A stretch of DNA of 64,000 bases from Microgenomates group bacterium (GTDB lineage: Bacteria; Patescibacteriota; Microgenomatia; UBA10105; UBA927). The notes under the pieces were generated by a model that was given only the letters and a program-made list of their open reading frames with translations, was not told the origin of the DNA and ran no database searches. The position numbers and the translations under genes were made by a program. The stretch lies in assembly GCA_049287205.1 (NCBI GenBank), contig JBAQFJ010000001.1, positions 383,041 to 447,040 on the forward strand, in the 5' to 3' direction. Positions within the stretch are counted from its first letter, which is position 1. Each line of letters begins with the position of its first letter. Shown here piece after piece: positions 1-64,000 of this stretch.

Positions 1-259
1 TTCCTCGTCGATTTCTTTTTTTTGCATGCAGTATCCCAAACAAACGAGCGCGCCTCGGATCATTTTTCCGTTTTGTGCATACTGCGCTATGCGTTGCAGT
101 GCATCCGTGCCCCATGGGGTTTCGGCGATATTGTTTTGCCCTTTTTGTTTTGTGATGTACGCATCAAGGGCAGATAGGATGGAAGCTTTTTTTTCTTGAA
201 GATAGGTGTTGAACATAATTTTCGCAGACACACTTCGCGTGAAGCTACGAGTGCCGCAG

Positions 260-333
260 TCGGGGTGGAGAGACTTGAACTCTCAACCTCATCGTCCCAA
301 ACGATGCGCGCTAGCCAATTGCGCCACACCCCG
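260..333 (-). tRNA. tRNA-Pro (anticodon TGG)
   Basis: Reverse complement CGGGGTGTGGCGCAATTGGCTAGCGCGCATCGTTTGGGACGATGAGGTTGAGAGTTCAAGTCTCTCCACCCCGA folds as a cloverleaf; anticodon loop TTTGGGA; 7-bp acceptor stem. Confidence 0.85.
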
Positions 334-367
334 ATTTTTTCTCTTTTTTTTAAAGAGAATTTATGTA

Positions 368-1387
368 TTATAACGTATACGGAACAAAAGTTCCTCTGTC
401 AGGTGGACCGTAACACACAAGTATTCGTTTTTGCAGCGGTTCCAAGATGACTGCACCAATGGTTGCGTCTTCCCTGCAGATTGGATATAAGGGATTGTCC
501 TTGTCAGAAAGAAGTTTTTGCATGTCACTAGCTGTCATATCATTCCGCACGAGTTCTGTTGCCCGTGTGAGCCTGTCATAGGAATTTTTGTGGTGTGACG
601 CCTCGTCGACTTCATACAGTTTCATTTTTCCGGAAATAAAATGATTGGTATGCGCGTACGGTTTTGCTGTTTGGCGCTCGATATCAATATCTTTTCCCGC
701 AGTTTCTATATCCATCATGTCATTGCCTTGCACAAGCACATGATTGTATCCAGACGATCTGGTAACACCGCTGATGATTGCTGCTGCTTCATCCAGTGTT
801 TTTGCATCAAGCACAGCCCGCGCGACAAAATATTTGCCTACGCCCACATGGGTTTCCTGATGGAGTTCATTGATGCACTGTACAAGACCGTTACTGGTAA
901 GCGTTGCACTGCAGCCGACCATAAATGTTGCGTAATTGAGTCCCAGATACGTCGTGCCGTTTATTGTTGCTTTTAATACATAGAGTTCATCCAAACTTTC
1001 GATGTCCCAATCCTCATTGTGTCCTATTAGCGGACCTCGTTCATTAAAACTGACTGCAATGGTGCAGTGATCTTCCGTTTGCGCCTGTTCCCGATCCCAT
1101 TCACTGGTGCGGTCGTATACTTCCGGCATATTATGAAAAAAAAGATCAACGAATGGGACGTCAGCACCCATTGCCATACTTTGGAGTTCTTCAACGAGAT
1201 GTGGAAATGCTTTGTTTGCTTCTTTCAAAAAGACATCAGTTTCTCCGAGTCGTTCCTGATATTTTCGAATGTAATGTTTGCGGTCGGAGATTACTTCCTG
1301 GATTTTTCCCCGAAACATTTCACCGATGGCAAGACCAAGGTCTTTGTTTGATCCTGTAATTTCAAGGTATGGAAATGTTTTTATCAT
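368..1387 (-). CDS. Ntn-hydrolase, peptidase C45 / acyl-CoA:6-APA acyltransferase-like protein
   Basis: 339-aa uninterrupted ORF; overall resemblance to the C45 acyltransferase/choloylglycine-hydrolase-like family (motif-level, by eye). Confidence 0.45.
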   Translation of the reverse strand: MIKTFPYLEITGSNKDLGLAIGEMFRGKIQEVISDRKHYIRKYQERLGETDVFLKEANKAFPHLVEELQSMAMGADVPFVDLFFHNMPEVYDRTSEWDREQAQTEDHCTIAVSFNERGPLIGHNEDWDIESLDELYVLKATINGTTYLGLNYATFMVGCSATLTSNGLVQCINELHQETHVGVGKYFVARAVLDAKTLDEAAAIISGVTRSSGYNHVLVQGNDMMDIETAGKDIDIERQTAKPYAHTNHFISGKMKLYEVDEASHHKNSYDRLTRATELVRNDMTASDMQKLLSDKDNPLYPICREDATIGAVILEPLQKRILVCYGPPDRGTFVPYTL

Positions 1388-1422
1388 GGCAGTATTAGTA
1401 TTTCGATCCTTTCGTTATTTTG

Positions 1423-1508
1423 TGCCGCGGGCGGGAATCGAACCCACACGGGTGTTAAAGCCCACAGAATTTTAAGTCCTGCGTGTATACCAGTTTCACC
1501 ACCGCGGC
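1423..1508 (-). tRNA. tRNA-Leu (anticodon TAA), long variable arm
   Basis: Reverse complement GCCGCGGTGGTGAAACTGG...CAGGACTTAAAATTCTG...GGGTTCGATTCCCGCCCGCGGCA; anticodon loop CTTAAAA; type-II variable arm. Confidence 0.85.
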
Positions 1509-1572
1509 ATGACACTTCTTATTATTTTACGATAGATTGCGCTTCTTTACCAGTAAATACTTTGTATGTGTT

Positions 1573-2478
1573 TTATCCCGTCCGAAGGACACTTGGGATA
1601 GTCGAGGCTATTTTTTTCAGCTTCGCGACAAAAAAACCTTCCATGAGTTCTGACGGGAGAATGCGGGTCATGGGTTCAACCAGTTCTACCTTCCCCTTTT
1701 CTTTTTTGAGAATCCACTCGACGACATTCTCATTTTCGGATGGTTCAAGTGTGCATGTCGAATAGACGATAATTCCGCCTGGTTTGGTTGCGCTTATTGC
1801 TGATCTGAGCAGCCATCTTTGCCGTTGTACAAGCTCTTTGATTTCTTTTGGTGACCAGTGTTCGTATGTTTTTGAATTGGTTGTGGTGAATGTTCCTTCC
1901 ATACTGCACGGCGCATCAACAAGTGCTTTGTCAAAATACTCCGGATACGTTTGCCAAACGCTTTGCCCTGCGGAAATGACAATGGTTGTATTGGTAACGC
2001 CCTGCGTTTTTAGATTTGCTTCAAGTTTATATCCGCGGATTCTGCTGTTATCATTTGCGATGATTTCGCCAGAATTTTCCATAAGTGCTGCAATTTGTGT
2101 GGTTTTGCTTCCCGGAGCTGCCGCAATATCAAGAATTTTTTCGTCCTTCTGCGGATCGAGCTTGAGTGCGGGAAGTTGGCTAGATAAACTTTGAATGTAA
2201 AACAATCCCTTTGTGTATGCGTCCAGATCCATCAGTTCCCTTTTTTCACTTCGTACGATAAATGAAATGGGCGAAATGTCACTTTGCTCATACTGGATAT
2301 GCGCATCGTCGAATATTTTTTTGACGGCATCCACGGTTGTTTTGAGCGTGTTGACGCGAAGTGTTGTCGGTTTTTGTACGGTATACGCCAAAAGCACACT
2401 AGCGAGTTTATCTGGAGAGACAATAGTTTTTAGTCGTTCAAGAAATTCTTCAGGTAGTTGTCGCCACGGTTCTTTCAT
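1573..2478 (-). CDS. 16S rRNA m5C methyltransferase, RsmB/RsmF (NOL1/NOP2/Sun) family
   Basis: SAM-binding motif LDIAAAPGSKT and catalytic DAPCS / YSTCT cysteine motifs typical of the Sun family. Confidence 0.8.
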   Translation of the reverse strand: MKEPWRQLPEEFLERLKTIVSPDKLASVLLAYTVQKPTTLRVNTLKTTVDAVKKIFDDAHIQYEQSDISPISFIVRSEKRELMDLDAYTKGLFYIQSLSSQLPALKLDPQKDEKILDIAAAPGSKTTQIAALMENSGEIIANDNSRIRGYKLEANLKTQGVTNTTIVISAGQSVWQTYPEYFDKALVDAPCSMEGTFTTTNSKTYEHWSPKEIKELVQRQRWLLRSAISATKPGGIIVYSTCTLEPSENENVVEWILKKEKGKVELVEPMTRILPSELMEGFFVAKLKKIASTIPSVLRTG

Positions 2479-2540
2479 ATACGTATTGTACTATACGGAC
2501 ATAATCAAACGGCTATGTTATAATTTTCGAGTAGTTGTTT

Positions 2541-2622
2541 GCCTCCGTGGCGCAATTGGTAGACGCGTACGCTTCAGGAGCGTATGGAGTAATCCTTAGA
2601 GGTTCAAATCCTCTCGGAGGCA
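2541..2622 (+). tRNA. tRNA-Leu (anticodon CAG), long variable arm
   Basis: GCCTCCGTGGCGCAATTGGTAGACGC...TACGCTTCAGGAGCGTA...GGTTCAAATCCTCTCGGAGGCA; anticodon loop TTCAGGA. Confidence 0.85.
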
Positions 2623-2911
2623 CAAGATTTTCGTTCTTAAGATTAGCTTCAATATTGTTTAATTATGTCCTATAGTTTGACTTCGTAGCTGTTTTTTGGT
2701 AGTATTCATCTACTGTATATCAATAAGCAGCGCGATATATCGTGCTATTTTGTTGGTATACAAAATAAGTTTTTTTGCACATTTACAAGTTACGAAAGAT
2801 TTTTATGGTTTTTACATAATGGGTGGCATTTTGTTTATGAAATTCATAACCAAGGTGCTGTCCATTGTGTATATGCGCAAATTCAAAGTAATGAGAAAAA
2901 GGAGATAATCG

Positions 2912-3418
2912 ATGAGTAAAAGAGTGTTTTTGGTTGAGGCTGGAGAAAAAGGTCCTGGACATACGCTGGATGGGAAGGCTGTTGTAATTGAAGCCGATTT
3001 GGATGACGAAGGACGTTATGCAAAAGTCATCGCACCCCAGGAGTTCGTTAACAGTTGGTCATCAGTGTTGGTCGAAGGATCCATGGGACAATGGACTGAG
3101 TGCAATGGCCCGGCAAGGATATTGTCAGACCACGATTACACTACGCTTTGTGTGCAACTTGTTCCTGCACAGGAGTATAAATACTCGAGAAATGATCCAG
3201 GCTGGGTTGTCGCTGATTCTGTTGAAGCGGCTACAGAAGATCAAACGTATGTTCATGTAACGTATAAAGGCGAGACATATCGCAATCGTCGTGTTACGTG
3301 GCATAACCCACGGCTTGATAAAAGCAAATCAGATGTGCTCGTTGAAGATGAACACTCCGGGTGGTTGTATATCGAATTTTTGAATGCTGATATTAAGCCA
3401 TACAAAAGCAAAAAATAA
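2912..3418 (+). CDS. hypothetical protein (168 aa), orphan gene
   Basis: Strong SD (AAAAAGGAGATAATCG ATG). Preceded by about 270 bp of AT-rich non-coding DNA and followed by a bidirectional hairpin. GC looks higher than neighbouring genes. No recognisable motif. Confidence 0.55.
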   Translation: MSKRVFLVEAGEKGPGHTLDGKAVVIEADLDDEGRYAKVIAPQEFVNSWSSVLVEGSMGQWTECNGPARILSDHDYTTLCVQLVPAQEYKYSRNDPGWVVADSVEAATEDQTYVHVTYKGETYRNRRVTWHNPRLDKSKSDVLVEDEHSGWLYIEFLNADIKPYKSKK

Positions 3419-3445
3419 TCACTAAAAATCTTCGTTTGTAATGTG

Positions 3446-3522
3446 CAAAACCCCCAATTGAATAGTATTCAACTGTCACGTTTGTGACGTTTTTGTTGAA
3501 TGTTATTTGAGCGGGGGTTTTG
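3446..3522. terminator. nested-hairpin element, likely bidirectional intrinsic terminator (member 1 of 3)
   Basis: Outer 10-bp stem CAAAACCCCC/GGGGGTTTTG encloses two small perfect hairpins (TTGAATA-G-TATTCAA and GTCAC-gttt-GTGAC). Lies between convergent genes at 2912..3418(+) and 3525..4673(-). Confidence 0.55.
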
Positions 3523-3524
3523 TA

Positions 3525-4673
3525 TTAGGGGAAAATACTTTTCGCGTACTTCGACAGCAAACTGGCAAGCAAGTCACTGAATTTTACTCCGTAAAGTCCG
3601 ATAACTTCCGTGAGTGGCAATCCCTTGTCTGGTCCAAATGCAGTATTTGGATTGCAGTCGGTAAAATATGGCGTGCCTGTTGTTTCATCGACACGGACAT
3701 CGAATTTTGCGTAGTCTTTGTACCGGAGCCCATTGAATGCGCGAATTGCAAGCTTGGATACTTTGTTTGCTAAATCTTCCTGAACCTTCTTGTATTTGTA
3801 CGCTTTGCTGTCATCGTAGCTTTCAAAACTGGTGAAATAATGTTTGCCGTCCGGCATAGCTCTGAATATTTTTTCACCCATGAATACCTGTTTTTTACCC
3901 TTGTCATCAAAGACAACAACAGTAAGTTCCGGCCCGTCGATAAATTTTTCGACGATAACGCCGACTTTGTAGATGCCAATGAGTTCATCTACCCTCTTTT
4001 GGGCCTCCTTAACGGTCTCTTTGACTGCGTGATTGTTAATGCCCACACTTCCTCCACTTTCGTTTAGTTTGACGATGAGCGGCAATCCCATTGTGTCCTG
4101 TATAGAAGTGCCTGCAAAGCGGATATATTGGAATGCCGGCGTTGGAATCTGATATGCAGTTAATAACTGTTTGATCAAATGTCTGTCATTTCCGATGACG
4201 AGTCCCTGCATTTCAGCTCCCGTGTATGGAATGTTTGCAAGCTCAAGAGCAGCAGGGATTGAAGTCTGCAGTGCGTCTTTGCCTTTGAGCGTATCAACAA
4301 GATTGAGGACTAAATCTGGTCGGTCTACTAATAAATTGGTGAGAAAATATTGGTCACCAGGGTACCCTTTGGCCTTGATGCCCAGTTTTTCAACTTCTTT
4401 GATAACGTCCGCTGCACGCTCCTCTACTTCCACTTCCGCAATGTATGATTCTTCATTGGGAAACCATTCACGCTCAACGTGCGAAAACGCAACGGCTATG
4501 AGATTAAATTTTTTTAATGCTTCAAGATCATTCGTCAGTTCAATTTTTTCTGGGGTCTTGTCTTCTGTTTTTGGTTGAGTCTTTTCTTCCGGTTTTTTTT
4601 CAACTGGCTTTACTTTCGATGCATCGGCTGAGCCTTCGTACTTAACATTCTTTTTAGAAGTTTTTTGGTTCAT
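3525..4673 (-). CDS. ddl: D-alanine--D-alanine ligase family ATP-grasp enzyme with Lys/Glu-rich N-terminal extension
   Basis: ATP-grasp / Ddl-like blocks (GKDALQTSIPAALELANIPYTGAEMQG, LNESGGSVGI, DVRVDETTGTPYFTDCNPNTAFGP). Confidence 0.6.
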   Translation of the reverse strand: MNQKTSKKNVKYEGSADASKVKPVEKKPEEKTQPKTEDKTPEKIELTNDLEALKKFNLIAVAFSHVEREWFPNEESYIAEVEVEERAADVIKEVEKLGIKAKGYPGDQYFLTNLLVDRPDLVLNLVDTLKGKDALQTSIPAALELANIPYTGAEMQGLVIGNDRHLIKQLLTAYQIPTPAFQYIRFAGTSIQDTMGLPLIVKLNESGGSVGINNHAVKETVKEAQKRVDELIGIYKVGVIVEKFIDGPELTVVVFDDKGKKQVFMGEKIFRAMPDGKHYFTSFESYDDSKAYKYKKVQEDLANKVSKLAIRAFNGLRYKDYAKFDVRVDETTGTPYFTDCNPNTAFGPDKGLPLTEVIGLYGVKFSDLLASLLSKYAKSIFP

Positions 4674-4791
4674 AGGCAGTGAAAATAAACCGTATATCTA
4701 TCATACAGATATGCAAACAATAAATGCAACAACTGTAATGCTGTATTTACCGACGCGTTGGATTCTTGTACAATATGCTTTGGTAACGAAT

Positions 4792-4873
4792 GCAGACGTG
4801 GCGGAATTGGTATACGCGTACGCTTGAGGTGCGTATCCCGTAAGGGGTGGAGGTTCAAGTCCTCTCGTCTGCA
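4792..4873 (+). tRNA. tRNA-Leu (anticodon GAG), long variable arm
   Basis: GCAGACGTGGCGGAATTGGTATACGC...TACGCTTGAGGTGCGTA...GGTTCAAGTCCTCTCGTCTGCA; anticodon loop TTGAGGT. Confidence 0.85.
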
Positions 4874-4923
4874 CAAACATTTTGTTTTTTCTTTCGTGGT
4901 ATCATATTCTTCGGAGGCTTCTT

Positions 4924-5229
4924 ATGACAAAAAATCCTTTGGTAAATGGTGTTGGCGCATCGCTCTATATTTTTCTTCTTGTATCTGTGATGACATGGGG
5001 ATCAAAAATGGTGCCGCAGGAAGATAAATTTTTTGCACCGGTTGTTTTCATCTCTCTGTTTACCCTTTCTGCTGCTGTGATGGGATATATATTCTGTTAT
5101 CAGCCTGCGACATTGTATTTTGACGGAAAAAAGAAACAAGGCATGCAACTGTTTCTTAAAACCGTCATTGTTTTTGCAACGATTACGATTGCGCTTGTCA
5201 TATTATTTTTCAGTGGTGTTGTCAGATAA
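4924..5229 (+). CDS. small integral membrane protein, hypothetical
   Basis: Start at MTKNPLV with GGAGG SD; three predicted TM helices. The upstream part of the track ORF overlaps the tRNA. Confidence 0.45.
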   Translation: MTKNPLVNGVGASLYIFLLVSVMTWGSKMVPQEDKFFAPVVFISLFTLSAAVMGYIFCYQPATLYFDGKKKQGMQLFLKTVIVFATITIALVILFFSGVVR

Positions 5230-5247
5230 TTGAAAGGAAATATTTCT

Positions 5248-5604
5248 ATGAATCCACAAACACTTAAAGATAGTTTGGGATGGGGTTTTCTTCTTTGGCT
5301 GATCGGCTATATCCTCGGTATTGTTCTTTTTATGATTGTTCCTGCGCATATGATTGGATGGGTCTTGTCTCCTGCTGCAACACTGTTTACGCTTTGGGTA
5401 CTTATCAGAAAAATTAATAGTAGGAAGTTTTTATATTATTTGATACTTGGCGTAGTCTGGACTGTCATCGCTATAGTGTTTGACTATGTGTTTATCGTGC
5501 AGCTATTTCAATCAGCAAATTATTACAAACTTGATGTGTATGTCTACTATGCGCTCATGCTTATCCTTCCGATGCTTGTAGGATGGCGGAAAATGAAGAA
5601 ATAA
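5248..5604 (+). CDS. small integral membrane protein, hypothetical
   Basis: Start at MNPQTL with GAAAGGAAA SD; several hydrophobic helices. Confidence 0.45.
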   Translation: MNPQTLKDSLGWGFLLWLIGYILGIVLFMIVPAHMIGWVLSPAATLFTLWVLIRKINSRKFLYYLILGVVWTVIAIVFDYVFIVQLFQSANYYKLDVYVYYALMLILPMLVGWRKMKK

Positions 5605-5609
5605 GATCT

Positions 5610-5939
5610 TTAGTGTACGAGTTTGGAAAGAAACATGTTTACGAGTGAAAGCACGATTGCCCCAAGCAGTGCAGTACCGAATCCATTCAGGAAAAATCCC
5701 GGAACAATGCGGCTCGTGATACTGAGCAACAGTGCGTTGATAACGAGCGTAAACAATCCTAACGTTAGGATATTGATTGGTAATGTGAGTACAACGAGTA
5801 TTGGCTTCACAAGGAGTGACAATAATCCCCAAACAATGGAAATGACAATAAGCGGCTGCCAGCCTGCGATCGTGAATCCCGGAACGATATAGGAAGTAAC
5901 ATAGAATGCGAGCGCATTTACTAACAGTTGTATAAACAT
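5610..5939 (-). CDS. DUF360-family membrane protein ('phage holin family IV'-like)
   Basis: IVPGF...KPIL...LTLPINILTLGLF motif pattern of DUF360. Paralog of the ORF at 15471..15875. Confidence 0.6.
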   Translation of the reverse strand: MFIQLLVNALAFYVTSYIVPGFTIAGWQPLIVISIVWGLLSLLVKPILVVLTLPINILTLGLFTLVINALLLSITSRIVPGFFLNGFGTALLGAIVLSLVNMFLSKLVH

Positions 5940-6049
5940 ATATCTTTATACTAAGTCGCTTGGTTGTTGATTGCAAATTTTGTTCATATTTGTCCGTGTT
6001 TGATTTTTGGGTGTTTTCGCAGTATTATCAGGCGATTCCTAAGGAACCT

Positions 6050-7288
6050 ATGCGTATTGAAGCATGTAATCGTTTTGATCGTGATGAGGATCGAAGGCTT
6101 TGGAAAACGAAGCTTCGGATTCCCGACGGGTTAAACATACGGGAGATTCAACCAACAGAACTTCGTGAACGGTTAGGTTTGCAGAGTCCTGATTTGGAAG
6201 AGGTATACAGATCGGCCCTCAAAAATCAATGGTTTGACTGTGATGACGGCAATTTTTTGATTGAGATTCCGAATAATGAGAGGCTTCAAAAAAAGCTCGG
6301 CAGTCCAACAGATACGAGCAAGAGCGAATTGGTACTGTTGTTTGACTTGGACGACACGCTACTTAATACGACAGCTTGGCATGCGAAAGAGCAGGAAATC
6401 ATTCGGACATATCTTGGTGAACAGCAAATTGATGCAACTGCGCAGACTGTTAAGGAATTATACGAATTATCGAAAATCTTTGTTCCGGGTGCTGCAGAAG
6501 TACAAACCCGGTATACGCCTATTTTAAACATGATTCTCATCGATCAATTTATCCGTCGTCAAAAAAATGACGGATTTTCTTCTGAAGAAGCCCTGCGGCT
6601 TTGCCAAACTGAGCATGGCAGAATTCAGGATCGCATCAACACGATTGGTGAAGGGGCGCTTCGTGATTATCATTTTGACCCCACACTCCTTAGCCGCATT
6701 TTGAAAGAGAATCCTCTTCCGGAACATATGAATGCTTCGCTAAATCAAGATGTATTCACCGTCGGATCGGATGGAGATGATCTTATTCGCATGATTATCA
6801 CGAGAGGAAAAATAGAGGGCCCGCTTGGACAAATTTATAAAGTGCACAGCGGTGATTTTACAGAATTTGAAAGCTTGGATATGGTGATTTATACCAATGA
6901 CGTAAAGATCAATGCACTTGCCCGGGTGACAAATATATTTAAAGAACTGCAGTCAAAGCAAATAATCCTGTACGATGATAATCCGAGTGAAATTGTCCCT
7001 TTCCTTGAACAATTTGAAGCGCAGGGTATGAACCCGTTAAAGCTTGAGATTTTTCACGTCAGGAATGTTGATGCGAAACGCCGTGATAAGAAAGTGGTGA
7101 TACATGACGTACATGGAGAACGATGCGTGGATCCCGAAACTAGTTTTGGCTACGCGTATTTTACGGATGAAGAGGATAATCAGATCATGATTCCCATTGA
7201 GTCATTTGCTGAAGTTCCACCAAAATATAACGGTACGATCTTTGATCATTTTTCAATTAATAACAAAGGCATGTCTCAGGTTGTCTGA
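6050..7288 (+). CDS. HAD-superfamily hydrolase-like protein with large cap insertion (about 413 aa)
   Basis: HAD motif I LLFDLDDTLLNT (DxDxT) and motif IV ILYDDNPSE. Start at MRIEAC with AAGGAACC SD. The upstream 30 codons of the track ORF lack an RBS. Confidence 0.5.
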   Translation: MRIEACNRFDRDEDRRLWKTKLRIPDGLNIREIQPTELRERLGLQSPDLEEVYRSALKNQWFDCDDGNFLIEIPNNERLQKKLGSPTDTSKSELVLLFDLDDTLLNTTAWHAKEQEIIRTYLGEQQIDATAQTVKELYELSKIFVPGAAEVQTRYTPILNMILIDQFIRRQKNDGFSSEEALRLCQTEHGRIQDRINTIGEGALRDYHFDPTLLSRILKENPLPEHMNASLNQDVFTVGSDGDDLIRMIITRGKIEGPLGQIYKVHSGDFTEFESLDMVIYTNDVKINALARVTNIFKELQSKQIILYDDNPSEIVPFLEQFEAQGMNPLKLEIFHVRNVDAKRRDKKVVIHDVHGERCVDPETSFGYAYFTDEEDNQIMIPIESFAEVPPKYNGTIFDHFSINNKGMSQVV

Positions 7289-7345
7289 TAGAGGTATCTT
7301 CTGTCAAATTATCCTAATTTTGTGTACAATAGACAGGTAGAATCT

Positions 7346-7417
7346 GGACGATTAGCTCAATGGTAGAGCACTTCGTTTACATCGAAGGGGTTAGGGGTTC
7401 GAGTCCCTTATCGTCCA
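7346..7417 (+). tRNA. tRNA-Val (anticodon TAC)
   Basis: GGACGATTAGCTCAATGGTAGAGCACTTCGTTTACATCGAAGGGGTTAGGGGTTCGAGTCCCTTATCGTCCA; anticodon loop TTTACAT. Confidence 0.85.
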
Positions 7418-7451
7418 CACAAGGCTGTATATATTTTTTTATCCACTTGTT

Positions 7452-8519
7452 GTGACTGACTATTTAAGCAGAAAAATTAAAATTGTTTCCTTTATCGCAA
7501 TTCTGTGCGTGGTGTTTCAACACGCTATTAACTTTACGGGATACATCGACCCTTCTTCGACCTATCTAGGGCAATTAAATTTCAATACCATACTGCAATA
7601 TGTGTTTGGATACGGATTTGCACGAGGAGCAGTTGCGATATTTTTTATGTTGTCCGGTTATTTATTTTTCAGGAATTTTACGCTTAGAAAAACGTTGACG
7701 AAGTTCCGATCCCGTTTCCACAGCCTGTTTATTCCGTATATTTTGTGGGGCGCACTCAGTCTGCTTTTTGTTTTGCTTTTGCAGAGTAAGGGCGGATTTT
7801 TATCCTTATATACAGGTGCTCTGGCAGGTAAATCGTTTATGGAATATCTCCGTATTATTATGAATCACGGTGTTTCATTCCAATTGTGGTTTTTGTGGGA
7901 TTTGATGTTATATACTCTGCTTGCACCTTTGTTTTATATTATTCTACGCTATTCCAACGTGCTGTTTTTGATTCCCGTATATATATTGTGGATGTTGCAG
8001 GTGCCGCTTCCTCCAGCATTCGCATTCCTGTATCGTGGCGGCATTTTCTATTTGCTGGGTGCGTATATTGCCATGTATGGTGTATATATTCCAAAAGAAA
8101 AGGTAAAACCGATTGCTCTCATTTCCATTCTGTTCTGGATGGTCATGCTCGCAATAAAAACGAGTCTTGCATTTGGCGTACTTCCAACCATGTATGTAAA
8201 ACTTTCTCAGATAGACAATATGGCAATGATAATGGGCATTGCAACACTTTGGTTTGGCTATGACAAGATCGCATCGTCAAAACTTATGAATATATTTCTT
8301 GCCGCAACTCCATTCACCTTTTTTTTGTACGCAAGCCATGAACCGCTTTTGGAAGTTATAAAGCAACTCGGGGTGACCCTGACAGGCAGAAGTGATGCTG
8401 CGCTTCTTTTTCTGTACTTTGCATCTATTGTGGTTGTGCTGTTTGTAACAATTGGATGTGGAATTCTCGTGAAAAAATTCACTCCAAAATTCTACAGTCT
8501 TCTGACAGGTGGAAGGTAA
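7452..8519 (+). CDS. acyltransferase family 3 (membrane O-acyltransferase, OatA-like)
   Basis: About 10 TM helices; N-terminal VFQHAIN...FFMLSGYL pattern of the acyltransferase_3 family; GTG start. Confidence 0.65.
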   Translation: MTDYLSRKIKIVSFIAILCVVFQHAINFTGYIDPSSTYLGQLNFNTILQYVFGYGFARGAVAIFFMLSGYLFFRNFTLRKTLTKFRSRFHSLFIPYILWGALSLLFVLLLQSKGGFLSLYTGALAGKSFMEYLRIIMNHGVSFQLWFLWDLMLYTLLAPLFYIILRYSNVLFLIPVYILWMLQVPLPPAFAFLYRGGIFYLLGAYIAMYGVYIPKEKVKPIALISILFWMVMLAIKTSLAFGVLPTMYVKLSQIDNMAMIMGIATLWFGYDKIASSKLMNIFLAATPFTFFLYASHEPLLEVIKQLGVTLTGRSDAALLFLYFASIVVVLFVTIGCGILVKKFTPKFYSLLTGGR

Positions 8520-8581
8520 GGAATATTTTCCGATATTGGCAGATACAGCCAGACATTCTATAATAAAGGTTGTTCGTTTTT

Positions 8582-8654
8582 GCCGAGATGGCCGAGGTAG
8601 TCAAGGCGCTTGTCTGAAAAACAAGTTATCTGGGTGCAATTCCTAGTCTCGGCA
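8582..8654 (+). tRNA. tRNA-Phe (anticodon GAA)
   Basis: GCCGAGATGGCCGAGGTAGTCAAGGCGCTTGTCTGAAAAACAAGTTATCTGGGTGCAATTCCTAGTCTCGGCA, 73 nt; anticodon loop CTGAAAA. Confidence 0.8.
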
Positions 8655-8674
8655 CTGTTACGAATCTTAACAGT

Positions 8675-8746
8675 GCGGCGTTAGTTCAGTGGTAGAATGC
8701 TTCCTTGCCAAGGAAGAGGTCAGCGGTTCAAGTCCGCTACGCCGCT
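8675..8746 (+). tRNA. tRNA-Gly (anticodon GCC)
   Basis: GCGGCGTTAGTTCAGTGGTAGAATGCTTCCTTGCCAAGGAAGAGGTCAGCGGTTCAAGTCCGCTACGCCGCT; anticodon loop TTGCCAA. Confidence 0.85.
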
Positions 8747-8749
8747 CAT

Positions 8750-8950
8750 ATGAAATCAAAAACAAAACGATTATATCGTCCAAATACAGGCCGAGTACTT
8801 TCCGGTCTCCTTGCAGGTGTTGGAGAATATTTTGATACAGATCCTGTTGTGATCCGCTTGATTTTTATTCTTGCAACTGCATTTACCGGATTTGGACCAG
8901 GACTTGTTGCATATATTATCGGAAGTATTGTTGTTCCGAGTGAAGCGTAA
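8750..8950 (+). CDS. PspC-domain membrane protein (66 aa)
   Basis: KRLYRPNTGRVLSGLLAGVGEYFDTDPVVIRLIFIL is the PspC-domain signature. The ATG lies 3 nt after the tRNA-Gly 3' end. The upstream part of the track ORF is the tRNA itself. Confidence 0.6.
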   Translation: MKSKTKRLYRPNTGRVLSGLLAGVGEYFDTDPVVIRLIFILATAFTGFGPGLVAYIIGSIVVPSEA

Positions 8951-8956
8951 AACATT

Positions 8957-9026
8957 GCCGGGTGGTGTAGTGGTAACACGTCTGCCTTTGGAGCAGAAGT
9001 TCCTAGGTCCGATCCCTAGCCCGGCA
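8957..9026 (+). tRNA. tRNA-Gln (anticodon TTG)
   Basis: GCCGGGTGGTGTAGTGGTAACACGTCTGCCTTTGGAGCAGAAG...GGTCCGATCCCTAGCCCGGCA; anticodon loop CTTTGGA. Confidence 0.8.
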
Positions 9027-9031
9027 GCAAA

Positions 9032-11023
9032 TTATCGTCCCCGCGTCCTACTGTAAGAAATACACGCTTTTTGCACTTCTGACAAAAACATAACCAGCTT
9101 TTCATTGTCTTTTGCAAGCGCTTCATTGATATGATTTTGCTTCAAATACTGACTCATTTCTTTTGCAAGAAATCGTATATCGCGTGGCCGCATTGGGCGA
9201 TACGATTCTAGATATATATATGACAAATACGGTAATGTCTTAATGAGTTGATTGATTGTATTTTCATCCAAATGTTCTTGCAACGTTTCAAAATCTACCC
9301 GCCGGAGTATGTTTTCTAAATTTGTTCCTTTCATTCGTATCTTTTCAATGTGTTCACCGATATTTTTAGCCTGTCGTATGTGATAAAAAACATCAGCGAC
9401 TTTATCGTCACCAACAAAATGGTATCTGATTACTTTGTCGATATCGCCTTCTGCTTTTACGTAAAATAACGTTTTTTTGAACTTATTTTTTAGCGCGTCT
9501 ATTGTATCAAGGGTGACGGTATCACGATTTTTGATAAACTCTGCAAATAATTCGTTCTCTGTCATGCCTCCGGGTTCTCGTTTTAATATGGAAAATACAA
9601 TATCCGTTTCATTAGCTTTTACGCCTTTAATACTATTTGGACGTTCTTTGATTGATGAATCGTCAAATAATTTTGTGAGTAATTGATCAAGATTGTTTGG
9701 GTCGATACTTTTGTCGGATTCAGCGATCACCTCTCCAAAACCTTGAAGAAACATCTTGATGCCATTATCTAGATGATATACGCTTCGACTTTTAAATATA
9801 TCATACGATTCTTTAACGGTATCCATCGAGCGAAATTGTTTTTCCACAAGGATTTTTCCTTCACTTAGATACATAAGTGAATTTGATGTATGGAATTTTT
9901 TCCACTCGTCGTGAGTGAAATCCGCAAGTCCAGGCACCAAGTCGGCAATTTTTGTGTCCTGTAAAAAACGGGCAAGTTCACGCGGATTTCGGGACATTGC
10001 GATAAGTAATTCTATTTTTAATAATTTGTATGCTTCATTTGAAAGGTGACCTCCACTAGATGTGAAGTCACGAACTATTTGTCTCAGTTTAAATAAATCT
10101 TCAGTGTACAGTAACTGTGTGAGTTGCTGTAATGTTGTATCCGTGAATGTCTCTGGCGCGTGGATGAGGTGAATACGTAATGCTCGATTTGCCAGTTCAA
10201 CAATTCCAGGCATTTTTTCATGGAAGATGTGTTCTTTTCCAACAAGATTATATCCGGTGTTTTCGTCAAATGTAAACATCAGCCGCCCGTTGTCGTTGAG
10301 TGAAAGCGGTATACGAATATTTTGCCCGTCGATTGTTGGGCCACCCTGTCTTTTTTGGTCTTCCGTTTCTTTTGCAGTTTGAGGAAATGCACTGATATCG
10401 ATATGAAAAAGTCGTTCTTCTGAATTATGGAAACCAATAACGATATTACTTTTTACAGGATTCGTTCCGATCGGTCCAAATCGTATTTTCATTGATAATG
10501 AATCGGATAGTTCAAGTGTTAGATAATGTGCGTAAAATGAAACATTCTTTTCCGTTGAATACTCTTTTATTACTGACTCCGATGTGTTTAAAAGGTTTTT
10601 TTTGAGATATTCATAAAGATGCGGTAATGACCCTTTTTCAGTAAAGCGAAAGCTCATATCAATATCTTGATCGGCTTTCGTTATGTTAGACAGTACTGCA
10701 ATATTTTTAGAATCAAGGGGCAGCATTTTTTGTACAGCAGCAGCATCTTCACGAATAATCCAATTATCTTCCGGATCTCCATTGCCAACTAGGTATCTCG
10801 CGAGACTTCCAGTTAGCGTTATTCCATCACTTTTTTGTGTATCCTCATATCGGCCAAGAAGTGAGAGCGTTGTATCAATACGGGAAAATAATTCTTTGGT
10901 GTATATCGGATTTTTTGCAAGTTCCATGAAAAATGGTATGTAATCCCCTACATATCCCGTCTGTATTGGTTCGTGTTCTTTTCCAAATGTCACACCTGCT
11001 GGTTGTGCCTCGAGTGCTGTCAT
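9032..11023 (-). CDS. large hypothetical protein (663 aa), no recognisable domain
   Basis: Uninterrupted 663-aa ORF. Seven nucleotides downstream of the regulator gene on the same strand, so likely co-transcribed. No Walker or catalytic motif recognised by eye. Confidence 0.6.
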   Translation of the reverse strand: MTALEAQPAGVTFGKEHEPIQTGYVGDYIPFFMELAKNPIYTKELFSRIDTTLSLLGRYEDTQKSDGITLTGSLARYLVGNGDPEDNWIIREDAAAVQKMLPLDSKNIAVLSNITKADQDIDMSFRFTEKGSLPHLYEYLKKNLLNTSESVIKEYSTEKNVSFYAHYLTLELSDSLSMKIRFGPIGTNPVKSNIVIGFHNSEERLFHIDISAFPQTAKETEDQKRQGGPTIDGQNIRIPLSLNDNGRLMFTFDENTGYNLVGKEHIFHEKMPGIVELANRALRIHLIHAPETFTDTTLQQLTQLLYTEDLFKLRQIVRDFTSSGGHLSNEAYKLLKIELLIAMSRNPRELARFLQDTKIADLVPGLADFTHDEWKKFHTSNSLMYLSEGKILVEKQFRSMDTVKESYDIFKSRSVYHLDNGIKMFLQGFGEVIAESDKSIDPNNLDQLLTKLFDDSSIKERPNSIKGVKANETDIVFSILKREPGGMTENELFAEFIKNRDTVTLDTIDALKNKFKKTLFYVKAEGDIDKVIRYHFVGDDKVADVFYHIRQAKNIGEHIEKIRMKGTNLENILRRVDFETLQEHLDENTINQLIKTLPYLSYIYLESYRPMRPRDIRFLAKEMSQYLKQNHINEALAKDNEKLVMFLSEVQKACISYSRTRGR

Positions 11024-11030
11024 ATGTGTA

Positions 11031-12239
11031 TTATAATTGGATATACATATATCCTTTTCCTCGTATCGATTTTATGGACGCAGGTGGAATTTCAAATTCC
11101 GGTAAACGCTTTCTGACTCTGGCAATAATCTGGTCAATCGCCCAATCTGAATAATTGGCATCGGTGTCCGTTGGCCATATCGCCTGTGCGAGATTCTCCC
11201 GTGAGATAATAACACCAGGTTTTGATACAAGGGTTTTGAGAGCACGCATTTCTTTTCTGGAAAAGAATTTTCCGATAGGTACTTGATTTAGATACACCAT
11301 ATTGTTTTCATATGTCAGTGCATGGTCTGTACCGATACTTGCCAACAGGGGTTTTCGTAAGATTGGTACAAGAAGATGATTGTCATCGCTCACAAGATGC
11401 AGTTTCATCAGATGATTGAGGCTATGTTGTTCTTCCGGGCTAAAGGTTTTTCGTCCGGTGAGAATCTTCAAAAGAACACTTCGTTCTGACGGAAGTAATG
11501 ATTGTATGATCATGGTTTTACGGTACAGCATGCCGTCAGTATCTTCATTCCAGTTTTTTTGCACACGCAGTTGTCTGATTGCGTCTTTTATAAACCACCA
11601 TTTTCCGCCGCAGGTTGCTAGCAGATGCTCAATCTGTTTTTGGTTGATATCTACATTCCATTTATCAGCAACGTAATGAATAAAATGTTCCGTGTCTTTT
11701 TTCCCATACAGCGGATAGTAAAAAATACTGTGCAACAGCTGCGGATATTGACGGAATATCATCGCATATTGCGGATGTGTAACATCAATTTCAAAACAAC
11801 ATATGCTGACAATAAACGGGTTATTTTCATACAGTGTTTCATGGAGAGCAGAGAGCAAAAACTTGTTGCTCGCAAGAAGCAGATTGTCTGCGGTGAGTAA
11901 CACTAACACGATCTGTACATTTTTGGTTGCCAAATGCTTCATAACAGCATGAAATGCGTCTTTCTTAGGGATTATTTCTTTCTCAACTAATTTGTTGGTA
12001 ATGTAGTCTGTCAGATCCGTTTTTTCTTCAATATTGAGCAGTTGTGGATCAATTTGTAGAAATACACGATGATACGTGCCTTTTTTATCCTCATCGATGA
12101 ACTGTTCAATTCTTCTAACGCGGTCTGAATAGGGAAAGAAGAGAATAGAAAGATTGTCACCAATTTCTAGCATTGATCGCCAAGCTACTGATGCTTTTTC
12201 GTATTGATTCGTCACAACAGAAGGCGCTAATCCTTGCAT
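11031..12239 (-). CDS. transcriptional regulator: C-terminal OmpR/PhoB-type winged helix fused to an uncharacterised N-terminal domain of about 300 aa (not a receiver domain)
   Basis: The C-terminus RKEMRALKTLVSKPGVIISRENLAQAIWPTDTDANYSDWAIDQIIARVRKRLPEFEIPPASIKSIRGKGYMYI matches the trans_reg_C pattern (L..L......V.SRE.L...W.......R..D..I..LRKKL...I.TVRG.GY). The N-terminal 300 aa lack the REC DD...D...K pattern. Confidence 0.6.
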   Translation of the reverse strand: MQGLAPSVVTNQYEKASVAWRSMLEIGDNLSILFFPYSDRVRRIEQFIDEDKKGTYHRVFLQIDPQLLNIEEKTDLTDYITNKLVEKEIIPKKDAFHAVMKHLATKNVQIVLVLLTADNLLLASNKFLLSALHETLYENNPFIVSICCFEIDVTHPQYAMIFRQYPQLLHSIFYYPLYGKKDTEHFIHYVADKWNVDINQKQIEHLLATCGGKWWFIKDAIRQLRVQKNWNEDTDGMLYRKTMIIQSLLPSERSVLLKILTGRKTFSPEEQHSLNHLMKLHLVSDDNHLLVPILRKPLLASIGTDHALTYENNMVYLNQVPIGKFFSRKEMRALKTLVSKPGVIISRENLAQAIWPTDTDANYSDWAIDQIIARVRKRLPEFEIPPASIKSIRGKGYMYIQL

Positions 12240-12338
12240 ATCAATTGCAGAGTATAGCAGATATCTACTATTTTGACAAATTTCTGTCAGTTATCTCATC
12301 AAGAACTGATATATCACCCTATAGTACGCTCTGAACAC

Positions 12339-12899
12339 ATGCAAACAGTTGTGCGCACCATTGGCAAATTTAGCTTTATTCTACTGAGCATTTTGCTTAT
12401 TACGACTACAAACGTTCGCGCTGCCGCGCGCGATATTACGCCGGAGTCTGTACTTGTTGCTGTGAATCAAACACGTATGGAGAACAGACTACCAGCACTT
12501 TCCATGAATCAAAAGCTTATGATTGCAGCTGAAAATAAGGGGGAAAACATGCAGACCTATGGGTATTGGGCGCATACGAATCCAAAAACAAATGAAACGG
12601 GTTGGATGTTTATTCAACAAACCGGATATCATTATACAAAAGCCGGTGAAAACCTTGCGAAAGACTATACCTCAATTGGAGGCCTTCTAAACGGTTGGAT
12701 GAATTCAACTGCGCACAAAACCGTCATGTTGTCGGATACCTATACAGAAACAGGGATCGGGGTGTTGTATTACATGCAAAACGGTATAGAAAAAGCGCTC
12801 GTTGTGGAATTATTCGCAAATCCTATCGTAAAGAAACAAACGTTTACTACCTCTCTTTCCCTTGCATTTACGAGCCTGCTTCAGACAATTACGCTATAA
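12339..12899 (+). CDS. CAP/SCP/PR-1-like domain secreted protein
   Basis: Signal-peptide-like N-terminus (start at MQTVV), then CAP motifs YGYWAHTNP, GENLA and GWMNSTAHKTVMLSDTYTETGIGV. Confidence 0.65.
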   Translation: MQTVVRTIGKFSFILLSILLITTTNVRAAARDITPESVLVAVNQTRMENRLPALSMNQKLMIAAENKGENMQTYGYWAHTNPKTNETGWMFIQQTGYHYTKAGENLAKDYTSIGGLLNGWMNSTAHKTVMLSDTYTETGIGVLYYMQNGIEKALVVELFANPIVKKQTFTTSLSLAFTSLLQTITL

Positions 12900-12903
12900 G
12901 CGT

Positions 12904-14250
12904 TTATTTGATGCGTGAGATTGCATATGTTGTCGGGTAATAGAGAAATAACGCAGGAAGTTCATCTACAAGTCGGCGTTGGAAGTCTACATATAATTGT
13001 TTTCTTTTTTCCTGGTCTTGTTCGATACGGCCGTCTTCGAGCAGCTTATCTATTTTTGGATTGGAAAGACCAGATATATTTGTATACATTTGTGTAGAGT
13101 GCCAATAGATGTATTGATCCGGATCTGTTGGAATATCCTGCGCCGAAAGCAGAATCTGATACGGGTCGCCGATAGTATTTGCTGTTCGTATGTTAATATT
13201 TAGTCCGAGATCTTGCCATGCTTTAACTAATTGCTGCGCTACTGGCAGATATTGTGAGTATGTTGTGAGCGTCAGTTCTGCCGAAGACGTTCCGATTTTT
13301 GTTGAAGCAAGAAGCTTACTTGCCTGCTTTAGGTCGGTATCATAATGCTTGATATCGTCTGTGTATGCCCATGAGGTTGCTGCAATTGGTGAATAAGCCC
13401 GTGTGTAGCCGAGATCGGGTACCGCATATGCAAGCATTTGCCTGACCTGTTTATCCTTTAGAATCGGGTCTTTCACATTAAAATATAATGTAATAACGCG
13501 GTTTTTATTCACTGTTTTTTGAATAGTCGTGTTTTTCCATTTTTCAAAAGACTGATCTATCTCACTGATTCCAGCTACTTCATCAATCTCTCCGAGTTTA
13601 TACGCGAGAATCGCCTGCGATTCATTTCTATAGAATCGATATTCAATTGCGGGAAGTGCGTCATCTTGAGCTGACGACAGTTTCAGATAGGTAATACGAT
13701 CGCCTTTTAGTCGGATCGTCCGTATACTATAGTCACCAAATCCTGTAAGGTTTTCCATAAATATTGGTTTAGACACAAGTACGGAAAACGGACTAAATGC
13801 GTTCGGAAGTTTTACCTGTATGGTGCTGGCATCAAGTGCGGTAAAAGTGACGTTGTTAATGTTGTAGTTGATGTTTTGTGCTACAACCGGTTTGTTATTG
13901 TGCCAGAGAACATTTGGTTTAAGATGAAACGTGTAGAGCGTTCCGCTGTCCGTTGCCTCCCAAGACGTTGCAAGCGCAGGGATGGCTTTTCCGTCTGATC
14001 CAACGTCAGTTAATCCATAGCTGATTTTTTTTTGTATATCCAAAGGCAGGTTACTTGGTGAATAATCGCCGACGTAGCCAATTCTCCGTATGGGGTTTAA
14101 TTGAGAAACGCGGATAATGGGAAACACTTTCCATAGGAAAAGCATGACAGCAAATCCCAGAAAAATACCGATGATAAGGGATCGTGTATATTTTTTGCTT
14201 AGTTCGCGGGCTGCCCAAAAAAGGAAGCGGCCGCGTCGTAAAAGACTCAT
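12904..14250 (-). CDS. ABC transporter substrate-binding protein, family 5 (OppA/DppA-like), membrane-anchored
   Basis: N-terminal TM anchor plus the length and motif pattern of SBP family 5, by eye. Confidence 0.5.
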   Translation of the reverse strand: MSLLRRGRFLFWAARELSKKYTRSLIIGIFLGFAVMLFLWKVFPIIRVSQLNPIRRIGYVGDYSPSNLPLDIQKKISYGLTDVGSDGKAIPALATSWEATDSGTLYTFHLKPNVLWHNNKPVVAQNINYNINNVTFTALDASTIQVKLPNAFSPFSVLVSKPIFMENLTGFGDYSIRTIRLKGDRITYLKLSSAQDDALPAIEYRFYRNESQAILAYKLGEIDEVAGISEIDQSFEKWKNTTIQKTVNKNRVITLYFNVKDPILKDKQVRQMLAYAVPDLGYTRAYSPIAATSWAYTDDIKHYDTDLKQASKLLASTKIGTSSAELTLTTYSQYLPVAQQLVKAWQDLGLNINIRTANTIGDPYQILLSAQDIPTDPDQYIYWHSTQMYTNISGLSNPKIDKLLEDGRIEQDQEKRKQLYVDFQRRLVDELPALFLYYPTTYAISRIK

Positions 14251-14254
14251 AGAG

Positions 14255-14467
14255 TTATATAACGAGTAAGTTTATGATTGATATAACAAAAAAAATGATG
14301 CCTGTGACAATGGTTGCGGTGAAAATTACTTTTTCTGCACCCCGTTTCGTCCGATACGTATCACTTGATACCCCTGCGGATAATCCACCCTTACCGTTTT
14401 GCAATAATATTAATCCGATTAAAGCAATTGCAATAATGAGTTCAAAAATAAGAAGTGCTGTTTTCAT
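14255..14467 (-). CDS. secG: preprotein translocase subunit SecG
   Basis: 70 aa, two TM helices, LLQNGKGGLSAGVS...RGAEK signature. Confidence 0.7.
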   Translation of the reverse strand: MKTALLIFELIIAIALIGLILLQNGKGGLSAGVSSDTYRTKRGAEKVIFTATIVTGIIFFVISIINLLVI

Positions 14468-15474
14468 ACTGTTTTCTCTAAAATCGATACTAACACACTC
14501 GCCAGTTTCTCGCTATCGTGCCGGATTAAACTTCGAATGAGCACGTCGGATGATGATTTTGTTGTTACAACCGAACTTGCAACATCATCTCGAACAATGG
14601 TATAGGTATTCCCTTTTTCATCAAGATCATCAACGACCGGCAATTCCTGATACTTTGCATACAGATCCAATGCTTCTTTGGGAAGTGTGCTGTTGTTTAC
14701 GACAACGACATTAATTCGTTTGCCAAGATATTCCTCTAAAACCCGCAAATGATCCGCGGCACTAAAATTATACGTTTGACCGTATTTTGTCATTAAATTC
14801 ATAATATACACAACGGTTGCAGACGTTTGTTTGATCGCCTCCGGAATACCCGTAACGAGGAGATTCGGCAGAACGCTTGTATACAGGTCTCCCGGCCCTA
14901 AAATGACACAGTCTGCAGACTGGATAGCGGCAATTGCCTCGGTATTCGCTGTAGCCGGCGGATCTAACGTAAGTTTTGTAATTTTAAGCGACCCTTCGTG
15001 ATCCGGTTCATCAATGACATGTTCTTCATTTAAGGTGGTACCGTCTTCATATGTGGCGGTTAAATTTGTTTTTGTGAATGATACGGGAATGACTGATCCG
15101 TGAATGCGGAGTACTTTTCCGGTCTGTCGAATTGCCTCTTCCTGGCTTCCTAAAATATCAGAAAGTGCCGCCATAAATAAATTACCAAATGTCATGCCGG
15201 AAATGCCTTCTCCTTTTTCAAACCGGTACATGAACAGTTTTCGGAGCAGGCCTTTTTCTTTGTTTTCATCTGAAAGTGCCACAAGACACTGTCTGATATC
15301 TGATGTTGGCAATAATCCGAATTCATCTCGAATACGCTTGTTGCTTCCTCCACTGTCACTCATGGAAACAACAGCGCTTAATTTACAGGGGTGTTGTTTT
15401 AAGCCTTTAAGAACGACAAATGTTCCTGTTCCTCCGCCGATACATACAATTTTGGGCAATGATGCTGTTTTCAT
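14464..15474 (-). CDS. YvcK / UPF0052 (CofD-like) gluconeogenesis-factor family protein
   Basis: IVCIGGGTG, MSDSGGS and GPGDLYTSVLPNLLV motifs. Confidence 0.75.
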   Translation of the reverse strand: MKTASLPKIVCIGGGTGTFVVLKGLKQHPCKLSAVVSMSDSGGSNKRIRDEFGLLPTSDIRQCLVALSDENKEKGLLRKLFMYRFEKGEGISGMTFGNLFMAALSDILGSQEEAIRQTGKVLRIHGSVIPVSFTKTNLTATYEDGTTLNEEHVIDEPDHEGSLKITKLTLDPPATANTEAIAAIQSADCVILGPGDLYTSVLPNLLVTGIPEAIKQTSATVVYIMNLMTKYGQTYNFSAADHLRVLEEYLGKRINVVVVNNSTLPKEALDLYAKYQELPVVDDLDEKGNTYTIVRDDVASSVVTTKSSSDVLIRSLIRHDSEKLASVLVSILEKTV

Positions 15475-15875
15475 GATTCTGTTATGTTTTCAAGAAAATT
15501 TGTAATGGACGTTACACCCACTGCAGTAATGACAAGACAGAGTATATAGGAAAGTTGTGTGCCCGGTATAGCAAATCCCTGCCACGCAATTCCCGGGAAA
15601 TACCACGCGGTCACAGATACATTTGGTGCGAATATCGTCAACAAATAGATGACTGCCACATTTACCACCCAAGAAAGAAGTCCAAATGTCAAAATATTAA
15701 TAGGAATAAAAAGTATTTTAAGAATCGGTTTAATAACCAACATTAACAGCGATAAGATAAAGCCTGACAAAAATACTGTTATCCAACTGCCTTCAATAAC
15801 AAACGCAGGGAATACCTCTTTTGTCAGCCACAGGGCAAACACATAGAACACCCACGTTTTTATGAAGTATTTCAT
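15471..15875 (-). CDS. DUF360-family membrane protein (paralog of 5610..5939)
   Basis: KPILKILFIPINILTFGLLSWVVNVAVIYLL resembles the first DUF360 copy. Confidence 0.55.
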   Translation of the reverse strand: MKYFIKTWVFYVFALWLTKEVFPAFVIEGSWITVFLSGFILSLLMLVIKPILKILFIPINILTFGLLSWVVNVAVIYLLTIFAPNVSVTAWYFPGIAWQGFAIPGTQLSYILCLVITAVGVTSITNFLENITES

Positions 15876-15932
15876 ATATCAATGCTATCAGATTAGATAT
15901 GGAGAATCAATTTTAAAAATATGTAGTCTCCC

Positions 15933-17258
15933 CTATTTAATAAAGTCTTTTGCGCGTTTAAGTTTGTGGTATGTGATGGCAAACCGGTGTGATTCGTCCC
16001 GAATGCGTTCCAGTAATCGGATGGCGGGACGGTCGTTTTGCATGTGTACAAGTGTGAGGATGGTTCGCACCGGTAGAACGAGTGATTCGTACCGTTTTGC
16101 AAGTCCTACAACAGGAAGAGATACGCCCGCAGTTTTTAAAGCAAGCTGTGCAGCCTTGACCTGTCCTTTGCCGCCATCTATCAGTAATACATCGGGATAG
16201 GGCCATTCCGTATGTTTCAACCGTCGTGTAACCACCTGATGTATCATCGCCGTATCATTTTGTCCGGTGCTTCCGCGAATGGCGAACCTGCGATATTGAG
16301 CGCGATCAATGATGCCGTCTACCATGACTACAAGTGATCCCACAGGAAGTGTACCTGACGTATTGGATATATCTATACATTCAATTTTGTGAATTGCTTG
16401 CATGTCCGGGTAGGCTGAAAGCAAAATATTTTGAAGATCATTGGATTCCTGTTCTATCGTTTCTCCGATCGTTACCATGTCATGCATGTAGAGTGATGGA
16501 TCAAAATGTGTCTGCAACAATTGTTTTATGTGTTCTATCCGATCACGGATAACGGCGGCTTGTTCATATTGTTCGTGTTCAGACAGCAATTTCATTTCGG
16601 TTGATAATTCTGAAATAATGGGAAGAATTTTTCCTTTTAAGATCCGTATAACGCGGAAGATGTTTTTCCGATATGTCTGAACGTTATATTTTTGCAGCTG
16701 CGCATCCTGCATTTTTTCAGTTTCTGAAGGACAGGGATTACACAATCCGATGTGTGTATAAAAGCAGCGTTTTCCATTCCGTATTTTTTGTGTACAAAAT
16801 GGAATACATCTCCTGATGGAACGCAGGATTGATCGTGCGACACGCGTTGATTGAAACGGCCCTGCATAAAACACATGTTTATCCACAGTTTCCGGTTTTC
16901 TTGCAAGCGTAATGCGTGGCATTGACTGCAGAGTGGGGATGGCAATATATATAGGACTTTTGTCGTCCTTCGCAATCATATTATATTTTGGCTGAAATTT
17001 TTGAATAAGACTTGCCTCAAGAATAAGTGCGTCAAATTCTGTAATGGTCTTCACGGTTGAGACGGTGGCAATGTGATCAACAAGTTGCTGGGTTTTGGGG
17101 GACAGCGTCTCTCTTTTTTCAAAATATTGTTTGACTCTGCGCTTGAGGTTCACCGCTTTTCCGACATAGATAACAATGCCTGTATTGTCTTTATACAAAT
17201 AGATTCCCGGGGTTGTTGGAAGTTCGGCTATTTTTTTCTTAAAATCCACCATATACAT
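15933..17258 (-). CDS. uvrC: excinuclease ABC subunit C (UvrC), short form without the C-terminal (HhH)2 region
   Basis: GIY-YIG N-terminus (GIYLYKD...VIYVGKAVNLKRRV), UVR motif (EQYEQAAVIRDRIEHI) and the RNase-H-like endonuclease region. It ends after about 441 aa. Confidence 0.8.
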   Translation of the reverse strand: MYMVDFKKKIAELPTTPGIYLYKDNTGIVIYVGKAVNLKRRVKQYFEKRETLSPKTQQLVDHIATVSTVKTITEFDALILEASLIQKFQPKYNMIAKDDKSPIYIAIPTLQSMPRITLARKPETVDKHVFYAGPFQSTRVARSILRSIRRCIPFCTQKIRNGKRCFYTHIGLCNPCPSETEKMQDAQLQKYNVQTYRKNIFRVIRILKGKILPIISELSTEMKLLSEHEQYEQAAVIRDRIEHIKQLLQTHFDPSLYMHDMVTIGETIEQESNDLQNILLSAYPDMQAIHKIECIDISNTSGTLPVGSLVVMVDGIIDRAQYRRFAIRGSTGQNDTAMIHQVVTRRLKHTEWPYPDVLLIDGGKGQVKAAQLALKTAGVSLPVVGLAKRYESLVLPVRTILTLVHMQNDRPAIRLLERIRDESHRFAITYHKLKRAKDFIK

Positions 17259-19015
17259 AAAATGAAACTAATACCTGCAAAACCAATCGGAATAAGCAGC
17301 CAATACATCGGTGTTACCGTATAGGTAAAACTGGTAATTTCGCCGTTTACCGATACATCGATTGTGCCTTTTCCCGTTGCAACGTAGCTAGTTATTGGAA
17401 TATGAATCGGTACAGTCAAAATGCCGAATGGCGGCACCGCTTTTTCGGTGTTTGTCACGTGCAAAACATAGGGATTGGCGTCGACTGCGATATTGACTTC
17501 CGGCGCAGTAACATTTCCTAAGTTTTCTATCTGTATGGATCCGTCTAAACTTTTACCCGCATGCACACTGGATGGCAAAAGAAATGTTGTTCTAAAACTC
17601 GCATTCGCGATAGTTTTTACCACAGGAGCAAAAGTGACGGAAACATTTTTTCGGGGAATTGTTCCTTCTTTGTATGATCCGGCGGGATACGGTGTTTCGC
17701 TGGAAATGCCATGAATGACGAATGCGATGTGGTTAAAATCAAACACATCAAAGTAGTTAATACCCCCCGTTGTATGCGCCCACGTCGGATCAATTTGTAC
17801 CCACTGTTTCCGCGTGCCGTCGTAATATTCTGGCCAAGCATGTAATACGTCAGATCCTGTTAACAATGGACGAAGCCGGGTATCTGTTGTGTATGCATAG
17901 CCTATGACTTCCCGCGCAGGAATTCCTGCGGCACGGGCAAGAGCAATAAAAAGGTCGGTAAATTCGGTACAAACACTTGTATTAGGATCTGTAAGCGCTG
18001 TAACAGCACCTTTTCTGATTGTTTCATCCGTGTCGTTTTTTTGATAATTCAGCGTTTCAACAACATAGTTGTAGATGGCACGTGGCGTGGTATATTTTTT
18101 CGCTAAATCCTGTATGGTACTGTTTTGCGTTTCCCAATACCGGTCTTGTTTCAGATACGCTTGTACGTCTGACACTGTCTCACTGTATGTAGTTTTTGGT
18201 TTGTTATATGTTTGTATGTGAAGTTTTGCGACAACATCAACGCGTTGTTTTGCGGTTAATTCAAATGACGCAATCCAGTTGCCATCCGCATCCTTTTTCA
18301 TTTCTTTTGGTTTGGGAGTTACGGAATCAATGCTGATTGTTTGGTATGCGTTGTCAGCGGGTATGGTTAGTGTCAGTAGTTTTGCTGATAATGTGTCGTT
18401 TTCCAGCGGATAGGTAAGATTGGCAACATAAGATTGAAATTCTCCATATGCAGCGTTAATGCCGCCATAGATCAGTTGTTCTTTTGTCCAACGATTTCCT
18501 GAAGCAGGGAGCGGTGTCATGTATGCGTTTTGAGGAAAAGATGCGGGTGTTTGGAGCGATACAGTATATTCACCCAAACTTTCGTCATTTTCTACTCCAG
18601 GAATATGAATTTCCCAGATATTGCCGAGTTGGCGAGCTATATCAGCATTTTCATATCGGATATTAAACACAAGTTTTTTATCGATACCGACAATTTTTTC
18701 GTTAAATTGCACCGTGATGTTTGTTGTGCCGTCTTGCTGTGTAATTTTTGGTGTTATAACGCCCTTTTGATCATAAGCAATGACGTTTTTTATATTTTCG
18801 CTGTCAATGGAAATGGTATATTGCTTTGGATACAGATTCGATTGTTTGTTCGTAAGCGTTATGTTCTGCGTGACAATCGTTGTTCCCGTTGGAGAAACAG
18901 CATATTGTGTATCATAATCCGCTTGGAAATCTGCAGCCTGTAGGATGGTTGACGGGATAAAATAAAGAGATAGCGCAATAAAAAAATACAGAAGACGCAG
19001 TGCTATTTTTTTCAT
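17228..19015 (-). CDS. transglutaminase-like domain protein with signal peptide and C-terminal TM anchor
   Basis: Core TEFTDLFIALARAAGIPAREVIGY ... HAWPEYY ... DPTW (Cys-His-Asp transglutaminase core). Confidence 0.65.
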   Translation of the reverse strand: MKKIALRLLYFFIALSLYFIPSTILQAADFQADYDTQYAVSPTGTTIVTQNITLTNKQSNLYPKQYTISIDSENIKNVIAYDQKGVITPKITQQDGTTNITVQFNEKIVGIDKKLVFNIRYENADIARQLGNIWEIHIPGVENDESLGEYTVSLQTPASFPQNAYMTPLPASGNRWTKEQLIYGGINAAYGEFQSYVANLTYPLENDTLSAKLLTLTIPADNAYQTISIDSVTPKPKEMKKDADGNWIASFELTAKQRVDVVAKLHIQTYNKPKTTYSETVSDVQAYLKQDRYWETQNSTIQDLAKKYTTPRAIYNYVVETLNYQKNDTDETIRKGAVTALTDPNTSVCTEFTDLFIALARAAGIPAREVIGYAYTTDTRLRPLLTGSDVLHAWPEYYDGTRKQWVQIDPTWAHTTGGINYFDVFDFNHIAFVIHGISSETPYPAGSYKEGTIPRKNVSVTFAPVVKTIANASFRTTFLLPSSVHAGKSLDGSIQIENLGNVTAPEVNIAVDANPYVLHVTNTEKAVPPFGILTVPIHIPITSYVATGKGTIDVSVNGEITSFTYTVTPMYWLLIPIGFAGISFILCIWWILRKK

Positions 19016-21966
19016 ACTAATGTTTTTAAGAACGCACCTGTTGCTGACAGCGGATTTTTTGCAATTGCGGTCGGTGACCCTTCGGCAATAATTTTTCCTC
19101 CTCCGTCTCCCCCTTCAGGTCCCATGTCAATTATCCAGTCCGCATTCTTTATTATATCCAAATTGTGTTCAATAACGATAACGGTATTTCCATAGGCGGT
19201 TAACCGGTCGAGCACATGCAAGAGTTTCTCAAGATCGGAAAAATGGAGTCCTGTGGTTGGCTCATCAAGCACGTACACTGTTTTTCCTGTAGCTCTGCGT
19301 GAAAGTTCAGTTGCGAGTTTTACCCGTTGCGCCTCTCCTCCTGAGAGTGTTGTTGCGGACTGACCGAGTTTCATATACCCGAGTCCCACGTCTTGCAGTG
19401 TTTTTAGTTTCTCCGCAACACCCGAATGACTTTTAAAGAAGGTGACTGCTTCGTCAATACTCATTGCTAACACGTCGGCAATATTTTTTCCATGATATAA
19501 CACCTCTAACGTTTCTTGGTTATACCGCAATCCATGACAGACTTCACATGTGACAAAAACATCAGAGAGAAATTGCATCTCAATTCGTTTTTGGCCTTCT
19601 CCTTCACACCCTTCGCATCTGCCGCCTTTTACATTAAAAGAAAATCTTCCGCCGGTATACCCTTTTGCTTTTGCCTCAGGCATCATTGCGAATAATTCAC
19701 GGATATAGGTAAATAGACCCGTGTATGTTGCGGGATTGCTTCTGGGTGTTCTTCCGATTGGTGACTGGTCAATGAGAATTGTTTTATCAATTTTTTCCAA
19801 ACCGTCAATGCGTTCATAGCTTCCCGGTTTATCTTTTACCATCGGACTAAAATGGCGTTGCATCGCCTTAAACAATGTGTCAACAATAAGTGAGGATTTG
19901 CCGCTTCCGGATAATCCCGTGACACAAACCAATTTACCGAGCGGTATGGAAACGGTGACGTTTTTCAGATTATTATGTGTCGCATGTACCAGTGTCAGTT
20001 TTGCATGTTCATCTTCTGTCTTATCGGGAATTTGGAGATGGCTAAATCCCGTGAATGATCGTGTAATTATTTTCTTATTTGATAAATATTCGGCGGTTAA
20101 AGAATTCGTTTTCAGGAGTTCATCATGTGTTCCGGCTGCCACAATTTGCCCGCCTAAATTTCCTGCACCCGGTCCAAAATCGACAATGTGATCAGCATTC
20201 TCCATCATTTCCCGATCATGTTCCACCACAATCACTGTGTTTCCAAGATCTCGGAGGTGTTTTAAGGTATCAATGAGTCGTTTATTGTCCCGTTGATGGA
20301 GTCCGATGGATGGCTCATCAAGCACATATAATACACCGGAGAGTCCGGAACCGATTTGAGAAGCAAGTCTGATACGTTGTGCTTCTCCACCTGATAAGGA
20401 TATTGCACCACGAGCGAGGGTGAGATAGGAAAGTCCCACGTCAAGCAAAAACTTTAATCGTGTTTGAATTTCCTTTAAAATCGGTTCTGCGATTGTCTGT
20501 TCCCTGTCGCTTAAGATGCCCTTTTCATTTGCCTGCAGTCTTCGTGCCCAATGTTCAGATTCGGTAATGGAGAGTTGTGTGGCATCATGAATCGAAAATC
20601 CGTCAACAGTCACCGTCAGCACATCTTTTTTTAAGCGTGCGCCGTGGCAGGTTTCACAAATTTCTTCACGCATAAATTTTTCGATTTCTTCCCGTACCCA
20701 AGCGCTTGTTGTCTCCTTATGTCGTTTTTTCATTTCAGCGATAAATCCGTGGAATGATTCGTGGATGGTCGTAACTTCGCCGAATCTGTTTGTGCCTTCG
20801 ACGGTATATACCTCATCTCCTGTTCCATAGAGAAGAATATCTTTTTGTTTTTTTGTCAATTGTTTGATTGGTTTTTTTATATCAATGCCTGTGGCTGTAG
20901 CAACGGTTGTGATAACTCTGGAAAACCATGTGTCGTGTTCAAATGTGTTGGCAAACGGAAGCACTCCGCCTTCTGATATGGAAAGTTCCTCGCTGAACAT
21001 CATGGTTGGATCGACAGTCAGAATATAGCCAATCCCTCCGCAGGTTGGACATGCACCGTGCGGTGTATTGAAGGAAAACATGCGCGGCTCCAACTCCGGA
21101 ATTGATGTTGCATCCACAGGACAAGAAAAATGTTCTGAGTAGCTGGTTGTATGTATTTTTTTGGGCTTTTCAGGAAATGTAAATGCAGCGTCCCCGACAG
21201 CACCGACAACAACAAGACCCCCTGATAAAACAAGCGCCTGTTCAACACTGTCAGTAAGCCGGGAAATAATTGTTTTTTTGCCTTCCTCATGACGAAGCGT
21301 TGGTTTATCAACGGTTACTTTATCAATAACGACATCAATTGAGTGTTTATTTGTTTTAATAAGAAACACATCCTCATCAATATTGTAGAATACGCCGTCG
21401 ACACGAACCGTTTTATATCCTTTTGCCTTCAGATTTTGAAATAATCCCGAATATTCACCTTTTCTGTCGCGTATTACCGGAGACAATATCATCAAGAATG
21501 CGCTTTTTTTTGTGGCACTGGTCAACTGTTCCTTTGCTTCCTCCAGAATTTTTAAAACGATCTGTGAAGAAGTCATTTTGGAAATTTCTCTGCCGCAGAT
21601 CAAACAATGCGGGTGACCAATGCGGGCATAGAGAAGACGCATATAATCATAAATTTCTGTAACTGTGCCGACCGTAGACCTTGGATTATGTGACGTGGAT
21701 TTTTGGTCAATGGAAATTGCGGGAGAAAGCCCTATAATGTTGTCGACATCGGGTTTATCCATAATTCCCAAAAACTGCCGTGCATAGGAAGAAAGTGATT
21801 CAACATATCTTCTCTGGCCTTCTGCGTATATCGTATCAAACGCAAGAGATGATTTTCCTGATCCTGATACTCCCGTAAATACCACGAGTTTATTTTTCGG
21901 TAACGTACAAGTGATGTTTTTGAGATTATGCTGTCGGGCTCCTGTAATAATAATTTTATCGTCCAT
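19012..21966 (-). CDS. uvrA: excinuclease ABC subunit A (UvrA)
   Basis: 984 aa; two ABC ATPase modules ([29 protein letters not shown] signatures) and zinc-finger CxxC pairs. Confidence 0.95.
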
Positions 21967-22035
21967 AGATGAATTGGTACACCAACAATAAATACCGCGA
22001 AATGTTCCGTGGCAAGGGTCTATTATAGCGCATTT

Positions 22036-24042
22036 TTATGACTTTATCTTCCTGATAAAGTCACGAATTTGCATAGCTTCTTCAAATTTAAGATTTTTTG
22101 CCGATTGTTGCATTCTGCTTCTCATTTTTTTAACGAGTGCATCTTTATCCAATGGGGTCATGGATTCTAATTTACTGTCGGTGTAGAGATCCATATCCGT
22201 GTATGCTTCTTCTTTCCGCCTTGCTTCATCCGTCCACTCGGCAATGAGTCCCATTCTGATTGGTTTTTGGATTGTAGTCGGCGTTATATGATATTTTTTG
22301 TTATATGTTTCCTGTACACTTCGTCTCCGTTCAACTTCATTTACTGCCGCAGTAATGGATTTTGTCATAACGTCGGCATACAAAATAACGGTACCTTTGA
22401 TGTGTCTTGCGGCTCTTCCCATTGTTTGGATAAGACTGACTCTGCTTCTTAAAAATCCTTCTTTGTCAGCATCCAGTATTGCAACAAGTGAGACTTCCGG
22501 AAGATCAAGTCCTTCCCGAAGCAGGTTTACACCAATAATGACATCAAACTTTCCTTTTCGTAAATTTGCAAGAATTGCGGTGCGTTCCATTGTGAGCACG
22601 TCAGAATGAATAAATTCAACTAATATGTTTTTTTGTTTCAGATACGTAGTTAAATCTTCCGCCATTTGTTTGGTGAGCGTTGTCACAATGACGCGTTCAT
22701 GCAATTTGACTCGTTTTTGAATTTCCATTTCAAGATCCGCAATCTGTCCCTTAGCAGGACGAATAGAAATAATTGGGTCAAGCAACCCTGTCGGACGCAC
22801 AAGCTGTTCTGCGACTGTGTCAGCCCGTGAGAGCTCCCAATCATCGGGTGTTGCTGATACATAGACTGTTTGCGGACGGCGCCTCAAAAATTCGTCAAAC
22901 GTGAGCGGCCGATTATCCATTGCTGATGGAAGTCTGAATCCATAGTCTACCAATGTTTGTTTCCTCGATCTGTCTCCGTTGTACATACCTCTGATTTGTG
23001 GAACTGTCATATGAGATTCGTCGATGAACAGAAGCCAAGGTGTGTCTTTGGTCGCCTCTTCAAAATAATCGAGCAAGGTAAACGGTGCATCTCCCGGCTT
23101 TCGTCCGTCAAAGTACCGTGAATAGTTTTCAATGCCATTGGTGTAGCCTACTTCAGCAATCATCTCGAGGTCATGCGTAACGCGTTCATATATGCGTTGC
23201 GCTTCGATAAGCTTACCCTGACTTTTAAATAAGGCAACTTGTTGTTCCATGTCTTTTTGAATGACTTTAAAGACTTCTTTATATGTTGTTGGGTCCGTCA
23301 TGTAGTGTTTTGCTGGATATATGAGCGCTGCAGGTTGTGTATCAATAACATCACCGGTTGTCGGGTTGATGTGCGCAATTGTTTTTAAAACATTTTTATC
23401 TAGTTCCAAACGAATGAGCTGATCCTCATATGCAGGGAATACGTCAATGGTTTCCCCTCGTACACGAAATAATCCGCGGTTTACTTCCCAGGCATTCCTC
23501 GCATATTGGAGCTGCACTAATCGGGTGATGATGTCTTCCCGCCTGATTTTCATGCCTGTTTTGAGTTCTAGGGCAAAATGTCCGTATTCGCGCGGAGAAC
23601 CGATGTTATAAATACAGGAAACGGATGCAACGACGATTGCGTCAGGTCGCGTTAAGATATTTGCCGTTGCGGCAAGCCTCAGTTTATCGATTTCTTCATT
23701 TATTTGTGTTTCTTTTTCTATATACGTATCTGATGCGGGCAAATAGGACTCCGGCTGATAATAATCGTAATAGGAGACAAAGTAGGAAACGGCATTTTCC
23801 GGAAAGAAATCCCGAAACTCCTGATATAACTGGGCAGCCAGTGTTTTATTATGCGAAATTATCAGTGTCGGTCGTTGCACTCGCTCAATGACATTGGCCA
23901 TGGTGAACGTTTTTCCGCTTCCTGTGACCCCGACAAGCACAAGATCCTTTTTGTTTTCAATAATTTTTTTGACAAGTGCGTCGATTGCTTCCGGTTGATC
24001 ACCAGTTGGAGTCATTGAGCTTGATAATGTAAATCGTTTCAT
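22036..24042 (-). CDS. uvrB: excinuclease ABC subunit B (UvrB)
   Basis: GVTGSGKTFTMANVI helicase motif I, DESH box, C-terminal UVR motif. Confidence 0.95.
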   Translation of the reverse strand: MKRFTLSSSMTPTGDQPEAIDALVKKIIENKKDLVLVGVTGSGKTFTMANVIERVQRPTLIISHNKTLAAQLYQEFRDFFPENAVSYFVSYYDYYQPESYLPASDTYIEKETQINEEIDKLRLAATANILTRPDAIVVASVSCIYNIGSPREYGHFALELKTGMKIRREDIITRLVQLQYARNAWEVNRGLFRVRGETIDVFPAYEDQLIRLELDKNVLKTIAHINPTTGDVIDTQPAALIYPAKHYMTDPTTYKEVFKVIQKDMEQQVALFKSQGKLIEAQRIYERVTHDLEMIAEVGYTNGIENYSRYFDGRKPGDAPFTLLDYFEEATKDTPWLLFIDESHMTVPQIRGMYNGDRSRKQTLVDYGFRLPSAMDNRPLTFDEFLRRRPQTVYVSATPDDWELSRADTVAEQLVRPTGLLDPIISIRPAKGQIADLEMEIQKRVKLHERVIVTTLTKQMAEDLTTYLKQKNILVEFIHSDVLTMERTAILANLRKGKFDVIIGVNLLREGLDLPEVSLVAILDADKEGFLRSRVSLIQTMGRAARHIKGTVILYADVMTKSITAAVNEVERRRSVQETYNKKYHITPTTIQKPIRMGLIAEWTDEARRKEEAYTDMDLYTDSKLESMTPLDKDALVKKMRSRMQQSAKNLKFEEAMQIRDFIRKIKS

Positions 24043-24163
24043 ATAATCCGTACGGGTTATTTCAAATTTGATATGGTTTGTTTCTGTTTACTAGTATTGA
24101 CTGTTCGTGTTTATTATGGAATACTACAAATAATAGTAACACACATTCGGTTTTTATACGACT

Positions 24164-24793
24164 ATGCCATCAACACTTTATCCGAAAGAAAGACAGCTCT
24201 TAGAGTTTATCACGCAGTTCATGCAACGGTACGGGTACGCACCTACCCTCAAAGAAATGGGGGCAGCTGTGGGAATCGGCTCCGTTGCAACAGTGCATGA
24301 ACATATTAGCCGTCTTCGGGATAAAGGATTTGTTAAAAAATTGGATGGTACCGCAAGAGGTCTTGAGATTATCAAAACACAATATCGCGCAGGGTCTACA
24401 GAAGCTGCTGTTGAACTCCCTATCCTAGGCTACATTGCCGCAGGACAGCCGCTTGAGCCGTTCACCGATCCTAGTCAATATATGGCCGTTGCGCCCAACA
24501 TGATCAGTCAGGAAAAGGCAAATTACGTGTTGCAAGTAAAAGGAACATCTATGATTGAAGATGGAATCTTAGATGGAGATTATGTCGTTGTACAGCACCA
24601 ACAGGATGCAAAAAATGGTGATATCGTTGTTGCCTTGTTGCCGAACGGATTTGCAACACTCAAACGCATTTATTTTGAGAAAGATCGCATTAAGCTGATG
24701 CCTGCAAATTCCGCCATGTCCCCTATTTTTACAACCCACGTAAAGATTCAGGGACGGGTCGTGGGAGTCATCCGTCGGTATTCTGTTTCCTAA
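24164..24793 (+). CDS. lexA: LexA repressor (S24 peptidase)
   Basis: N-terminal wHTH (LKEMGAAVGIGSVATVHEHISRL), Ala-Gly cleavage site, S24 catalytic region (GTSM...GDIVVAL). Divergent from uvrB. Confidence 0.9.
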   Translation: MPSTLYPKERQLLEFITQFMQRYGYAPTLKEMGAAVGIGSVATVHEHISRLRDKGFVKKLDGTARGLEIIKTQYRAGSTEAAVELPILGYIAAGQPLEPFTDPSQYMAVAPNMISQEKANYVLQVKGTSMIEDGILDGDYVVVQHQQDAKNGDIVVALLPNGFATLKRIYFEKDRIKLMPANSAMSPIFTTHVKIQGRVVGVIRRYSVS

Positions 24794-24811
24794 ATCGGGT
24801 ATAATAGCTTC

Positions 24812-25495
24812 ATGGGTACATTATTTTTGGTTTCCACGCCAATCGGCAACATTGATGACGTAACAATCCGCGCACTAAAAACGCTGTTTTCTGTTGAAGT
24901 GATTGCATGCGAGGACACAAGACAAACAGGACAACTTCTTTCTATTTTAAAAGAGCGTTTCCCATCTTTTGTTGGAGCGAGTACACCAAAACTGATTGCG
25001 TATCACGATAAAAACGAAGAAAAACTTGTTCCTGAAATCATCACAATGATTGAATCCGGCACAAGGGTAGCACTTGTATCTGATGCGGGTACTCCGCTTA
25101 TTTCTGATCCGGGCTACCGACTCGTACAAATTGCCATAAAGCGAGGCATTACTGTTACACCTGTACCGGGAGCTTCTGCAATCTTGCCGGCACTCCAACT
25201 TTCCGGGTTTCCCGTAAATCACTGGACATTTGTCGGGTATTTACCGGAGAAACAATCGCACCGCATGAAATTGCTTGAAGAACTGAAAACTGCAGATAAC
25301 ACGGTCATATCCTATTGCGCACCACATAAACTTGCATTAACGCTTGTTGATTTGGAAGCTGTTTTTGGTTCGTCAAAACAAATTGCAGTTGTAAGAGAAC
25401 TTACAAAAGTGCATGAAGATGTATGGCGTGGAACAATAGCAGATGCTCATACCGCCTGTGCCGATCCCAAAGGTGAAATTGTTCTTGTTTTTTAA
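24812..25495 (+). CDS. rsmI: 16S rRNA (cytidine1402-2'-O)-methyltransferase RsmI
   Basis: LFLVSTPIGNIDDVTIRAL ... ACEDTR tetrapyrrole-methylase-fold signature of RsmI. Confidence 0.85.
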   Translation: MGTLFLVSTPIGNIDDVTIRALKTLFSVEVIACEDTRQTGQLLSILKERFPSFVGASTPKLIAYHDKNEEKLVPEIITMIESGTRVALVSDAGTPLISDPGYRLVQIAIKRGITVTPVPGASAILPALQLSGFPVNHWTFVGYLPEKQSHRMKLLEELKTADNTVISYCAPHKLALTLVDLEAVFGSSKQIAVVRELTKVHEDVWRGTIADAHTACADPKGEIVLVF

Positions 25496-25553
25496 TATCT
25501 TGTTTCTTCCAGAGGTTCTTGTTATATTTTCCTTCAGTAATAGCACATGCGTC

Positions 25554-25575
25554 TATACATTGTCTGCAATGTATA
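25554..25575. promoter_or_regulatory. perfect 9-bp inverted repeat TATACATTG-tctg-CAATGTATA in a 200-bp intergenic region
   Basis: Seen directly. AT-rich, so more operator-like than terminator-like; about 125 bp upstream of the ORF at 25701. Confidence 0.4.
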
Positions 25576-25700
25576 CAAGAAGCAGTGTGATACTTTTTTG
25601 CACGTTACCAAGTACAGTTTTGTGTGGACAGGATTTTGGACGTCAAACAGAAATTTGATGTATAAAAGACTGTCCATACATTACAGATTAAGGGAGAAAA

Positions 25701-26006
25701 ATGAAGACAAAGAAGTTTATGCTACGAATTGATAATGCTGTGTATGTTGTTGCTCTTGATACGGAAAAAGGTAAAATCGTGTTATCTGGATCCTGCGTGC
25801 AAGGAAGAAATGTTTTTACATACACCATTGTTGGTGATCATCTGCAATTAAAAATGGGGTATCATGCGTTTTTGAATATGACTGCCGAAGAGGTAGCCTG
25901 CATGCTCGGTGCGCCGCTTGCAACGAAACCTACATTCCTAGAAACCATGTTTTTTGCCGAAGGTTTCATTCTCTTCTCCTTCTTGATCCTGTACCAGAAC
26001 GTGTAA
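25701..26006 (+). CDS. hypothetical protein (101 aa), hydrophobic C-terminal tail
   Basis: Good SD (TTAAGGGAGAAAA ATG). Its own intergenic leader upstream and a nested-hairpin terminator immediately downstream. Confidence 0.45.
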   Translation: MKTKKFMLRIDNAVYVVALDTEKGKIVLSGSCVQGRNVFTYTIVGDHLQLKMGYHAFLNMTAEEVACMLGAPLATKPTFLETMFFAEGFILFSFLILYQNV

Positions 26007-26056
26007 AACACTCCCGACCAATTTGTTGGTCTTTCTTAAATGATAGGGAGTGTTTT
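26005..26056. terminator. nested-hairpin element / bidirectional terminator (member 2 of 3)
   Basis: Outer stem AAAACACTCCC/GGGAGTGTTTT encloses GACCAA-tttg-TTGGTC; T-runs on both sides. Between convergent genes. Confidence 0.55.
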
Positions 26057-26073
26057 ATTTGATAATGCTGTAT

Positions 26074-26841
26074 TTAGTTATGAAATCCGTGGGTAAATTC
26101 CGGCAGATGGATAATTGAAAATACATGATCAGGAGCAGGATGCGGATATTTCCCAAAGTATTCTGATTCCCGTGCAAGGACAACAAGCGGATGCCTCACG
26201 GTATCGGGTAAGCGGAGAATAGTATTCAATATTTTTTGTACCGCGATATCTGTTCCTCCTGTTGTGTATACATCATCAATCGTAAGAATACCTTTTCCGT
26301 AACGATTGTCCCGTAGGAGAATTGCTAAATCAGTCGCCGAAATTCCAAGAAATTTATCCGCATCACCTGATGTAACATTCCGGTACGCAATAGGTGCAAT
26401 AGCTGACTCTATCGCTACTTCATTTTCCTCCCTACCGCCCGGGAGAATAATGTAATTAATATGTTTGCCTAATGCGTGTGAAACAATGTCGACTGTTTCT
26501 TTAATTGAAGGAAGGGATTTTGAAGAATCCGGCGTCACTATTGTTGTCACTTCTTGTCCTTTACGCACCATTTCAAGAATCAAGTCTGCCCGTTCCACTG
26601 CAGATGCATGGGAAAGACCAACAGGAACACCTTTATGATCCGGATGTGTATCAAGCCACGCAATATAGATTGGATTCTCTTCGCCTCCAACATTCCTCAG
26701 TTCCAGAGGGAATTTTTGGCCCGCAAGATCTATTTCTAAAAATTTTCCGTCAGCTGTGATATGGCTCTCATCGTATTCTCGAATATACGGAATAACCTCA
26801 AAAGTTTTTAAATACCTTTGTGTTTCTTGCGTTGCGCTCAT
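26074..26841 (-). CDS. phosphoribosyltransferase-domain protein
   Basis: Type-I PRTase PRPP-binding motif ILTIDDVYTTGGT; extra N-terminal domain. Confidence 0.5.
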   Translation of the reverse strand: MSATQETQRYLKTFEVIPYIREYDESHITADGKFLEIDLAGQKFPLELRNVGGEENPIYIAWLDTHPDHKGVPVGLSHASAVERADLILEMVRKGQEVTTIVTPDSSKSLPSIKETVDIVSHALGKHINYIILPGGREENEVAIESAIAPIAYRNVTSGDADKFLGISATDLAILLRDNRYGKGILTIDDVYTTGGTDIAVQKILNTILRLPDTVRHPLVVLARESEYFGKYPHPAPDHVFSIIHLPEFTHGFHN

Positions 26842-26885
26842 ACAACGCTCATTGTAGGATAAAATGCCAAATAATCAAGAAGGAA

Positions 26886-27878
26886 TTAAAAACGTTCAAT
26901 GGTGGCTTTTGCATCTGTGTATATTCGCGACCATGCATCAATGTCTTTTGTATGAAGTAGTCCCTTTTGTGCACCCACATACCCAATAACAGATGCTGCA
27001 TTCATCGTTCCCCATTGGAGCGCTTGTTCGAATGATAGGTCTTTTAATATTGCAGCAACAAATGCCGAGTTAAACGCATCACCCGCTCCTGTTTTTTCCA
27101 CCACTGTTACCGGTATCACGGAACTTCGATAGTATTCCGAGCCGTTGTATGCAAATACGCCTTGTTTTCCGTCTGTGATGACAATGTGTTGCGGCCCCAA
27201 ATGTGCGAGCGTCTGTAATAATTCTTTTTCTTTTGTTTCACTATCGCTCAGTCCGGAAAAAATTTCGGCTTCCTGACGGTTGACGAATAATGTATTAGTT
27301 CTGGATAAAATAAAATGAATATCTTCTATAGGTGCACGTACCTGCAAACTTCCCGGATTAAAAAATAACGTCACTCCGGGATTTTCTTTTAACTGATTGA
27401 TAAGATCCCGATAGAAGGACATAAAGTTTTCACCCATGGAGGTAAGGTATACATAACAATCAGTACAGGGCTCTTTGGTAAATGTATATGTTTTTGGTGC
27501 GTGATAGGTGAGAATAGTTCGTTCCCCCTGATACACAATGACTGTTGAGTAATTCGAGGCAATTCCTGCTTTCATGGTCACATGTTGAGTATTTATCTGC
27601 TCTAGTTCCAAATGTTCATATATCATTTTACTGACACTGTCCGTGCCTATTGTTGTATAAATTGACGCAGGAATATCAAGACGCCTCAAGCCTATAGAAA
27701 CGTTTGCCGCGTTGCCGCCTGTTAAGTACGTGACGCTTTCAACAGGTATTTTGTCACCATACGAAAAGCAAAGGAATTTTTCGTTCTGTTTCATTTGACA
27801 GGATGCTTCTCCTGCTTTTGGCGTTAAAAATACATCTATGGTGACGTCGCCGATAACAACAACTGATTTATGATTCAT
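26886..27878 (-). CDS. PfkB-family carbohydrate kinase (ribokinase-like)
   Basis: VVVIGDVTIDVFL N-terminal motif, TGGNAANVS, C-terminal GAGDAFNSAFVAAIL. Start moved to MNHKSVVV; the longer track ORF would overlap fba by about 110 nt. Confidence 0.7.
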   Translation of the reverse strand: MNHKSVVVIGDVTIDVFLTPKAGEASCQMKQNEKFLCFSYGDKIPVESVTYLTGGNAANVSIGLRRLDIPASIYTTIGTDSVSKMIYEHLELEQINTQHVTMKAGIASNYSTVIVYQGERTILTYHAPKTYTFTKEPCTDCYVYLTSMGENFMSFYRDLINQLKENPGVTLFFNPGSLQVRAPIEDIHFILSRTNTLFVNRQEAEIFSGLSDSETKEKELLQTLAHLGPQHIVITDGKQGVFAYNGSEYYRSSVIPVTVVEKTGAGDAFNSAFVAAILKDLSFEQALQWGTMNAASVIGYVGAQKGLLHTKDIDAWSRIYTDAKATIERF

Positions 27879-28626
27879 ATGCAATATTCGCAATTTTTTT
27901 GGCAAGAGACACCGGATCATCGGACTGCCAAATATTCCGCCCGATGGCAAATCCTGCGACTCCTGCTGTTTTGCAATCACGGATTTCCGTTAAAAACTCC
28001 TTCTCATTCGTTTTTGAACCTCCTTGTACCAACACGCCGGTTTTCCCCGCTGCTTTCACCACCCATGCATAGGACTCCGGATCACCGGTATAGGGAAGTT
28101 TGACAAAATCCGCACCCAGTTCCAAACCGAGTCTGGCGGCATAAGCAACGATTTCACGGGAATTTTCTTTTCCAACAATGGATTTGCCTCGAGGGTATGC
28201 CCAAAGAATAACAGGAAGTCCCTCCTTATGCGCCTCATCTTCTATGACACTAAACTCTTTCATCATCACCGCCTCATGTTCACTTCCAATATATATAGTA
28301 TATCCGACTGCTTTCGCCCCGAGCCTGATGGCTTCACTGACAGAACAAAGCTGCGGACTATATGGTTCAACCCCCGGATGGAGCGATGTTTTGCCGTTGA
28401 GTTTCAGAATAAGTGGTACTTTTTCTACACCCTTTCGATAATAGCTTTCCGCAATGCCTTCATGAAAAATAATGCCTGTAAATACGTCGGCATCGCGAGC
28501 GATAGTGAGAATATATTCAGGGTCAACATTTTTTTCATTAAAATCTGTAGGCCCGTGTTCAAACCCCTGATCATACGCGAGCAGCAATACGGTATTATTT
28601 CGTTTCAAAAATGATGTATCGATCAT
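27868..28626 (-). CDS. fba: class I fructose-bisphosphate aldolase (archaeal/DhnA type)
   Basis: DhnA-family TIM-barrel aldolase pattern; position within the glycolytic gene block. Confidence 0.65.
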   Translation of the reverse strand: MIDTSFLKRNNTVLLLAYDQGFEHGPTDFNEKNVDPEYILTIARDADVFTGIIFHEGIAESYYRKGVEKVPLILKLNGKTSLHPGVEPYSPQLCSVSEAIRLGAKAVGYTIYIGSEHEAVMMKEFSVIEDEAHKEGLPVILWAYPRGKSIVGKENSREIVAYAARLGLELGADFVKLPYTGDPESYAWVVKAAGKTGVLVQGGSKTNEKEFLTEIRDCKTAGVAGFAIGRNIWQSDDPVSLAKKIANIAYES

Positions 28627-29912
28627 ATATTTTTTGGAAATTTTTGTATCATAATTTCGAGCAGCCGGTTGTATTTTGCAACACGTTCACCTCTTGCGGG
28701 TGCGCCAAACTTTACAGAATCCGATTGAACACCAACAGCCAAGTCGGCAAGAAACGTATCGTTTGTTTCACCGGAGCGATGCGAAATAATACATTTCATT
28801 CCACTTTTCTTTGCAAGTGCAATGGTTGCAAATACCTCAGTTAAGGTGCCCACGCGATTTGGTTTTACAAGCATTGCTGAACACGCTTTTTCCGCTATTG
28901 CCCGTTCTACCCGCGATTTATTTGTTGCAAGCAAATCATCTGCCGCAATAAGCGTGTCTTTATCCATTTCTTTGGTTATAGTCGCCCATCCGTTCCAATC
29001 GTCCTGTTCTAAGGGATCTTCCAAGTACAAAATATGATATTTTGCATGAATATCTTTAAGATATTGAATAAATTCCTTGGTCGAGTATGCAAGCGCTCTG
29101 TCTTTAATAAGATATCCCTGATCTGTTTTAAACAAAGATGCAGCGAGGTCGAGTCCTAAAAATACATCGACACCAAATTGATAGGGAGAGGAACGGATTG
29201 CCTCTAAAATAATTTCGATTGCGTCCGTGTTGGTAAATAAATTTGGAGTGAACCCGCCCTCATCACCGACAGAATGCCCGGCATTTCGAAACGCCAAAAT
29301 TTTTTGCACTGCCCTATATAATTCCACTCCCATTTGATACCCGTCCGCAAATGATTTATTTGATGCAGGGATAATCTGAAACTCCTGAAAGTTCAAATTT
29401 CCCGCCCCGTGTTTCCCTCCGTTTATAAGATTAAATATCGGCGTAGGAATTCGCGAGATTGGCGTTGGAATGTATTGAGAAAATATCGCATTTATGTATT
29501 CGTACAAAGGGGTGCGTCGTGCGTTTGCCGCTGCTACCGAAACAGCCTGTGACACAGCAAGCATGGTGTTTGCGCCAAGTGTTGCTTTCGTTGCGGCATT
29601 GCCATCAAGTTCAATCAGTGTTTTATCTATAAGCGACTGATCGTCCGCCTGTTTTCCTTTAAGTGCAGATGAAATTGTTGTGTTTGAAATACCAACGGCT
29701 TGTATTACACCCATACCGTTAAACCGTTTTTCATCATGATCACGAAGTTCTAAGGCGTCATATTTCCCCGGCGCAAGGCCGGTTGACACAGACGCAGTAC
29801 CGCGATACCCGCTATTGAGCACCACCGTCGTTTCGATTGTCGGCGTTGCGCAGGAATTGATAATCTCACGTGCGTACACCCCGTAAATTTTTGTATCTGT
29901 TTGTGTATCCAT
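28623..29912 (-). CDS. eno: enolase
   Basis: Enolase signature SHRSGETNDTFLADLAV and overall collinearity. Confidence 0.95.
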   Translation of the reverse strand: MDTQTDTKIYGVYAREIINSCATPTIETTVVLNSGYRGTASVSTGLAPGKYDALELRDHDEKRFNGMGVIQAVGISNTTISSALKGKQADDQSLIDKTLIELDGNAATKATLGANTMLAVSQAVSVAAANARRTPLYEYINAIFSQYIPTPISRIPTPIFNLINGGKHGAGNLNFQEFQIIPASNKSFADGYQMGVELYRAVQKILAFRNAGHSVGDEGGFTPNLFTNTDAIEIILEAIRSSPYQFGVDVFLGLDLAASLFKTDQGYLIKDRALAYSTKEFIQYLKDIHAKYHILYLEDPLEQDDWNGWATITKEMDKDTLIAADDLLATNKSRVERAIAEKACSAMLVKPNRVGTLTEVFATIALAKKSGMKCIISHRSGETNDTFLADLAVGVQSDSVKFGAPARGERVAKYNRLLEIMIQKFPKNI

Positions 29913-29914
29913 AG

Positions 29915-32185
29915 TTATGTATGTGCAACTAATTGCTGTTCCGCATGGAATATCGTTTCCCTTACATGATCGACCGCGTCAGCATTCAGAGATACGCTGG
30001 TAATACCCCATTTGACGAGTTTTTCAACAAGATCCGGATAATCTGACGGTGCCTGACCGCAAATGGAGCACGTAACGTTTCTTTTTTGACACGTTTTAAT
30101 TGTTTTTTCAAGCGCCCACAAAACAGAAGGATCCTGTTCATTAAATGCTTTGGCAACTTCGCTGTTATCCCTGTCCGTTCCCATAATAAGCATGGTGAGG
30201 TCATTGGATCCGATGGAGACGCCATCAACACCAACGTCTAAAAATTCATCCAGCCGTATGACATTGGTTGGAATCTCTACCATTAAGAACAGCTTAAAGC
30301 TTGGACTTCTTGTGAGGCCGTTTGCGGCTAAAATTTGTTTAACCGCTAAGAGCTCTTCAGGCGTCCTTACAAAGGGAACCATAAACCACAGATTTTTTAA
30401 CCGGTGTTTATTACGTACTTCCTTAATGGCCGCAAGTTCCATTTCAAAAACTTTTTTATCCGCAATGTATCTTGACGCCCCTCTGAATCCAAGCATAGGA
30501 TTAGATTCTTCCGGTTCATACAAAGCGCCGCCTTTCAGGCTTCTATATTCGTTCGTTTTGAAATCTGTTGCGCGATATATGACGGGGCGCGGAGAAAATG
30601 CCTTACAGAATGTCGCAAGCTGTTCAGACAACGTCGTAATAAACACCTGTTCTTTATGATCTGCAATAAGTTTTTTGGGGTGAATGCCGATGCCTGCGAT
30701 CATAAACTCAGCGCGCAGTAGTCCAACACCATCTACATCCATTCTGGCAATCGTAGTCGCCCGCTCCGGTTCAGCAAGATTCACATATACTTTTGTCGCG
30801 GTTTTTCTGTGCACTTTTACCTGCTGTGTCACCGGTATTTTTAAGGAGTGTGCGGTTAATCCGCCTTTTGATATGATGCCGGTTGATCCGTTTACCGTTA
30901 CGATCATTCCGTCTTTTGCTTTTTTCATGATGCCTTCTGTACCAACCACCGCTGGAATACCAAGTTCCCTCGAAACAATTGCCGCATGTGACGTTCTGCC
31001 GCCGCGCTCGGTTACAATTGCCGCTGCCTTTTTCATTGCAGGAACATAATCCGGATTTGTTTGTTCGGCAACCAATATGTCACCGAGTCGGATTTTTTCT
31101 ATTTCCTTCGCGCTTTGTAAAATTTTGACCGGTCCTGATGCAATGCCGGGACTTGCCGGATCACCGGTTGCGATGACATCCTCTTCTTTAATGACAGAGG
31201 AGTGCGCGTTTTCTGATTTCATTCCTGTTGTAGTCACTGGACGTGTTTGCACAATATAAATCTTATTTTTTTCAATTGCCCATTCGCTATCTTGAGGAAA
31301 ATAATAATGCGCTTCCAGCTTTTTTCCTATGTCTGCGAGGTCAATAATTTGTGCATCTGTCAGTTTATACTGCTCTCCAACTGCTTTTGGTAAGGTGAGG
31401 ATGACATTCTTATTGCCCTTTTTCATCATTTTCTTTTCTTGTGTTTTTGCAATCTTTTTCACAATTTCATTTGTTTTTTTGTTTACTTCATAATGATCGG
31501 GAGTCACCATTCCCTGCACAATCATTTCGCCTAATCCGTAGATCGCTTCAATAACCACATGATCCTTATTATTTGTAACCGGATCAATAGTAAACATAAT
31601 GCCTGACGTATCTGATTCCACCATTTTTTGAACCGGCACTGCAATACCAACGCGGAAGTGGTCAAAATGATTGGTAGCGCGGTAAAAAATAGCCCTACCC
31701 GTAAATAAAGATGCCCAGCATTCTCGAATTTTTTCCAATAGATTTGCTTCACCCTGTACATTCAGGAATGTTTCCTGTTGCCCTGCAAATGAGGCTGTTG
31801 GTAAATCCTCAGCGGTAGCGGAAGACCTGACTGCAACAAGCGGATGTTTGAATACTCCTTTTTCCAGCTGAAAATATGATTGGAAGATTTTTTGCGCAAT
31901 ATCCTTTGGAATTGGCGCGTGTTCGATGATATATCGGACTTTTGTTGCGACTTCATCCAATTTTTTTGAGTTAGAAACGTCTAAACCTGTTAAAAGCGTC
32001 TCAATTTTTGTCCGAAGCTTATTCTCATCTAAGAATTGGTAATACGCGTCTGCAGTGACAATGAATCCGTTCGGTACAGGAAATCCCGCCTTTGTCATTT
32101 CTCCTAAATTTGCCCCTTTTCCACCTACGAGCGGAATATCATCACGACCGACATCACGAAACCAAACAACGAATTTTTTCGCCAT
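29915..32185 (-). CDS. ppsA: phosphoenolpyruvate synthase / pyruvate, water dikinase family
   Basis: PEP-utilising-enzyme N-terminal ATP-grasp (VGGKGANLGEM), mobile His domain (GGRTSHAAIVSRELGIPAVVG), C-terminal PEP-binding TIM barrel; 756 aa. Confidence 0.85.
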   Translation of the reverse strand: MAKKFVVWFRDVGRDDIPLVGGKGANLGEMTKAGFPVPNGFIVTADAYYQFLDENKLRTKIETLLTGLDVSNSKKLDEVATKVRYIIEHAPIPKDIAQKIFQSYFQLEKGVFKHPLVAVRSSATAEDLPTASFAGQQETFLNVQGEANLLEKIRECWASLFTGRAIFYRATNHFDHFRVGIAVPVQKMVESDTSGIMFTIDPVTNNKDHVVIEAIYGLGEMIVQGMVTPDHYEVNKKTNEIVKKIAKTQEKKMMKKGNKNVILTLPKAVGEQYKLTDAQIIDLADIGKKLEAHYYFPQDSEWAIEKNKIYIVQTRPVTTTGMKSENAHSSVIKEEDVIATGDPASPGIASGPVKILQSAKEIEKIRLGDILVAEQTNPDYVPAMKKAAAIVTERGGRTSHAAIVSRELGIPAVVGTEGIMKKAKDGMIVTVNGSTGIISKGGLTAHSLKIPVTQQVKVHRKTATKVYVNLAEPERATTIARMDVDGVGLLRAEFMIAGIGIHPKKLIADHKEQVFITTLSEQLATFCKAFSPRPVIYRATDFKTNEYRSLKGGALYEPEESNPMLGFRGASRYIADKKVFEMELAAIKEVRNKHRLKNLWFMVPFVRTPEELLAVKQILAANGLTRSPSFKLFLMVEIPTNVIRLDEFLDVGVDGVSIGSNDLTMLIMGTDRDNSEVAKAFNEQDPSVLWALEKTIKTCQKRNVTCSICGQAPSDYPDLVEKLVKWGITSVSLNADAVDHVRETIFHAEQQLVAHT

Positions 32186-32226
32186 ATATTCAGTATGGAG
32201 AAAAATATCAATTCGTGCAAGAGGGC

Positions 32227-33315
32227 TTACTTAAATTCGCCTAATGGTTGACCTAACTGCGTCTTAAAATAGTCAACCCATGGAATTGGTGCTGGGTCTA
32301 TATTATGCAACATTGATAAATAATAGTTGATGAGCGCACCAAATTGGATGACATCAAAGGATTCGACCAATGCATCACCCGCAGTTACATGATACTCAAC
32401 CACCTCAATACCATTTTGCTCAATAACATCTTTCGTGATGGCAAACCGCTTCTTAATAGATTCGGAATAAGAATCAGACACTATCAAAAAGAAAATGACA
32501 CTTTCTTTATTGATTGCAGGAAATGCCAATCCTTCCATCAAATGATGATTGAGCTCCGGAATTTCGTGAAGATGAGACAAATGTTTTGCATTCTCATTCA
32601 TCTGATTTTTTATTGTATGAATAGCGCCTATCAAATGACTTGCGCCGACAAAAATCACTTGCTTTTCGGCAATTGCACTTGCAAGTTGTTTTGCAGGGTT
32701 TGTTACAGTAGTATTCTCTCTCTTTTGGGCATCAATAATTGAGTTCATGCGTGCTACACTTGCATCAATCTCCTTTTGACCAAACGAGATAATTCCGTCT
32801 GCTGCGACCAGTCGAAGTTGTCCAACAACGGAATAGCCGATGGCAAGACGAGGTTGTTTGGACGGATTATATGTTGGTTCGATTTGGTAATACGGCACAC
32901 CTTCGGCTTTAGCGAGTGCAATAAGTTCAGCCCCAGCGCTGATTGCCATCCACTTCATTTTCTTTTCAATTGCACTTTTTGCGTTGGAAATTGTTTCTTC
33001 AGTGGTTCCTGAAAAACTGGAGCAGATAACCAGAGTTTTATCATCTACCCATGCAGGCAGCCCATACCCGTTATATCTGATGACCGGATATTTCAGGTTG
33101 CTTGCATACACAGATTCGATAATGCGTGCTCCAAGGCCTGATCCACCCATGCCTGTCATCAGAATCTTATCAATATCTTTATAAGAAGCGGGAACAACCA
33201 AATTTGCTGTAGCATCAAATGCGTGCTGACATTGTTTTGGAAACGATACGATAGATTCGTAGGTTTGTGATACGTCCAGTTTTATTTGTGCTTCAATATC
33301 ATCTAGTTGTGCCAT
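32227..33315 (-). CDS. bifunctional phosphoglucose/phosphomannose isomerase (SIS-domain, archaeal-type PGI/PMI)
   Basis: Two SIS-like halves, length and motif pattern of the PGI/PMI family; adjacent to pgm. Confidence 0.6.
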   Translation of the reverse strand: MAQLDDIEAQIKLDVSQTYESIVSFPKQCQHAFDATANLVVPASYKDIDKILMTGMGGSGLGARIIESVYASNLKYPVIRYNGYGLPAWVDDKTLVICSSFSGTTEETISNAKSAIEKKMKWMAISAGAELIALAKAEGVPYYQIEPTYNPSKQPRLAIGYSVVGQLRLVAADGIISFGQKEIDASVARMNSIIDAQKRENTTVTNPAKQLASAIAEKQVIFVGASHLIGAIHTIKNQMNENAKHLSHLHEIPELNHHLMEGLAFPAINKESVIFFLIVSDSYSESIKKRFAITKDVIEQNGIEVVEYHVTAGDALVESFDVIQFGALINYYLSMLHNIDPAPIPWVDYFKTQLGQPLGEFK

Positions 33316-33362
33316 AGCTCTCCTTTTTTATAAATAATTAATACCAAGGTGTGTAAAAATAG

Positions 33363-34724
33363 TTATTTGACAATTGCTCCCATGGATTTCATAAACTCCA
33401 TTAATTCATTTGTTTTTGTTTCTAGAATTTCTTTAGTATCTGCTTCCACATTTAATCTGATAACCGGCTCCGTTTTTGATGCCCTCACATTAAACCAGTA
33501 GGTTGGGTACCAAACAGACATGCCATCCAATTCATCTTTACTTGTTGCATCAGTAAAGCCTGTCCGAATTCGTTCAATGATCTCTGGAATTTTATCCGTG
33601 GTGAAATTAATTTCTCCACTTGCGGGATAGATATCAAGTTCATCCACAAATTCTGACAGTTTTTTTGTTTCAGTTCCCAAAAGTGACAATACCATAAGCG
33701 CTGTTAATACGCCGCTTTCTGCACGGTAAAAATCACGATTGTAATAATGTCCTGAATGTTCACCTGCAAAAATTGCGCCTGTTTCCTTCATGTAGGTCTT
33801 TATGTAACTGTGCCCTACACGAACCCGTTGTGGTTTTCCTCCGAAGTCAGTGATAATTTTAGGAACAATACGACCGCAAATTGCATTATACAAAATAGTC
33901 TCACCTGGATATTTCTTTAAAATATATCTTGCAAGAAGTGCTGTGGTAATTGTTCCGCTCACCATTCTTCCTTTGTCATCAACCAAAAACATACGGTCAG
34001 CATCACCGTCAAACGTAAGACCGAGATCAGCATGCGTTTCAAGAATGGTTTTCTGCAGCATTTCATTATTTTTTGGAATCAGCGGATTTGGCGTATGATT
34101 GGGAAAATGACCGTCGAGATCAAAGTAAAGTGGAACAAGTTCAAATGGTAATCCTTCAAAAATTGCTGGAATGATTTTACCCGCCATACCGTTTCCGGCA
34201 TCAACAACTATTTTCATCTTTTTAAAAGTCGTGCCATCCACAAGAGATAGCACTTTTTTCTTCCATTCATCCCAAACATCAATCATGGTTATTGTTCCTG
34301 CCGTCTCTGCAACAGGAAGCGGACCTTCCTTAATCAGATCACGCACCTCATACATACCGCTGTCGCTGGTAACAGCGATTGGTCCTTTTAGTACCATTTT
34401 AAAACCGTTATATTCAGGCGGATTATGTGAAGCTGAAATCATAATGACCAAATCATAATCCTTGGTTCCTGCAATGTAGTACTGCATCTCTGTTCCGACA
34501 ACTCCCGCGTCAAAAACAGCAACGCCAAGTGTGCTAAATACAGATGCGAACCCGTTTCTGATTTCCTCACCGGAAAGTCGCATATCGCGGCAGATAGCGA
34601 TGGTTTTTGGATGAAATTTTCGTACAATTGCGTGTGCTATTTCAGAAGCGATCTCCCCGTTAATTTGGTTTGGATACGTACCGCGAACATCGTAATCCTT
34701 AAAAATGGAAAGGTCTGTTTTCAT
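33363..34724 (-). CDS. phosphoglucomutase/phosphomannomutase (alpha-D-phosphohexomutase)
   Basis: Active-site SASHNPPEYNGFK, metal-binding FDGDADR. Start at MKTDLSIF with GGAGGACAT ATG SD. Confidence 0.85.
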   Translation of the reverse strand: MKTDLSIFKDYDVRGTYPNQINGEIASEIAHAIVRKFHPKTIAICRDMRLSGEEIRNGFASVFSTLGVAVFDAGVVGTEMQYYIAGTKDYDLVIMISASHNPPEYNGFKMVLKGPIAVTSDSGMYEVRDLIKEGPLPVAETAGTITMIDVWDEWKKKVLSLVDGTTFKKMKIVVDAGNGMAGKIIPAIFEGLPFELVPLYFDLDGHFPNHTPNPLIPKNNEMLQKTILETHADLGLTFDGDADRMFLVDDKGRMVSGTITTALLARYILKKYPGETILYNAICGRIVPKIITDFGGKPQRVRVGHSYIKTYMKETGAIFAGEHSGHYYNRDFYRAESGVLTALMVLSLLGTETKKLSEFVDELDIYPASGEINFTTDKIPEIIERIRTGFTDATSKDELDGMSVWYPTYWFNVRASKTEPVIRLNVEADTKEILETKTNELMEFMKSMGAIVK

Positions 34725-34734
34725 ATGTCCTCCT

Positions 34735-35424
34735 TTATAGTGCTGCAACAAATACGTTTAGATTATCTGCCGTGGTATATGGGGAATTCCCCTGTTTTAA
34801 TTGATATTCAGAAGTGAGTAAGGTTTTATGCATATCGAGCAGTTTATCCATCGTAAACAAGCGCGTCTGGTTTGTCAAACGCGATGCCTGCCACGAAGAC
34901 ATGCGTTCCGGTATCACAGAATCCTTCATTTGTATAAGAATTCGCACACGGGAGATCAGCATGCTCCAAATAAGTTCCGAGCTTTCGGTGCTGAGCAGTT
35001 CCTCAAGAAGCATTAGGCTTTTTTTGCTACCCATAGGCTGTAATGAATCAAGAAATGAAAAAATAATTTTTGGATACGCGAAAAGACGTTCTGATATTTC
35101 CGGTGCTAAAAGTCCTAAAATTTCTTTTCCTAAAACTTTTGATTCCCAAATAACAATCGTTGTTTGTTTATCCGACGTTTTTAGAATATTTGCATACACG
35201 GTGGCTAATTTTATTTTTTTGCCCAATGGACTGAACAGATTTTCAATAAAGATGCTAGTGGTGTCACCAAATAACGAGTTAGATTCGACTGCTTGCGTGA
35301 GGAGCGTTTCATCAAGTTCTTTACCGACAAGCTCACGAATATCCATATGTGTATTCGCTGTTTTTAGATGAATAAATTCATTTCGCGAACTTTCAGTATT
35401 ATCTCCGTGTAAAATGACTTTCAT
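34735..35424 (-). CDS. putative DNA polymerase III delta subunit (HolA-like), short
   Basis: N-terminal MKVILHGDN...F pattern and helical C-terminus resemble HolA; only 229 aa. Confidence 0.35.
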   Translation of the reverse strand: MKVILHGDNTESSRNEFIHLKTANTHMDIRELVGKELDETLLTQAVESNSLFGDTTSIFIENLFSPLGKKIKLATVYANILKTSDKQTTIVIWESKVLGKEILGLLAPEISERLFAYPKIIFSFLDSLQPMGSKKSLMLLEELLSTESSELIWSMLISRVRILIQMKDSVIPERMSSWQASRLTNQTRLFTMDKLLDMHKTLLTSEYQLKQGNSPYTTADNLNVFVAAL

Positions 35425-35864
35425 ACGTGTTTTTTTTTCATGGTTTCTGTGATATATGTGTTGGCTGCAGTCAGCACCGGTTTGTTTGATTTTTCGTACC
35501 CAATGAGCGCAAGCGCCTTATCCATGTGCATCCATACAATTTCTGTAATTCCTTCTTCAATTTGCGGCGTGAGGTGCTCCTCTTTGTCGGAAAGGAATAG
35601 AAAATATTGCACCTGTTTTTTGATTGATTGGCCGTCTCTTGTATAGAAATAGGAAACCTTAGGAAGGTCTGACAGAAGTGTTATGTTCGTAATACCTGTT
35701 TCTTCAGTTGCCTCGCGCTTGGCTGTTTGTTTTGCCTCTTCCCCAAGCTCCATAAACCCTTTTGGAAATGTCAGTATGCCTTTCATATCGCGGATTAACA
35801 AGACTTCCCATGTGTTTGACAAATTCCGTATGATGACCGCACCCGCTGATTGTTCTTGCTTCAT
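35421..35864 (-). CDS. NUDIX hydrolase
   Basis: Nudix box GFMELGEEAKQTAKREATEETGI. Confidence 0.8.
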   Translation of the reverse strand: MKQEQSAGAVIIRNLSNTWEVLLIRDMKGILTFPKGFMELGEEAKQTAKREATEETGITNITLLSDLPKVSYFYTRDGQSIKKQVQYFLFLSDKEEHLTPQIEEGITEIVWMHMDKALALIGYEKSNKPVLTAANTYITETMKKKHV

Positions 35865-35868
35865 ATAG

Positions 35869-37068
35869 TTATGTTGTATTTTTTGGATAATATTTTTTTC
35901 CTTTTAATTTGTCAGGCAAAAAACTATCACGAGAATACGTATCATATCCTTTTCCATATCCTAAATCCTTCATCAGATTTGTCGGCGCATTTCGGATAGA
36001 TAATGGTATCGGTACATTGCCAAACGCGTCAACGTCTGATAATGCGGACATATAGGCATTGTATGCATCTCTATTTTTCGGCGCTTTGCAGAGGTACGCA
36101 ACCCCATGTGCCAGATTTTCCTGACATTCCGGTGGTCCTATTGTCTCACATGCGCGAAACACCGCGTTGGCAACGACCAAGGCGGTTGGCTGAGCCATAC
36201 CGATATCTTCCGATGCAAATACCACCATACGCCGTGCGATAAACAACGGGTCTTCTCCTGCTCTGACCATTCGTGCCAGATAATACAGTGCCGCGTCAGT
36301 ATCACTTGCACGCATGGATTTAATGAAGGCACTAATAGTGTTGTAATGTTCGTCGCCAAGCTTATCATATTGAAGCATCTTTCGTTGCGCCGCTTCTTCA
36401 ATGTCAGCCACTTCCAATTTTTTATTGGTATTTAATTTTGAAGCAATTTCTATAATTGTGAGTACCTGTCTTGCATCTCCATTGGAAAACGCCAAAAGAG
36501 CAGACAACGCTTCATCAGTTATTGTTCTTTTTACATAGTGCAGGCCTCTTGCGGCAATCGCCTTCAATTCGTCTTCAGTTAATGCATGAAGCACTAATAC
36601 ACGACTTCTCGACAAAAGAGGAGAAATAACTTCAAATGACGGATTTTCAGTAGTAGCTCCGATAAAAATAACCGTACCTTTTTCCACATGCGGAAGTAAT
36701 GCATCCTGTTGCGCCTTATTAAACCGGTGAATTTCATCAATAAATAATACTGTTCGTATGTGCGTTTCTTCTAATCGTTTTGCCGCCTCTGCAATAACGC
36801 CCCTGATATCTGCCAAGTTCGTTGTTACTGCAGACTTAGAAATAAACACAGATTTTGTGAGTGTACTTACCAGTTCTGCTAAAGTTGTCTTGCCGCATCC
36901 GGGAGGTCCCCAAAAAATCATTGATGGAATAAATCCGCTCACGAGCATTTTTCGTAAAATACCATCCACTCCCACAATGTGCGTTTGCCCAATAACATCA
37001 TCAAGAGAAGTGGGACGAAGCACCTCAGCAAGAGGTTTTGATTCTACTATTCCATCGTTTTTCTTCAC
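35869..37068 (-). CDS. rarA: replication-associated recombination protein A (RarA/MgsA AAA+ ATPase)
   Basis: Walker A GPPGCGKTT, Walker B LFIDEIHRFNK, sensor/arginine-finger pattern, C-terminal MgsA helical domain. Confidence 0.9.
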   Translation of the reverse strand: MKKNDGIVESKPLAEVLRPTSLDDVIGQTHIVGVDGILRKMLVSGFIPSMIFWGPPGCGKTTLAELVSTLTKSVFISKSAVTTNLADIRGVIAEAAKRLEETHIRTVLFIDEIHRFNKAQQDALLPHVEKGTVIFIGATTENPSFEVISPLLSRSRVLVLHALTEDELKAIAARGLHYVKRTITDEALSALLAFSNGDARQVLTIIEIASKLNTNKKLEVADIEEAAQRKMLQYDKLGDEHYNTISAFIKSMRASDTDAALYYLARMVRAGEDPLFIARRMVVFASEDIGMAQPTALVVANAVFRACETIGPPECQENLAHGVAYLCKAPKNRDAYNAYMSALSDVDAFGNVPIPLSIRNAPTNLMKDLGYGKGYDTYSRDSFLPDKLKGKKYYPKNTT

Positions 37069-37072
37069 GGCT

Positions 37073-38179
37073 TTATTCTAACACTGCTTCCCATGGGAAT
37101 CCATCCCGTCCGAAATGTCCGTAGCTTGCCGTTTTTTCATAGATCGGTTGCCGAAGCCGTAAGCCATTAATAATTCCCAGTACCGAAAGTGACAACAATT
37201 CTTTTGCATATGCTTTGATGATCGCAATAGATTTTTTCTCTGTTCCAAAACATTCAAATTGCATATCAATGGGTTCAGCTTGACCGATAACATATGCAAC
37301 GCGCACTTCTACACGGCGGGCGAGCTTTTGCGCAACAATATTTTTTGCCAAATACCTGCATGCATATGCCGCACTTCTGTCAACTTTGGTTGGATCTTTT
37401 CCGGAAAAACATCCGCCGCCATGTCTGGCAAATGAGCCGTATGTATCAACGATAATTTTTCTGCCGGTTACCCCTGTGTCTGAAGCGGGTCCGCCAATAT
37501 CCCATTTACCCGTACCATTTAAAATAATTGCGTCAGACTCAGGAAGTTCCATGTGGTACTTATTGCAAACAGGACGCACAACGTGCTCTATCAACTCTCG
37601 TTTTACTTCCGCATTTGTTTTTTTGGGGTCATGTGGAACAGCAAGAACGACATTTTCAATTGCTTTTGGTAGATTTCCATCGTATTTTATTTTAATTTCC
37701 ACTTTTCCGTCGGGCCGAAGATACGACAGTATTTTTTTCTCCCTCGCAGTATCAATTAATTCCGCTATTCTGTGTGACAACATAATTGGCATCGGCATGT
37801 ATTCAGGAGTTTCATCTGTCGCATATCCAAACATCATTCCCTGATCGCCGGCACCTCCATCATCAACGCCACGCGCAATATCCGGTGACTGTTCATGAAC
37901 ATATACAGAAATTGGTGACATATCTGTAAAACCGTATATGGATTTAGTGAACCCTAATCTCCGAATGGTAGCACGCGCGATACCCGCGTAATCCAATTTC
38001 TTAGGAACAGTCACTTCTCCAGCAAGGACTACTCTATTTGTTGTCACCAATGTTTCGACAGCAACGCGTGATTTTGGATCTGCAGTAAGTGCCGCATCAA
38101 CAATCGCATCAGAAATTTGGTCACAGATTTTATCAGGATGTCCGGAACAGACAGATTCAGAAGTAAAATAGGTTATCAT
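37073..38179 (-). CDS. metK: S-adenosylmethionine synthetase (MetK)
   Basis: GHPDKICDQISDAIVDA and the GGGAFSGKDPTKVDRS P-loop signature. Start reassigned to MITYFTSE (AAAGGAAAC SD); the upstream 39 codons of the track ORF are the riboswitch leader. Confidence 0.9.
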   Translation of the reverse strand: MITYFTSESVCSGHPDKICDQISDAIVDAALTADPKSRVAVETLVTTNRVVLAGEVTVPKKLDYAGIARATIRRLGFTKSIYGFTDMSPISVYVHEQSPDIARGVDDGGAGDQGMMFGYATDETPEYMPMPIMLSHRIAELIDTAREKKILSYLRPDGKVEIKIKYDGNLPKAIENVVLAVPHDPKKTNAEVKRELIEHVVRPVCNKYHMELPESDAIILNGTGKWDIGGPASDTGVTGRKIIVDTYGSFARHGGGCFSGKDPTKVDRSAAYACRYLAKNIVAQKLARRVEVRVAYVIGQAEPIDMQFECFGTEKKSIAIIKAYAKELLSLSVLGIINGLRLRQPIYEKTASYGHFGRDGFPWEAVLE

Positions 38180-38184
38180 ATGTT

Positions 38185-38310
38185 TCCTTTCATTTTGGCG
38201 AATCATCCCCGAATTGTCGGGGCTCATTGTGGCACCGTGGGTATTTTTTAAAATACATCGGTTGCCTCGGTGGTCATTGAGTGAGTTCTCTACCACCGAT
38301 CTTGATTTTT
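38185..38310 (-). promoter_or_regulatory. SAM riboswitch, SAM-I/IV-like (no P4), in the metK 5' leader
   Basis: The minus-strand leader carries the conserved SAM-I blocks in order: AUCAAGAuc GGUGGuAGAGA ... CCACCgaGGCAACC ... GGUGCCA cAAUGAGCC. For comparison, SAM-I has AUCAAGAG AGGUGGAGGGA ... GGCAACC ... GGUGCCAA ... GAUGAGCC. A CCCCG-acaatt-CGGGG hairpin and the SD follow. Confidence 0.6.
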
Positions 38311-38349
38311 ATACTATCTCAATATAGTACCACTATTTTTTTCTTGTCG

Positions 38350-39615
38350 TCAATGATGAAGTCCGCCTTTCCCAAACGCAATCCGATCTAGAATTTTTTG
38401 ATCTGCCTGCATGGCAAGTGCTGTCGTAATACTATTTTGCCCAAATCTGCTAATAATATGATCTATTGCAACGGTACGCGCTTGTTTTTGCACTTCACTG
38501 TCATCAAGTGTCAGTTGTGTGTATAAATCAGACACAATGTCATACACACCCACAAACACGGTATGAATTGGTTTTTCCGGCGCCTGACGTACCAAAAGAT
38601 GTACAAGCGGAAACAGATCTTCTGTTGCATACAATGCCCGTTGGAGTTTGGTATGTTTTTGCCAATATGTTCCGTCAATAAAACTGCATCCGGCCATAAT
38701 TCCTTGAGCACGACAAAAATCTTTTCTGAGACGAATTCCCATTTTCGCCACCAATTGATACAAGACCTGTTTGGTGTATAGGTCGTTTGGTTCTACATGT
38801 CGGGTAAGGGCACAGGATTGCCCATAGCTTTTTTGTATAGTGGCATGTTCGGCGTACATTGATCCGATTTCATATCCGTGCAGCCACATCCACCAATATC
38901 TGCCGTTTATTGATCGAAACGCCCGTTCTAATTGTTCCGTTGTCGCATCGTACATTGCCTGCGGCGTAGTAATTCCTGCAATCAGAAGCCGTGTCGCATT
39001 TCCACGCTTGATCCCGCAAAAATCAGTCAGACGCAATGCTGTAAGCACTGCAGAAATATTTTCTTTTGTGATTGCTTTGAGCCCATTCGGTTTTTCCAAA
39101 TTCGAAGCGGTTTTTGCCAAAAACGCGTTCGATGCAATGCCGATTGATACCGTAATATATGCGCCAATTTCTTCCGCTATCCGTTTTTTTATCGCACGTC
39201 CAAGCGCAAACATGGCAGGAAGCACAGCTTCTTCCGGGAGTCCAAATACATATGGCGTCTGATCCATACGCACAATCATTTCATCAATAGATTGCACTTG
39301 TACATGCGGTGAATACTGAAGCAACAGATGCGTAAGTTGCTGATTGATAAAGCGATATTTCTCCGGATCCGGTGTTTTTGTCTCCAAATCAGGGCATATC
39401 CGTAACGCGTCACGAATTCGCATTCCCGTCGTAACTCCTATTTGTTTTGCCTCATATGATGCCGCAAGGATACATCCATTACCAGACGTATATGCAGCAA
39501 CTGCAACTGGTTTTCCTCGAAGTCTCGGGTTTGCTTGCTGTTCAATGGTTGCAAAACAAGAATTAATATCTATGTATAGAACAGTCGGCGGATGAGATGA
39601 GAAATTACGTGTCAT
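38350..39615 (-). CDS. Y-family (translesion) DNA polymerase, DinB/UmuC family
   Basis: N-terminal VLYIDINSCFATIEQ...LRGKPVAV (catalytic Asp motif of Y-family polymerases). Start at MTRNF overlaps the upstream ORF's stop as ATGA. Confidence 0.8.
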   Translation of the reverse strand: MTRNFSSHPPTVLYIDINSCFATIEQQANPRLRGKPVAVAAYTSGNGCILAASYEAKQIGVTTGMRIRDALRICPDLETKTPDPEKYRFINQQLTHLLLQYSPHVQVQSIDEMIVRMDQTPYVFGLPEEAVLPAMFALGRAIKKRIAEEIGAYITVSIGIASNAFLAKTASNLEKPNGLKAITKENISAVLTALRLTDFCGIKRGNATRLLIAGITTPQAMYDATTEQLERAFRSINGRYWWMWLHGYEIGSMYAEHATIQKSYGQSCALTRHVEPNDLYTKQVLYQLVAKMGIRLRKDFCRAQGIMAGCSFIDGTYWQKHTKLQRALYATEDLFPLVHLLVRQAPEKPIHTVFVGVYDIVSDLYTQLTLDDSEVQKQARTVAIDHIISRFGQNSITTALAMQADQKILDRIAFGKGGLHH

Positions 39616-39857
39616 ATTGATTCGATGTCCTGAAGCATCCATCGCAGTGTCTTGGTATTCAACATAATTTGCATACTTGCTTCACTCGTTGTCATACAGA
39701 AAATGTGTACTAATACGTCTCCTTCGAAGCGGCTATACTGCATGCTGCAGGACAGGAATTGATACGTGCGTTGTTTCCAGAACATCTTGGAGGGTATAAA
39801 TTTTACTTGTGTCAGTGTTGTTTCAATACCAACAGGTTCCTGAATTATTTCTCCCAT
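39612..39857 (-). CDS. small hypothetical protein (81 aa), translationally coupled to the Y-family polymerase
   Basis: Its stop overlaps the polymerase start in an ATGA junction at 39612..39615. No motif recognised. Confidence 0.4.
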   Translation of the reverse strand: MGEIIQEPVGIETTLTQVKFIPSKMFWKQRTYQFLSCSMQYSRFEGDVLVHIFCMTTSEASMQIMLNTKTLRWMLQDIESI

Positions 39858-39996
39858 ATTTCCATAATATACCCGAAACTATATTCGTCAATAGAGAGAA
39901 AACAGTAATACCTGTATTAATAAAACCCGAAAATGTTTCATCGTCACTATATGCGTAAAGGGAACATACTAGCACGCAATATATTATACTAGGTGT

Positions 39997-40896
39997 ATGC
40001 CATCTGAGAGTGCGCCATCTCATGATTCTGTTCTTCCTCCACTGCCTACTTCTGAAAACGGAGCTTCTTCATCGTTTATGCAACAACCCTCACTAAAACC
40101 GAAAAATATAAAATGGATTATTATCGTTATTGTCTGCTATATGATCCTTCTCTATGGAGGAGCTGCTTATTTTTTCCTGTATAAAAAATCTGATACAAAT
40201 ACGGCACAACCGAATACTACAGAACGGGCGCTACCAACTATACAAAATGAAGAAGCAACTGTGGCCACTGCGTCCAGTTCATTTCAGACTATAGCCCCTA
40301 AAACAACGCTTCCACTCATTCGTCTGATAGGAACAGACGAACAAACGCAGGCAACCGCTTCTGGAACAATTAATATCCCGTTTGTGTTTCCAACGATTCT
40401 GCATGAGCAATGCGCCGCATATCAATTTGCATCATTTATTGTTATCGGACCAAAAAACTGGCGGGCGTATGTAACGGAAACAGATGGGGAGATTAATATT
40501 CGTTTATCCAACACACATCCATATACCTATGGAAACACCGCAGTTTGGTATGGCCGCACAACGACCGGATCAAATGATTCCATTCAAACAGCCGCACCTT
40601 TTTTTGAATGGATTCAGACAAATGAAACAATAAAAAATCTTGTTTTGTCACTCCCCGAAATAAAGACCGACTACAACATACAAGAAGTAACGCCCCGACT
40701 CTTACGGTATTCGTTTGTTTATGATGATCCGGCATTCGATGATCTGGGCATCGTTTATACCGACGCTGCAGATCATCTGAAGGACACACAGTGGACTACG
40801 TACTACATGACTACGGTAACGAAAAAAAACACACTTTCTCAAGAATTTGTCATGGAGCTCCTCAACACTTTTATACAGCAATATCAGCTGCGATAA
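39997..40896 (+). CDS. membrane-anchored hypothetical protein (Pro/Ser-rich N-terminus, one TM, extracytoplasmic domain)
   Basis: Uninterrupted ORF; hydrophobic segment IIVIVCYMILLYGGAAYFFLY; Thr/Ala/Ser-rich linker. Confidence 0.5.
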   Translation: MPSESAPSHDSVLPPLPTSENGASSSFMQQPSLKPKNIKWIIIVIVCYMILLYGGAAYFFLYKKSDTNTAQPNTTERALPTIQNEEATVATASSSFQTIAPKTTLPLIRLIGTDEQTQATASGTINIPFVFPTILHEQCAAYQFASFIVIGPKNWRAYVTETDGEINIRLSNTHPYTYGNTAVWYGRTTTGSNDSIQTAAPFFEWIQTNETIKNLVLSLPEIKTDYNIQEVTPRLLRYSFVYDDPAFDDLGIVYTDAADHLKDTQWTTYYMTTVTKKNTLSQEFVMELLNTFIQQYQLR

Positions 40897-40938
40897 AACC
40901 ATATTGCCGCTTGCAATATACCAAACAATTGATACGAT

Positions 40939-41520
40939 GTGAGTATGAGAACCCTCGGATATCTGGAAGTGATCGCAGGCCCAATGTATTGCGGCAAAAC
41001 TGAAGAACTGATCAGGCAGGTAAAACGGGCGACCATTGGGAAAAAGCATGTTCTCGTTTTTAAACACGCTATTGATACACGGTATGGAGCAGATAAAAAA
41101 GTACACAGCCATGCAGGTGGAACATTTACTTCCGAACTGATTCATTCGGCCTCAGAGATATTTAAACATCTGAAAAAAAACACGGAAATAATAGCAATTG
41201 ATGAAGCACAATGGTTTGGAATAGAACTTATTGCCGTTGTTGAAACACTTCTGTCTCAGGGAAAACATGTCATCATTGCAGGACTCGCCATGACATTTGA
41301 CAGGCAACCGTTTGTTCCAATCCCAACGCTTATGACCATGGCAGACAAAGTAACTAAACTATCTGCTGTTTGTAGTCTGTGCGGTGAGGATGCGGTTTTT
41401 CATAAACGCGTCGTCAAGGGAAAAAGCGCGGATGCACTCTCAACTGATCCGACGCTTGTTAATAAACTCGAAGACAATGTCTATGAAGCGCGGTGCAGAA
41501 ATTGCTTCAGCAAAAAATAA
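40939..41520 (+). CDS. tdk: thymidine kinase
   Basis: P-loop GPMYCGKTEEL and C-terminal zinc ribbon (CSLCG ... CRNCF). Confidence 0.9.
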   Translation: MSMRTLGYLEVIAGPMYCGKTEELIRQVKRATIGKKHVLVFKHAIDTRYGADKKVHSHAGGTFTSELIHSASEIFKHLKKNTEIIAIDEAQWFGIELIAVVETLLSQGKHVIIAGLAMTFDRQPFVPIPTLMTMADKVTKLSAVCSLCGEDAVFHKRVVKGKSADALSTDPTLVNKLEDNVYEARCRNCFSKK

Positions 41521-41564
41521 GTAAAATTTTGCTTTTCAGATATTCATTGGTATATAATCACCTC

Positions 41565-42269
41565 ATGATCAAACTCATTTTGGTCGATTTTGATGATACG
41601 CTTTGTTTGAGTGAGGAGGCGTGTTTTCATCTGGAAAATGAGATCGCCGAAAAACTCGGATTTACTCCCATGTCGCGAACTGTGCATCAGGCGAACTGGG
41701 GCAAACCGCTCAAAGATGCAATCGTAGAAAGAATTCCCGGAATCGATGGTGAAAAATTTATGGGACTGTTTGCGGAAGTCTCCCGTAAATATGTTGATCA
41801 AGGAACATTTGATCACATCTCAGAAGAAAACCTCGGAGTGCTTCGGCAGCTCAGGGAAAACGGATACAAAGTGGTTATTCAGACATCAAGGCAACATTGT
41901 GAAGTAGAATATCTTGTGTCCGACAGATCTCCCCTTGCGCCTGTTATAGACGGATTTTTTTATCAGGAACGGTCACAATATAAAAAACCGGATCCTCGAG
42001 TTTTTCTTTTGCCTTCAACATCATTTCATGTTTCATTTCAGGAAATGGTGTATGTTGGTGACGCATTTACTGACGTTCAATGGTGTAAGGCGGCAGGCAT
42101 TCATTTTATTGCCTCTCTAGAAAGCGGACTTCGTACGAAAGAAGATTTTGAAAAACTTGGTGCAACGATGTTCATTCATAAGTTTGCCGAGCTTCCGGAA
42201 CGCATTGAGGAACTCGATACAACCCTAGCAAAAGAACCGCAGGCTTTTACCAGCAAAGCCATTTTATAA
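41565..42269 (+). CDS. HAD-family hydrolase
   Basis: Motif I ILVDFDDTL; start at MIKLILV with an upstream TATAAT. Confidence 0.7.
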   Translation: MIKLILVDFDDTLCLSEEACFHLENEIAEKLGFTPMSRTVHQANWGKPLKDAIVERIPGIDGEKFMGLFAEVSRKYVDQGTFDHISEENLGVLRQLRENGYKVVIQTSRQHCEVEYLVSDRSPLAPVIDGFFYQERSQYKKPDPRVFLLPSTSFHVSFQEMVYVGDAFTDVQWCKAAGIHFIASLESGLRTKEDFEKLGATMFIHKFAELPERIEELDTTLAKEPQAFTSKAIL

Positions 42270-42332
42270 TATCGCTCACCACTCACTTTCGTGCTGTTGC
42301 ATCTCATATATAAAAACCGTATAACTTACTCT

Positions 42333-42995
42333 ATGGAATTAGAGTACAGTATAATGCGATCTCAAAGACGTAGTATAGCGATCCAAATTGAACCAACAGG
42401 AAAAATTTTTGTAAAAGCCCCATATCTTTTGCCTAAATTTCTTGTAGACCAATTTGTACAAAAAAAGATGCCATGGATCAAAAAAAAGATTGCGGTCGCC
42501 ACAAAATTTCCATTGCAGATTAAGAAAACAATTGCGGATGGCGACATCTATTATTATCTTGGTACGCCACACGCTATCCGTATAGGCAATTTTCAAAAAA
42601 TCACATGCACCGAAACAATGAATTTTCCAAAACATCTGTTGTTTCGTGGAAAAATAGAACTGACAAATTGGTATATACAGGAAGCAAAACGAATAATCGA
42701 CGCTCGGGTTATATATTTTTCTCATCTTATGAAAACAACATATACACGTGTTTCCTTCTCTGACACATCTTCCAAATGGGGATCGTGTTTTCCGGACAAT
42801 TCCCTGCAATTTAACTGGCGTCTAGTGATGGCGCCCATTATCGTACTTGACTACGTTGTTGTACATGAACTCGCACACACAAAAGAAAAAAATCACAGAT
42901 CAAACTTCTGGAAAATTGTTGCCAACCAGAAACCTGCTTATAAACAGCACATCAAGTGGTTAAAAGAAAACGCCAACAAACTTCATCTTGTGTAA
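42333..42995 (+). CDS. YgjP-like (DUF45 / M48-like) metal-dependent hydrolase
   Basis: N-terminal RSQRRSIAIQI...VKAP pattern and C-terminal HELAHTKEKNHS zinc motif. Confidence 0.65.
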   Translation: MELEYSIMRSQRRSIAIQIEPTGKIFVKAPYLLPKFLVDQFVQKKMPWIKKKIAVATKFPLQIKKTIADGDIYYYLGTPHAIRIGNFQKITCTETMNFPKHLLFRGKIELTNWYIQEAKRIIDARVIYFSHLMKTTYTRVSFSDTSSKWGSCFPDNSLQFNWRLVMAPIIVLDYVVVHELAHTKEKNHRSNFWKIVANQKPAYKQHIKWLKENANKLHLV

Positions 42996-42997
42996 TA

Positions 42998-44653
42998 TTA
43001 CTCACACACAGCGACATACATATTGCTCTGCCGATAAATAGTTTTAAATTCAGTATTTCTTGTTTCCTGACAATACCTGACAATATGTTCGTATTCTGGC
43101 CCAGTAATGTTCCAATTCAGCAAATATATTTTGCCCTGTTTTTCATTAAATGGAGTATAAAATGTATATTTCATATCTTCAGAAATTTTCTGTTTGTATT
43201 GAACGAAAAAATTATCTATATCTGAAACATATATGTTCATAAATAATCGCAGACTTGAAAATTTTTCTGGTGTATCCTTCCAATAGTACAACGGATAAAG
43301 CACTTCAAAATATAGTGGAAGATAGATAACATGATCACCCGGTTCCCATACATCATTAACCATTTTCATACCCGGCCGCTCAGGTATCCCTGTTTTAAAA
43401 TCAAACAATGAAGGTGTAAACCAATCGAAATACATTATTATAAATACACAAAAGTACATGAATGAAGCGAATAACATACTCATACTGATATATTTTTTCT
43501 TCACAATACCCTTACATGCTATGTACACCCCTATACCAAAACTGATAAGAAACATGTTCCCAATACGTAAAAAAGTCCGTATCAAAAACATATTTACTCC
43601 CAACATATGGGAACACAAAATTGTGCCAATATATCCAATCACATATACATAAATACCGGAATAAAATAGAACTTTGATCACCGAATTGATAGCTATTTTC
43701 TTTTTTTCCAAAAGATAGATACAAAAAATAAAAAACACGAGAATGATGACGGTTAAAATCACGTTGTCTCTCAATAATGCAGTATCTGATGAATATAAAT
43801 CATACATATTATTGGAAAATCCTAAAAAGACCGCGTTGATTAGAAAATATGAATACGTCGATACTTTTGGTATCCACCCGCACGTCTCCTGAATCGTTTG
43901 TGTCTGCGAAGATAAATAGTATAGTAGTGTTCCCACAAGAGGAAGTTGTAAGCCTAGAGACCACGCGAGAAACCGCCAGTTCACGCGTTCTTTCTTTGTA
44001 TACCAGTGTCGACAGACAAAAATAAAAATCCACGAGAATAAACTGATTGTAAATATGATAAAAATGTAATTAATCATACAACCAATAAATGCGCTAATCG
44101 TTAATCCATATACATCTTTTTTACTCATCACCCCTTTTCCAAGAAGCTTTTCGATAAATCGTGTAAAGAAATATAACATCAAACTTGTCGGAACCATCAG
44201 GATACTATAATCCCGCAGTTGCCAGGAGTATTCGATACGCACTAAAGAAAATAACAAAATAAATGTTACGAACCAGGCAGCTTTTTTACTATACCGCCGT
44301 ATTGCTTTATACGTTATAAAAACAGAAAACCAAGATAACAAAATACCTGGCAGACGTAAAAGAAATTCATTTTGCGTGAATTTTGTGAACAGACGAATGA
44401 TGAGATAAAACAGCGGTGGACGGTCATCGGCTGGACGAATAAGTTGTTCAATCCATGAGTAAGGAGACGTGGCAAATGCGTATGTTGCAAGCTCATCTTC
44501 CCAAAACTGTCGCGTATAGGCTGGCCAAAGCCGCAATACTAGCCCAATTATAAATATGCCTACAAGTGCAATCGAAAAAGCATGAGCTGCAAAAAATGTA
44601 TATAGCCTACTAGTCAGTGACGGGGATCGAACGGGGAGCTTTCCTTTCTTCAT
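42998..44653 (-). CDS. GT-C glycosyltransferase (family 39/83, ArnT/PMT-like), polytopic membrane protein
   Basis: 12+ TM helices; first periplasmic loop with DDRPPLFY (the DE/DD motif of the ArnT/PMT families). Confidence 0.6.
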   Translation of the reverse strand: MKKGKLPVRSPSLTSRLYTFFAAHAFSIALVGIFIIGLVLRLWPAYTRQFWEDELATYAFATSPYSWIEQLIRPADDRPPLFYLIIRLFTKFTQNEFLLRLPGILLSWFSVFITYKAIRRYSKKAAWFVTFILLFSLVRIEYSWQLRDYSILMVPTSLMLYFFTRFIEKLLGKGVMSKKDVYGLTISAFIGCMINYIFIIFTISLFSWIFIFVCRHWYTKKERVNWRFLAWSLGLQLPLVGTLLYYLSSQTQTIQETCGWIPKVSTYSYFLINAVFLGFSNNMYDLYSSDTALLRDNVILTVIILVFFIFCIYLLEKKKIAINSVIKVLFYSGIYVYVIGYIGTILCSHMLGVNMFLIRTFLRIGNMFLISFGIGVYIACKGIVKKKYISMSMLFASFMYFCVFIIMYFDWFTPSLFDFKTGIPERPGMKMVNDVWEPGDHVIYLPLYFEVLYPLYYWKDTPEKFSSLRLFMNIYVSDIDNFFVQYKQKISEDMKYTFYTPFNEKQGKIYLLNWNITGPEYEHIVRYCQETRNTEFKTIYRQSNMYVAVCE

Positions 44654-44699
44654 ATCTTTTCAGTATAGACAAAAAGGATAGGAAGGAAAAGACTGGGCG

Positions 44700-45218
44700 C
44701 TATTCTTGACGAAATCTGTTTCTTGCCTCTTCAATTCTGTGTATCGCCTCTTTTTTGTCAAGCCAGCCCTTTACTTTCGCCCATTTATTTTCCAGCTGTT
44801 TGTATTGCTCAAAAAATTGCACAATTTCTTTTTTATAATGTTCATCCATGTTCTCTATATCCTGAATATGGGATAATTTTGGATCGCTGTCGGCGACAGC
44901 AACGATTTTCCAATCCTGCCCTGCCTCATCTTCCATATCAAGTATTCCTATGACTCTCGCGCTGACTACGCAACCAGAAAAAACCGGCTCCGTAATCAAA
45001 ACTAAAACATCAAGATGATCCCCATCTTCAGAACGAGTTTGTGGAATAAATCCATAATCTGCAGGATAAAACACTGGAGAATGAAGTACGCGATCCAAAC
45101 GAATCATATCCATTGTTTCATCATATTCGTATTTATGATGAGATCCGCGGGGAATTTCAATCACCGCGTTAATGATTTCTGGAGCCTGTGCACCGATGGG
45201 AATGGTATGAAATGACAT
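44700..45218 (-). CDS. ppa: inorganic pyrophosphatase (family I)
   Basis: DGDHLDVLVL and other family-I PPase Asp-cluster motifs. Confidence 0.9.
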   Translation of the reverse strand: MSFHTIPIGAQAPEIINAVIEIPRGSHHKYEYDETMDMIRLDRVLHSPVFYPADYGFIPQTRSEDGDHLDVLVLITEPVFSGCVVSARVIGILDMEDEAGQDWKIVAVADSDPKLSHIQDIENMDEHYKKEIVQFFEQYKQLENKWAKVKGWLDKKEAIHRIEEARNRFRQE

Positions 45219-45280
45219 AACTTTTTACTCTTCAGGGTATTATTATACCATGCTGCTTTCACTTCTCTCTTTTGTCACGT

Positions 45281-46399
45281 TTATTCGTGAAGAACAAAAG
45301 CATGTACTATTACTTCAAACATGCGGTTGGCAATAACAGTATTATATTCCTGATACACATGAATTTTATCCTCAAATACTGTTGTTTCGTAGGAATCAAA
45401 GATATCCGTCAAATCAACAAACTGTATATTTTGTGTAGTATCCGAAGACATGCCATTCTTAATAAGATCCTGCACCTCAATAAAATAATCAATTTCTTCT
45501 TGAGGAATAATCTTCAATTCATCTCTGGTTAACATTCGTTTATTAAAAATAGTTGGTTGAAAAAATGCTATATATTCACTGTCAAATACACTTGCGATTT
45601 TTTGTGCTTTCATCACGTTCTGTATGTATATGTTTGCGACCTGTTGTTTCCAAGGATCTGTATTGTATCCGACTTCACTCCGCAAATTTTCTTTTGGTAG
45701 CAGAAAATTTTGGTATGCATGCGGAAAATATGTCTGATATATAAATTTTACGATGGCATTTGTTCCGACGATATACTTCCATGTAGGCAGTTTTTCCGGA
45801 TTGATAAGAGGATTTGTCTCATATACAAAATAATTAAACGGATATCCGGGTCTTGGATCGTAATACAGTGGATGATCTATATCATTTGCTCCGTCATATT
45901 GCACAATCAAATCAGGTTCTAATTCAGATATTTCAGTCACTATTGTCATTAATTCCTGTGATGAAACGGCGGATGTATAACTAAAATTGTATACACGTAC
46001 ATTTGTGTAGCCATTATTTTGGAATTCCTGTGTTAGCAGCTCTGGAATAGTGGGATCACCGAAATACACCGTGGACCCACCTAAAACAAAAATTCTATAC
46101 TCATCTATTGGCTTTGGTGTTACAGGATATGGACCTTTATATCCGCCCTCATTATTTATGCCCTCATTTTTCTTCCCTTTAAACATAATGTATGGATACG
46201 GAGTCCAGGAAAGATCGGTGGCGCGATATTCATTTTTTATAAAATCTTTCAGAAGCAATGAAGAGGCCGTTACTTTGCCAAAAATGTAAGAAAAAAATAA
46301 GAAAAATAACAGCCCAAAAAAAACGTACCCTAATAAAACAAAAAATCTGTTTTCCTGATGCTTTATTATAGAAGCCTTCTGTAATTGATGGTGAGACAT
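45281..46399 (-). CDS. membrane-anchored SGNH/GDSL-like hydrolase (DltD-like architecture)
   Basis: N-terminal TM; block I IFVLGGSTVYF, block III YDGANDI (GxND), block V DKIH (DxxH). Confidence 0.45.
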   Translation of the reverse strand: MSHHQLQKASIIKHQENRFFVLLGYVFFGLLFFLFFSYIFGKVTASSLLLKDFIKNEYRATDLSWTPYPYIMFKGKKNEGINNEGGYKGPYPVTPKPIDEYRIFVLGGSTVYFGDPTIPELLTQEFQNNGYTNVRVYNFSYTSAVSSQELMTIVTEISELEPDLIVQYDGANDIDHPLYYDPRPGYPFNYFVYETNPLINPEKLPTWKYIVGTNAIVKFIYQTYFPHAYQNFLLPKENLRSEVGYNTDPWKQQVANIYIQNVMKAQKIASVFDSEYIAFFQPTIFNKRMLTRDELKIIPQEEIDYFIEVQDLIKNGMSSDTTQNIQFVDLTDIFDSYETTVFEDKIHVYQEYNTVIANRMFEVIVHAFVLHE

Positions 46400-46431
46400 A
46401 CTGCAATCATATCAAATACATACGTATTTTC

Positions 46432-47409
46432 TTATACCCAGTTAAAAATCCATCCAATGAGCATAATTCCAACAGTCGTAATGCCAAAAAAAGTCAAAAG
46501 CAATGGAAGCTTCATAACTTTTTTAAGAATCAGCGCTTCTGGAATGGATAATGTCACGGTCGCCGTCATAAATGCGAGCACCGTTCCCATAGGTATTCCT
46601 TTTCCGACAAGGGCTTCCATTATCGGGATGACACTGACAGAATTTGCATATAAAGGAAGACCGAGTAGTGTAGCAACGGGAACAGCCCACCAGTCTCTCG
46701 ATGCAAGATAGTGTTCAATCAAAGTTGCCGGAACAAACCCATGAATCAAAGCGCCGATGCCAACGCCTATTATAATATATGGGAATATTCGTTTTGTTAT
46801 ATCTATTGCTTCCCCAGACCAATGTTTGACAAGATCAGTAAACGGAACCATTGCACTCTTATACTTTGCCTCTATTTCTTTTTTTGAAGTAAATTTCAAA
46901 AATTCAGGCCGGACGTATTTTTCCATGTTCAGCTTCTGAATAATCATTCCTCCAAGCATGCTGATGCTGATACCCACTAAGTTATATATCAGTGTCGTTT
47001 TAAACCCAAAGATTGCGGGAAACAAATACAGCGAGGATTCGTTGATAAGCGGTGAGCTGATCAGGAATGCGAATGTTACTCCGAGTGGAATGCCTGCTGA
47101 AAGAAATCCAATAAAGAGTGGAATGGACGAACAGGAGCAAAAGGGCGTAATCATACCGAGAAGCGCTGCAAATAGGTAATCCAACCCATACCACCGCCTT
47201 TTTGTGAGTATGTCTCGTACTTTTTCCATTGGAAAATAATACCTACTGATTGCCATCACATAATTAATGATGATGAGCATGACACTTATTTTTATTAGAT
47301 CATAGACAAAAAAATTAACAGCATTCCCGAGGTAGGACTGCGGCATAATCCGCATCCATTGATACGTTACAATATCGGCAAATTGCCCAATGGGGTAAAA
47401 AATATCCAT
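46432..47409 (-). CDS. ArsP-like permease (DUF318/UPF0718 family) with TPFCSCSSIP motif
   Basis: Polytopic; the TPFCSCSSIPLF motif is the hallmark of ArsP-type organoarsenical/thiol-dependent permeases. Confidence 0.6.
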   Translation of the reverse strand: MDIFYPIGQFADIVTYQWMRIMPQSYLGNAVNFFVYDLIKISVMLIIINYVMAISRYYFPMEKVRDILTKRRWYGLDYLFAALLGMITPFCSCSSIPLFIGFLSAGIPLGVTFAFLISSPLINESSLYLFPAIFGFKTTLIYNLVGISISMLGGMIIQKLNMEKYVRPEFLKFTSKKEIEAKYKSAMVPFTDLVKHWSGEAIDITKRIFPYIIIGVGIGALIHGFVPATLIEHYLASRDWWAVPVATLLGLPLYANSVSVIPIMEALVGKGIPMGTVLAFMTATVTLSIPEALILKKVMKLPLLLTFFGITTVGIMLIGWIFNWV

Positions 47410-47411
47410 AA

Positions 47412-47654
47412 TTATGTACTAGATTTTTGAAGAAGTTCCTTAATTTTTGCTTTATCTGGAAGAAATCCTACCATGATAGGCTTTCCGTTAACAGCAAGCA
47501 CAGGAGACTGCATGACACCCATTTCAATAATTTTCGTAACATCAGTGATATATTCAACGGGATCCAGTATCTGAAGTTCCTGAGCAGCTTCTTTTGTTAA
47601 TTCAAACAGTCTTCGGCAATTGGCACACCCTGAACCTAACACTTGGATTTTCAT
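47412..47654 (-). CDS. thioredoxin-family small redox-active disulfide protein
   Basis: 80 aa, MKIQVLGSGCANCRRL (CxxC), directly upstream of the ArsP-like permease. This pairing is common. Confidence 0.7.
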   Translation of the reverse strand: MKIQVLGSGCANCRRLFELTKEAAQELQILDPVEYITDVTKIIEMGVMQSPVLAVNGKPIMVGFLPDKAKIKELLQKSST

Positions 47655-47714
47655 AGTTGCAGTATAGCATGGAAAAGTTGGAATTTATGTAATCAAGTGT
47701 CTATACTATTTCTA

Positions 47715-48509
47715 ATGATCGATTCTTTAGAAATACCAAAAGGTAGTATTCCATCTTCTGATACTTTTTTAGGAAAAAGTTTGCCCCTTAATTTGATGCC
47801 TAAATTTTTTTCGTTCCAAAATGATGAAGTAAAATTCGGATTATCCGCATTGTCCAAATGGGCACATGCAGGTAATGAAACAGAAACCGCTGGTGTACTA
47901 TTTGAAGATTTAACAGGCAAATTGCGTTTCCGGGATATCACAGAAGGCGGAGATGCAGGAGTCGAAATTCACATAAATAATTTAACTCATCTAGGTCCAG
48001 ATAAAGCTCGACAGGAATTACAAAGAATAGCACACGTACAATCTTTATATGATCTTCATGAAGATAGATTTGTTTTATTGCCTGAAATGAATGCTGATGA
48101 CGTTCCATTGGCAAAAGAAATACATAAAGAACAAGGTAAAAAACTGTATGGAAGTGTTCATGTTCATCCATCAGGTAATCCACCCAACGGACATGATTTG
48201 GCATTATTACTGTTCGATCGTGCTGATACAGGCGATTCAATGAAAGGCGTTATCGCAGGGGATAAGCATTATATTATGGCCGCCTCAAAAGACACACCTG
48301 ATTTTGCTTTGGAAGCGACAAAGGATTTTAAAAGTACTACCATGCACGATTTTGCTGAGGTTATCGATAACGAAACAAAACAGCTAATACATTCAGGAAT
48401 CCCTACAAAGTCTGCTCTTATGCAATCTTTAATCAAAGCCTGTCAATTAAATCTTGTTGGATTGTATGAGGGAAATGTTCAGACAAATATATATAGAAAA
48501 ATTGTGTAA
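47715..48509 (+). CDS. hypothetical protein with JAB/RadC-like HxHPSG-x3-P-x3-D motif
   Basis: SVHVHPSGNPPNGHDLALLLFD resembles the JAMM/RadC HNHPSG...PS..D zinc motif, with N in place of S. Start assumed at MIDSLEIP. Confidence 0.4.
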   Translation: MIDSLEIPKGSIPSSDTFLGKSLPLNLMPKFFSFQNDEVKFGLSALSKWAHAGNETETAGVLFEDLTGKLRFRDITEGGDAGVEIHINNLTHLGPDKARQELQRIAHVQSLYDLHEDRFVLLPEMNADDVPLAKEIHKEQGKKLYGSVHVHPSGNPPNGHDLALLLFDRADTGDSMKGVIAGDKHYIMAASKDTPDFALEATKDFKSTTMHDFAEVIDNETKQLIHSGIPTKSALMQSLIKACQLNLVGLYEGNVQTNIYRKIV

Positions 48510-48537
48510 TATCTGACAAACTACTTTCCTATCCTTC

Positions 48538-49089
48538 TTACTTTCGCTTTTTTATTTTCACCAAGCGTTGAAATTCCTTTTCCGTAATAATATCCTGTGT
48601 TGTTTTAACGCGATCTAGAAAAACAATCCCTTGCAAATGATCAAATTCATGTTGGAATATTCGTGCAAGAAAATCTCGATACGTTTTTTTCACTTTCTTT
48701 CCCTCTTTCGTTATGTATTCCACTGCTATTGTTTTTGACCGAGGCACTAACGCGCGTATTCCCGGAACACTTAAACATCCTTCCCAATCTGTAACAATCT
48801 CTTTGGAATAGGAAAGAATGCTTGGATTAATAACAGCGGTTGGTTTCATATTGGGCGCATTTGGATATCGTGGATTTGGGTGCGAAGCAATGATAAATAG
48901 CTGTATTGCTTGATAGACTTGGGGTGCTGCGATACCAACACCATTAACGTCCATAAGCGTAGCAGTTAAATTTTTTATAAGAGCTTGTATGGAACTATTC
49001 TTAATAGAAAACACTACTGAACTTTTTTTTCGAAGAACTGATTGACCTAACTGCGCTATTTGCAGGAGTGTTGCTTCCTTATGACTCAT
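48538..49089 (-). CDS. def: peptide deformylase
   Basis: Motifs GVGIAAPQV, EGCLSVPG, HEFDHLQG. Confidence 0.9.
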   Translation of the reverse strand: MSHKEATLLQIAQLGQSVLRKKSSVVFSIKNSSIQALIKNLTATLMDVNGVGIAAPQVYQAIQLFIIASHPNPRYPNAPNMKPTAVINPSILSYSKEIVTDWEGCLSVPGIRALVPRSKTIAVEYITKEGKKVKKTYRDFLARIFQHEFDHLQGIVFLDRVKTTQDIITEKEFQRLVKIKKRK

Positions 49090-49186
49090 ATGCGGGTAGT
49101 CTACAACGAAGATATGCTATTATCAACTTTTTCACCACAAAAAAATCCTGCTGACTTTAGATCAAAACAGGACATTCTTTAGTGAT

Positions 49187-49327
49187 TTATACGCTTTTTC
49201 TATTATTCTTCTTCATTATATTTTGTACAGACGGATATTTTTTATCCAATTCTGCCCATATCTGATGAAGGGTAAAGCGTCGGGAAAATGGTATTTCACA
49301 TTTCTTCCCTTGCAATAATTCATTCAT
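49187..49327 (-). CDS. candidate small protein (46 aa) with near-consensus SD
   Basis: AAAGGAGGTGATAGCA ATG on the minus strand; encodes MNELLQGKKCEIPFSRRFTLHQIWAELDKKYPSVQNIMKKNNRKSV. Below the ORF-track length cut-off. In a 380-bp gap between def and the GNAT gene. Confidence 0.35.
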   Translation of the reverse strand: MNELLQGKKCEIPFSRRFTLHQIWAELDKKYPSVQNIMKKNNRKSV

Positions 49328-49467
49328 TGCTATCACCTCCTTTCTTTGGAGGCATGCATTTTATGTAAATGTGCCTAAAAATAGTGTATCAGTAATTTGT
49401 GATATTTTCAAATCAAAGACGATCCAAGATTAAAAATCCCACCGATAATTATGATTCCAAACATTCG

Positions 49468-49950
49468 TCAAAGCACTGCTTCTAGAATTATTTTATAAGA
49501 ATCAAATCCATTTCTCTTATAAAATGCGATTGCCTGTACATTCTTCTCTTTTGTATGAAGGATGACGCGTTTGGCTTTCATTTTTCTACTCCATGCTAAA
49601 AAAGACTGTATAAGTTGTGTACCAATTCCTTTACTTCTATGTTCATCAAAAATGTACAAATTATCTAGTTCTGTTTTCTGCACTGGGCGCCATTGTTGAA
49701 TAGGTAATAAACTTCCCGTAGCATACCCAACAATGTTTCCATCAATTTCAGCGACCAGACAAACTCCTTTCCTTCCGTTTATCCGTTTTTTTAAATACGT
49801 TTGGCCGCCTTCACCGTAGGACCAACGATCCGTAAGCAATGGATCAAAACGGATATCTGATCGAATTAGGGAAGCGCTCATCTCGGTAATAATGGAAATG
49901 TCAGTAAGTGTTGCTTTTCTGATATGCACGTTTGTATTCATATGGTACAT
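49468..49950 (-). CDS. GNAT-family N-acetyltransferase
   Basis: Acetyl-CoA-binding motif A (RSKGIGTQLIQ) and overall GNAT pattern. Confidence 0.8.
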   Translation of the reverse strand: MYHMNTNVHIRKATLTDISIITEMSASLIRSDIRFDPLLTDRWSYGEGGQTYLKKRINGRKGVCLVAEIDGNIVGYATGSLLPIQQWRPVQKTELDNLYIFDEHRSKGIGTQLIQSFLAWSRKMKAKRVILHTKEKNVQAIAFYKRNGFDSYKIILEAVL

Positions 49951-49977
49951 CTCATTGTATCAAAGTTATATAATTCT

Positions 49978-50559
49978 TTATATTCTCAGTGTTATAAATT
50001 GTTCTTCATCCAAACAAAGTATCTCTATTTGCGGATCTTTTTCTTTTAAAAGATTCATTTTCTTATTTTTTTCTTTTTCAATATTCCAATGACAAAGCAC
50101 GTTATATGGTATTAACGCTAACCCGTTATACACGACATCAGTGTTCTGCCGTGCAAGAGAAAGAACATACTGTTTTGAAGGAAGAAATGCGCCCATCGAA
50201 CTACCGATGTATATTTTATTCTTCAGTGATTCCTTCAGCTTTTGCAATTTTGACATATATGGACGTAGATTTTCTTCTTCACCACCGGAGACATACAAAA
50301 CATCGGCATCAATAAGTTTTTGAAATAAATCTTCAGGTGAACTCACTATGTCGATACGCACTTTCTTACTAGTTTGTTTCATGATTTGTGCTTTATCATA
50401 TTCAAATTTTTCCTGCCATTCTTTTTTCATTCGTGGCCAATAACACAAAAGGATATGTACTTCATCTTTTGAAACGAGTGAAGTAAATTGCTGAAAAAAC
50501 AAATCGTTCTTTTCTGAAACTCTCGAAGACATACCGCCATGAAGGACATATGTGGTCAT
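49978..50559 (-). CDS. peptidase S51 (dipeptidase E)-like / class-I glutamine amidotransferase-like protein
   Basis: VLYVSGGEE ... IYIGSSMGA pattern of the S51 family. Confidence 0.4.
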   Translation of the reverse strand: MTTYVLHGGMSSRVSEKNDLFFQQFTSLVSKDEVHILLCYWPRMKKEWQEKFEYDKAQIMKQTSKKVRIDIVSSPEDLFQKLIDADVLYVSGGEEENLRPYMSKLQKLKESLKNKIYIGSSMGAFLPSKQYVLSLARQNTDVVYNGLALIPYNVLCHWNIEKEKNKKMNLLKEKDPQIEILCLDEEQFITLRI

Positions 50560-50707
50560 ATAGAAAGTATAGCAAAAATGAAGATGTTGAGGGTAAATAT
50601 AATAGACGTGTACCCCGCATCAGCTTGATTTCCAACAGGTGCTCCATGGTTACAAGGCTATTTTCAATCAAATCCTAGTTCGAAATTGACAATGCTAAGT
50701 TAAATAA

Positions 50708-50766
50708 CAAAAACACCCCACAATTTTTTCCTTTCGGAAATGACCTTAAAGGTCGGGGGTGTTTTG
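50708..50766. terminator. nested-hairpin element / intrinsic terminator of the 347-aa gene (member 3 of 3)
   Basis: Outer stem AAAACACCCC/GGGGTGTTTT encloses TTCC-tttc-GGAA and GACC-TTAAA-GGTC; T-run after the stem on the minus strand. Confidence 0.6.
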
Positions 50767-50795
50767 CACGTGTTATATAGAAAAATCAGTATTTA

Positions 50796-51758
50796 TTAAT
50801 TTAATAGATGTGTCACTGGAAGACTATTCCAATTCTCATTTAATTGAGTAAGAATCGTCGCATATTCTTTCGCAGTATGAAGAGGTTTCTTCAGAAGACC
50901 TTTGGTAAATTGCTTGACTAGCCAATTTGACGCATTAATTGTTTCCTTATCAACCTCTTGATCAATGACAGCGTTAGGATTACGACCATGTGAAAAGAAC
51001 GATGCTGCCATAGCGGCTACACCTCCATGCGCGCGAACAATGGCAATACCGAGAGCGATATCTTGACCATAATCCTGTTCAACTCCTTTTTCGTAAGCGT
51101 CGACAATTGTTCCTTCAATACCCCACATGATCATGCATTCTCTCTCATATCTAAATTCACTTGCATAATCAGAAAGATATTTATCATACCGGTGAAGAAG
51201 CTTTTCTTCTGCAGTTTTACGTGCATCTTCTTCACTTGGATGTTTGGCACCAATGCGCTTAAAATCTTCACGCCATTGCAGTGTTCCCGCACGAACTTCT
51301 TCAGTGATTGGCCACAATGCAACCGAATCGCCTTTATCAGTTAATTCAACGAATAAATTACTTATTTCGTCAGGAATTTTTTGATTCAGGATTGATTCGT
51401 AAACTTTATCACCGATTTTCCGACGCACTTTATCAACTCTTTCTTTATCGCTTTGATGCGGATTTCGTTGGCCGGCGTAATAGGCATCACACATATCGGA
51501 ATCACCCAATGTAAGCATCTGCTCCAAAATAAGCATACCGCGCCAAGAGCAGATTAGATTGTGTGGAGAAACTAACGCCCAAAAACGACTTGTGATACAC
51601 GCATCGGGTTTACGTTCATCAAAAAGCTGAATAACGATTCCCATCTCTAATTCTGATGATCCGACAGATGGTTTAACCAACATTTGTTTATGATAGTCCC
51701 ATGCGGTTACTAACATCGGAATTTTCTTACCTTCAACAAGAATTTTTAAAGCCATTTT
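50796..51758 (-). CDS. hypothetical protein (320 aa), orphan single-gene unit
   Basis: Start at MALKILVEG with AAGGAGGCAAAA ATG. tRNA-Glu upstream and a strong terminator downstream. No motif recognised. Confidence 0.5.
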   Translation of the reverse strand, partial: KMALKILVEGKKIPMLVTAWDYHKQMLVKPSVGSSELEMGIVIQLFDERKPDACITSRFWALVSPHNLICSWRGMLILEQMLTLGDSDMCDAYYAGQRNPHQSDKERVDKVRRKIGDKVYESILNQKIPDEISNLFVELTDKGDSVALWPITEEVRAGTLQWREDFKRIGAKHPSEEDARKTAEEKLLHRYDKYLSDYASEFRYERECMIMWGIEGTIVDAYEKGVEQDYGQDIALGIAIVRAHGGVAAMAASFFSHGRNPNAVIDQEVDKETINASNWLVKQFTKGLLKKPLHTAKEYATILTQLNENWNSLPVTHLLN

Positions 51759-51989
51759 TGCCTCCTTATTGGCATTTGATCCTGAATGAGTAGTTGTCCT
51801 AAACATTAAACAAAACTTAATGTTTAAAATTCTACTCACTAGGAGTGGGAGGTCTGATTTTTCTAATTATTAACGTGCAATTACTATATAAAAACCTTAA
51901 AAAAACGCAGCAGAATGCGCTAAAGGTAATTTTATATACGGGGATAATATAGCATAAATCGAAGCTAAAGTCAAACTATAGGATAAAAG

Positions 51990-52063
51990 TACCCCCTGCC
52001 GGATTCGAACCGGCGATTAACGGGCTGAAAACCCGCTGTCCTAGGCCGCTAGACGAAGGGGGC
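51990..52063 (-). tRNA. tRNA-Glu (anticodon TTC)
   Basis: Reverse complement GCCCCCTTCGTCTAGCGGCCTAGGACAGCGGGTTTTCAGCCCGTTAATCGCCGGTTCGAATCCGGCAGGGGGTA; anticodon loop TTTTCAG. Confidence 0.8.
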
Positions 52064-52100
52064 GAACAACGTGTATTTTATCAAAAAAACTGCCGAAATC

Positions 52101-53108
52101 CTAGACAACAGTTTTTTTCAATAATTTATTACTATTCGTATACAAAATCTTTTCTCTTACTTTTTCATCCCCCTCCGTTGCAAGGAGAACTTTTGCAAGC
52201 GGAAGCGCTGTCGGATAGTATGGCCAATCAGATCCAAATAGAAGCCGATCGCCTCCCAATGTTCGTATCATTTTTTTGATAACACTAGGCGGCTGACCGC
52301 TCAGTTCCAGATAGACATGTTCATATTTTTTGGCGATAGCTACTGCTTCCTCCCATTCATCAATACCGCTGTGTCCCAAAATAATTGGTACATTTTTGTA
52401 TAGCGAAACAATGCTTCTGTAGTCTTCCATATTGGAAAATCGTTTATGCAGATTCGGCGACAGCGGCGAATGCCCACAGTGAAACAACACAGGTAACTTA
52501 TATATGGTTGCAAGTTCCATCATAGAACACACATATCGGCTATTTGGACGTACGAGTTGCATGGGCGGATGAATTTTCATTCCTCGTGCCCCGCGCGCGA
52601 CATATTTTTTGATAAGCAGATGATTAAACTTTTTTCGCGGATGGAGTGATATAAAAGGGATAAACATGTCCGACTTTCGGCCTGCCGTCTGCAACACTAT
52701 CTCTGAATTAATTTTTCCAAAAATATCAACCGCCAACACGACCGCACGTGTTATCCGTAAATCTTCCAAATCCCGCTCCAAATGTGAGGCGCTACAATGA
52801 TAATTTCTCCCTCTGGCAAGCACCGCCCGCACTGTTTCTCTGCGTGCACGTTTTACTAAAGGCAGGGTGTAATCATGTGCGGAATAATGTGAGAGATCTA
52901 TGGGCGCACCACTCACCGGAAATACATATTCAGTTGGTTCAGGCGGAGTATCAAAAAAGCCCCAACCAATATGTGTATGCGCATCAATAATATGTTTGGC
53001 TACACCTGACCGCAAGCAGAGTCTTCCGTCAGTTGCTAGCGAAAAATATTTCAGCGATTTGAGCGCCTGTATGTCTGCAAATTGCGTATTCATAACCATT
53101 CTATCCAT
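52101..53108 (-). CDS. amidohydrolase-2 family metal-dependent TIM-barrel hydrolase
   Basis: HIIDAHTHIGW N-terminal metal-binding motif, later HxH/D residues, length. Confidence 0.6.
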   Translation of the reverse strand: MDRMVMNTQFADIQALKSLKYFSLATDGRLCLRSGVAKHIIDAHTHIGWGFFDTPPEPTEYVFPVSGAPIDLSHYSAHDYTLPLVKRARRETVRAVLARGRNYHCSASHLERDLEDLRITRAVVLAVDIFGKINSEIVLQTAGRKSDMFIPFISLHPRKKFNHLLIKKYVARGARGMKIHPPMQLVRPNSRYVCSMMELATIYKLPVLFHCGHSPLSPNLHKRFSNMEDYRSIVSLYKNVPIILGHSGIDEWEEAVAIAKKYEHVYLELSGQPPSVIKKMIRTLGGDRLLFGSDWPYYPTALPLAKVLLATEGDEKVREKILYTNSNKLLKKTVV

Positions 53109-53140
53109 GATAAGATAGGTAGGACGAATTATACATCATT

Positions 53141-54115
53141 ATGAAGCCCCAGCTACCATTTTGGCGTACCATTAAAAAACCTGTTATCGGCCTTTCACCC
53201 ATGGATGGAATCACCGATCCTGCGTTTCGCGCTGTCTCTGATGTTATCGGGCATCCTGACATTCTCTATACCGAATTTGTGTCCGCTGACGGGTTAGTGA
53301 GAAATAAAAAACTTCTCCGCACATTTGCGACACATAAAACAAAAACACCGCTTGTTGGCCAACTCTTCGGAAAAGATCCAAAAGCTATGGAAGAGGCTGC
53401 TACAATGCTTATCGAGCAGACAACTATCGTCGGTATCGATATCAACATGGGTTGTCCGAGTCATAAAGTGGCGCAACACGGAAGTGGAGCGGCGCTTATT
53501 AAAACTCCTGAACTTGCTGAGTCAATTATTTTTAAAATTCGCGACGTGATAACAAAAAGTAAAAAACAGATCGGCCTGTCCGTCAAAACACGTGTCGGGT
53601 ATGACACCACAATTACGACTGATTGGATTTCATTTCTCACAAGCCTACCTGTCGACGCAATTGTTCTCCATGGGCGCACATTAAAACAACAATATGGAGG
53701 GCGTGCAAGTTGGGAAGAAATTCAAATTGCAGCAGAAATTGCAAAAAAAAGAAATATCCTTCTATTAGGTAACGGGGACATTGAATCCTGCGCTGAGGCA
53801 AAAGAAAAAATTATCACCTATGCGCCAGATGGCGTACTTATTGGTCGAAGCGCGCTTGGCAATCCATGGGTCTTTTCTGAACACACGCCCACATTTACGG
53901 ATCGCATTGATGCCGCCATATTGCATTGCTCTTATTTTTCCACCCTTTTGCCCGAGGAAAATCCAATTACCTTACGAAAACATCTGGGGTGGTATATAAA
54001 ACATATCGATAACGCAAAAGAAATTCGTCAGTCACTCTTCCATATCACTACCGTTCCTGAAGCAATTGCGCTTCTTGAGCACATTCGTGCAACCTTTCTG
54101 TCTTCTACGGTATAA
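53141..54115 (+). CDS. dus: tRNA-dihydrouridine synthase
   Basis: VIGLSPMDGITDPAFR ... DINMGCP ... (FMN-binding TIM barrel with catalytic Cys). Confidence 0.9.
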   Translation: MKPQLPFWRTIKKPVIGLSPMDGITDPAFRAVSDVIGHPDILYTEFVSADGLVRNKKLLRTFATHKTKTPLVGQLFGKDPKAMEEAATMLIEQTTIVGIDINMGCPSHKVAQHGSGAALIKTPELAESIIFKIRDVITKSKKQIGLSVKTRVGYDTTITTDWISFLTSLPVDAIVLHGRTLKQQYGGRASWEEIQIAAEIAKKRNILLLGNGDIESCAEAKEKIITYAPDGVLIGRSALGNPWVFSEHTPTFTDRIDAAILHCSYFSTLLPEENPITLRKHLGWYIKHIDNAKEIRQSLFHITTVPEAIALLEHIRATFLSSTV

Positions 54116-54216
54116 TACTGTACGTATCTACATTGAAGAAGCTTTTCTTGTACGCTCAAATTTCGATGTTTATACATATCGCACCTTTTATCTTATTTCG
54201 CCGGAGGAAAATCGTT

Positions 54217-54483
54217 GTGGCAACAATACCCGTAGAAATTGTGTTACCCGATACAAGGAAATTGATGATCGAGCAAAAGGGAACATATTGTTTTTGTTCA
54301 CTCTATCAACTTTCTGAAAAGAAGAAATACCTCCAAATCGCTGGCACAGATGGCAGTCTAACATTAAAAATTGAAGGCGGCATTGATTTAATGTCAGATT
54401 ATTTGCTTATCCTTAAGTGGATCGGTGAAGAAAATGCAGTTACCCTGTTTATCAATATGCACCTGCTTGGGGACAAAAAATAA
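54217..54483 (+). CDS. hypothetical small protein (about 88 aa), GTG start
   Basis: GGAGG 10 nt upstream of an in-frame GTG. An alternative ATG at 54268 has an AAGGAAA SD. No motif. Confidence 0.3.
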   Translation: MATIPVEIVLPDTRKLMIEQKGTYCFCSLYQLSEKKKYLQIAGTDGSLTLKIEGGIDLMSDYLLILKWIGEENAVTLFINMHLLGDKK

Positions 54484-54609
54484 GAAATAAAGGGAAAAGC
54501 GTTGTGAAGACAAAAATTGACGTGATGGTTCTATCATCAACCCAATTTCTTCATAGCGCTTTTTTTATATCTGATTCTTGATTTTTGTCCCACGTTTTCT
54601 ATATAGTGT

Positions 54610-55077
54610 ATGGATATGACAACACAAGACGATTCCCAACCAATACAAGAGGCGACCATTGTCGAGGAAACACCGGCAGACATGCTCGTGAACCTTGAAT
54701 CAACGATCAAAGAACACATCGCGAGCGTCGACAAATCAAAAACCGAACTAAAAAAGCTCAAAGAAATGCTTGCCGATACATACAGAAACGATCCGACCTA
54801 CATGGAACATGACAAACTGGTGAAAGAAGCAACAAAGGTTCGTTCAAAAACAAAATCAGAATTGTTGAAACAACCTGCTGTTGCTGATCTGACCACAAAA
54901 GTTAAAGAACTCTCAGGTGAAGTGAAGGATTTTCAGGCTGCACTTTCCGATTATCTTCGTGAGTATATGCGACTTTCAGGAGCCAATGAAATTGAAGGAG
55001 ATGACGGAGAAGTTCGGGATATTGTATATGTAGCCAAACTCGTAAAACGACATTCTAAATTCGGAAACAATTCATAA
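54610..55077 (+). CDS. hypothetical acidic, coiled-coil-rich protein (155 aa)
   Basis: Uninterrupted ORF with heptad-like K/E-rich segments; no motif. Confidence 0.4.
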   Translation: MDMTTQDDSQPIQEATIVEETPADMLVNLESTIKEHIASVDKSKTELKKLKEMLADTYRNDPTYMEHDKLVKEATKVRSKTKSELLKQPAVADLTTKVKELSGEVKDFQAALSDYLREYMRLSGANEIEGDDGEVRDIVYVAKLVKRHSKFGNNS

Positions 55078-55080
55078 TGT

Positions 55081-55836
55081 ATGGAAATACAGTCATATAA
55101 AACAAAACAGGTTGTGAAAGGTGACCAACTCCATGAAGTGCTTGATACGTCTCTTCCTGCACTGAACAATGGAGATGTCGTCGTTATTACGTCAAAAATT
55201 GTCAGTATTTGTCAAGGGCGCATGCAGGAGGCCAAAACTGACGTTGAAAAGTTTGCGCTCATACGAAAAGAGGCACAATACATTATTGAAAATGACGCGA
55301 CAAGAAAATATCATCTTGCACTCACGGTTGCAAACAATATTTTAATTCCCAACAGCGGCATTGATGAATCCAATGGCAATTCGTTTTATATTTTGTGGCC
55401 AACGGATCCGATGGGTGTTGCTGAAGAAGTCTGGAAGTACCTGAAAGCCAAACACAAGATCGAAACGCTCGGTGTCATTATTTCTGACAGCCACACTACC
55501 CCGCTCCGGTGGGGAACAACCGGTATTGGCATTGCATGGTGCGGATTTGAAGCATTAAATAACTATATCGGTGAGCCTGATATTTTTGGTAGACCACTGG
55601 CTGTAACGAAGGCAAATGTCCTTGACGGGCTCTCAGCTGCCGCAGTTGTCGTCATGGGAGAGGGAAATGAACAAACACCACTTGCAGTTATAAAAGACGC
55701 CGCATTTGTCCGATTTCAAAAAAACCCGCCAACAAAAGAAGAAAAAGACGCACTTCCTATTTCGCTCGATGATGACATATATTCACCTATTTTAACTCCT
55801 GCTCCATGGGAAAAGGGTGGGGCAAGTGAAACATGA
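55081..55836 (+). CDS. CofE-like gamma-glutamyl ligase family protein (F420-0:L-glutamate ligase homolog)
   Basis: GDVVVITSKIVSICQGR and NSGIDESN motifs of the CofE/FolE2-associated ligase family. Confidence 0.6.
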   Translation: MEIQSYKTKQVVKGDQLHEVLDTSLPALNNGDVVVITSKIVSICQGRMQEAKTDVEKFALIRKEAQYIIENDATRKYHLALTVANNILIPNSGIDESNGNSFYILWPTDPMGVAEEVWKYLKAKHKIETLGVIISDSHTTPLRWGTTGIGIAWCGFEALNNYIGEPDIFGRPLAVTKANVLDGLSAAAVVVMGEGNEQTPLAVIKDAAFVRFQKNPPTKEEKDALPISLDDDIYSPILTPAPWEKGGASET

Positions 55837-56609
55837 AGGCGCGTATTGCCATACTCATTTTTTGTATTTCCATTATCGGTGTTCTTGCATATAAATTTTT
55901 AGGCGTATCTAGTGTCATCACGAATCAAGCAACACTACCAACACCAACACTCATTGCAAGACAAACGAACGATACACTCACCTATCAGGACATCGCATAC
56001 GACTACGAATTTTTTACTTCAGACCATCCTGACAGACTGACACTCATAGCGAATTTTGAAACACCTATTCGGGGATCAACACTTGCAGCCAAAAACAAAT
56101 GTGATTATGCGATAAACGGCGGATTTTATGCAACTGCAGGAACACCGCTCGGTGCATTTGTCGGTAACGGATACAATCAGCCTAAAGCACTGAACAGCGC
56201 GTTATTTAACGGTTTCTTTGAATTTAGTGCATCGAAAGCAGTCATCACAACAACAGTTGATACAAACTATACATTTATCCTTCAATCAGGACCATTGCTG
56301 GTCTACAATGCCTCTCCCTTACCACTTGCCATTCAAAACGACGAACATGCGAGGCGATCAGTCGTCGTAATGACCAATGACGGACAAATTCTGTTTGTTA
56401 CTTTCTATATCAATGATTCCATCTACAATGGGCCGCTTCTTGATGATCTGCCGATGATTCTGAAACAATTTGCAGTCGATCAGCGCATTTCGATTACTGA
56501 AGCTTTGAATTTGGATGGCGGCAGTGCAACCTATTTTAAAAATTCAGATATTGAACTCCCAGAGTTAACGCCAATAGGAAGTATGTTTTGTCTACAAAAT
56601 GACCACTAA
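55833..56609 (+). CDS. phosphodiester glycosidase (DUF2233 / NAGPA-like) family protein, N-terminal TM
   Basis: AINGGFY ... LNLDGGSATYF motifs. Confidence 0.6.
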   Translation: MKARIAILIFCISIIGVLAYKFLGVSSVITNQATLPTPTLIARQTNDTLTYQDIAYDYEFFTSDHPDRLTLIANFETPIRGSTLAAKNKCDYAINGGFYATAGTPLGAFVGNGYNQPKALNSALFNGFFEFSASKAVITTTVDTNYTFILQSGPLLVYNASPLPLAIQNDEHARRSVVVMTNDGQILFVTFYINDSIYNGPLLDDLPMILKQFAVDQRISITEALNLDGGSATYFKNSDIELPELTPIGSMFCLQNDH

Positions 56610-56644
56610 ATTCATCTCTCTGTCGTATTGACGAAAAAATTGCT

Positions 56645-56713
56645 ATAATTAGCTTTGTCCTTTGCATTGGGTCGGTAGCTGAATCCCGTTTTGCGGGACA
56701 ATTGGCTCCGATT
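56645..56713 (+). repeat. partial duplicate of the tRNA-Lys 5' half (positions 1-12 and 21-30) with a 47-nt two-hairpin insert replacing the D-loop
   Basis: GGGTCGGTAGCT and AGAGCAGCAG are identical to the intact tRNA-Lys 330 bp downstream. The segment between them contains TCCCG-ttttg-CGGGA and CTCCGATT-g-AATCGGAG hairpins. Confidence 0.6.
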
Positions 56714-56742
56714 GAATCGGAGTAAATAGAGCAGCAGTAAAT

Positions 56743-57015
56743 ATGGCTTGGGTTTACATATTATCTAACCCTTTAACAAACAGATACTATATTGGTTCGA
56801 CAATTGATTTAAAAAGACGATTAAGACAACACACGGCGGGAAATACACGAACAACAAAAGTATTAGGAACAAAAAATTTAGTTTATACTGAAGAGTACAC
56901 AACTGAAAATGAGGCAAGATTAAGAGAAAAACAGATAAAGTCGTATAAAAGTAAAATATACATTGAAAAGTTAATACGGGTCGGTAGCTCAATTGGTAGA
57001 GCAGCAGCCTTTTAA
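56743..57015 (+). CDS. small GIY-YIG nuclease (YhbQ/COG2827-like), C-terminus encoded by the tRNA-Lys gene
   Basis: WVYILSN...YIGSTIDLKRRLRQH...G...LVYTEEY...EARLREKQIK is the GIY-YIG/URI pattern. The last 12 codons and the TAA stop lie inside tRNA-Lys (stop within the anticodon loop). Confidence 0.7.
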   Translation: MAWVYILSNPLTNRYYIGSTIDLKRRLRQHTAGNTRTTKVLGTKNLVYTEEYTTENEARLREKQIKSYKSKIYIEKLIRVGSSIGRAAAF

Positions 57016-57050
57016 GCTGTTGGTTCCGGGTTCGAGTCCCGGCCGGCTCA
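56978..57050 (+). tRNA. tRNA-Lys (anticodon TTT)
   Basis: GGGTCGGTAGCTCAATTGGTAGAGCAGCAGCCTTTTAAGCTGTTGGTTCCGGGTTCGAGTCCCGGCCGGCTCA; complete cloverleaf; anticodon loop CTTTTAA. Confidence 0.85.
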
Positions 57051-57055
57051 CATAC

Positions 57056-57310
57056 TCATACCCCAAGCATATATGTTAACTGTGGCTGATTGAATCCGAC
57101 AACATATTCCGATTTTCTGTCGAGATAGCTAATTTCTATGACTGGAACTCCCATCTGCCCCGTCTTTTCAACCATTTCCTTCGCAGCTGTCTGATCTTGG
57201 TCAACAAGCACTTTTTCAAATGCCACGTTTTTGCTTTTTAGCCAATCAGCAACCATTGTGCAATACGGACATGTTTTGGTGGCATACACTTTTACATTTG
57301 AATAATTCAT
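57056..57310 (-). CDS. glutaredoxin-like protein (NrdH/Grx fold, CPYC active site)
   Basis: VKVYATKTCPYCTMV ... GVPVI pattern. Confidence 0.7.
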   Translation of the reverse strand: MNYSNVKVYATKTCPYCTMVADWLKSKNVAFEKVLVDQDQTAAKEMVEKTGQMGVPVIEISYLDRKSEYVVGFNQPQLTYMLGV

Positions 57311-57573
57311 ACAACCTCCTGTTGTAATATGGTCAGCAACCGAGCTATGTCAGCTGCTTTTTTATACTTTATCGAATACATCATTTCTTTTCCGGATTTT
57401 TTTGTGGAAACGAGACCTGCCACCTTCAGCTTCCTAAGATGCTGTGAGACTGCCGATTGAGATAACCCACATGTGTGGATCATTTCTGTCACATTTTTGG
57501 GGCTTCGTGACAAACAAAGAAGTAATTGCGCTCTCACTTTATTTCCTACTGCGGAATAGACATCATGTACCAT
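57307..57573 (-). CDS. ArsR/SmtB-family transcriptional regulator
   Basis: HTH segment EMIHTCGLSQSAVSQHLRKLKVAGLV; 88 aa; 4-nt overlap with the glutaredoxin gene. Confidence 0.8.
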   Translation of the reverse strand: MVHDVYSAVGNKVRAQLLLCLSRSPKNVTEMIHTCGLSQSAVSQHLRKLKVAGLVSTKKSGKEMMYSIKYKKAADIARLLTILQQEVV

Positions 57574-57633
57574 ATCAATATATTAGCATTTGCTAATATA
57601 TTGTCAATAGGGTATTTCAAAACTGTCAGCTGA

Positions 57634-58305
57634 TTATTGATTGAATAATCGCATCAGCCATCCGAACATACTGCGCGTCTGCGCTTCTTCTTGAATCAAA
57701 CTATTCAATGCGGTATTTTGACTGACGATAGACTGAATCGCTTCTTCAATCTGTGTTCTATCCGCATAATTTTGTACCTGAATCAACAATTCCTGCAGTT
57801 GTTCTATACGCACAGTATTTTCTTCAATCAGCTGAGTAAGTGACGTTAATGATTTATAGTCCGGACCGAAAAGTTTTTTCAGCATCTGATTCTTTGCTTC
57901 CATTTTCATCACATGCTCCTGAATCTTTTCTTGTGCCTGATTTTGTTCCCTTGCGACTTCGCGAACCTGATCTCCTATACCTCCTGTCGTTCTTATCTCC
58001 AGCATTCCCTGTACCTGTTTTGCAACCTCGCTCATATTCTGTTTGGCGTTTTCACTTCGTGTGTCCATGCTGTTACCTGCTTCAGTACCTAATTTTTCTT
58101 CTGTACTGATTTGCAGTTGAGAATCTTCACCTTGATTTTGTGTTTGCACGGCATTTTGCACTTTATTTCCTGTTGACGGAACAACACCGACGGTTGTAAC
58201 AGGTTTCGTTGTCGTATTCATTCCCTGAGATACGCTGCTATTCTGCGCTGCAATGATTGGCGTAACGAGGAAAAGCGATAGTAAGACAAGTAGTGACTTT
58301 TTCAT
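57634..58305 (-). CDS. secreted hypothetical protein (signal peptide, Q/E-rich coiled coil)
   Basis: N-terminal MKKSLLVLLSLFLVTPIIAA signal peptide; low-complexity helical remainder. Confidence 0.45.
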   Translation of the reverse strand: MKKSLLVLLSLFLVTPIIAAQNSSVSQGMNTTTKPVTTVGVVPSTGNKVQNAVQTQNQGEDSQLQISTEEKLGTEAGNSMDTRSENAKQNMSEVAKQVQGMLEIRTTGGIGDQVREVAREQNQAQEKIQEHVMKMEAKNQMLKKLFGPDYKSLTSLTQLIEENTVRIEQLQELLIQVQNYADRTQIEEAIQSIVSQNTALNSLIQEEAQTRSMFGWLMRLFNQ

Positions 58306-58345
58306 AATTTCCTCCTTTGGAATCGGTTACTGTATCCAGTGTACA

Positions 58346-58846
58346 CTATTTTTGTATCCTGCGCCCCTGACCGTTTCCCTGACCCTTTGTGGGCGAATTG
58401 TTCTGATTCTCAAGTTGATAGACACCCCGCATCTGTTTTTGCCGTAATAAAATGGTATTTAAGCCCAAAGAATCAGCGACAAAACCTGCAAAAAATATCG
58501 CGACAATAAAACCAATTACCACAAACAGGAAATTCTTTTTATAGGAAAAATCATATTTTTTTAGCAGCCATACCCCGAATCCCAAGCCGCCAATGACGAT
58601 GACTGGTGCCCACCACGGAAAAGTCGCAAGTAGCTGTTGATACCGGACATCTCCCATTGGCCCGTGTGTCCGAAGCGAAAAAATAGTCAAATTCACAAGA
58701 AACATTAAAATAATACTCAATCCTACAAGCCCAACAATCATGGCGATTGATCCCAACGCAAAATACCATTTTGGTTTCATGGCTATATGATCCCGCTCAA
58801 TACGGGACATGACATTGGTTGTTAAATCGATCTGTTTTTTTGACAT
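58346..58846 (-). CDS. membrane protein downstream of ECF sigma, candidate anti-sigma factor
   Basis: Overlaps the sigma gene by 25 nt; cytoplasmic N-terminus followed by several TM helices. Confidence 0.35.
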   Translation of the reverse strand: MSKKQIDLTTNVMSRIERDHIAMKPKWYFALGSIAMIVGLVGLSIILMFLVNLTIFSLRTHGPMGDVRYQQLLATFPWWAPVIVIGGLGFGVWLLKKYDFSYKKNFLFVVIGFIVAIFFAGFVADSLGLNTILLRQKQMRGVYQLENQNNSPTKGQGNGQGRRIQK

Positions 58847-59391
58847 AATATTTTCATGAGTTTTTTTGCGCGACCTATTCTCGTCGCAACGGTACCCATG
58901 GGAATCCGCAAGATATCACTAATTTCTTCATAAGACTTCTCATCTAAATAATACAACGCTAACGGCTCACTATATAGTACTGGCATGTCTCCAAGACAGG
59001 ACTGCGTGTGTTCAATCAGTTCTTTTTTTGTATAGGCGTTTTCGATGTTTTCATCACTTTTTAAATCCATCTCTTCAAGGAGGGGCGTCTCCTTATGATA
59101 TTTTTTTATGCTGTTCATTGCCTCGTTGTGAACAATTCTATAGATCCAACTCGAAAATTTCTTCTTTCTGTCAAACCCATAGAGGTTTATATATGCCTTA
59201 ATAAATGCGTCTTGAACAACATCTGACGCTTTCTGTTCATCATGAACGAGCTGTACTGCATACCGCAATAATTTATTCTGGTAACGCTGAACAACTTCTG
59301 AAAAACGTTCCTTGTATGTTGTGCGTATCAGAACAACCAATTCCTCATCTGACAATACCTTTGCTTCAGACATATCTTCATTGTAATACAA
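58822..59391 (-). CDS. ECF (sigma-70 family, group 4) RNA polymerase sigma factor
   Basis: Region 2 (FSSWIYRIVHNEAMN) and region 4 HTH (SYEEISDILRIPMGTVATRIGRAKKLM). Confidence 0.8.
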   Translation of the reverse strand: MYYNEDMSEAKVLSDEELVVLIRTTYKERFSEVVQRYQNKLLRYAVQLVHDEQKASDVVQDAFIKAYINLYGFDRKKKFSSWIYRIVHNEAMNSIKKYHKETPLLEEMDLKSDENIENAYTKKELIEHTQSCLGDMPVLYSEPLALYYLDEKSYEEISDILRIPMGTVATRIGRAKKLMKILCQKNRSI

Positions 59392-59484
59392 CTGACACAG
59401 AGAGTTTCTTTCATCTGGCTATTTTCCTATGCCAAACCCCGCCACATTGACGGGGAAGGCTTTTATAGTCTTATATAAAGACTG

Positions 59485-59853
59485 TTACTTATTCCATCGA
59501 CCCATGCCAGTTCCCTGACCGGATCCATTTTGTAAGCCTAATCCAAGTTCTGCTCGAATCGCTGCTGCTTCCTGTGTTTTTCCAGCTTCAGAAAGTTCAT
59601 GTGCCTCAGCAAATTTTGCAAAATTGTCTTGAGTCACAACTTGTATCACTCGGCCCCGACCCTGCATAAGGTTTTTCCATGCAGTATAATCTTTTGTTTC
59701 AAATGCTTTTTCCATGGCCGTATGTCGTTCTTCCGTATAATTCGGTCCTTTAACAGTTGCATCTCCTCTATATGCTTCCACTGCCTTTGGTGATGCTAAT
59801 AGACCTCCAAGGATAACAGTTGCGATACTTAACGCGATAATTGATTTATTCAT
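59485..59853 (-). CDS. secreted hypothetical protein
   Basis: Start at MNKSIIALSIATVILG (signal peptide) with AGGTGAGACAAAT ATG. The upstream Cys-rich 19 codons of the track ORF lack an RBS. Confidence 0.45.
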   Translation of the reverse strand: MNKSIIALSIATVILGGLLASPKAVEAYRGDATVKGPNYTEERHTAMEKAFETKDYTAWKNLMQGRGRVIQVVTQDNFAKFAEAHELSEAGKTQEAAAIRAELGLGLQNGSGQGTGMGRWNK

Positions 59854-59952
59854 ATTTGTCTCACCTCTCTTTCTACAGGTAATACAAACACGAGGGGAAT
59901 TTTCTTTCACGCAATCGCTTTATGCCTAAAAATTTGAGGGGTGCGGTTTTTT

Positions 59953-60612
59953 TTATTTTGTTTGCACACTACTGATTCCTAATACATCATATGGCTTTTG
60001 ACTGAATGTATTGTGAAAAAAATAACCGATAAAAAAGATAAATACCACAGATGCAAACAAAACGAGTACCTGCCCTTTTGATATCTTTTGAATATCTTGT
60101 TTTTGTTTTACCTCGCACACTTCTCCGGCACAGTAGTGTGTTTTGTCTTTAAAAAAGATAGGATAAAATTTACACCCTAAGCAAATGCCAAAGGCCGATT
60201 CAAAAAACAGGAATGCGAGACAGATCATACAAAAAATTCCTGCCACAGGACTCGTCGCATTGATGATAACAAGATGGATAAACATAGTAGCAGAGAGGAA
60301 AACCCCGATGATCCACGCAAACTTTTTTTGTGGAGCACCAACATATTCCGGTGTTTGATTTCGAACAATCCATCGACCGACTATTAACGAAGGAGAAAAT
60401 TTAGGATTTATAAAAACTCGTATCAATAAATCTGTGAAGAAAAAAGTAATTACGTATTTTATTGGAATAAAGTTCTCTTGAAACAAGATAAACATCCATG
60501 AAATGAAGGTGGCTAAAAATAGAATTCCTGCAGCCGCTCGTATTTCCCGTTCGTTCAGAACTGGGATATCATACCCTTGTACATCTTCACCGAATGTAAT
60601 TAATTTTTTCAT
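59953..60612 (-). CDS. polytopic membrane protein (possibly DUF4395-like)
   Basis: Start at MKKLITFG; 4-5 TM helices; C-terminal CxxC...C cluster (CLGCKFYPIFFKDKTHYCAGEVC). Confidence 0.4.
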   Translation of the reverse strand: MKKLITFGEDVQGYDIPVLNEREIRAAAGILFLATFISWMFILFQENFIPIKYVITFFFTDLLIRVFINPKFSPSLIVGRWIVRNQTPEYVGAPQKKFAWIIGVFLSATMFIHLVIINATSPVAGIFCMICLAFLFFESAFGICLGCKFYPIFFKDKTHYCAGEVCEVKQKQDIQKISKGQVLVLFASVVFIFFIGYFFHNTFSQKPYDVLGISSVQTK

Positions 60613-60924
60613 AATCTCTATAGATAGTATACCAACACTGCATTTCCAATATAAGCATACAGTTTTTTCCCAATGGCATGATATACATAAACGCCTTTTT
60701 GCTTTTTTTAACAGACATGAAGACGGATAGATTATTTCTCTCCAGTTAGATAATTCTGTAATGTATACCAACGTACAGTACAACGCTTATGTTGTAGTAC
60801 CTATTGTATACACCACAAAATGGATAACTGGAGAGCATATTTGATAGGCACGGATAGTATCCGCATTCAAATAAAAGCTAGCTCTCCAGAACAATCAATC
60901 CACAAATCAAAAACAACCAAAAAA

Positions 60925-62916
60925 CTACCAAATGTATAACGGCGCAAACAGCGTTGCGGCAAGAATCATGACCGTAATCAACGTATTGATTGACGGTCCA
61001 GCGGTGTCCTTAAACGGATCCCCAACTGTGTCGCCGATGACTGCTGCTTTATGCTGCTCTGAATTTTTTCCAGCGCCGAAGCCCGCTTCGATGAGTTTTT
61101 TGGCGTTATCCCATAACCCTCCCGAGTTTGCCATAAGAAGGGCTAATATAACACCGACTATGATCGAACCTGCGAGAAATGCCCCAACTGCATCGGGCCC
61201 GAGGATCAGCCCAACGAGCACAGGCAGCACTATTGCAAGAAATGCGGGAATACCCAGTGCCTTAAAGGCACCGTTTGACGCCATGCCCACACATCGCGAA
61301 TAGTCCGGCAATTCTTTCCCTTCCATAATGCCGGGATGCTCATCGAATTGCCTTCTCACCTCTTCAACCATCAGTTTTGCATTTTTGACCACTGCAAGGA
61401 TCAGCAGTGCTGAAAACAGCACGGGAGTAATACCGCCAATAAATACTCCGGCGATAACAATCGGGTGCATGAGATTCAAATCTAAGACATGACCGAGCGA
61501 CTGAGTCTCCAACCCGTACGATACAAACAGTGCAAGCACTGTCATTGCGGCTGCCGCAATTGCATAGCCTTTGGTAACAGCCTTTGCAGTATTACCAGCG
61601 CTATCTAAAACATCGGCATGCTTGATGACTTCTTCACCTAGACCCGCCATCTCTGCAATTCCTTTTGCATTATCGACGATCGGTCCGTATGCATCACTTG
61701 ATGCAACTAAACCAACGGTCGCAAGCATGCCTGCGGCGGAGAGCCCAATGCCTATCATACCGTCAAATCCTACCGCCTGCGCTGAATAATACGCAACAAG
61801 CATCGCGACAACCACACCGATAACAACGGGGACTGTCGAAATAAGACCGTAGGAAAAACCGGACAGAATGGTAAGTGCAGGACCACCTTTTGATTCATTC
61901 GCGGTATTTTTCACCGGCGCGTGTATGTCATTGGTAAAATAATCAGACACGATACCGATGACCACACCGACAAGAATACCCGAGGCAATAGGCAACATCA
62001 GGCCGATTGGATACCCGCCGATGAGCATTGCAACGAACACCAACACTGCAAAAATAATGCAGGTTACGATGGTGCCATTGTTTAAAGCACGACCGGGATC
62101 TCCGTCATCTTTTACTTTGATGATCATGGTACCGATGATGGAGGCAAGAATTCCCACTGCGTAAATCACAAGCGGAAACACAGTGAGTGAACCAGAAATA
62201 TTCGACAGAGCAGCAAGTGCCATTGCTCCAAGCGCCGCTGCCACATAACTGTCAAAAATATCCGCACCCATTCCTGCTACATCGCCGACATTATCGCCGA
62301 CATTGTCTGCCATAACAGCAGCATTTCGTGGGTCATCTTCAGGAAGTCCTTTTTCCACTTTCCCAACCAGATCTGCAGCGATGTCCGCAGTTTTGGTATA
62401 AATACCACCACCAGCCTTTGCAAGCAGCGCAAGCGTAGAAGCACCAAAACTAAACGCAAGGATAAACTGCACATCTTTGGTCAACATGTAAATCAGCGCC
62501 ATGCCGATGAGCCCTAATCCGGTCATCGCCAAACCTAAGACGGAACCACCTTTGAACGCCACGTTGAATGCTGTCCCAAGACTTTTCTGACAAGCAACAG
62601 CAGTCCTGACATTCGCGCGTACTGCCACGCTCATGCCAAGGTATCCCGCAAGAGCTGACGCACCCGCGCCTGCAATATACGATACTCCCATTCCTACATT
62701 GCCGTACAACAGGCCGATCAGTATTGCAAACACAATCGCTACTGCGAGCAAAATACCATAGAGTCGAACCAAGTAGGCGTTTGATCCCACTTGAATATGC
62801 CGCGCATATTCTTTAGCACGTGCTGATCCGGATGGCTGCGCCAATGTCCAAACAAAATTTCTTATTCCAAAACCTAACGCAGCAGTTCCCATTACACAAC
62901 AAAGCACAAGATCCAT
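60925..62916 (-). CDS. hppA: membrane-bound proton/sodium-translocating pyrophosphatase (H+-PPase, HppA)
   Basis: 663 aa, about 16 TM helices, GDNVGDNVGDVAGMGADIFDSY and DTVGDPFKD signatures. Confidence 0.95.
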   Translation of the reverse strand: MDLVLCCVMGTAALGFGIRNFVWTLAQPSGSARAKEYARHIQVGSNAYLVRLYGILLAVAIVFAILIGLLYGNVGMGVSYIAGAGASALAGYLGMSVAVRANVRTAVACQKSLGTAFNVAFKGGSVLGLAMTGLGLIGMALIYMLTKDVQFILAFSFGASTLALLAKAGGGIYTKTADIAADLVGKVEKGLPEDDPRNAAVMADNVGDNVGDVAGMGADIFDSYVAAALGAMALAALSNISGSLTVFPLVIYAVGILASIIGTMIIKVKDDGDPGRALNNGTIVTCIIFAVLVFVAMLIGGYPIGLMLPIASGILVGVVIGIVSDYFTNDIHAPVKNTANESKGGPALTILSGFSYGLISTVPVVIGVVVAMLVAYYSAQAVGFDGMIGIGLSAAGMLATVGLVASSDAYGPIVDNAKGIAEMAGLGEEVIKHADVLDSAGNTAKAVTKGYAIAAAAMTVLALFVSYGLETQSLGHVLDLNLMHPIVIAGVFIGGITPVLFSALLILAVVKNAKLMVEEVRRQFDEHPGIMEGKELPDYSRCVGMASNGAFKALGIPAFLAIVLPVLVGLILGPDAVGAFLAGSIIVGVILALLMANSGGLWDNAKKLIEAGFGAGKNSEQHKAAVIGDTVGDPFKDTAGPSINTLITVMILAATLFAPLYIW

Positions 62917-63002
62917 TCTGATTACTCCTTCACTCTGAAATTCCCCTAGGGGGTTGATTGATATGGATATAATTTCTATCCATCTTCACATCTGTTAAAG
63001 TG

Positions 63003-63025
63003 CAAAAAAAGCCGGTAGTACCGGC
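63003..63025 (-). terminator. intrinsic terminator of the P-type ATPase gene
   Basis: Minus-strand GCCGG-tacta-CCGGC followed by TTTTTTTGCA, about 80 nt after the ORF stop. Confidence 0.55.
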
Positions 63026-63106
63026 AGATACGACATTATAGTAATTTTATAGGCAATTCACAAGAAGAGAGTCAAAAATGACAATGAAGTGTTGTAATCG
63101 GCTTTT

Positions 63107-64000
63107 TTATCCGTTTTTACTTGTCATAAAACGCTTAAATATTTTTTTCCATACAAGTTTCGCTATTTCCAACCATACGGCAACTCCAAGCACAAAAACC
63201 AGCAGTAATACCAAGTCAGCGTTTTTGAGTGCCCCCAAATGAAAAACAGTCTTCAACGGAGCCACAAATATAATGAACACTATCCCAGTCAACGCTCCGC
63301 CAATAACCCACCAGAGGAGTTTATTGGGCATTAATAAAATACGAACCGTATTTTGTGACCATGTCACGTTTCCTACAATAAGAAGAAGATTTGATATCAC
63401 TAACGCGACAAAGGTTATGGTTCTGGCGTCTATTTCATTTTTCCCAACACTCATGAGATATATATATAACGCCGATAACGCGACAGAAACACTTATTCCC
63501 TGAATAAGTCCGACAATAATTATCCGGCTGTTGAATAACGGATCAGTAAGTTTCCTTGGTGGCCGACGCATAATATGATCCTGCTCGCCAATACCCTCAA
63601 ACACCGTCGAACATGCAGGATCGATAATCAATTCTAAAAATGCGATATGTGCCGGAAATAAAATAAGCGGATATCCGAAAACAACCGGCAGCACTGACAA
63701 AACAATGATTGGAATATGCACAGCTAAGAGATACCGCATGGCTCGTTTTAAATTATCAAAAATTCTTCGACCCAAGCGCACCGCTGAAACTATGGAAGAA
63801 AAATCATCATTTAACAACACTATATCTGAAGCCTCGCGGGCGACATCCGTTCCGCGTTCACCCATAGAAATGCCGATATGCGCAGATTTAAGCGCAGGGG
63901 CATCATTCACCCCGTCTCCTGTCATTGCAACAATTTCTCCATTTGCCTTTAATGCCTCGATGATATGCAATTTCTGTTCAGGAATCACACGCGCGAACAA
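63107..64000 (-). CDS. P-type cation-transporting ATPase (C-terminal part; gene continues beyond the window edge)
   Basis: Hinge motif VAMTGDGVNDAPALKSAHIGISMG and C-terminal TM helices. The ORF is open at coordinate 64000. Confidence 0.85.
   Translation of the reverse strand: MFARVIPEQKLHIIEALKANGEIVAMTGDGVNDAPALKSAHIGISMGERGTDVAREASDIVLLNDDFSSIVSAVRLGRRIFDNLKRAMRYLLAVHIPIIVLSVLPVVFGYPLILFPAHIAFLELIIDPACSTVFEGIGEQDHIMRRPPRKLTDPLFNSRIIIVGLIQGISVSVALSALYIYLMSVGKNEIDARTITFVALVISNLLLIVGNVTWSQNTVRILLMPNKLLWWVIGGALTGIVFIIFVAPLKTVFHLGALKNADLVLLLVFVLGVAVWLEIAKLVWKKIFKRFMTSKNG

Follow-up and report, generated by a model that had tools for sequence, protein, structure and literature searches.

A two-gene module of Microgenomates with a P-loop-less winged-helix regulator and a hypervariable, putatively nucleotidyltransferase-like partner

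A two-gene pair, REG and BIG, was found in the 64-kb window (the whole stretch of DNA analyzed, 64,000 nucleotides) of an uncultured CPR/Microgenomates bacterium with tiny cells. It probably represents a lineage-specific (Microgenomates/Patescibacteria) operon, in which REG would be an autoregulator and BIG a divergent nucleotidyltransferase (NTase)-like protein that is diversified in the manner of a cassette.

RESULTS AND DISCUSSION

Gene layout and coupling

The genes of the locus are as follows.

11031 to 12239, minus strand: REG, 402 aa (ORF call and Pfam Trans_reg_C)
9032 to 11023, minus strand: BIG, 663 aa (ORF call); hypervariable, of no known family
12339 to 12899, plus strand: divergent CAP-domain gene (cysteine-rich secretory protein family; Pfam CAP, E value of 2.7e-12) with an N-terminal hydrophobic segment

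The original prediction, made from sequence alone, had described both ORFs, a 7-nt gap between them, adjoining tRNAs, and a palindrome upstream, and each was recovered at the position given there. The last base of the REG stop codon is at 11031 and the ATG of BIG at 11023, and BIG is translationally coupled to REG through this gap. At its other end, the BIG stop codon lies 3 nt from the 3' end of tRNA-Gln, which together with tRNA-Phe and tRNA-Gly occupies 8582 to 9028 on the plus strand. BIG directly follows REG in the window and in L001, L075, L002, L005, L007, L010, L016, L017, and L018, at distances of +7 to -17 nt; this tight coupling or overlap in at least 10 lineages supports the proposed cotranscription of the two genes as an operon.

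BIG-like genes are located upstream of, divergent from, or convergent with REG paralogues in L038, L039, L021, and L013. In L019 and L023, the gene after REG encodes a short homologue of the BIG N terminus (323 and 406 aa; hhalign probabilities of 88% and 85%). REG orthologues with the same operator but without BIG occur in L003, L011, L015, and L022, so BIG is not strictly needed by REG. Other partners coupled to REG orthologues are SAM methyltransferases (L003 and L011) and members of the HAD family. For the CAP-domain gene, ATG 12339 is the most likely start codon; it shares its frame with the TTG at 12273, and the REG-CAP intergenic region is therefore 12240 to 12338. The promoter of this gene must overlap the REG operator, so that coregulation with REG-BIG is possible. 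This divergent layout is kept in L001, L002, and L075 only, and we treat the CAP-domain gene as context, its place in the module being unproven.

REG is a one-component regulator without a P loop

REG is a one-component transcription regulator. A P-loop-less AAA+/ORC-Cdc6-like module comes first, then a winged helix, and the protein ends in an OmpR/PhoB winged helix-turn-helix (wHTH).

11340 to 12239, minus strand: N-terminal part, aa 1 to 300; AAA+-like α/β core, lid, and internal winged helix (AF2, Foldseek, and alignment)
11046 to 11261, minus strand: OmpR/PhoB-type wHTH, aa 327 to 398 (Pfam, NCBIfam, and family alignment)

As anticipated for an atypical OmpR-type regulator, residues 327 to 398 match Pfam Trans_reg_C (E value of 2.2e-13; 50.5 bits against a cutoff of 26.2), and no receiver domain was found by Pfam search. 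The best partial NCBIfam matches include RpaB, PhoB, and CreB. Searching with the pattern YS[DN]WAIDQ retrieved 66 loci, and 26 sequences made up the family alignment; the recognition helix of the wHTH, YSDWAIDQIIARVRKRL, shows almost no variation between family members.

The confident AF2 model of REG (pLDDT of 89) and Foldseek agree on an AAA+/ORC-Cdc6-like fold without a P loop for the N-terminal 300 aa, which bears out the degenerate NTPase-like core suggested for this region. The best match in the PDB was 2qen (PAB2304, a Walker-type ATPase; E value of 1.7e-8, TMq of 0.51), followed by ORC/Cdc6, DnaA, RuvB, and NLR NB-ARC, the top matches all being AAA+/STAND proteins. A short turn, PYSDR, takes the place of the Walker A loop in REG (FFPKTDRxRR in the family consensus), and all 26 homologues have a five-residue turn there. 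Because the strand at residues 30 to 34 is followed 5 residues on by the helix at residues 40 to 50, there is no space for GxxxxGK[ST]. The segment VLVLLTAD forms the Walker-B-like strand, CGGKWWF lies within the lid helix, and F34, D39, R43, E150, Y178, G212, W215, K218, and R240 are invariant in the 26 sequences. With its P loop lost, the module is probably not an ATPase, and we infer that it serves as an oligomerization and/or signal-sensing unit.

In its ORC/Cdc6-STAND-like NTPase fold, lid, winged helix, and DNA-binding output, REG resembles PAB2304 and the STAND/AAA+ regulators (MalT/LAL and AfsR/SARP-NB-ARC). In contrast to these, REG is small (about 400 aa), and the Walker A P loop is deleted in the whole REG family, which makes nucleotide-driven switching unlikely. 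The OmpR wHTH is C-terminal in REG, whereas in SARP/AfsR it is N-terminal with a BTAD; neither BTAD nor TPR was found in REG by Pfam. From the PhoB/OmpR regulators, which share its C-terminal domain, REG differs in having an AAA+-like module at the N terminus and no receiver domain or phospho-acceptor, and no histidine kinase was found beside it, the neighbors scanned having no HisKA or HATPase_c family.

A conserved operator overlaps the REG promoter

Three elements were recognized upstream of REG.

12251 to 12279, minus strand: sigma-70-type REG-BIG promoter; -35 TTGTCA at 12279 to 12274, 17-nt spacer, extended -10 TGcTATACT with the hexamer at 12256 to 12251
12274 to 12289, unstranded: palindrome TGACA-N6-TGTCA, TGACAAATTTCTGTCA (sequence search; kept in L001, L002, L075, and 9 further lineages)
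12273 to 12304, minus strand: 32-nt composite operator, TCTTGATGAGATAAC-TGACAGAAATTTGTCA-A as read on this strand (42 of a possible 48 bits by PWM)

The promoter scores 10/12, with a TG preceding the -10 hexamer, and the right half of the palindrome doubles as its -35 hexamer. This geometry of -35, 17 nt, and -10 was found again in 11 other loci, and in the aligned sites a TATAAT-like box always follows the right half-site at 17 nt.

The window contains one exact TGACA-N6-TGTCA against 0.12 expected; at least one match occurred in 12 of 100 shuffles, so that the evidence of the window alone is modest. The palindrome becomes highly significant once comparative data are added. About 0.9 Mb of fetched loci hold 20 exact sites against about 1.7 expected, nearly all of them 30 to 55 nt upstream of REG starts at 12 distinct loci with differing neighborhoods, and the REGs at operator-bearing loci share 25 to 84% identity. 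The composite site has the consensus GCTTGAYR-N7-TGACA-N6-TGTCA, with three TGWYR half-sites at a period of 11 to 12 bp. When about 1 Mb was scanned with the PWM, every match above 18 bits preceded a REG gene, the leader of a REG operon, or a BIG transcribed on its own, and no strong site was found elsewhere. Sites outside the training set were recovered before the def-REG operon of L003, before REG in L080, and before the separately (convergently) transcribed BIG of L013, where the composite element is degenerate (one half-site with 2 mismatches). The palindrome had been suggested as an autoregulatory operator; its conservation some 50 nt before REG homologues in more than 12 unrelated neighborhoods, with no other strong sites, strongly supports autoregulation of REG through it.

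The Pho box (CTGTCAT-N4-CTGTCAT) takes the place of the -35 element. The REG half-sites TGTCA/TGACA likewise recur at an 11-bp period at the -35 position and match the Pho-box core TGTCA, but the two main half-sites are inverted and not tandem. Members of the OmpR family are usually found on direct repeats, and the REG site is formally an inverted repeat; because TGACA and TGTCA differ at the central base alone, its half-site orientation is ambiguous.

We propose that REG binds the 32-nt composite site. Since the -35 hexamer of the REG promoter coincides with the last half-site, REG would control transcription of the REG-BIG operon from there, and BIG would be translated off the same mRNA. Because this promoter already looks strong without a regulator, the control exerted would be repression.

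BIG is hypervariable within a conserved neighborhood

BIG evolves far faster than every surrounding gene. Between the window and L001, the 10 neighboring proteins are 69 to 92% identical and REG is 79% identical, compared with 37.5% for BIG; for L075, the values are 76 to 88%, 84%, and 36%. Between relatives, BIG is 36 to 40% identical and the flanking genes 76 to 92%, and no such drop is seen in the 409/442-aa HAD-like protein (Pfam-less neighbor; 77 to 92%). At the DNA level, identity falls from 70 to 88% to 35 to 55% exactly between 11049 and 9066 and is back to 86% at tRNA-Gln, the breaks coinciding with the ends of the BIG ORF. The BIG and REG trees are incongruent: the BIG proteins of L001 and L075 are 65% identical and those of the window and L075 36%, while for REG the order is reversed (78% and 84%). 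Probably, BIG has been swapped or has diversified like a cassette, from the conserved 3' end of REG to the downstream flank. Such diversification suggests interaction with a fast-evolving partner, for instance one of phage, mobile-element, or host origin.

Domains and candidate chemistry of BIG

BIG is a cytoplasmic multidomain protein.

10244 to 10906, minus strand: "head," aa ~40 to 260, α/β; NTase-like G72-S73-x-A-R … D120-x-D122 … D209, then R225
9926 to 10198, minus strand: "neck," aa 276 to 366, helical; E276-x3-R280-x2-R283 and EL.I…P…FLQD…PGL
9377 to 9610, minus strand: predicted winged-helix domain, aa ~472 to 549, then a helical C-terminal tail (AF2 and Foldseek)

No domain had been recognized in the 663-aa protein at the outset, and hmmsearch against Pfam, NCBIfam, PADLOC, PHROG, and the PDB matched no family, NTases included. 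The BIG family is rare (68 clusters in 1.84e9 proteins) and absent from many related genomes. Mean column identity is 17%, and absolute conservation is confined to the [GS][SG]…DxD signature for metal binding and to three arginines. Among 60 members, the head residues are conserved in 57 (G/S), 50 (S/G), 60 (D120), 59 (D122), 48 (D209), and 60 (R225), and those of the neck in 60 (R280), 59 (R283), 54 (E276), and 57 (P347). In 9 of the 60, His replaces D209, the putative third carboxylate. The neck region is common to the distant partners of L038, L039, and L021.

The AF2 model of BIG is weak (pLDDT of 61.6, pTM of 0.38), and its Foldseek matches have E values above 1e-3 and very low TM scores. 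The head is modeled as alpha-beta-alpha-(insert)-beta-alpha-beta-beta, with weak matches to the class II NTases 3wfo and 3wfq (E value of 2e-3) and 3aql, the best for BIG, and also to 3c18. The winged helix (helices at 472 to 482, 489 to 498, and 505 to 524; strands at 528 to 537 and 540 to 549) matched TFIIE-alpha, TFE, and PadR (probabilities of 0.97 to 1.0, E values of 0.03 to 0.9), and Pfam TFIIE_alpha and TrmB were matched by single family members.

With the class II NTases (bacterial CCA-adding enzymes and poly(A) polymerase; PolyA_pol), BIG shares the motif order G[GS]-x-x-R … DxD … R … E-x3-R-x2-R … helical body. Against the CCA-enzyme motif EDaLRmLR and the next helix, the neck gave two colinear but nonsignificant hhalign matches (E values of 0.25 and 0.032), the better one, against a small CCA/PAP profile, with a probability of 1.6%. 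Many bacterial CCA enzymes carry an HD domain after the core; so does one distant BIG member, P0091, through fusion to an HD hydrolase of the MESH1/SpoT type (3nr1, E value of 9e-11). In contrast to class II NTases, to which it has no significant sequence or profile similarity, BIG has a 35-residue insertion between GS and DxD (spacing of about 46 residues versus the canonical 9 to 13) and a head with extra β-hairpins, and it differs in its tail and in carrying a further winged helix; furthermore, CCA/PAP enzymes are conserved housekeeping proteins, whereas BIG is hypervariable. The invariant residues and weak fold matches suggest a divergent Pol-beta-type NTase followed by a winged helix, an assignment that is unproven. 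Most likely, BIG would be a very divergent, CCA-adding/poly(A)-polymerase-like member of the Pol-beta superfamily, and its predicted substrate would be a nucleotide or the end of an RNA or DNA.

Alternative explanations

The tRNA cluster had been regarded as a typical integration hotspot, and insertion there of a mobile element or genomic island would account for the abutment of BIG on tRNA-Gln and for a slightly lower GC content over 9 to 11 kb (0.375 to 0.377 versus about 0.41). However, the order tRNA-Phe/Gly/Gln-BIG-REG-CAP is the same in L001, L002, and L075, with 70 to 90% DNA identity in the flanks and with UvrC, CofD, SecG, and an SBP gene in the conserved synteny. No att-like or tRNA-derived direct repeat was found in 8500 to 12600 (only short, chance-level families), and no integrase, transposase, or phage gene was found among the neighbors. 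In eight other lineages the pair does not adjoin any tRNA. The module has moved in L005 to a place between rplA and rplJ. Integration at the tRNA cluster is thus extremely improbable and effectively refuted. Of the broader idea of an accessory module, linkage and patchy distribution stand and integration at the tRNAs falls: synteny holds among the close relatives, but other Gottesmanbacteria have the pair in different neighborhoods, and although REG and BIG are linked in many lineages, BIG is missing from several REG-bearing genomes.

AbiE consists of a bicistron of a wHTH antitoxin (AbiEi) and an NTase toxin (AbiEii/DUF1814) that is autoregulated through an inverted repeat at its promoter. 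An AbiE-like (type IV) toxin-antitoxin or abortive-infection pair, in which REG is the autorepressing antitoxin and BIG a toxin modifying tRNA or other RNA (like AbiEii and MenT), would explain why the regulator gene comes first and is tightly coupled, the palindrome overlapping the -35 element, the GS…DxD signature, the roughly AbiEii-sized short homologues in L019 and L023, the patchy and relocated module, and BIG hypervariability, read as an arms race with phages. Against this, membership of a known defense system found no backing: PADLOC, AbiE models included, gave no match at an E value of ≤1 for either protein, Pfam found no AbiEi or AbiEii/DUF1814 domain, there was no PHROG or BFVD similarity, and no copies were found on viral contigs. 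REG, at 402 aa and with its AAA+-like module, is unlike AbiEi, BIG is 2 to 3 times the size of AbiEii, the domain architectures differ, and there is no homology to either component. REG also occurs with the same operator but without BIG (L003, L011, and L015), and close relatives keep the pair in stable synteny. Partners in toxin-antitoxin systems normally coevolve, unlike the conserved REG and its variable BIG. We consider this reading unlikely. Slightly less unlikely is a physiological module, with REG an ordinary lineage-specific transcription factor and BIG a lineage-specific enzyme of RNA or nucleotide metabolism (such as one for poly(A)/CCA-like tailing or one related to alarmones) that evolves fast simply because most of its surface is under weak constraint in reduced CPR genomes. 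The conserved synteny, the lack of mobility genes, repeats, viral copies, and defense-family matches, the MESH1-type fusion, and the methyltransferase and HAD partners of REG orthologues agree with such a housekeeping role; the extreme drop in identity relative to all neighbors, its sharp boundaries at the ORF ends, the incongruent trees, and the rarity and patchiness of the family do not.

We therefore prefer an autoregulated operon with a cassette-diversified, NTase-like BIG. A role in defense or conflict is possible given BIG hypervariability, albeit speculative. REG-BIG is a new two-gene module, whose enzymatic half is uncharacterized and whose regulatory half is clear.

Genomic context of the REG-BIG pair

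The window derives from a Microgenomates group (CPR/Patescibacteria) genome, whose closest relative with a name is a "Candidatus Gottesmanbacteria" MAG. The locus consists of an OmpR-type regulator gene (REG), a partner gene (BIG) whose product is 100% identical to the MAG hypothetical protein WAV51_01950 at NCBI, and a tRNA cluster.

11031..12239, reverse strand: REG, ORF of 402 aa
9032..11023, reverse strand: BIG, ORF of 663 aa, 7 nt after REG
8582-9028, forward strand: tRNA-Phe, tRNA-Gly, and tRNA-Gln, convergent with BIG

The BIG stop codon is 3 nt from the 3' end of tRNA-Gln. On the 5' side of REG lies a divergent CAP-domain gene with a likely start at ATG 12339, which gives an intergenic region of 99 bp. 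The original prediction had described the ORFs, the 7-nt gap, the tRNAs, and a palindrome upstream of REG, and every one of these statements is correct at the locus.

The pair had also been placed at a tRNA integration hotspot. In close relatives the entire neighborhood is colinear, and loci L001, L002, and L075 have the same order: genes for UvrA, a transglutaminase-like protein, UvrC, a holin-like protein, CofD, SecG, SBP_bac_5, CAP, REG, and BIG, followed by tRNA-Gln, (PspC), tRNA-Gly, tRNA-Phe, an acyltransferase, and tRNA-Val. No integrase was found among the genes neighboring REG-BIG, direct-repeat detection found no tRNA-derived repeat (att) in 8500-12600, the GC dip at the pair is small (0.375 versus ~0.41), and other loci carry the pair without adjoining tRNAs. 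A tRNA-integrated genomic island was rejected on repeats, synteny, tRNA scans, and the lack of an integrase, and the framing of the pair as an accessory tRNA island is wrong for this lineage. The module has clearly moved in the course of Gottesmanbacteria evolution: in L005 and L007 the pair lies beside or inside the rplKA-rplJL cluster.

In these two Gottesmanbacteria-type loci (L005:3934-7251 and L007:1604-6445), the ribosomal-protein cluster concerned, rplK-rplA/rplJ-rplL, is one that is normally universal. In L007, the genes that come after REG-BIG encode another, divergent REG paralogue and a kinase of the APH family, and a Y1 transposase gene of the IS200 type is close by. Within the tRNA cluster of the window, a gene for a PspC-domain-like small membrane protein (8750-8950, forward strand) is flanked by tRNA-Gly (8675-8747) and tRNA-Gln (8956-9028); it begins immediately behind the former and ends 5 nt before the latter. 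In L001 and L075, PspC genes of 50 and 66 aa are called at this position, but L002, in which the gap from tRNA-Gly to tRNA-Gln is only 6 nt, has no such call.

REG combines an OmpR-type DNA-binding domain with an AAA+-like module

The C terminus of REG (aa 327-398) matches Pfam PF00486, Trans_reg_C, with 50.5 bits against a gathering cut-off of 26.2 (E 2.2e-13), in agreement with the OmpR/PhoB-type DNA-binding domain proposed for it originally. It is the sole Pfam match of REG and is present in 26/26 full-length homologues (~405 aa; 84-28% identity). Pfam gave no Response_reg match that would indicate a CheY-like receiver, and NCBIfam response-regulator models cover just the last ~90 residues with scores far under their cut-offs. 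Since all matches are confined to the tail of the protein, REG has no receiver domain. Two-component response regulators carry an N-terminal receiver with a phospho-acceptor Asp, whereas the REG N terminus is modeled as an AAA+ fold. SARP/AfsR regulators differ in having the OmpR-type winged helix-turn-helix (wHTH) at the N terminus, followed by BTAD and, in some, NB-ARC and TPR; the REG wHTH is C terminal, and Pfam found no BTAD, NB-ARC, or TPR match in REG.

An AlphaFold2 model built from the 26-homologue alignment was confident (pLDDT, 89; pTM, 0.72) and matched 248 PDB chains at E<=1e-3 in Foldseek. Nearly all of the best 50 of these 248 chains are AAA+/STAND proteins, with ~340 to 460 aligned columns. 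The top match is the Pyrococcus "Walker-type ATPase" PAB2304 (2qen; E 1.7e-8; TMq 0.51), and others among the chains listed are archaeal/eukaryotic ORC/Cdc6, DnaA, RuvB, FtsH, clamp loader, and plant NLR NB-ARC modules. REG is thus modeled as an ASCE core, a lid, and a winged helix, with the OmpR wHTH C terminal to them. The predicted fold shares the ASCE alpha/beta core and lid domain of AAA+/STAND NTPases, but the Walker A motif GxxxxGK[ST] that these carry between beta1 and alpha1 is absent. At this position, REG runs from a strand at 30-34 (SILFF) through "PYSDR" into a helix at 40-50, and the family consensus is FFPKTDRxRR, without a glycine-rich loop. The degenerate NTPase-like core that had been suspected in the N terminus is borne out by the model as an AAA+ fold without a P-loop: the segment "hhhhLLTAD" singled out earlier is a Walker-B-like strand, and "CGGKWWF" is part of the lid helix. 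The strand at 108-114 ("QIVLVLLTAD") ends in A-[DE] in most family members, although the position is not invariant. Four charged residues around the former nucleotide site (D39, R43, E150, and D152) are invariant in the family, and their retention suggests that the site has been repurposed as a ligand or partner pocket.

A conserved putative operator overlaps the REG promoter

The palindrome TGACAAATTTCTGTCA (12274-12289) conforms to TGACA-N6-TGTCA, of which there is one exact copy in the 64 kb (0.12 expected). The 100-bp upstream region contains, on the REG strand, a good sigma-70-type promoter consisting of TTGTCA (12279..12274), a 17-nt spacer, and TGcTATACT, and the right arm of the palindrome is the -35 hexamer of this promoter. 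In L001, L002, and L075, the block CTTGATGAGATAACTGACAGAAATTTGTCAAAATAGTA is close to invariant. Distant REGs with only 25 to 37% identity and wholly different neighborhoods (L005, L007, L010, L011, L015, L016, L017, L018, L019, and L022) likewise have TGACA-N6-TGTCA ~45 to 55 nt 5' of the REG start, in nearly every case with GCTTGAYR 8 nt 5' of the palindrome and a TATAAT-like box 17 nt 3' of it. Exact copies number 20 in ~0.9 Mb of loci, versus ~1.7 expected.

A position weight matrix (PWM) of the 32-nt operator (12273..12304 in the window, reverse strand) was built from 14 sites and scanned over ~1 Mb. It recovered sites on which it had not been trained in L003 (before the def-REG operon), L080 (before REG), and L013 (before BIG), as well as weaker variants upstream of more distant REGs in L006, L023, and L024; elsewhere in the ~1 Mb scanned there was no match above 18 bits. 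L013 is the one locus in which BIG is convergent to REG and so needs a promoter of its own. That the motif travels with REG across genomes and overlaps the core promoter is classical phylogenetic-footprinting evidence that REG probably controls its own operon and BIG. The original prediction of an autoregulatory operator gains weight in two ways: 13 or more distinct loci retain the motif upstream of REG, and its right half-site is the -35 element.

The operator contains three TGWYR half-sites with a period of 11 to 12 bp. TGTCA is the core of the Pho box, and the OmpR/PhoB-type recognition helix is almost invariant across the REG family; the Pho-box-like half-sites fit this helix. Because the operator covers the -35 element of an otherwise near-consensus promoter, we favor autorepression as the probable mode of control. 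Activation by REG in the manner of PhoB at class II promoters is a possible alternative.

Further full 32-nt copies of the operator were seen in L007:323-338, upstream of an AdoHcy-hydrolase-like gene preceding REG; in L017:5837-5852, in tandem and 89 bp upstream; and in L022:4406-4421, in an intergenic region 1.5 kb upstream. A hairpin just 5' of the BIG start, GGATATATGTATATCC, was discarded as a candidate element: relatives do not keep its complementarity, which marks it as a by-product of the codons for GYMYI.

Distribution of REG and its partners

A GTDB genome scan with the motif YS[DN]WAIDQ found 66 loci, often with two paralogues each, in Gottesman-, Levy-, Roizman-, Woese-, Blackburn-, and Shapirobacteria and other Patescibacteria. 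This range makes REG a member of a large, CPR-centered family of one-component regulators with a new architecture. Many TPA MAG records (e.g., L010 to L013, L015, and L016) are titled "uncultured Gammaproteobacteria bacterium" despite Patescibacteria-type genes, and "Candidatus Bathyarchaeia archaeon" is the title of one contig set that carries REG; such titles look like placeholder or mis-binned labels.

The window, L001, L075, L002/L009, L005, L007/L014, L010, L016, L017, and L018 have BIG directly after REG, at a distance of +7 to -17 nt. What follows REG in L019 and L023 are shorter proteins with homology to the N-terminal part of BIG (hhalign probability, 88% and 85%, respectively). A BIG-like protein that shares the neck region is encoded ahead of a REG paralogue in L038 and L039, and L021 has a BIG-like gene transcribed divergently from one of its REG paralogues. 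Several orthologues of REG with the same operator occur without BIG, in L003 and L011, where SAM methyltransferases follow, and in L015 and L022; the association, though real, is thus not obligatory.

Other large proteins without Pfam domains are tightly coupled to REG paralogues that are more distant, and REG has the look of a regulatory chassis whose cargo can be exchanged. In Patescibacteria, the coupled proteins of 490 to 670 aa begin between an overlap and +100 nt 3' of the REG paralogue and form several mutually unrelated clusters (L020, L027, L029, L030, L035, L046 to L049, L055, L062, L063, L067, and L070); no Pfam domain was found in them. Another REG-linked cluster consists of HAD-family hydrolases (L064, L069, L072, and L074). 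Kinship of these partners with BIG was considered, and in all-against-all hhalign most clusters showed no detectable relation either to BIG or among themselves.

BIG is hypervariable within a conserved frame

Amino acid identity of the window to close relatives
L001: neighboring proteins, 69-92%; REG, 79%; BIG, 37.5%
L075: neighboring proteins, 76-88%; REG, 84%; BIG, 36%

At the DNA level, identity is 70 to 88% in the flanks, drops to 35 to 55% exactly from 11049 to 9066, and returns to 86% at tRNA-Gln. Among six "orthologues," pairwise identity is 35 to 56% for BIG versus 61 to 84% for REG. The BIG and REG trees disagree: by REG, the window groups with L075 (84%; L001-L075, 78%), whereas BIG unites L001 with L075 (65%) and leaves the window allele as the outlier (36 to 40%).

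All BIG alleles are intact ORFs of 640 to 830 aa with the same invariant residues, and neither a pseudogene nor a uniformly relaxed gene fits this. The pattern fits cassette-like allele replacement or strong diversifying selection, and such hypervariability is, we infer, typical of proteins in molecular conflict. A protein of 409 to 442 aa encoded nearby (5960/6059-7288, forward strand) is of unknown function yet 77 to 92% identical in relatives; as an internal control, it shows that lack of a Pfam family does not generally go with fast evolution here. This protein has only faint HAD/APP1-like similarity (E 0.03 to 0.09).

BIG as a putative nucleotidyltransferase

Searches of BIG against Pfam, NCBIfam, PADLOC, and PHROGs found no family, and the same libraries run on 60 members (Pfam up to E 10) gave nothing recurrent. 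An exhaustive HMMER search of 1.84 billion representative proteins found only 68 clusters of homologues, all of 600 to 820 aa and with a conserved core at positions ~155 to 435; a second word-indexed homology search, with an 8-sequence alignment, added nothing to the 5 proteins of the first.

Conserved BIG residues in the 60-sequence alignment (17% mean column identity)
D120: 60/60
R225: 60/60
R280: 60/60
D122: 59/60
R283: 59/60
G421: 59/60
P347: 57/60
G72 (G or S): 57/60
E276: 54/60
S73 (S or G): 50/60
D209: 48/60

Together, the pattern L-x-G-S-x-A-R … D-x-D … D and the predicted topology alpha-beta-alpha-(insert)-beta-alpha-beta-beta resemble those of Pol-beta-type nucleotidyltransferases (NTases). 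The signature of that superfamily is hG[GS] … [DE]h[DE]h … h[DE]h with a spacing of 9 to 13 residues between the first two motifs, whereas in BIG the spacing from GS to DxD is 46 residues and the third carboxylate is uncertain. The AlphaFold2 model of BIG is weak (pLDDT, 61.6). Its best PDB matches are class II NTases, namely, the A-adding enzyme (3wfo/3wfq; E 2-3e-3), the poly(A) polymerase of E. coli (3aql), and 3c18, a protein described as "NTase-like"; the top match, 3wfo, has E 1.9e-3 and a TM of 0.08 to 0.19. Winged-helix proteins matched aa ~470 to 550 of the same weak model. The 60-sequence profile yielded only junk in a PDB hmmsearch (E>0.1), with the BIG tail weakly resembling RNAP alpha-CTD (E 0.39). 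In hhalign, a CCA/PAP profile of 4 class II sequences (three PDB segments and an E. coli Cca sequence) gave a nonsignificant match (E 0.032), of which the two best local alignments, likewise nonsignificant, are colinear and set class II "EDxLRxLR" against BIG E276/R280/R283 and the next helix against BIG 346-366. No bona fide cca gene was found in the window and loci to serve as a comparator; the one protein with "GGAARN…DLD," encoded 3' of a REG paralogue in L067, matched nothing in the PDB or Pfam.

P0091 (808 aa), a distant member of the BIG family, joins the BIG core (aa 176-435) to a MESH1/SpoT-type HD hydrolase (aa 470-588) that matches PDB 3nr1 with E 9e-11; its C-terminal region has another "G…DIDF"-like motif. 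The pairing of NTase and HD domains is common, and the fusion may be a Rosetta-stone link between BIG and nucleotide or alarmone metabolism. Taken with the residue pattern, the topology, and the weak fold and hhalign matches, it leads us to rate a divergent, putative NTase with a winged helix as the most likely identity of BIG, at about an even chance of being correct. Against this assignment, no NTase family appeared among the Pfam matches of the 60 members even at E<=10, and neither the profile searches (Pfam, PDB hmmsearch, and hhalign) nor the fold comparison with Foldseek matched any known NTase family significantly.

Other features of the window

Cumulative GC skew reaches a maximum at ~19 to 25 kb and then falls steadily to the window end, a switch in strand bias (~19000-28000) as expected at a replication terminus or, by orientation, an origin. 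A membrane H+-pyrophosphatase gene (60925-62916, reverse strand; Pfam H_PPase, E 5e-219) lies in the only high-GC stretch (0.48 to 0.50 versus ~0.41); its product is unrelated to BIG, and the equal length of 663 aa is a coincidence. A low-GC block (42998-51839; 0.33 to 0.38) adjoining an ArsP-type permease contains several ORFs of 288 to 551 aa without a Pfam family:

42998-44653
45281-46399
47643-48509
50796-51839

This block may be a more plausible accessory region than REG-BIG.

A role in conflict and its implications

The original prediction also held that the pair might be a defense-type module. PADLOC-DB, including AbiEi/AbiEii and every other system, returned 0 families at E<=1 for REG and BIG, so that the claim found no counterpart among the known defense systems tested; PHROGs gave no match to BIG, and neither protein was found on IMG/VR viral contigs, the BIG alignments A1 and A5 proving too divergent as seeds for collection scans. 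We see a modest chance that REG-BIG is the first example of a CPR-specific conflict module acting in anti-phage defense or host interaction. Were it one, the P-loop-less AAA+/OmpR regulator would tightly repress a hypervariable, cassette-swapped NTase until a trigger is sensed; the released enzyme might then modify RNA or tRNA ends or make a nucleotide signal, and the Pfam-less partners of REG paralogues in Patescibacteria would be alternative effectors on the same regulatory chassis.

The regulatory half of REG-BIG is, judged by sequence comparison, better supported than the original prediction could know, and REG represents an OmpR-family architecture that is new and for which both operator and target have been defined computationally. 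To our knowledge, regulation in CPR/Patescibacteria is almost unexplored, because few transcription factors are recognizable, and a literature search found no published description of the REG/BIG family. What is gained here is a regulator family with an AAA+-like module lacking a P-loop and an OmpR wHTH, widespread in Microgenomates and often with several paralogues per genome, together with its DNA motif, defined computationally by phylogenetic footprinting, and its target operon. BIG itself is rare and family-less with an enzyme-like invariant core, and its 36% identity versus ~85% in the flanks is among the sharpest contrasts in a syntenic frame, a pattern typical of proteins engaged in arms races. 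If BIG is a conflict NTase, it would give ultra-small symbiotic bacteria an effector class and a regulatory logic that are both new; if it is a housekeeping protein, it would still represent a new family of RNA or nucleotide enzymes.

What the first reader, a model, noticed from the sequence alone, without database searches (positions are those of the whole stretch)
56645..57050. GIY-YIG nuclease gene ending inside an intact tRNA-Lys, flanked by a duplicated tRNA 5' half
The 90-aa GIY-YIG ORF at 56743..57015 reads 35 nt into tRNA-Lys(TTT). Its TAA stop is the TTTTAA of the anticodon loop. The first 30 nt of the tRNA (GGGTCGGTAGCT...AGAGCAGCAG) are repeated 330 bp upstream at 56645..56713, with the 8-nt D-loop replaced by a 47-nt insert that forms two perfect hairpins. 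A direct repeat of a tRNA fragment bracketing a nuclease gene is the classic footprint of a mobile element that targets a tRNA gene and regenerates it. The element here is only about 300 bp and its only cargo is a free-standing GIY-YIG domain, which is unusual. Alternative readings: a homing-endonuclease-like selfish gene, or a relic of a larger integrated element.
Basis: seen in the sequence. Interest (0 to 1): 0.75.

Follow-up and report, generated by a model that had tools for sequence, protein, structure and literature searches.

The report
Tiny nuclease gene that invades tRNA genes
A 240-bp gene for a minimal GIY-YIG nuclease has inserted inside a tRNA-Lys gene, which survives because its first 30 bases were duplicated; the same layout recurs at over 100 tRNA genes of ultra-small (CPR) bacteria and seems undescribed.

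Summary
Promoter, tRNA-Lys nt 1-30 (interrupted by two small palindromic inserts), a 90-aa GIY-YIG ORF with no promoter or stop codon of its own, then the intact tRNA-Lys(ttt).

Orthologous empty sites exist. L124, L127 and L125 carry the same promoter and leader joined directly to an intact tRNA-Lys, with no ORF, repeat or palindromes.

The window is one case of a family-wide pattern:
- 105 of 114 family copies in 107 related loci lie directly 5' of a same-strand tRNA.
- About 10 tRNA species are involved.
- 77 of 103 occupied tRNAs have their own first 12 nt repeated upstream, against 6 of 62 unoccupied ones.
- The duplication starts sharply at tRNA +1 and usually ends near nt 24-27.
- 80 of 94 ORFs terminate at a stop codon inside the tRNA.
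- A conserved 17-bp palindrome with a 4-bp local duplication sits in the D-loop of the displaced fragment.

The ORF is under purifying selection (dN/dS about 0.1). Related ORFs switch tRNA type, and each has a fragment copied from its local tRNA.

Best reading: a minimal selfish GIY-YIG cassette that transposes into tRNA genes, duplicates its target and is transcribed from the tRNA promoter. The cutting and joining chemistry is inferred, not shown. I found no published description.

The parts
56641..56649 (+). Extended -10 promoter TGCTATAAT of the tRNA-Lys gene. It now drives left fragment, ORF and tRNA.
   Evidence: Sequence. The identical box and leader precede the intact tRNA in the empty sites L124, L127 and L125. 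Across the family, an exact TATAAT lies upstream of the left fragment in 25 of 56 loci and upstream of the downstream tRNA in 0 of 56.
56669..56737 (+). Displaced copy of tRNA-Lys nt 1-30: nt 1-12, D-loop remnants, nt 20-30, interrupted by two palindromic mini-inserts. Not a functional tRNA.
   Evidence: Not called by ARAGORN or Rfam. Absent from the empty orthologous sites.
56684..56698 (+). Palindromic mini-insert 1 (TCCCGTTTTGCGGGA) in the D-loop after nt 15/16. It is a decayed form of the family consensus CCCCGATTnAATCGGGG.
   Evidence: Relatives L033 and L034 have CCCCGATGAAATCGGGG at the same place.
56706..56722 (+). Palindromic mini-insert 2 (CTCCGATTGAATCGGAG), a perfect 7-bp dyad lying between G19 and T20 of the fragment.
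   Evidence: The same type occurs in L004, L010, L012, L013, L019 and L029.
56738..56742 (+). 5-nt spacer TAAAT between tRNA position 30 and the ATG. This is the left edge of the inserted cassette.
   Evidence: In the family this spacer is mostly 0-8 nt.
56743..57015 (+). GIY-YIG nuclease ORF of 90 aa. Residues 1-78 form the domain. Residues 79-90 are translated from the junction and from tRNA nt 1-35, and the stop codon lies in the anticodon loop.
   Evidence: Pfam. AlphaFold model pLDDT 85.5 with residues 83-90 below 50. Homologues' C-terminal tails are translated tRNA 5' ends. dN/dS about 0.11.
56978..57051 (+). Intact tRNA-Lys(ttt), the regenerated target gene.
   Evidence: Nearly identical to the tRNA in the empty sites.
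57038..57051 (+). tRNA 3' end CCCGGCCGGCTCAC. In the window this is an EMPTY target site for a second, mirror-image GIY-YIG element, which is present in the close relative L032.
   Evidence: L032 has a 389-bp insertion exactly after this sequence and repeats these 14 nt at the insertion's far end.

Best explanation
The region is a tRNA-Lys gene invaded by a minimal selfish DNA cassette of about 240 bp. The cassette is essentially one 78-aa GIY-YIG nuclease domain, with no promoter, no terminator and no stop codon of its own.

**Insertion (shown).** The cassette lies after tRNA nt 30. tRNA nt 1-30 are present on both sides of it. The upstream copy stays attached to the native promoter as a dead fragment. 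The downstream copy completes an intact tRNA.

**Expression (inferred).** ORF and tRNA are read as one transcript from the tRNA promoter, with the ORF acting as the tRNA's 5' leader. RNase P cleavage at +1 would remove the stop codon, so only unprocessed precursor can give a normally terminated protein. This would keep nuclease levels low.

**Mobility (shown by comparison).** The cassette belongs to a large family in Microgenomates/CPR bacteria that moves between tRNA genes sharing a TAGCTCA[A/G] D-arm. At each new site the flanking fragment is copied from the local tRNA. It begins exactly at +1 and usually ends at nt 24-27. This behaves like a long target-site duplication.

**Chemistry (inferred, about 35% confidence).** The nuclease, or the nuclease with host repair, makes breaks at the leader/+1 junction on one strand and near the boundary of D-stem and anticodon stem on the other. 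The cassette is joined in and the single-stranded gaps are filled. This is formally like the repeat duplication seen in CRISPR spacer or casposon integration.

**Palindromes (observed; role inferred).** The dead fragment acquires 17-bp dyad-symmetric mini-inserts (CCCCGATT-N-AATCGGGG, or CTCC variants) with a 4-bp local duplication. They probably mark or serve the nuclease's own DNA site. They also break up the direct repeat that could otherwise delete the element.

The overall confidence of 0.72 applies to the core claim: a mobile, selfish GIY-YIG cassette inserted in the tRNA gene, with local duplication and expression from the tRNA promoter. It does not apply to the cutting and joining chemistry.
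For: **Insertion polymorphism at the same locus.** Empty sites L124, L127 and L125 share the promoter and leader with the window and with L032, but carry only the tRNA.

**Family-wide position.**
- 105 of 114 copies lie directly 5' of a same-strand tRNA.
- Occupied tRNAs include Lys-ttt and -ctt, Arg-tct, -tcg, -cct and -ccg, His, Ile-tat, Gly-tcc and Asp.

**Local duplication.**
- 77 of 103 occupied tRNAs have their own first 12 nt upstream, against 6 of 62 unoccupied.
- Left/right identity is 0.22-0.40 at positions -12..-1 and 0.93-1.0 at +1..+15, n=60. Positions +1..+12 are partly fixed by how the loci were selected.
- The fragment usually ends at nt 24-27. The spacer to the ATG is mostly 0-8 nt. 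The ORF core ends 1-14 nt before +1.

**Switching of tRNA type.**
- ORFs 80-81% identical sit at different tRNAs. Examples are L050 (Lys) with L093 (His), and L075 (Lys) with L010 (His).
- Only pairs at 85% identity or more always share a tRNA.
- After a switch the whole fragment carries tRNA-specific D-loop variants: GGCAGAG, CTTGGTTAGAGC, TGGATAT.
- L027 has a clean 26-nt repeat with no palindrome.

**No own expression signals.** TATAAT lies upstream of the tRNA-proximal side in 0 of 56 loci. 80 of 94 ORFs stop inside the tRNA.

**Functional protein.**
- dN/dS is 0.11, 0.085 and 0.21 in three comparisons.
- 17 columns are invariant in an alignment of 35 family members, including Y16, R26, H30 and E62.
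- The model has the GIY-YIG fold and matches 1ZG2, the UvrC N-terminal domain and I-TevI.

**Target preference.** 67 of 74 occupied tRNAs have the TAGCTCA[AG] D-arm, against 22 of 54 unoccupied (p 1.4e-9).

**Palindromes.**
- 113 instances were found. Flanking 4-mers follow the local sequence: TCAA 54, TCAG 18, also TAAA, TTAA, TAGA, CAGA.
- Compensatory double changes occur at 3 of 7 stem pairs.
- 94 of 103 occupied sites have a palindrome, against 7 of 62 unoccupied.

**Decay and turnover.** Pseudogenes occur in L004/L037, L031, L095 and L107. Tandem arrays occur in L065 and L095.
Against: - No biochemical activity is known for this family.
- An 80-aa catalytic domain with no DNA-binding domain is not expected to recognise a long site on its own.
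- The intact downstream tRNA still carries any tRNA-internal recognition sequence. A simple 'cleave the empty allele' homing model therefore lacks an obvious self-immunity mechanism.
- GIY-YIG enzymes are not known to act as transposases, and the known ones leave 1-2 nt overhangs, not about 26 nt.
- No terminal inverted repeats were seen on the cassette.
- About 25% of occupied sites have a fragment that does not match the local tRNA well. In L024 and L044 the element seems to have arrived together with a foreign tRNA-Ile. Recombinational transfer of whole cassettes therefore also occurs.
- The source of the conserved palindrome at each new site is unexplained.
- The ORF tree rests on only 78 residues.
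- All data are metagenome assemblies. Repeats of this kind can cause local misassembly, and L100 may be an example.
Confidence: 0.72

Rival explanations
1. It is a classical free-standing homing endonuclease gene of the T4 Seg type. It does not transpose. It spreads only between alleles of the same tRNA locus by double-strand-break repair or ordinary recombination. The left fragment and the tRNA act as portable homology arms that are co-converted with the ORF.
For: - GIY-YIG family, with T4 SegB as a precedent inside a tRNA cluster (PMC2330249).
- Synonymous divergence between the window and L032 is lower for the ORF (dS 0.49) than for all five flanking genes (0.85-2.26).
- Presence or absence does not follow similarity of the neighbouring NAGPA gene: the empty L124 is 72% identical, the occupied L032 is 65%.
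- The left fragment keeps lineage-specific marks (GCTGAA; CAATTGG in L033, whose own tRNA has CAACTGG), so it travels with the ORF.
- L024 and L044 show an incoming tRNA-Ile beside remnants of the resident one.
Against: - ORFs 80% identical occupy different tRNA species, each with a fragment copied from its own tRNA, including the tRNA-specific acceptor strand and D-loop. Repair templated from a different tRNA would give a chimeric tRNA with a mismatched acceptor stem.
- There is no DNA-binding domain.
- The protein scores below the cut-off of the group I intron endonuclease family TIGR01453 (25.4 against 56 bits).
- The occupied allele retains an intact copy of the presumed target.
Confidence: 0.2
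2. It is a domesticated, host-beneficial arrangement acting at the RNA level. The tRNA 5' fragment with its hairpins would be a structured 5' UTR or small RNA that controls tRNA maturation or translation of the ORF. The GIY-YIG protein would serve the host in repair or RNA processing.
For: - Purifying selection acts on the ORF.
- Hairpin stems are conserved and show compensatory changes.
- The left region folds better than shuffled sequence (z -2.58).
- ORF and tRNA are necessarily co-transcribed.
- The purine-rich D-stem strand (GGTAGAGCA) lies at Shine-Dalgarno distance from the ATG.
Against: - Close relatives do without it (empty sites).
- Pseudogenised copies are common.
- Where the left acceptor strand differs from the tRNA, the change does not preserve pairing with the tRNA 3' strand (by eye on the pairs listed: L003, L022, L059, L060; not computed).
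- The palindrome is dyad-symmetric up to a single central base: T-N-A in 78 of 113, with N complement-symmetric (A 37, T 28, G 8, C 5). No G.U intermediates were seen.
- In a sister subfamily the same insert occurs in both orientations (L045 against L081).
- These last points indicate a DNA-level feature.
Confidence: 0.07
3. It is the relic of a larger integrated element, such as a prophage or genomic island that entered by site-specific recombination at the tRNA and later decayed. Alternatively it is a chance repeat or an assembly artefact.
For: Direct repeats of a tRNA segment are the usual signature of integrase-mediated insertion. Several contigs break at these loci (L001 ends inside the tRNA).
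Against: - The occupied and empty alleles differ by exactly 309 bp: a 240-bp cassette, a 30-nt duplication and 39 nt of mini-inserts.
- No integrase or other cargo appears in more than 100 loci.
- The repeat is at the 5' end of the tRNA.
- The identical sequence is present in independent assemblies (L001, L002).
- The pattern recurs across many studies and assemblers, including megabase-scale contigs up to 1.0 Mb and a complete chromosome.
Confidence: 0.02

Closest known systems
Free-standing GIY-YIG homing endonucleases of phage T4 (SegA-G, especially SegB in the tRNA gene cluster; PMC2330249, PMC13096335)
   Same: GIY-YIG catalytic domain. A selfish gene lodged among or next to tRNA genes. 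Presence/absence polymorphism. Signs of preferential or horizontal inheritance.
   Different: Seg proteins are about 200-250 aa with a DNA-binding domain, whereas this one is 78 aa of catalytic domain only. Seg genes have their own expression signals. They do not split a tRNA gene, do not duplicate a tRNA segment and have no palindromic mini-inserts. They are phage genes, not cellular ones.
UPF0213 / YhbQ-type (COG2827) stand-alone small GIY-YIG proteins (PDB 1ZG2, 1YWL)
   Same: Closest by sequence and fold (E 1.3e-7 and 4.7e-6; Foldseek top hit). Same size, single domain.
   Different: Their function is unknown, and I found no report of a tRNA-linked or mobile arrangement for them. Identity is only 22-30% (Foldseek alignments).
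tRNA-targeting integrative elements (prophages, genomic islands, ICEs with tyrosine integrases)
   Same: They insert into a tRNA gene and regenerate it, leaving a direct repeat of a tRNA segment at the other end.
   Different: Those elements use an integrase, usually duplicate the 3' part, carry the repeat within the element (attP) and are kilobases long. Here there is no recombinase, the 5' part is duplicated, the repeat is copied from each local target, and the element is 240 bp.
Casposon and CRISPR-spacer integration by Cas1 (PMC4046053)
   Same: Insertion with an unusually long duplication (14-15 bp for casposons, a whole repeat for CRISPR) that is anchored at a defined junction. Casposons also target tRNA 3' ends. 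The mirror-image element in L032 has terminal inverted repeats and a 14-bp duplication of the tRNA 3' end.
   Different: No Cas1 or any integrase is present. The only protein is a GIY-YIG nuclease. The resemblance is formal only and was not tested.
Mobile G+C-rich palindromic clusters and double-hairpin elements of fungal mitochondrial DNA; bacterial REP/RAYT systems (from my own knowledge, not checked in papers here)
   Same: Very short palindromic inserts that occur singly or in tandem, with short target duplications. In REP/RAYT they lie next to a cognate nuclease gene.
   Different: Here the palindrome is 17 bp. It is confined almost entirely to the dead tRNA fragment next to the GIY-YIG gene and is not dispersed in the genome. 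The nuclease belongs to a different superfamily from the HUH-type RAYT.
Group I introns in tRNA genes of Patescibacteria (PMC13011429)
   Same: Same phylum. Selfish insertions in tRNA genes.
   Different: Those are ribozymes in the anticodon loop that are spliced out. Here no intron RNA is detected, the tRNA is intact downstream, and that paper mentions neither GIY-YIG nor duplication.

Membership tests
GIY-YIG nuclease superfamily (Pfam PF01541) | Profile match above the curated cut-off | tested here: met
   56.3 bits against a gathering score of 22.6, E 4e-15, residues 1-69.
GIY-YIG nuclease superfamily (Pfam PF01541) | Conserved motif and catalytic residues (two Tyr-containing beta strands, Arg, Glu) | tested here: met
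   VYIL and YYIGS motifs. Y16, R26, H30, Y48, E50, R61 and E62 are invariant in 35 family members. Mapping these onto the catalytic residues of I-TevI or UvrC rests on my own knowledge and was not superposed.
GIY-YIG nuclease superfamily (Pfam PF01541) | Alpha/beta fold with a three-stranded sheet flanked by helices | tested here: met
   AlphaFold2 model pLDDT 85.5 with element order E-E-H-H-E-H-H. Foldseek hits are 1ZG2, the UvrC N-terminal domain (TM 0.58), I-TevI and Slx1.
UPF0213 / YhbQ-like small GIY-YIG proteins | Single-domain protein of about 90-100 aa with closest similarity to BH0048 and EF2693 | tested here: inconclusive
   These are the best PDB sequence hits (1.3e-7 and 4.7e-6), but no curated NCBIfam model is passed. 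This looks like a distinct CPR subfamily.
Homing endonuclease gene (free-standing, Seg/I-TevI type) | Site-specific cleavage of the allele that lacks the gene | not testable with these tools
   Needs purified protein tested on the empty-site DNA (sequence of L127 3300-3420).
Homing endonuclease gene (free-standing, Seg/I-TevI type) | Catalytic domain linked to a DNA-binding domain that gives long-site specificity | tested here: not met
   Only residues 1-78 are conserved and folded. Residues 83-90 are translated tRNA and disordered. TIGR01453 scores 25.4 bits against a cut-off of 56.
Homing endonuclease gene (free-standing, Seg/I-TevI type) | Presence/absence polymorphism at a conserved site, with signs of horizontal spread | tested here: met
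   Empty and occupied orthologous sites. ORF dS is 0.49 against 0.85-2.26 for the flanking genes.
Integrase-type tRNA-targeting integrative element | Site-specific recombinase gene within the element | tested here: not met
   The 240-bp cassette holds only the GIY-YIG ORF.
Integrase-type tRNA-targeting integrative element | Direct repeat of a tRNA segment flanking the element, with the tRNA regenerated | tested here: met
   nt 1-12 and 20-30 are repeated. However, it is the 5' part that is repeated, and it is copied from each local tRNA.
Group I intron in a tRNA gene | Intron ribozyme structure interrupting the tRNA | tested here: not met
   Rfam E-value scan of 56000..57600 finds only the tRNA, and the tRNA is uninterrupted.
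Cut-and-paste DNA transposon or MITE | Terminal inverted repeats plus a target-site duplication | tested here: inconclusive
   For the cassette, a long local duplication is met, but no terminal inverted repeats were seen by eye on the palindrome-free copy L027. The 17-bp palindromes do have dyad symmetry and a 4-bp local duplication.

The most novel reading that the evidence does not exclude
The 78-aa GIY-YIG protein is itself the mobilising enzyme of a previously unrecognised class of DNA transposon. It would be the smallest autonomous mobile element known, at about 240 bp. It would recognise the D-arm of tRNA genes, possibly as a dimer on its dyad symmetry or as a branched or cloverleaf DNA structure. 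It would insert with a 24-31-bp duplication anchored at tRNA +1. It would also mobilise 17-bp palindromes with 4-bp duplications. A sister subfamily does the mirror image at tRNA 3' ends, with a 14-bp duplication. This would be transposition catalysed by a nuclease fold not known to do it without a reverse transcriptase.
Probability: 0.3. Interest if true: 0.92.

Novelty: new variant of a known kind. Interest (0 to 1): 0.8.

Why it matters
- **Biology of CPR bacteria.** The essential, single-copy tRNA genes of ultra-reduced CPR bacteria appear to be routinely colonised by the smallest conceivable selfish genes. These survive by rebuilding their target and borrowing its promoter.
- **Mechanism.** The arrangement raises a concrete question: how does a lone 78-aa nuclease domain, or the host repair it provokes, produce a precise duplication that starts at tRNA +1? 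Answering it could uncover a new DNA-insertion chemistry. It could also yield a very small sequence- or structure-specific nuclease.
- **Practical annotation.** These elements create pseudo tRNA halves, ORFs that appear to read into tRNAs, missed tRNAs and contig breaks in CPR genome assemblies.
- **Scale.** The family is large: 2,145 clusters at 50% identity with E at most 1e-10.

Tried and rejected
1. **Other copies in the window.** None of the ORF or the palindromes. The only weak hit is the UvrC N-terminal domain at 15933..17258.
2. **Palindrome in viral contigs.** 14 hits; all eight displayed (plus-strand matches) are stand-alone hairpins, several followed by T-runs, and no locus has a tRNA or GIY-YIG gene nearby.
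3. **Palindromes as excision footprints of a larger element with CCCCGAT ends.** Solo half-sites in 431 kb are at or below chance and lie in coding DNA. Not supported.
4. **Sequence after the palindrome is donor-derived, so the true duplication is only nt 1-16.** Rejected. That part tracks tRNA-specific D-loop variants.
5. **Left acceptor strand pairs with the tRNA 3' strand in RNA.** Differences between the left and right copies do not preserve pairing (by eye on the pairs listed).
6. **Empty sites among the GIY-selected loci by all-against-all BLAST.** None found, only decayed copies. Empty sites had to be reached through the neighbouring NAGPA gene.
7. **Permissive -10 box scan (one mismatch allowed).** Uninformative in this AT-rich DNA. 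Exact TATAAT was used instead. The generic promoter/terminator scan missed the extended -10 and found no terminator.
8. **Curated libraries (NCBIfam, PADLOC, PHROGs).** No family passed its cut-off.
9. **Literature.** Seven full-text searches and one paper check found no description of this arrangement. The library lacks most subscription journals, so absence is not proof.
Full report
**1. What is in the window**

ARAGORN and Rfam place an intact tRNA-Lys(ttt) at 56978..57051. A 90-aa ORF at 56743..57015 is a GIY-YIG domain (PF01541, 56.3 bits against a cut-off of 22.6). It runs 35 nt into the tRNA and stops at the UAA formed by U36-A37-A38.

Upstream, at 56669..56737, tRNA nt 1-12 and 20-30 recur in order.

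The D-loop between the two repeated blocks is not replaced. It is still recognisable (GAA / CAATTGG / T) and is split by two small palindromic inserts at 56684..56698 and 56706..56722.

An extended -10 box, TGCTATAAT (56641..56649), lies 19 nt upstream of the first base of the fragment. No promoter or terminator lies between the ORF and the tRNA.

The 12-mer occurs nowhere else in the 64 kb, and none of the nine other tRNAs has such a repeat. The identical sequence is present in two further independent assemblies (L001, L002). The source is a Microgenomates-group (CPR/Patescibacteria) genome.

**2. It is an insertion: empty sites exist**

I reached orthologous loci through the upstream NAGPA-family gene. 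In L124, L127 and L125 the same TTGCTATAAT box and leader (TAGCTTTGT.C.TT...) run straight into an intact tRNA-Lys. There is no ORF, no repeat and no palindrome (alignment A3).

The window and L032 carry the insertion. So do L033, L034 and L036. L037 carries it as a pseudogene (ATG GCG TGA).

Relative to the empty allele, the window has 309 extra bp:
- a 240-bp cassette (56738..56977);
- a 30-nt duplication of the tRNA 5' part;
- 39 nt of palindromic mini-inserts.

Relatives without the ORF do not carry the repeat.

**3. The window is one instance of a family-wide pattern**

Homologues are 80-90-aa proteins from Patescibacteria. Their C-terminal tails (GR*, GPVAQR*, GRAAAF*) are translated tRNA 5' ends.

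I fetched 29 genome loci and 78 metagenome loci. The counts are:
- 105 of 114 family copies lie directly 5' of a same-strand tRNA. Most exceptions are cut off by contig ends.
- Occupied tRNAs: Lys-ttt 40, Arg-tct 24, Lys-ctt 13, His 10, plus Arg-tcg, -cct and -ccg, Gly-tcc, Ile-tat and Asp. The few Glu-ttc sites belong to a more divergent ORF (MCYLYILKSYNF...).
- 77 of 103 occupied tRNAs have their own first 12 nt (at most 1 mismatch) upstream, at a median of -309. Only 6 of 62 unoccupied tRNAs do.
- 94 of 103 occupied tRNAs have the palindrome motif, against 7 of 62 unoccupied.
- In 60 non-redundant loci, left/right identity is at background (0.22-0.40) from -12 to -1 and jumps to 0.93-1.0 from +1. 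The duplication starts at the first base of the mature tRNA. Positions 1-12 are partly fixed by my selection of loci. The informative result is the background level upstream.
- The fragment usually ends at nt 24-27 (range about 20-34). The ATG follows within 0-8 nt. The conserved core ends 1-14 nt before tRNA +1. The inserted unit is therefore little more than the ORF.
- An exact TATAAT precedes the left fragment in 25 of 56 loci and the downstream tRNA in 0 of 56.
- 80 of 94 ORFs have no stop codon of their own. They end at tRNA nt 8-10 (52 cases), 19-21 (11 cases) or 36-38 (9 cases, as in the window).

**4. The protein**

The AlphaFold2 model is confident for residues 1-82 (mean pLDDT 85.5). 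It is disordered for the tRNA-encoded tail, residues 83-90.

The nearest solved relatives are the UPF0213 proteins 1ZG2 and 1YWL, then the UvrC N-terminal domain, I-TevI and Slx1. Y16, R26, H30, E62 and other residues are invariant. No curated family model is passed.

dN/dS is 0.11 (window against L032), 0.085 (against L034) and 0.21 (against L036). The protein is therefore maintained by selection.

The family is large: 2,145 clusters at 50% identity with E at most 1e-10.

**5. Evidence for movement**

(a) Empty and occupied alleles exist at one locus (section 2).

(b) Between the window and L032, ORF synonymous divergence (dS 0.49, pS 0.36) is lower than in all five flanking genes (dS 0.85-2.26). 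Occupancy also does not follow similarity of the neighbouring gene: the empty L124 has 72% NAGPA identity, the occupied L032 has 65%.

(c) ORF relatedness is uncoupled from tRNA identity. Pairs at 85% aa identity or more always share a tRNA (6 of 6). At 75-85% identity only 36% do. Below 75% the value is the 25% background (see also the tree).

(d) After such switches, the entire fragment carries the idiosyncrasies of the local tRNA, including the part downstream of the palindrome. Examples are GGCAGAG in L093, CTTGGTTAGAGC in L089 and TGGATAT in L016. The fragment is therefore made from the target at each insertion and is not carried by the element. It behaves as a long target-site duplication.

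(e) L027 and L096 show what looks like a pristine insertion: a perfect 26-nt repeat, no palindrome, and the ATG 2 nt after nt 26.

(f) Later events are visible:
- tandem arrays (L065, L095);
- fragment-ORF-fragment-tRNA layouts (L016, L054);
- internal deletions and pseudogenes (L031, L107, L004/L037);
- short-patch co-evolution of the two copies, as in L036.

(g) Occupied tRNAs are enriched for a TAGCTCA[A/G] D-arm: 67 of 74 against 22 of 54 (p 1.4e-9). The samples are not phylogenetically independent.

**6. The palindromic mini-inserts**

Upstream of family ORFs I found 113 instances of a 7-3-7 dyad. The stems are CCCCGAT/ATCGGGG (88), CTCCGAT/ATCGGAG (10), TCCCGAT/ATCGGGA (3), CCCCGAC/GTCGGGG (3) and a few others.

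Three of the seven pairs show double compensatory changes, with no one-sided intermediates. The instances were selected for having at most one mismatch, so the percentage paired is biased upward.

The central triplet is T-N-A in 78 of 113 instances. The dyad is therefore really 8+1+8, with N = A 37, T 28, G 8, C 5.

The four bases on each side are identical and follow the local D-loop: TCAA 54, TCAG 18, also TAAA, TTAA, TAGA and CAGA. This is a genuine 4-bp target duplication.

Copies occur in tandem and nested (L008, L011, L021, L029, L030). In a sister subfamily the same 24-nt insert is found in both orientations (L045 against L081).

These properties point to a DNA-level dyad, meaning a site for a dimeric protein or a tiny mobile insert, rather than an RNA hairpin. 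Against random orientation, a longer variant (CCCCGATAGCAACGACTAATCGGGG) has the same orientation at five different tRNAs.

Because the fragment is made anew at each insertion, the conserved palindrome must be delivered separately each time. Its source is unexplained. It is not dispersed in the 431 kb examined. Its matches in viral contigs lie next to no tRNA or GIY-YIG gene, and several look like ordinary terminators.

**7. How it most likely works**

*Shown:*
- The insertion lies inside the tRNA gene with a 5' duplication that regenerates the gene.
- The cassette has no promoter or stop codon of its own.
- The family is widespread, switches targets, is under purifying selection, and acquires palindromes.

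*Inferred, strong:* ORF and tRNA are co-transcribed from the tRNA promoter, with the ORF as the tRNA's leader.

*Inferred, moderate:*
- RNase P cleavage at +1 removes the stop codon, so little full-length protein is made.
- The purine-rich D-stem strand just upstream of the ATG serves as a weak ribosome-binding site.
- The palindromes interrupt the 24-31-nt direct repeat and so slow deletion of the element by repeat recombination. They are also the likely cognate DNA site of the nuclease.

*Inferred, weak (about 0.35):* insertion proceeds by breaks at the leader/+1 junction and near the boundary of D-stem and anticodon stem on opposite strands, followed by joining and gap filling. A possible alternative is extension of the broken gene end on the mature tRNA as template, which would also stop at +1. 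That alternative is speculative and untested.

Whole cassettes are additionally exchanged between genomes by recombination in the conserved tRNA and flanks (L024, L044; dS result).

**8. Comparison with known systems and novelty**

It works partly like a free-standing homing endonuclease gene. T4 SegB is the nearest case. It also works partly like a tRNA-targeting integrative element.

It fails defining features of both. It has no DNA-binding domain, and it has no recombinase. It also duplicates the 5' end from the local target.

It is not a group I intron. A recent survey of tRNA introns in Patescibacteria does not mention it. Seven full-text searches found nothing equivalent.

I classify it as a new variant of a known kind: a selfish nuclease gene that targets tRNA genes. 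There is a realistic chance (about 0.3) that it represents a categorically new, nuclease-only transposition mechanism.

Noticed in passing
L032:2433-2821, against window 57051/57052 (empty): A second, mirror-image class of GIY-YIG element. L032 has a 389-bp insertion immediately 3' of tRNA-Lys. It encodes a different GIY-YIG subfamily (MPWFVYILFCDEKTYYVG...). It has inverted terminal repeats (TTCGACAAGCTCA ... TGAGCGAAGTCGAA). It ends with a 14-nt repeat of the tRNA 3' end (CCCGGCCGGCTCAC). Similar 3'-side elements with repeated tRNA 3' ends occur in L010, L021 and L067; L027, L045 and L101/L102 have the 3'-side ORF but no clear repeat of their own tRNA's 3' end. 15 of 19 such copies lie directly 3' of a tRNA.
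   Followed up: partly
L024:3001-3400 and L044:2440-2850: At tRNA-Ile(tat) the ORF is followed by a complete tRNA-Ile. Next to that lie remnants of a different tRNA-Ile allele. In L024 the remnant lacks nt 1-7 and has the palindrome in place of about 10 nt. In L044 only the 3' end CAAGCTAGCCCACCA remains. It looks as if the cassette arrived together with a foreign tRNA and displaced the resident one.
   Followed up: partly
L012:2930-3625: Two different GIY-YIG subfamilies lie in tandem before one tRNA-Arg(tcg). Each is preceded by its own tRNA-Arg 5' fragment. The second fragment carries a different perfect palindrome (TCCGCCAGCTGGCGGA). Other subfamilies also have their own palindromes, for example L010 CCTGTCTGCCGACAGG and L018 CCCCGCTAAGCGGGG. 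This suggests that nuclease subfamily and palindrome sequence co-vary.
   Followed up: partly
L065:1-440 and L095:1500-1960: Tandem arrays (ORF - fragment with palindrome - ORF - tRNA). In L065 at least 42 nt, and in L095 about 19 nt, before the fragment are identical to the sequence before the tRNA, as expected from unequal recombination between the two tRNA copies. The L095 ORF is a pseudogene.
   Followed up: partly
L100:215-310: The palindrome sits in the D-loop of a full-length tRNA-Arg(tct) downstream of the ORF, and ARAGORN does not call this tRNA. It is either a disabled tRNA or a de Bruijn graph misassembly across the repeated D-arm.
   Followed up: no
L018 (minus strand 1380-1950), L045 (1150-1680), L081 (1-560): A more divergent GIY-YIG ORF (MCYLYILKSYNF...; it still scores best with the main family's query) occupies tRNA-Glu(ttc). 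In L018 its fragment extends into the anticodon arm, with a second insert in the anticodon loop. L045 and L081 carry the same 24-nt insert in opposite orientations.
   Followed up: partly
window 8582-8655: The gene called tRNA-Phe(gaa) has a D-arm of the type usual for Ser, Leu or Tyr tRNAs (GGCCGAGGTAGTCAAGGCG) but a short variable region. This is an odd tRNA worth a second look.
   Followed up: no
window 259-9028: A dense cluster of eight tRNA genes (Pro, three Leu, Val, Phe, Gly, Gln). None carries a GIY-YIG cassette, even though tRNA-Val(tac) has the same TAGCTCAATGGTAGAGC D-arm as the invaded tRNA-Lys.
   Followed up: partly
record titles: Many genome loci that carry this clearly CPR-type element are deposited under the title 'uncultured Gammaproteobacteria bacterium' (binchicken and SRP co-assemblies). 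This is probably a generic mislabel of the MAG records.
   Followed up: no
proteins P0215 and P0220: Some library representatives are 205-214 aa long with two GIY-YIG stretches. Many others have 20-60-aa N-terminal extensions. These are probably gene calls that read through tandem arrays or start inside the tRNA fragment and palindromes.
   Followed up: no
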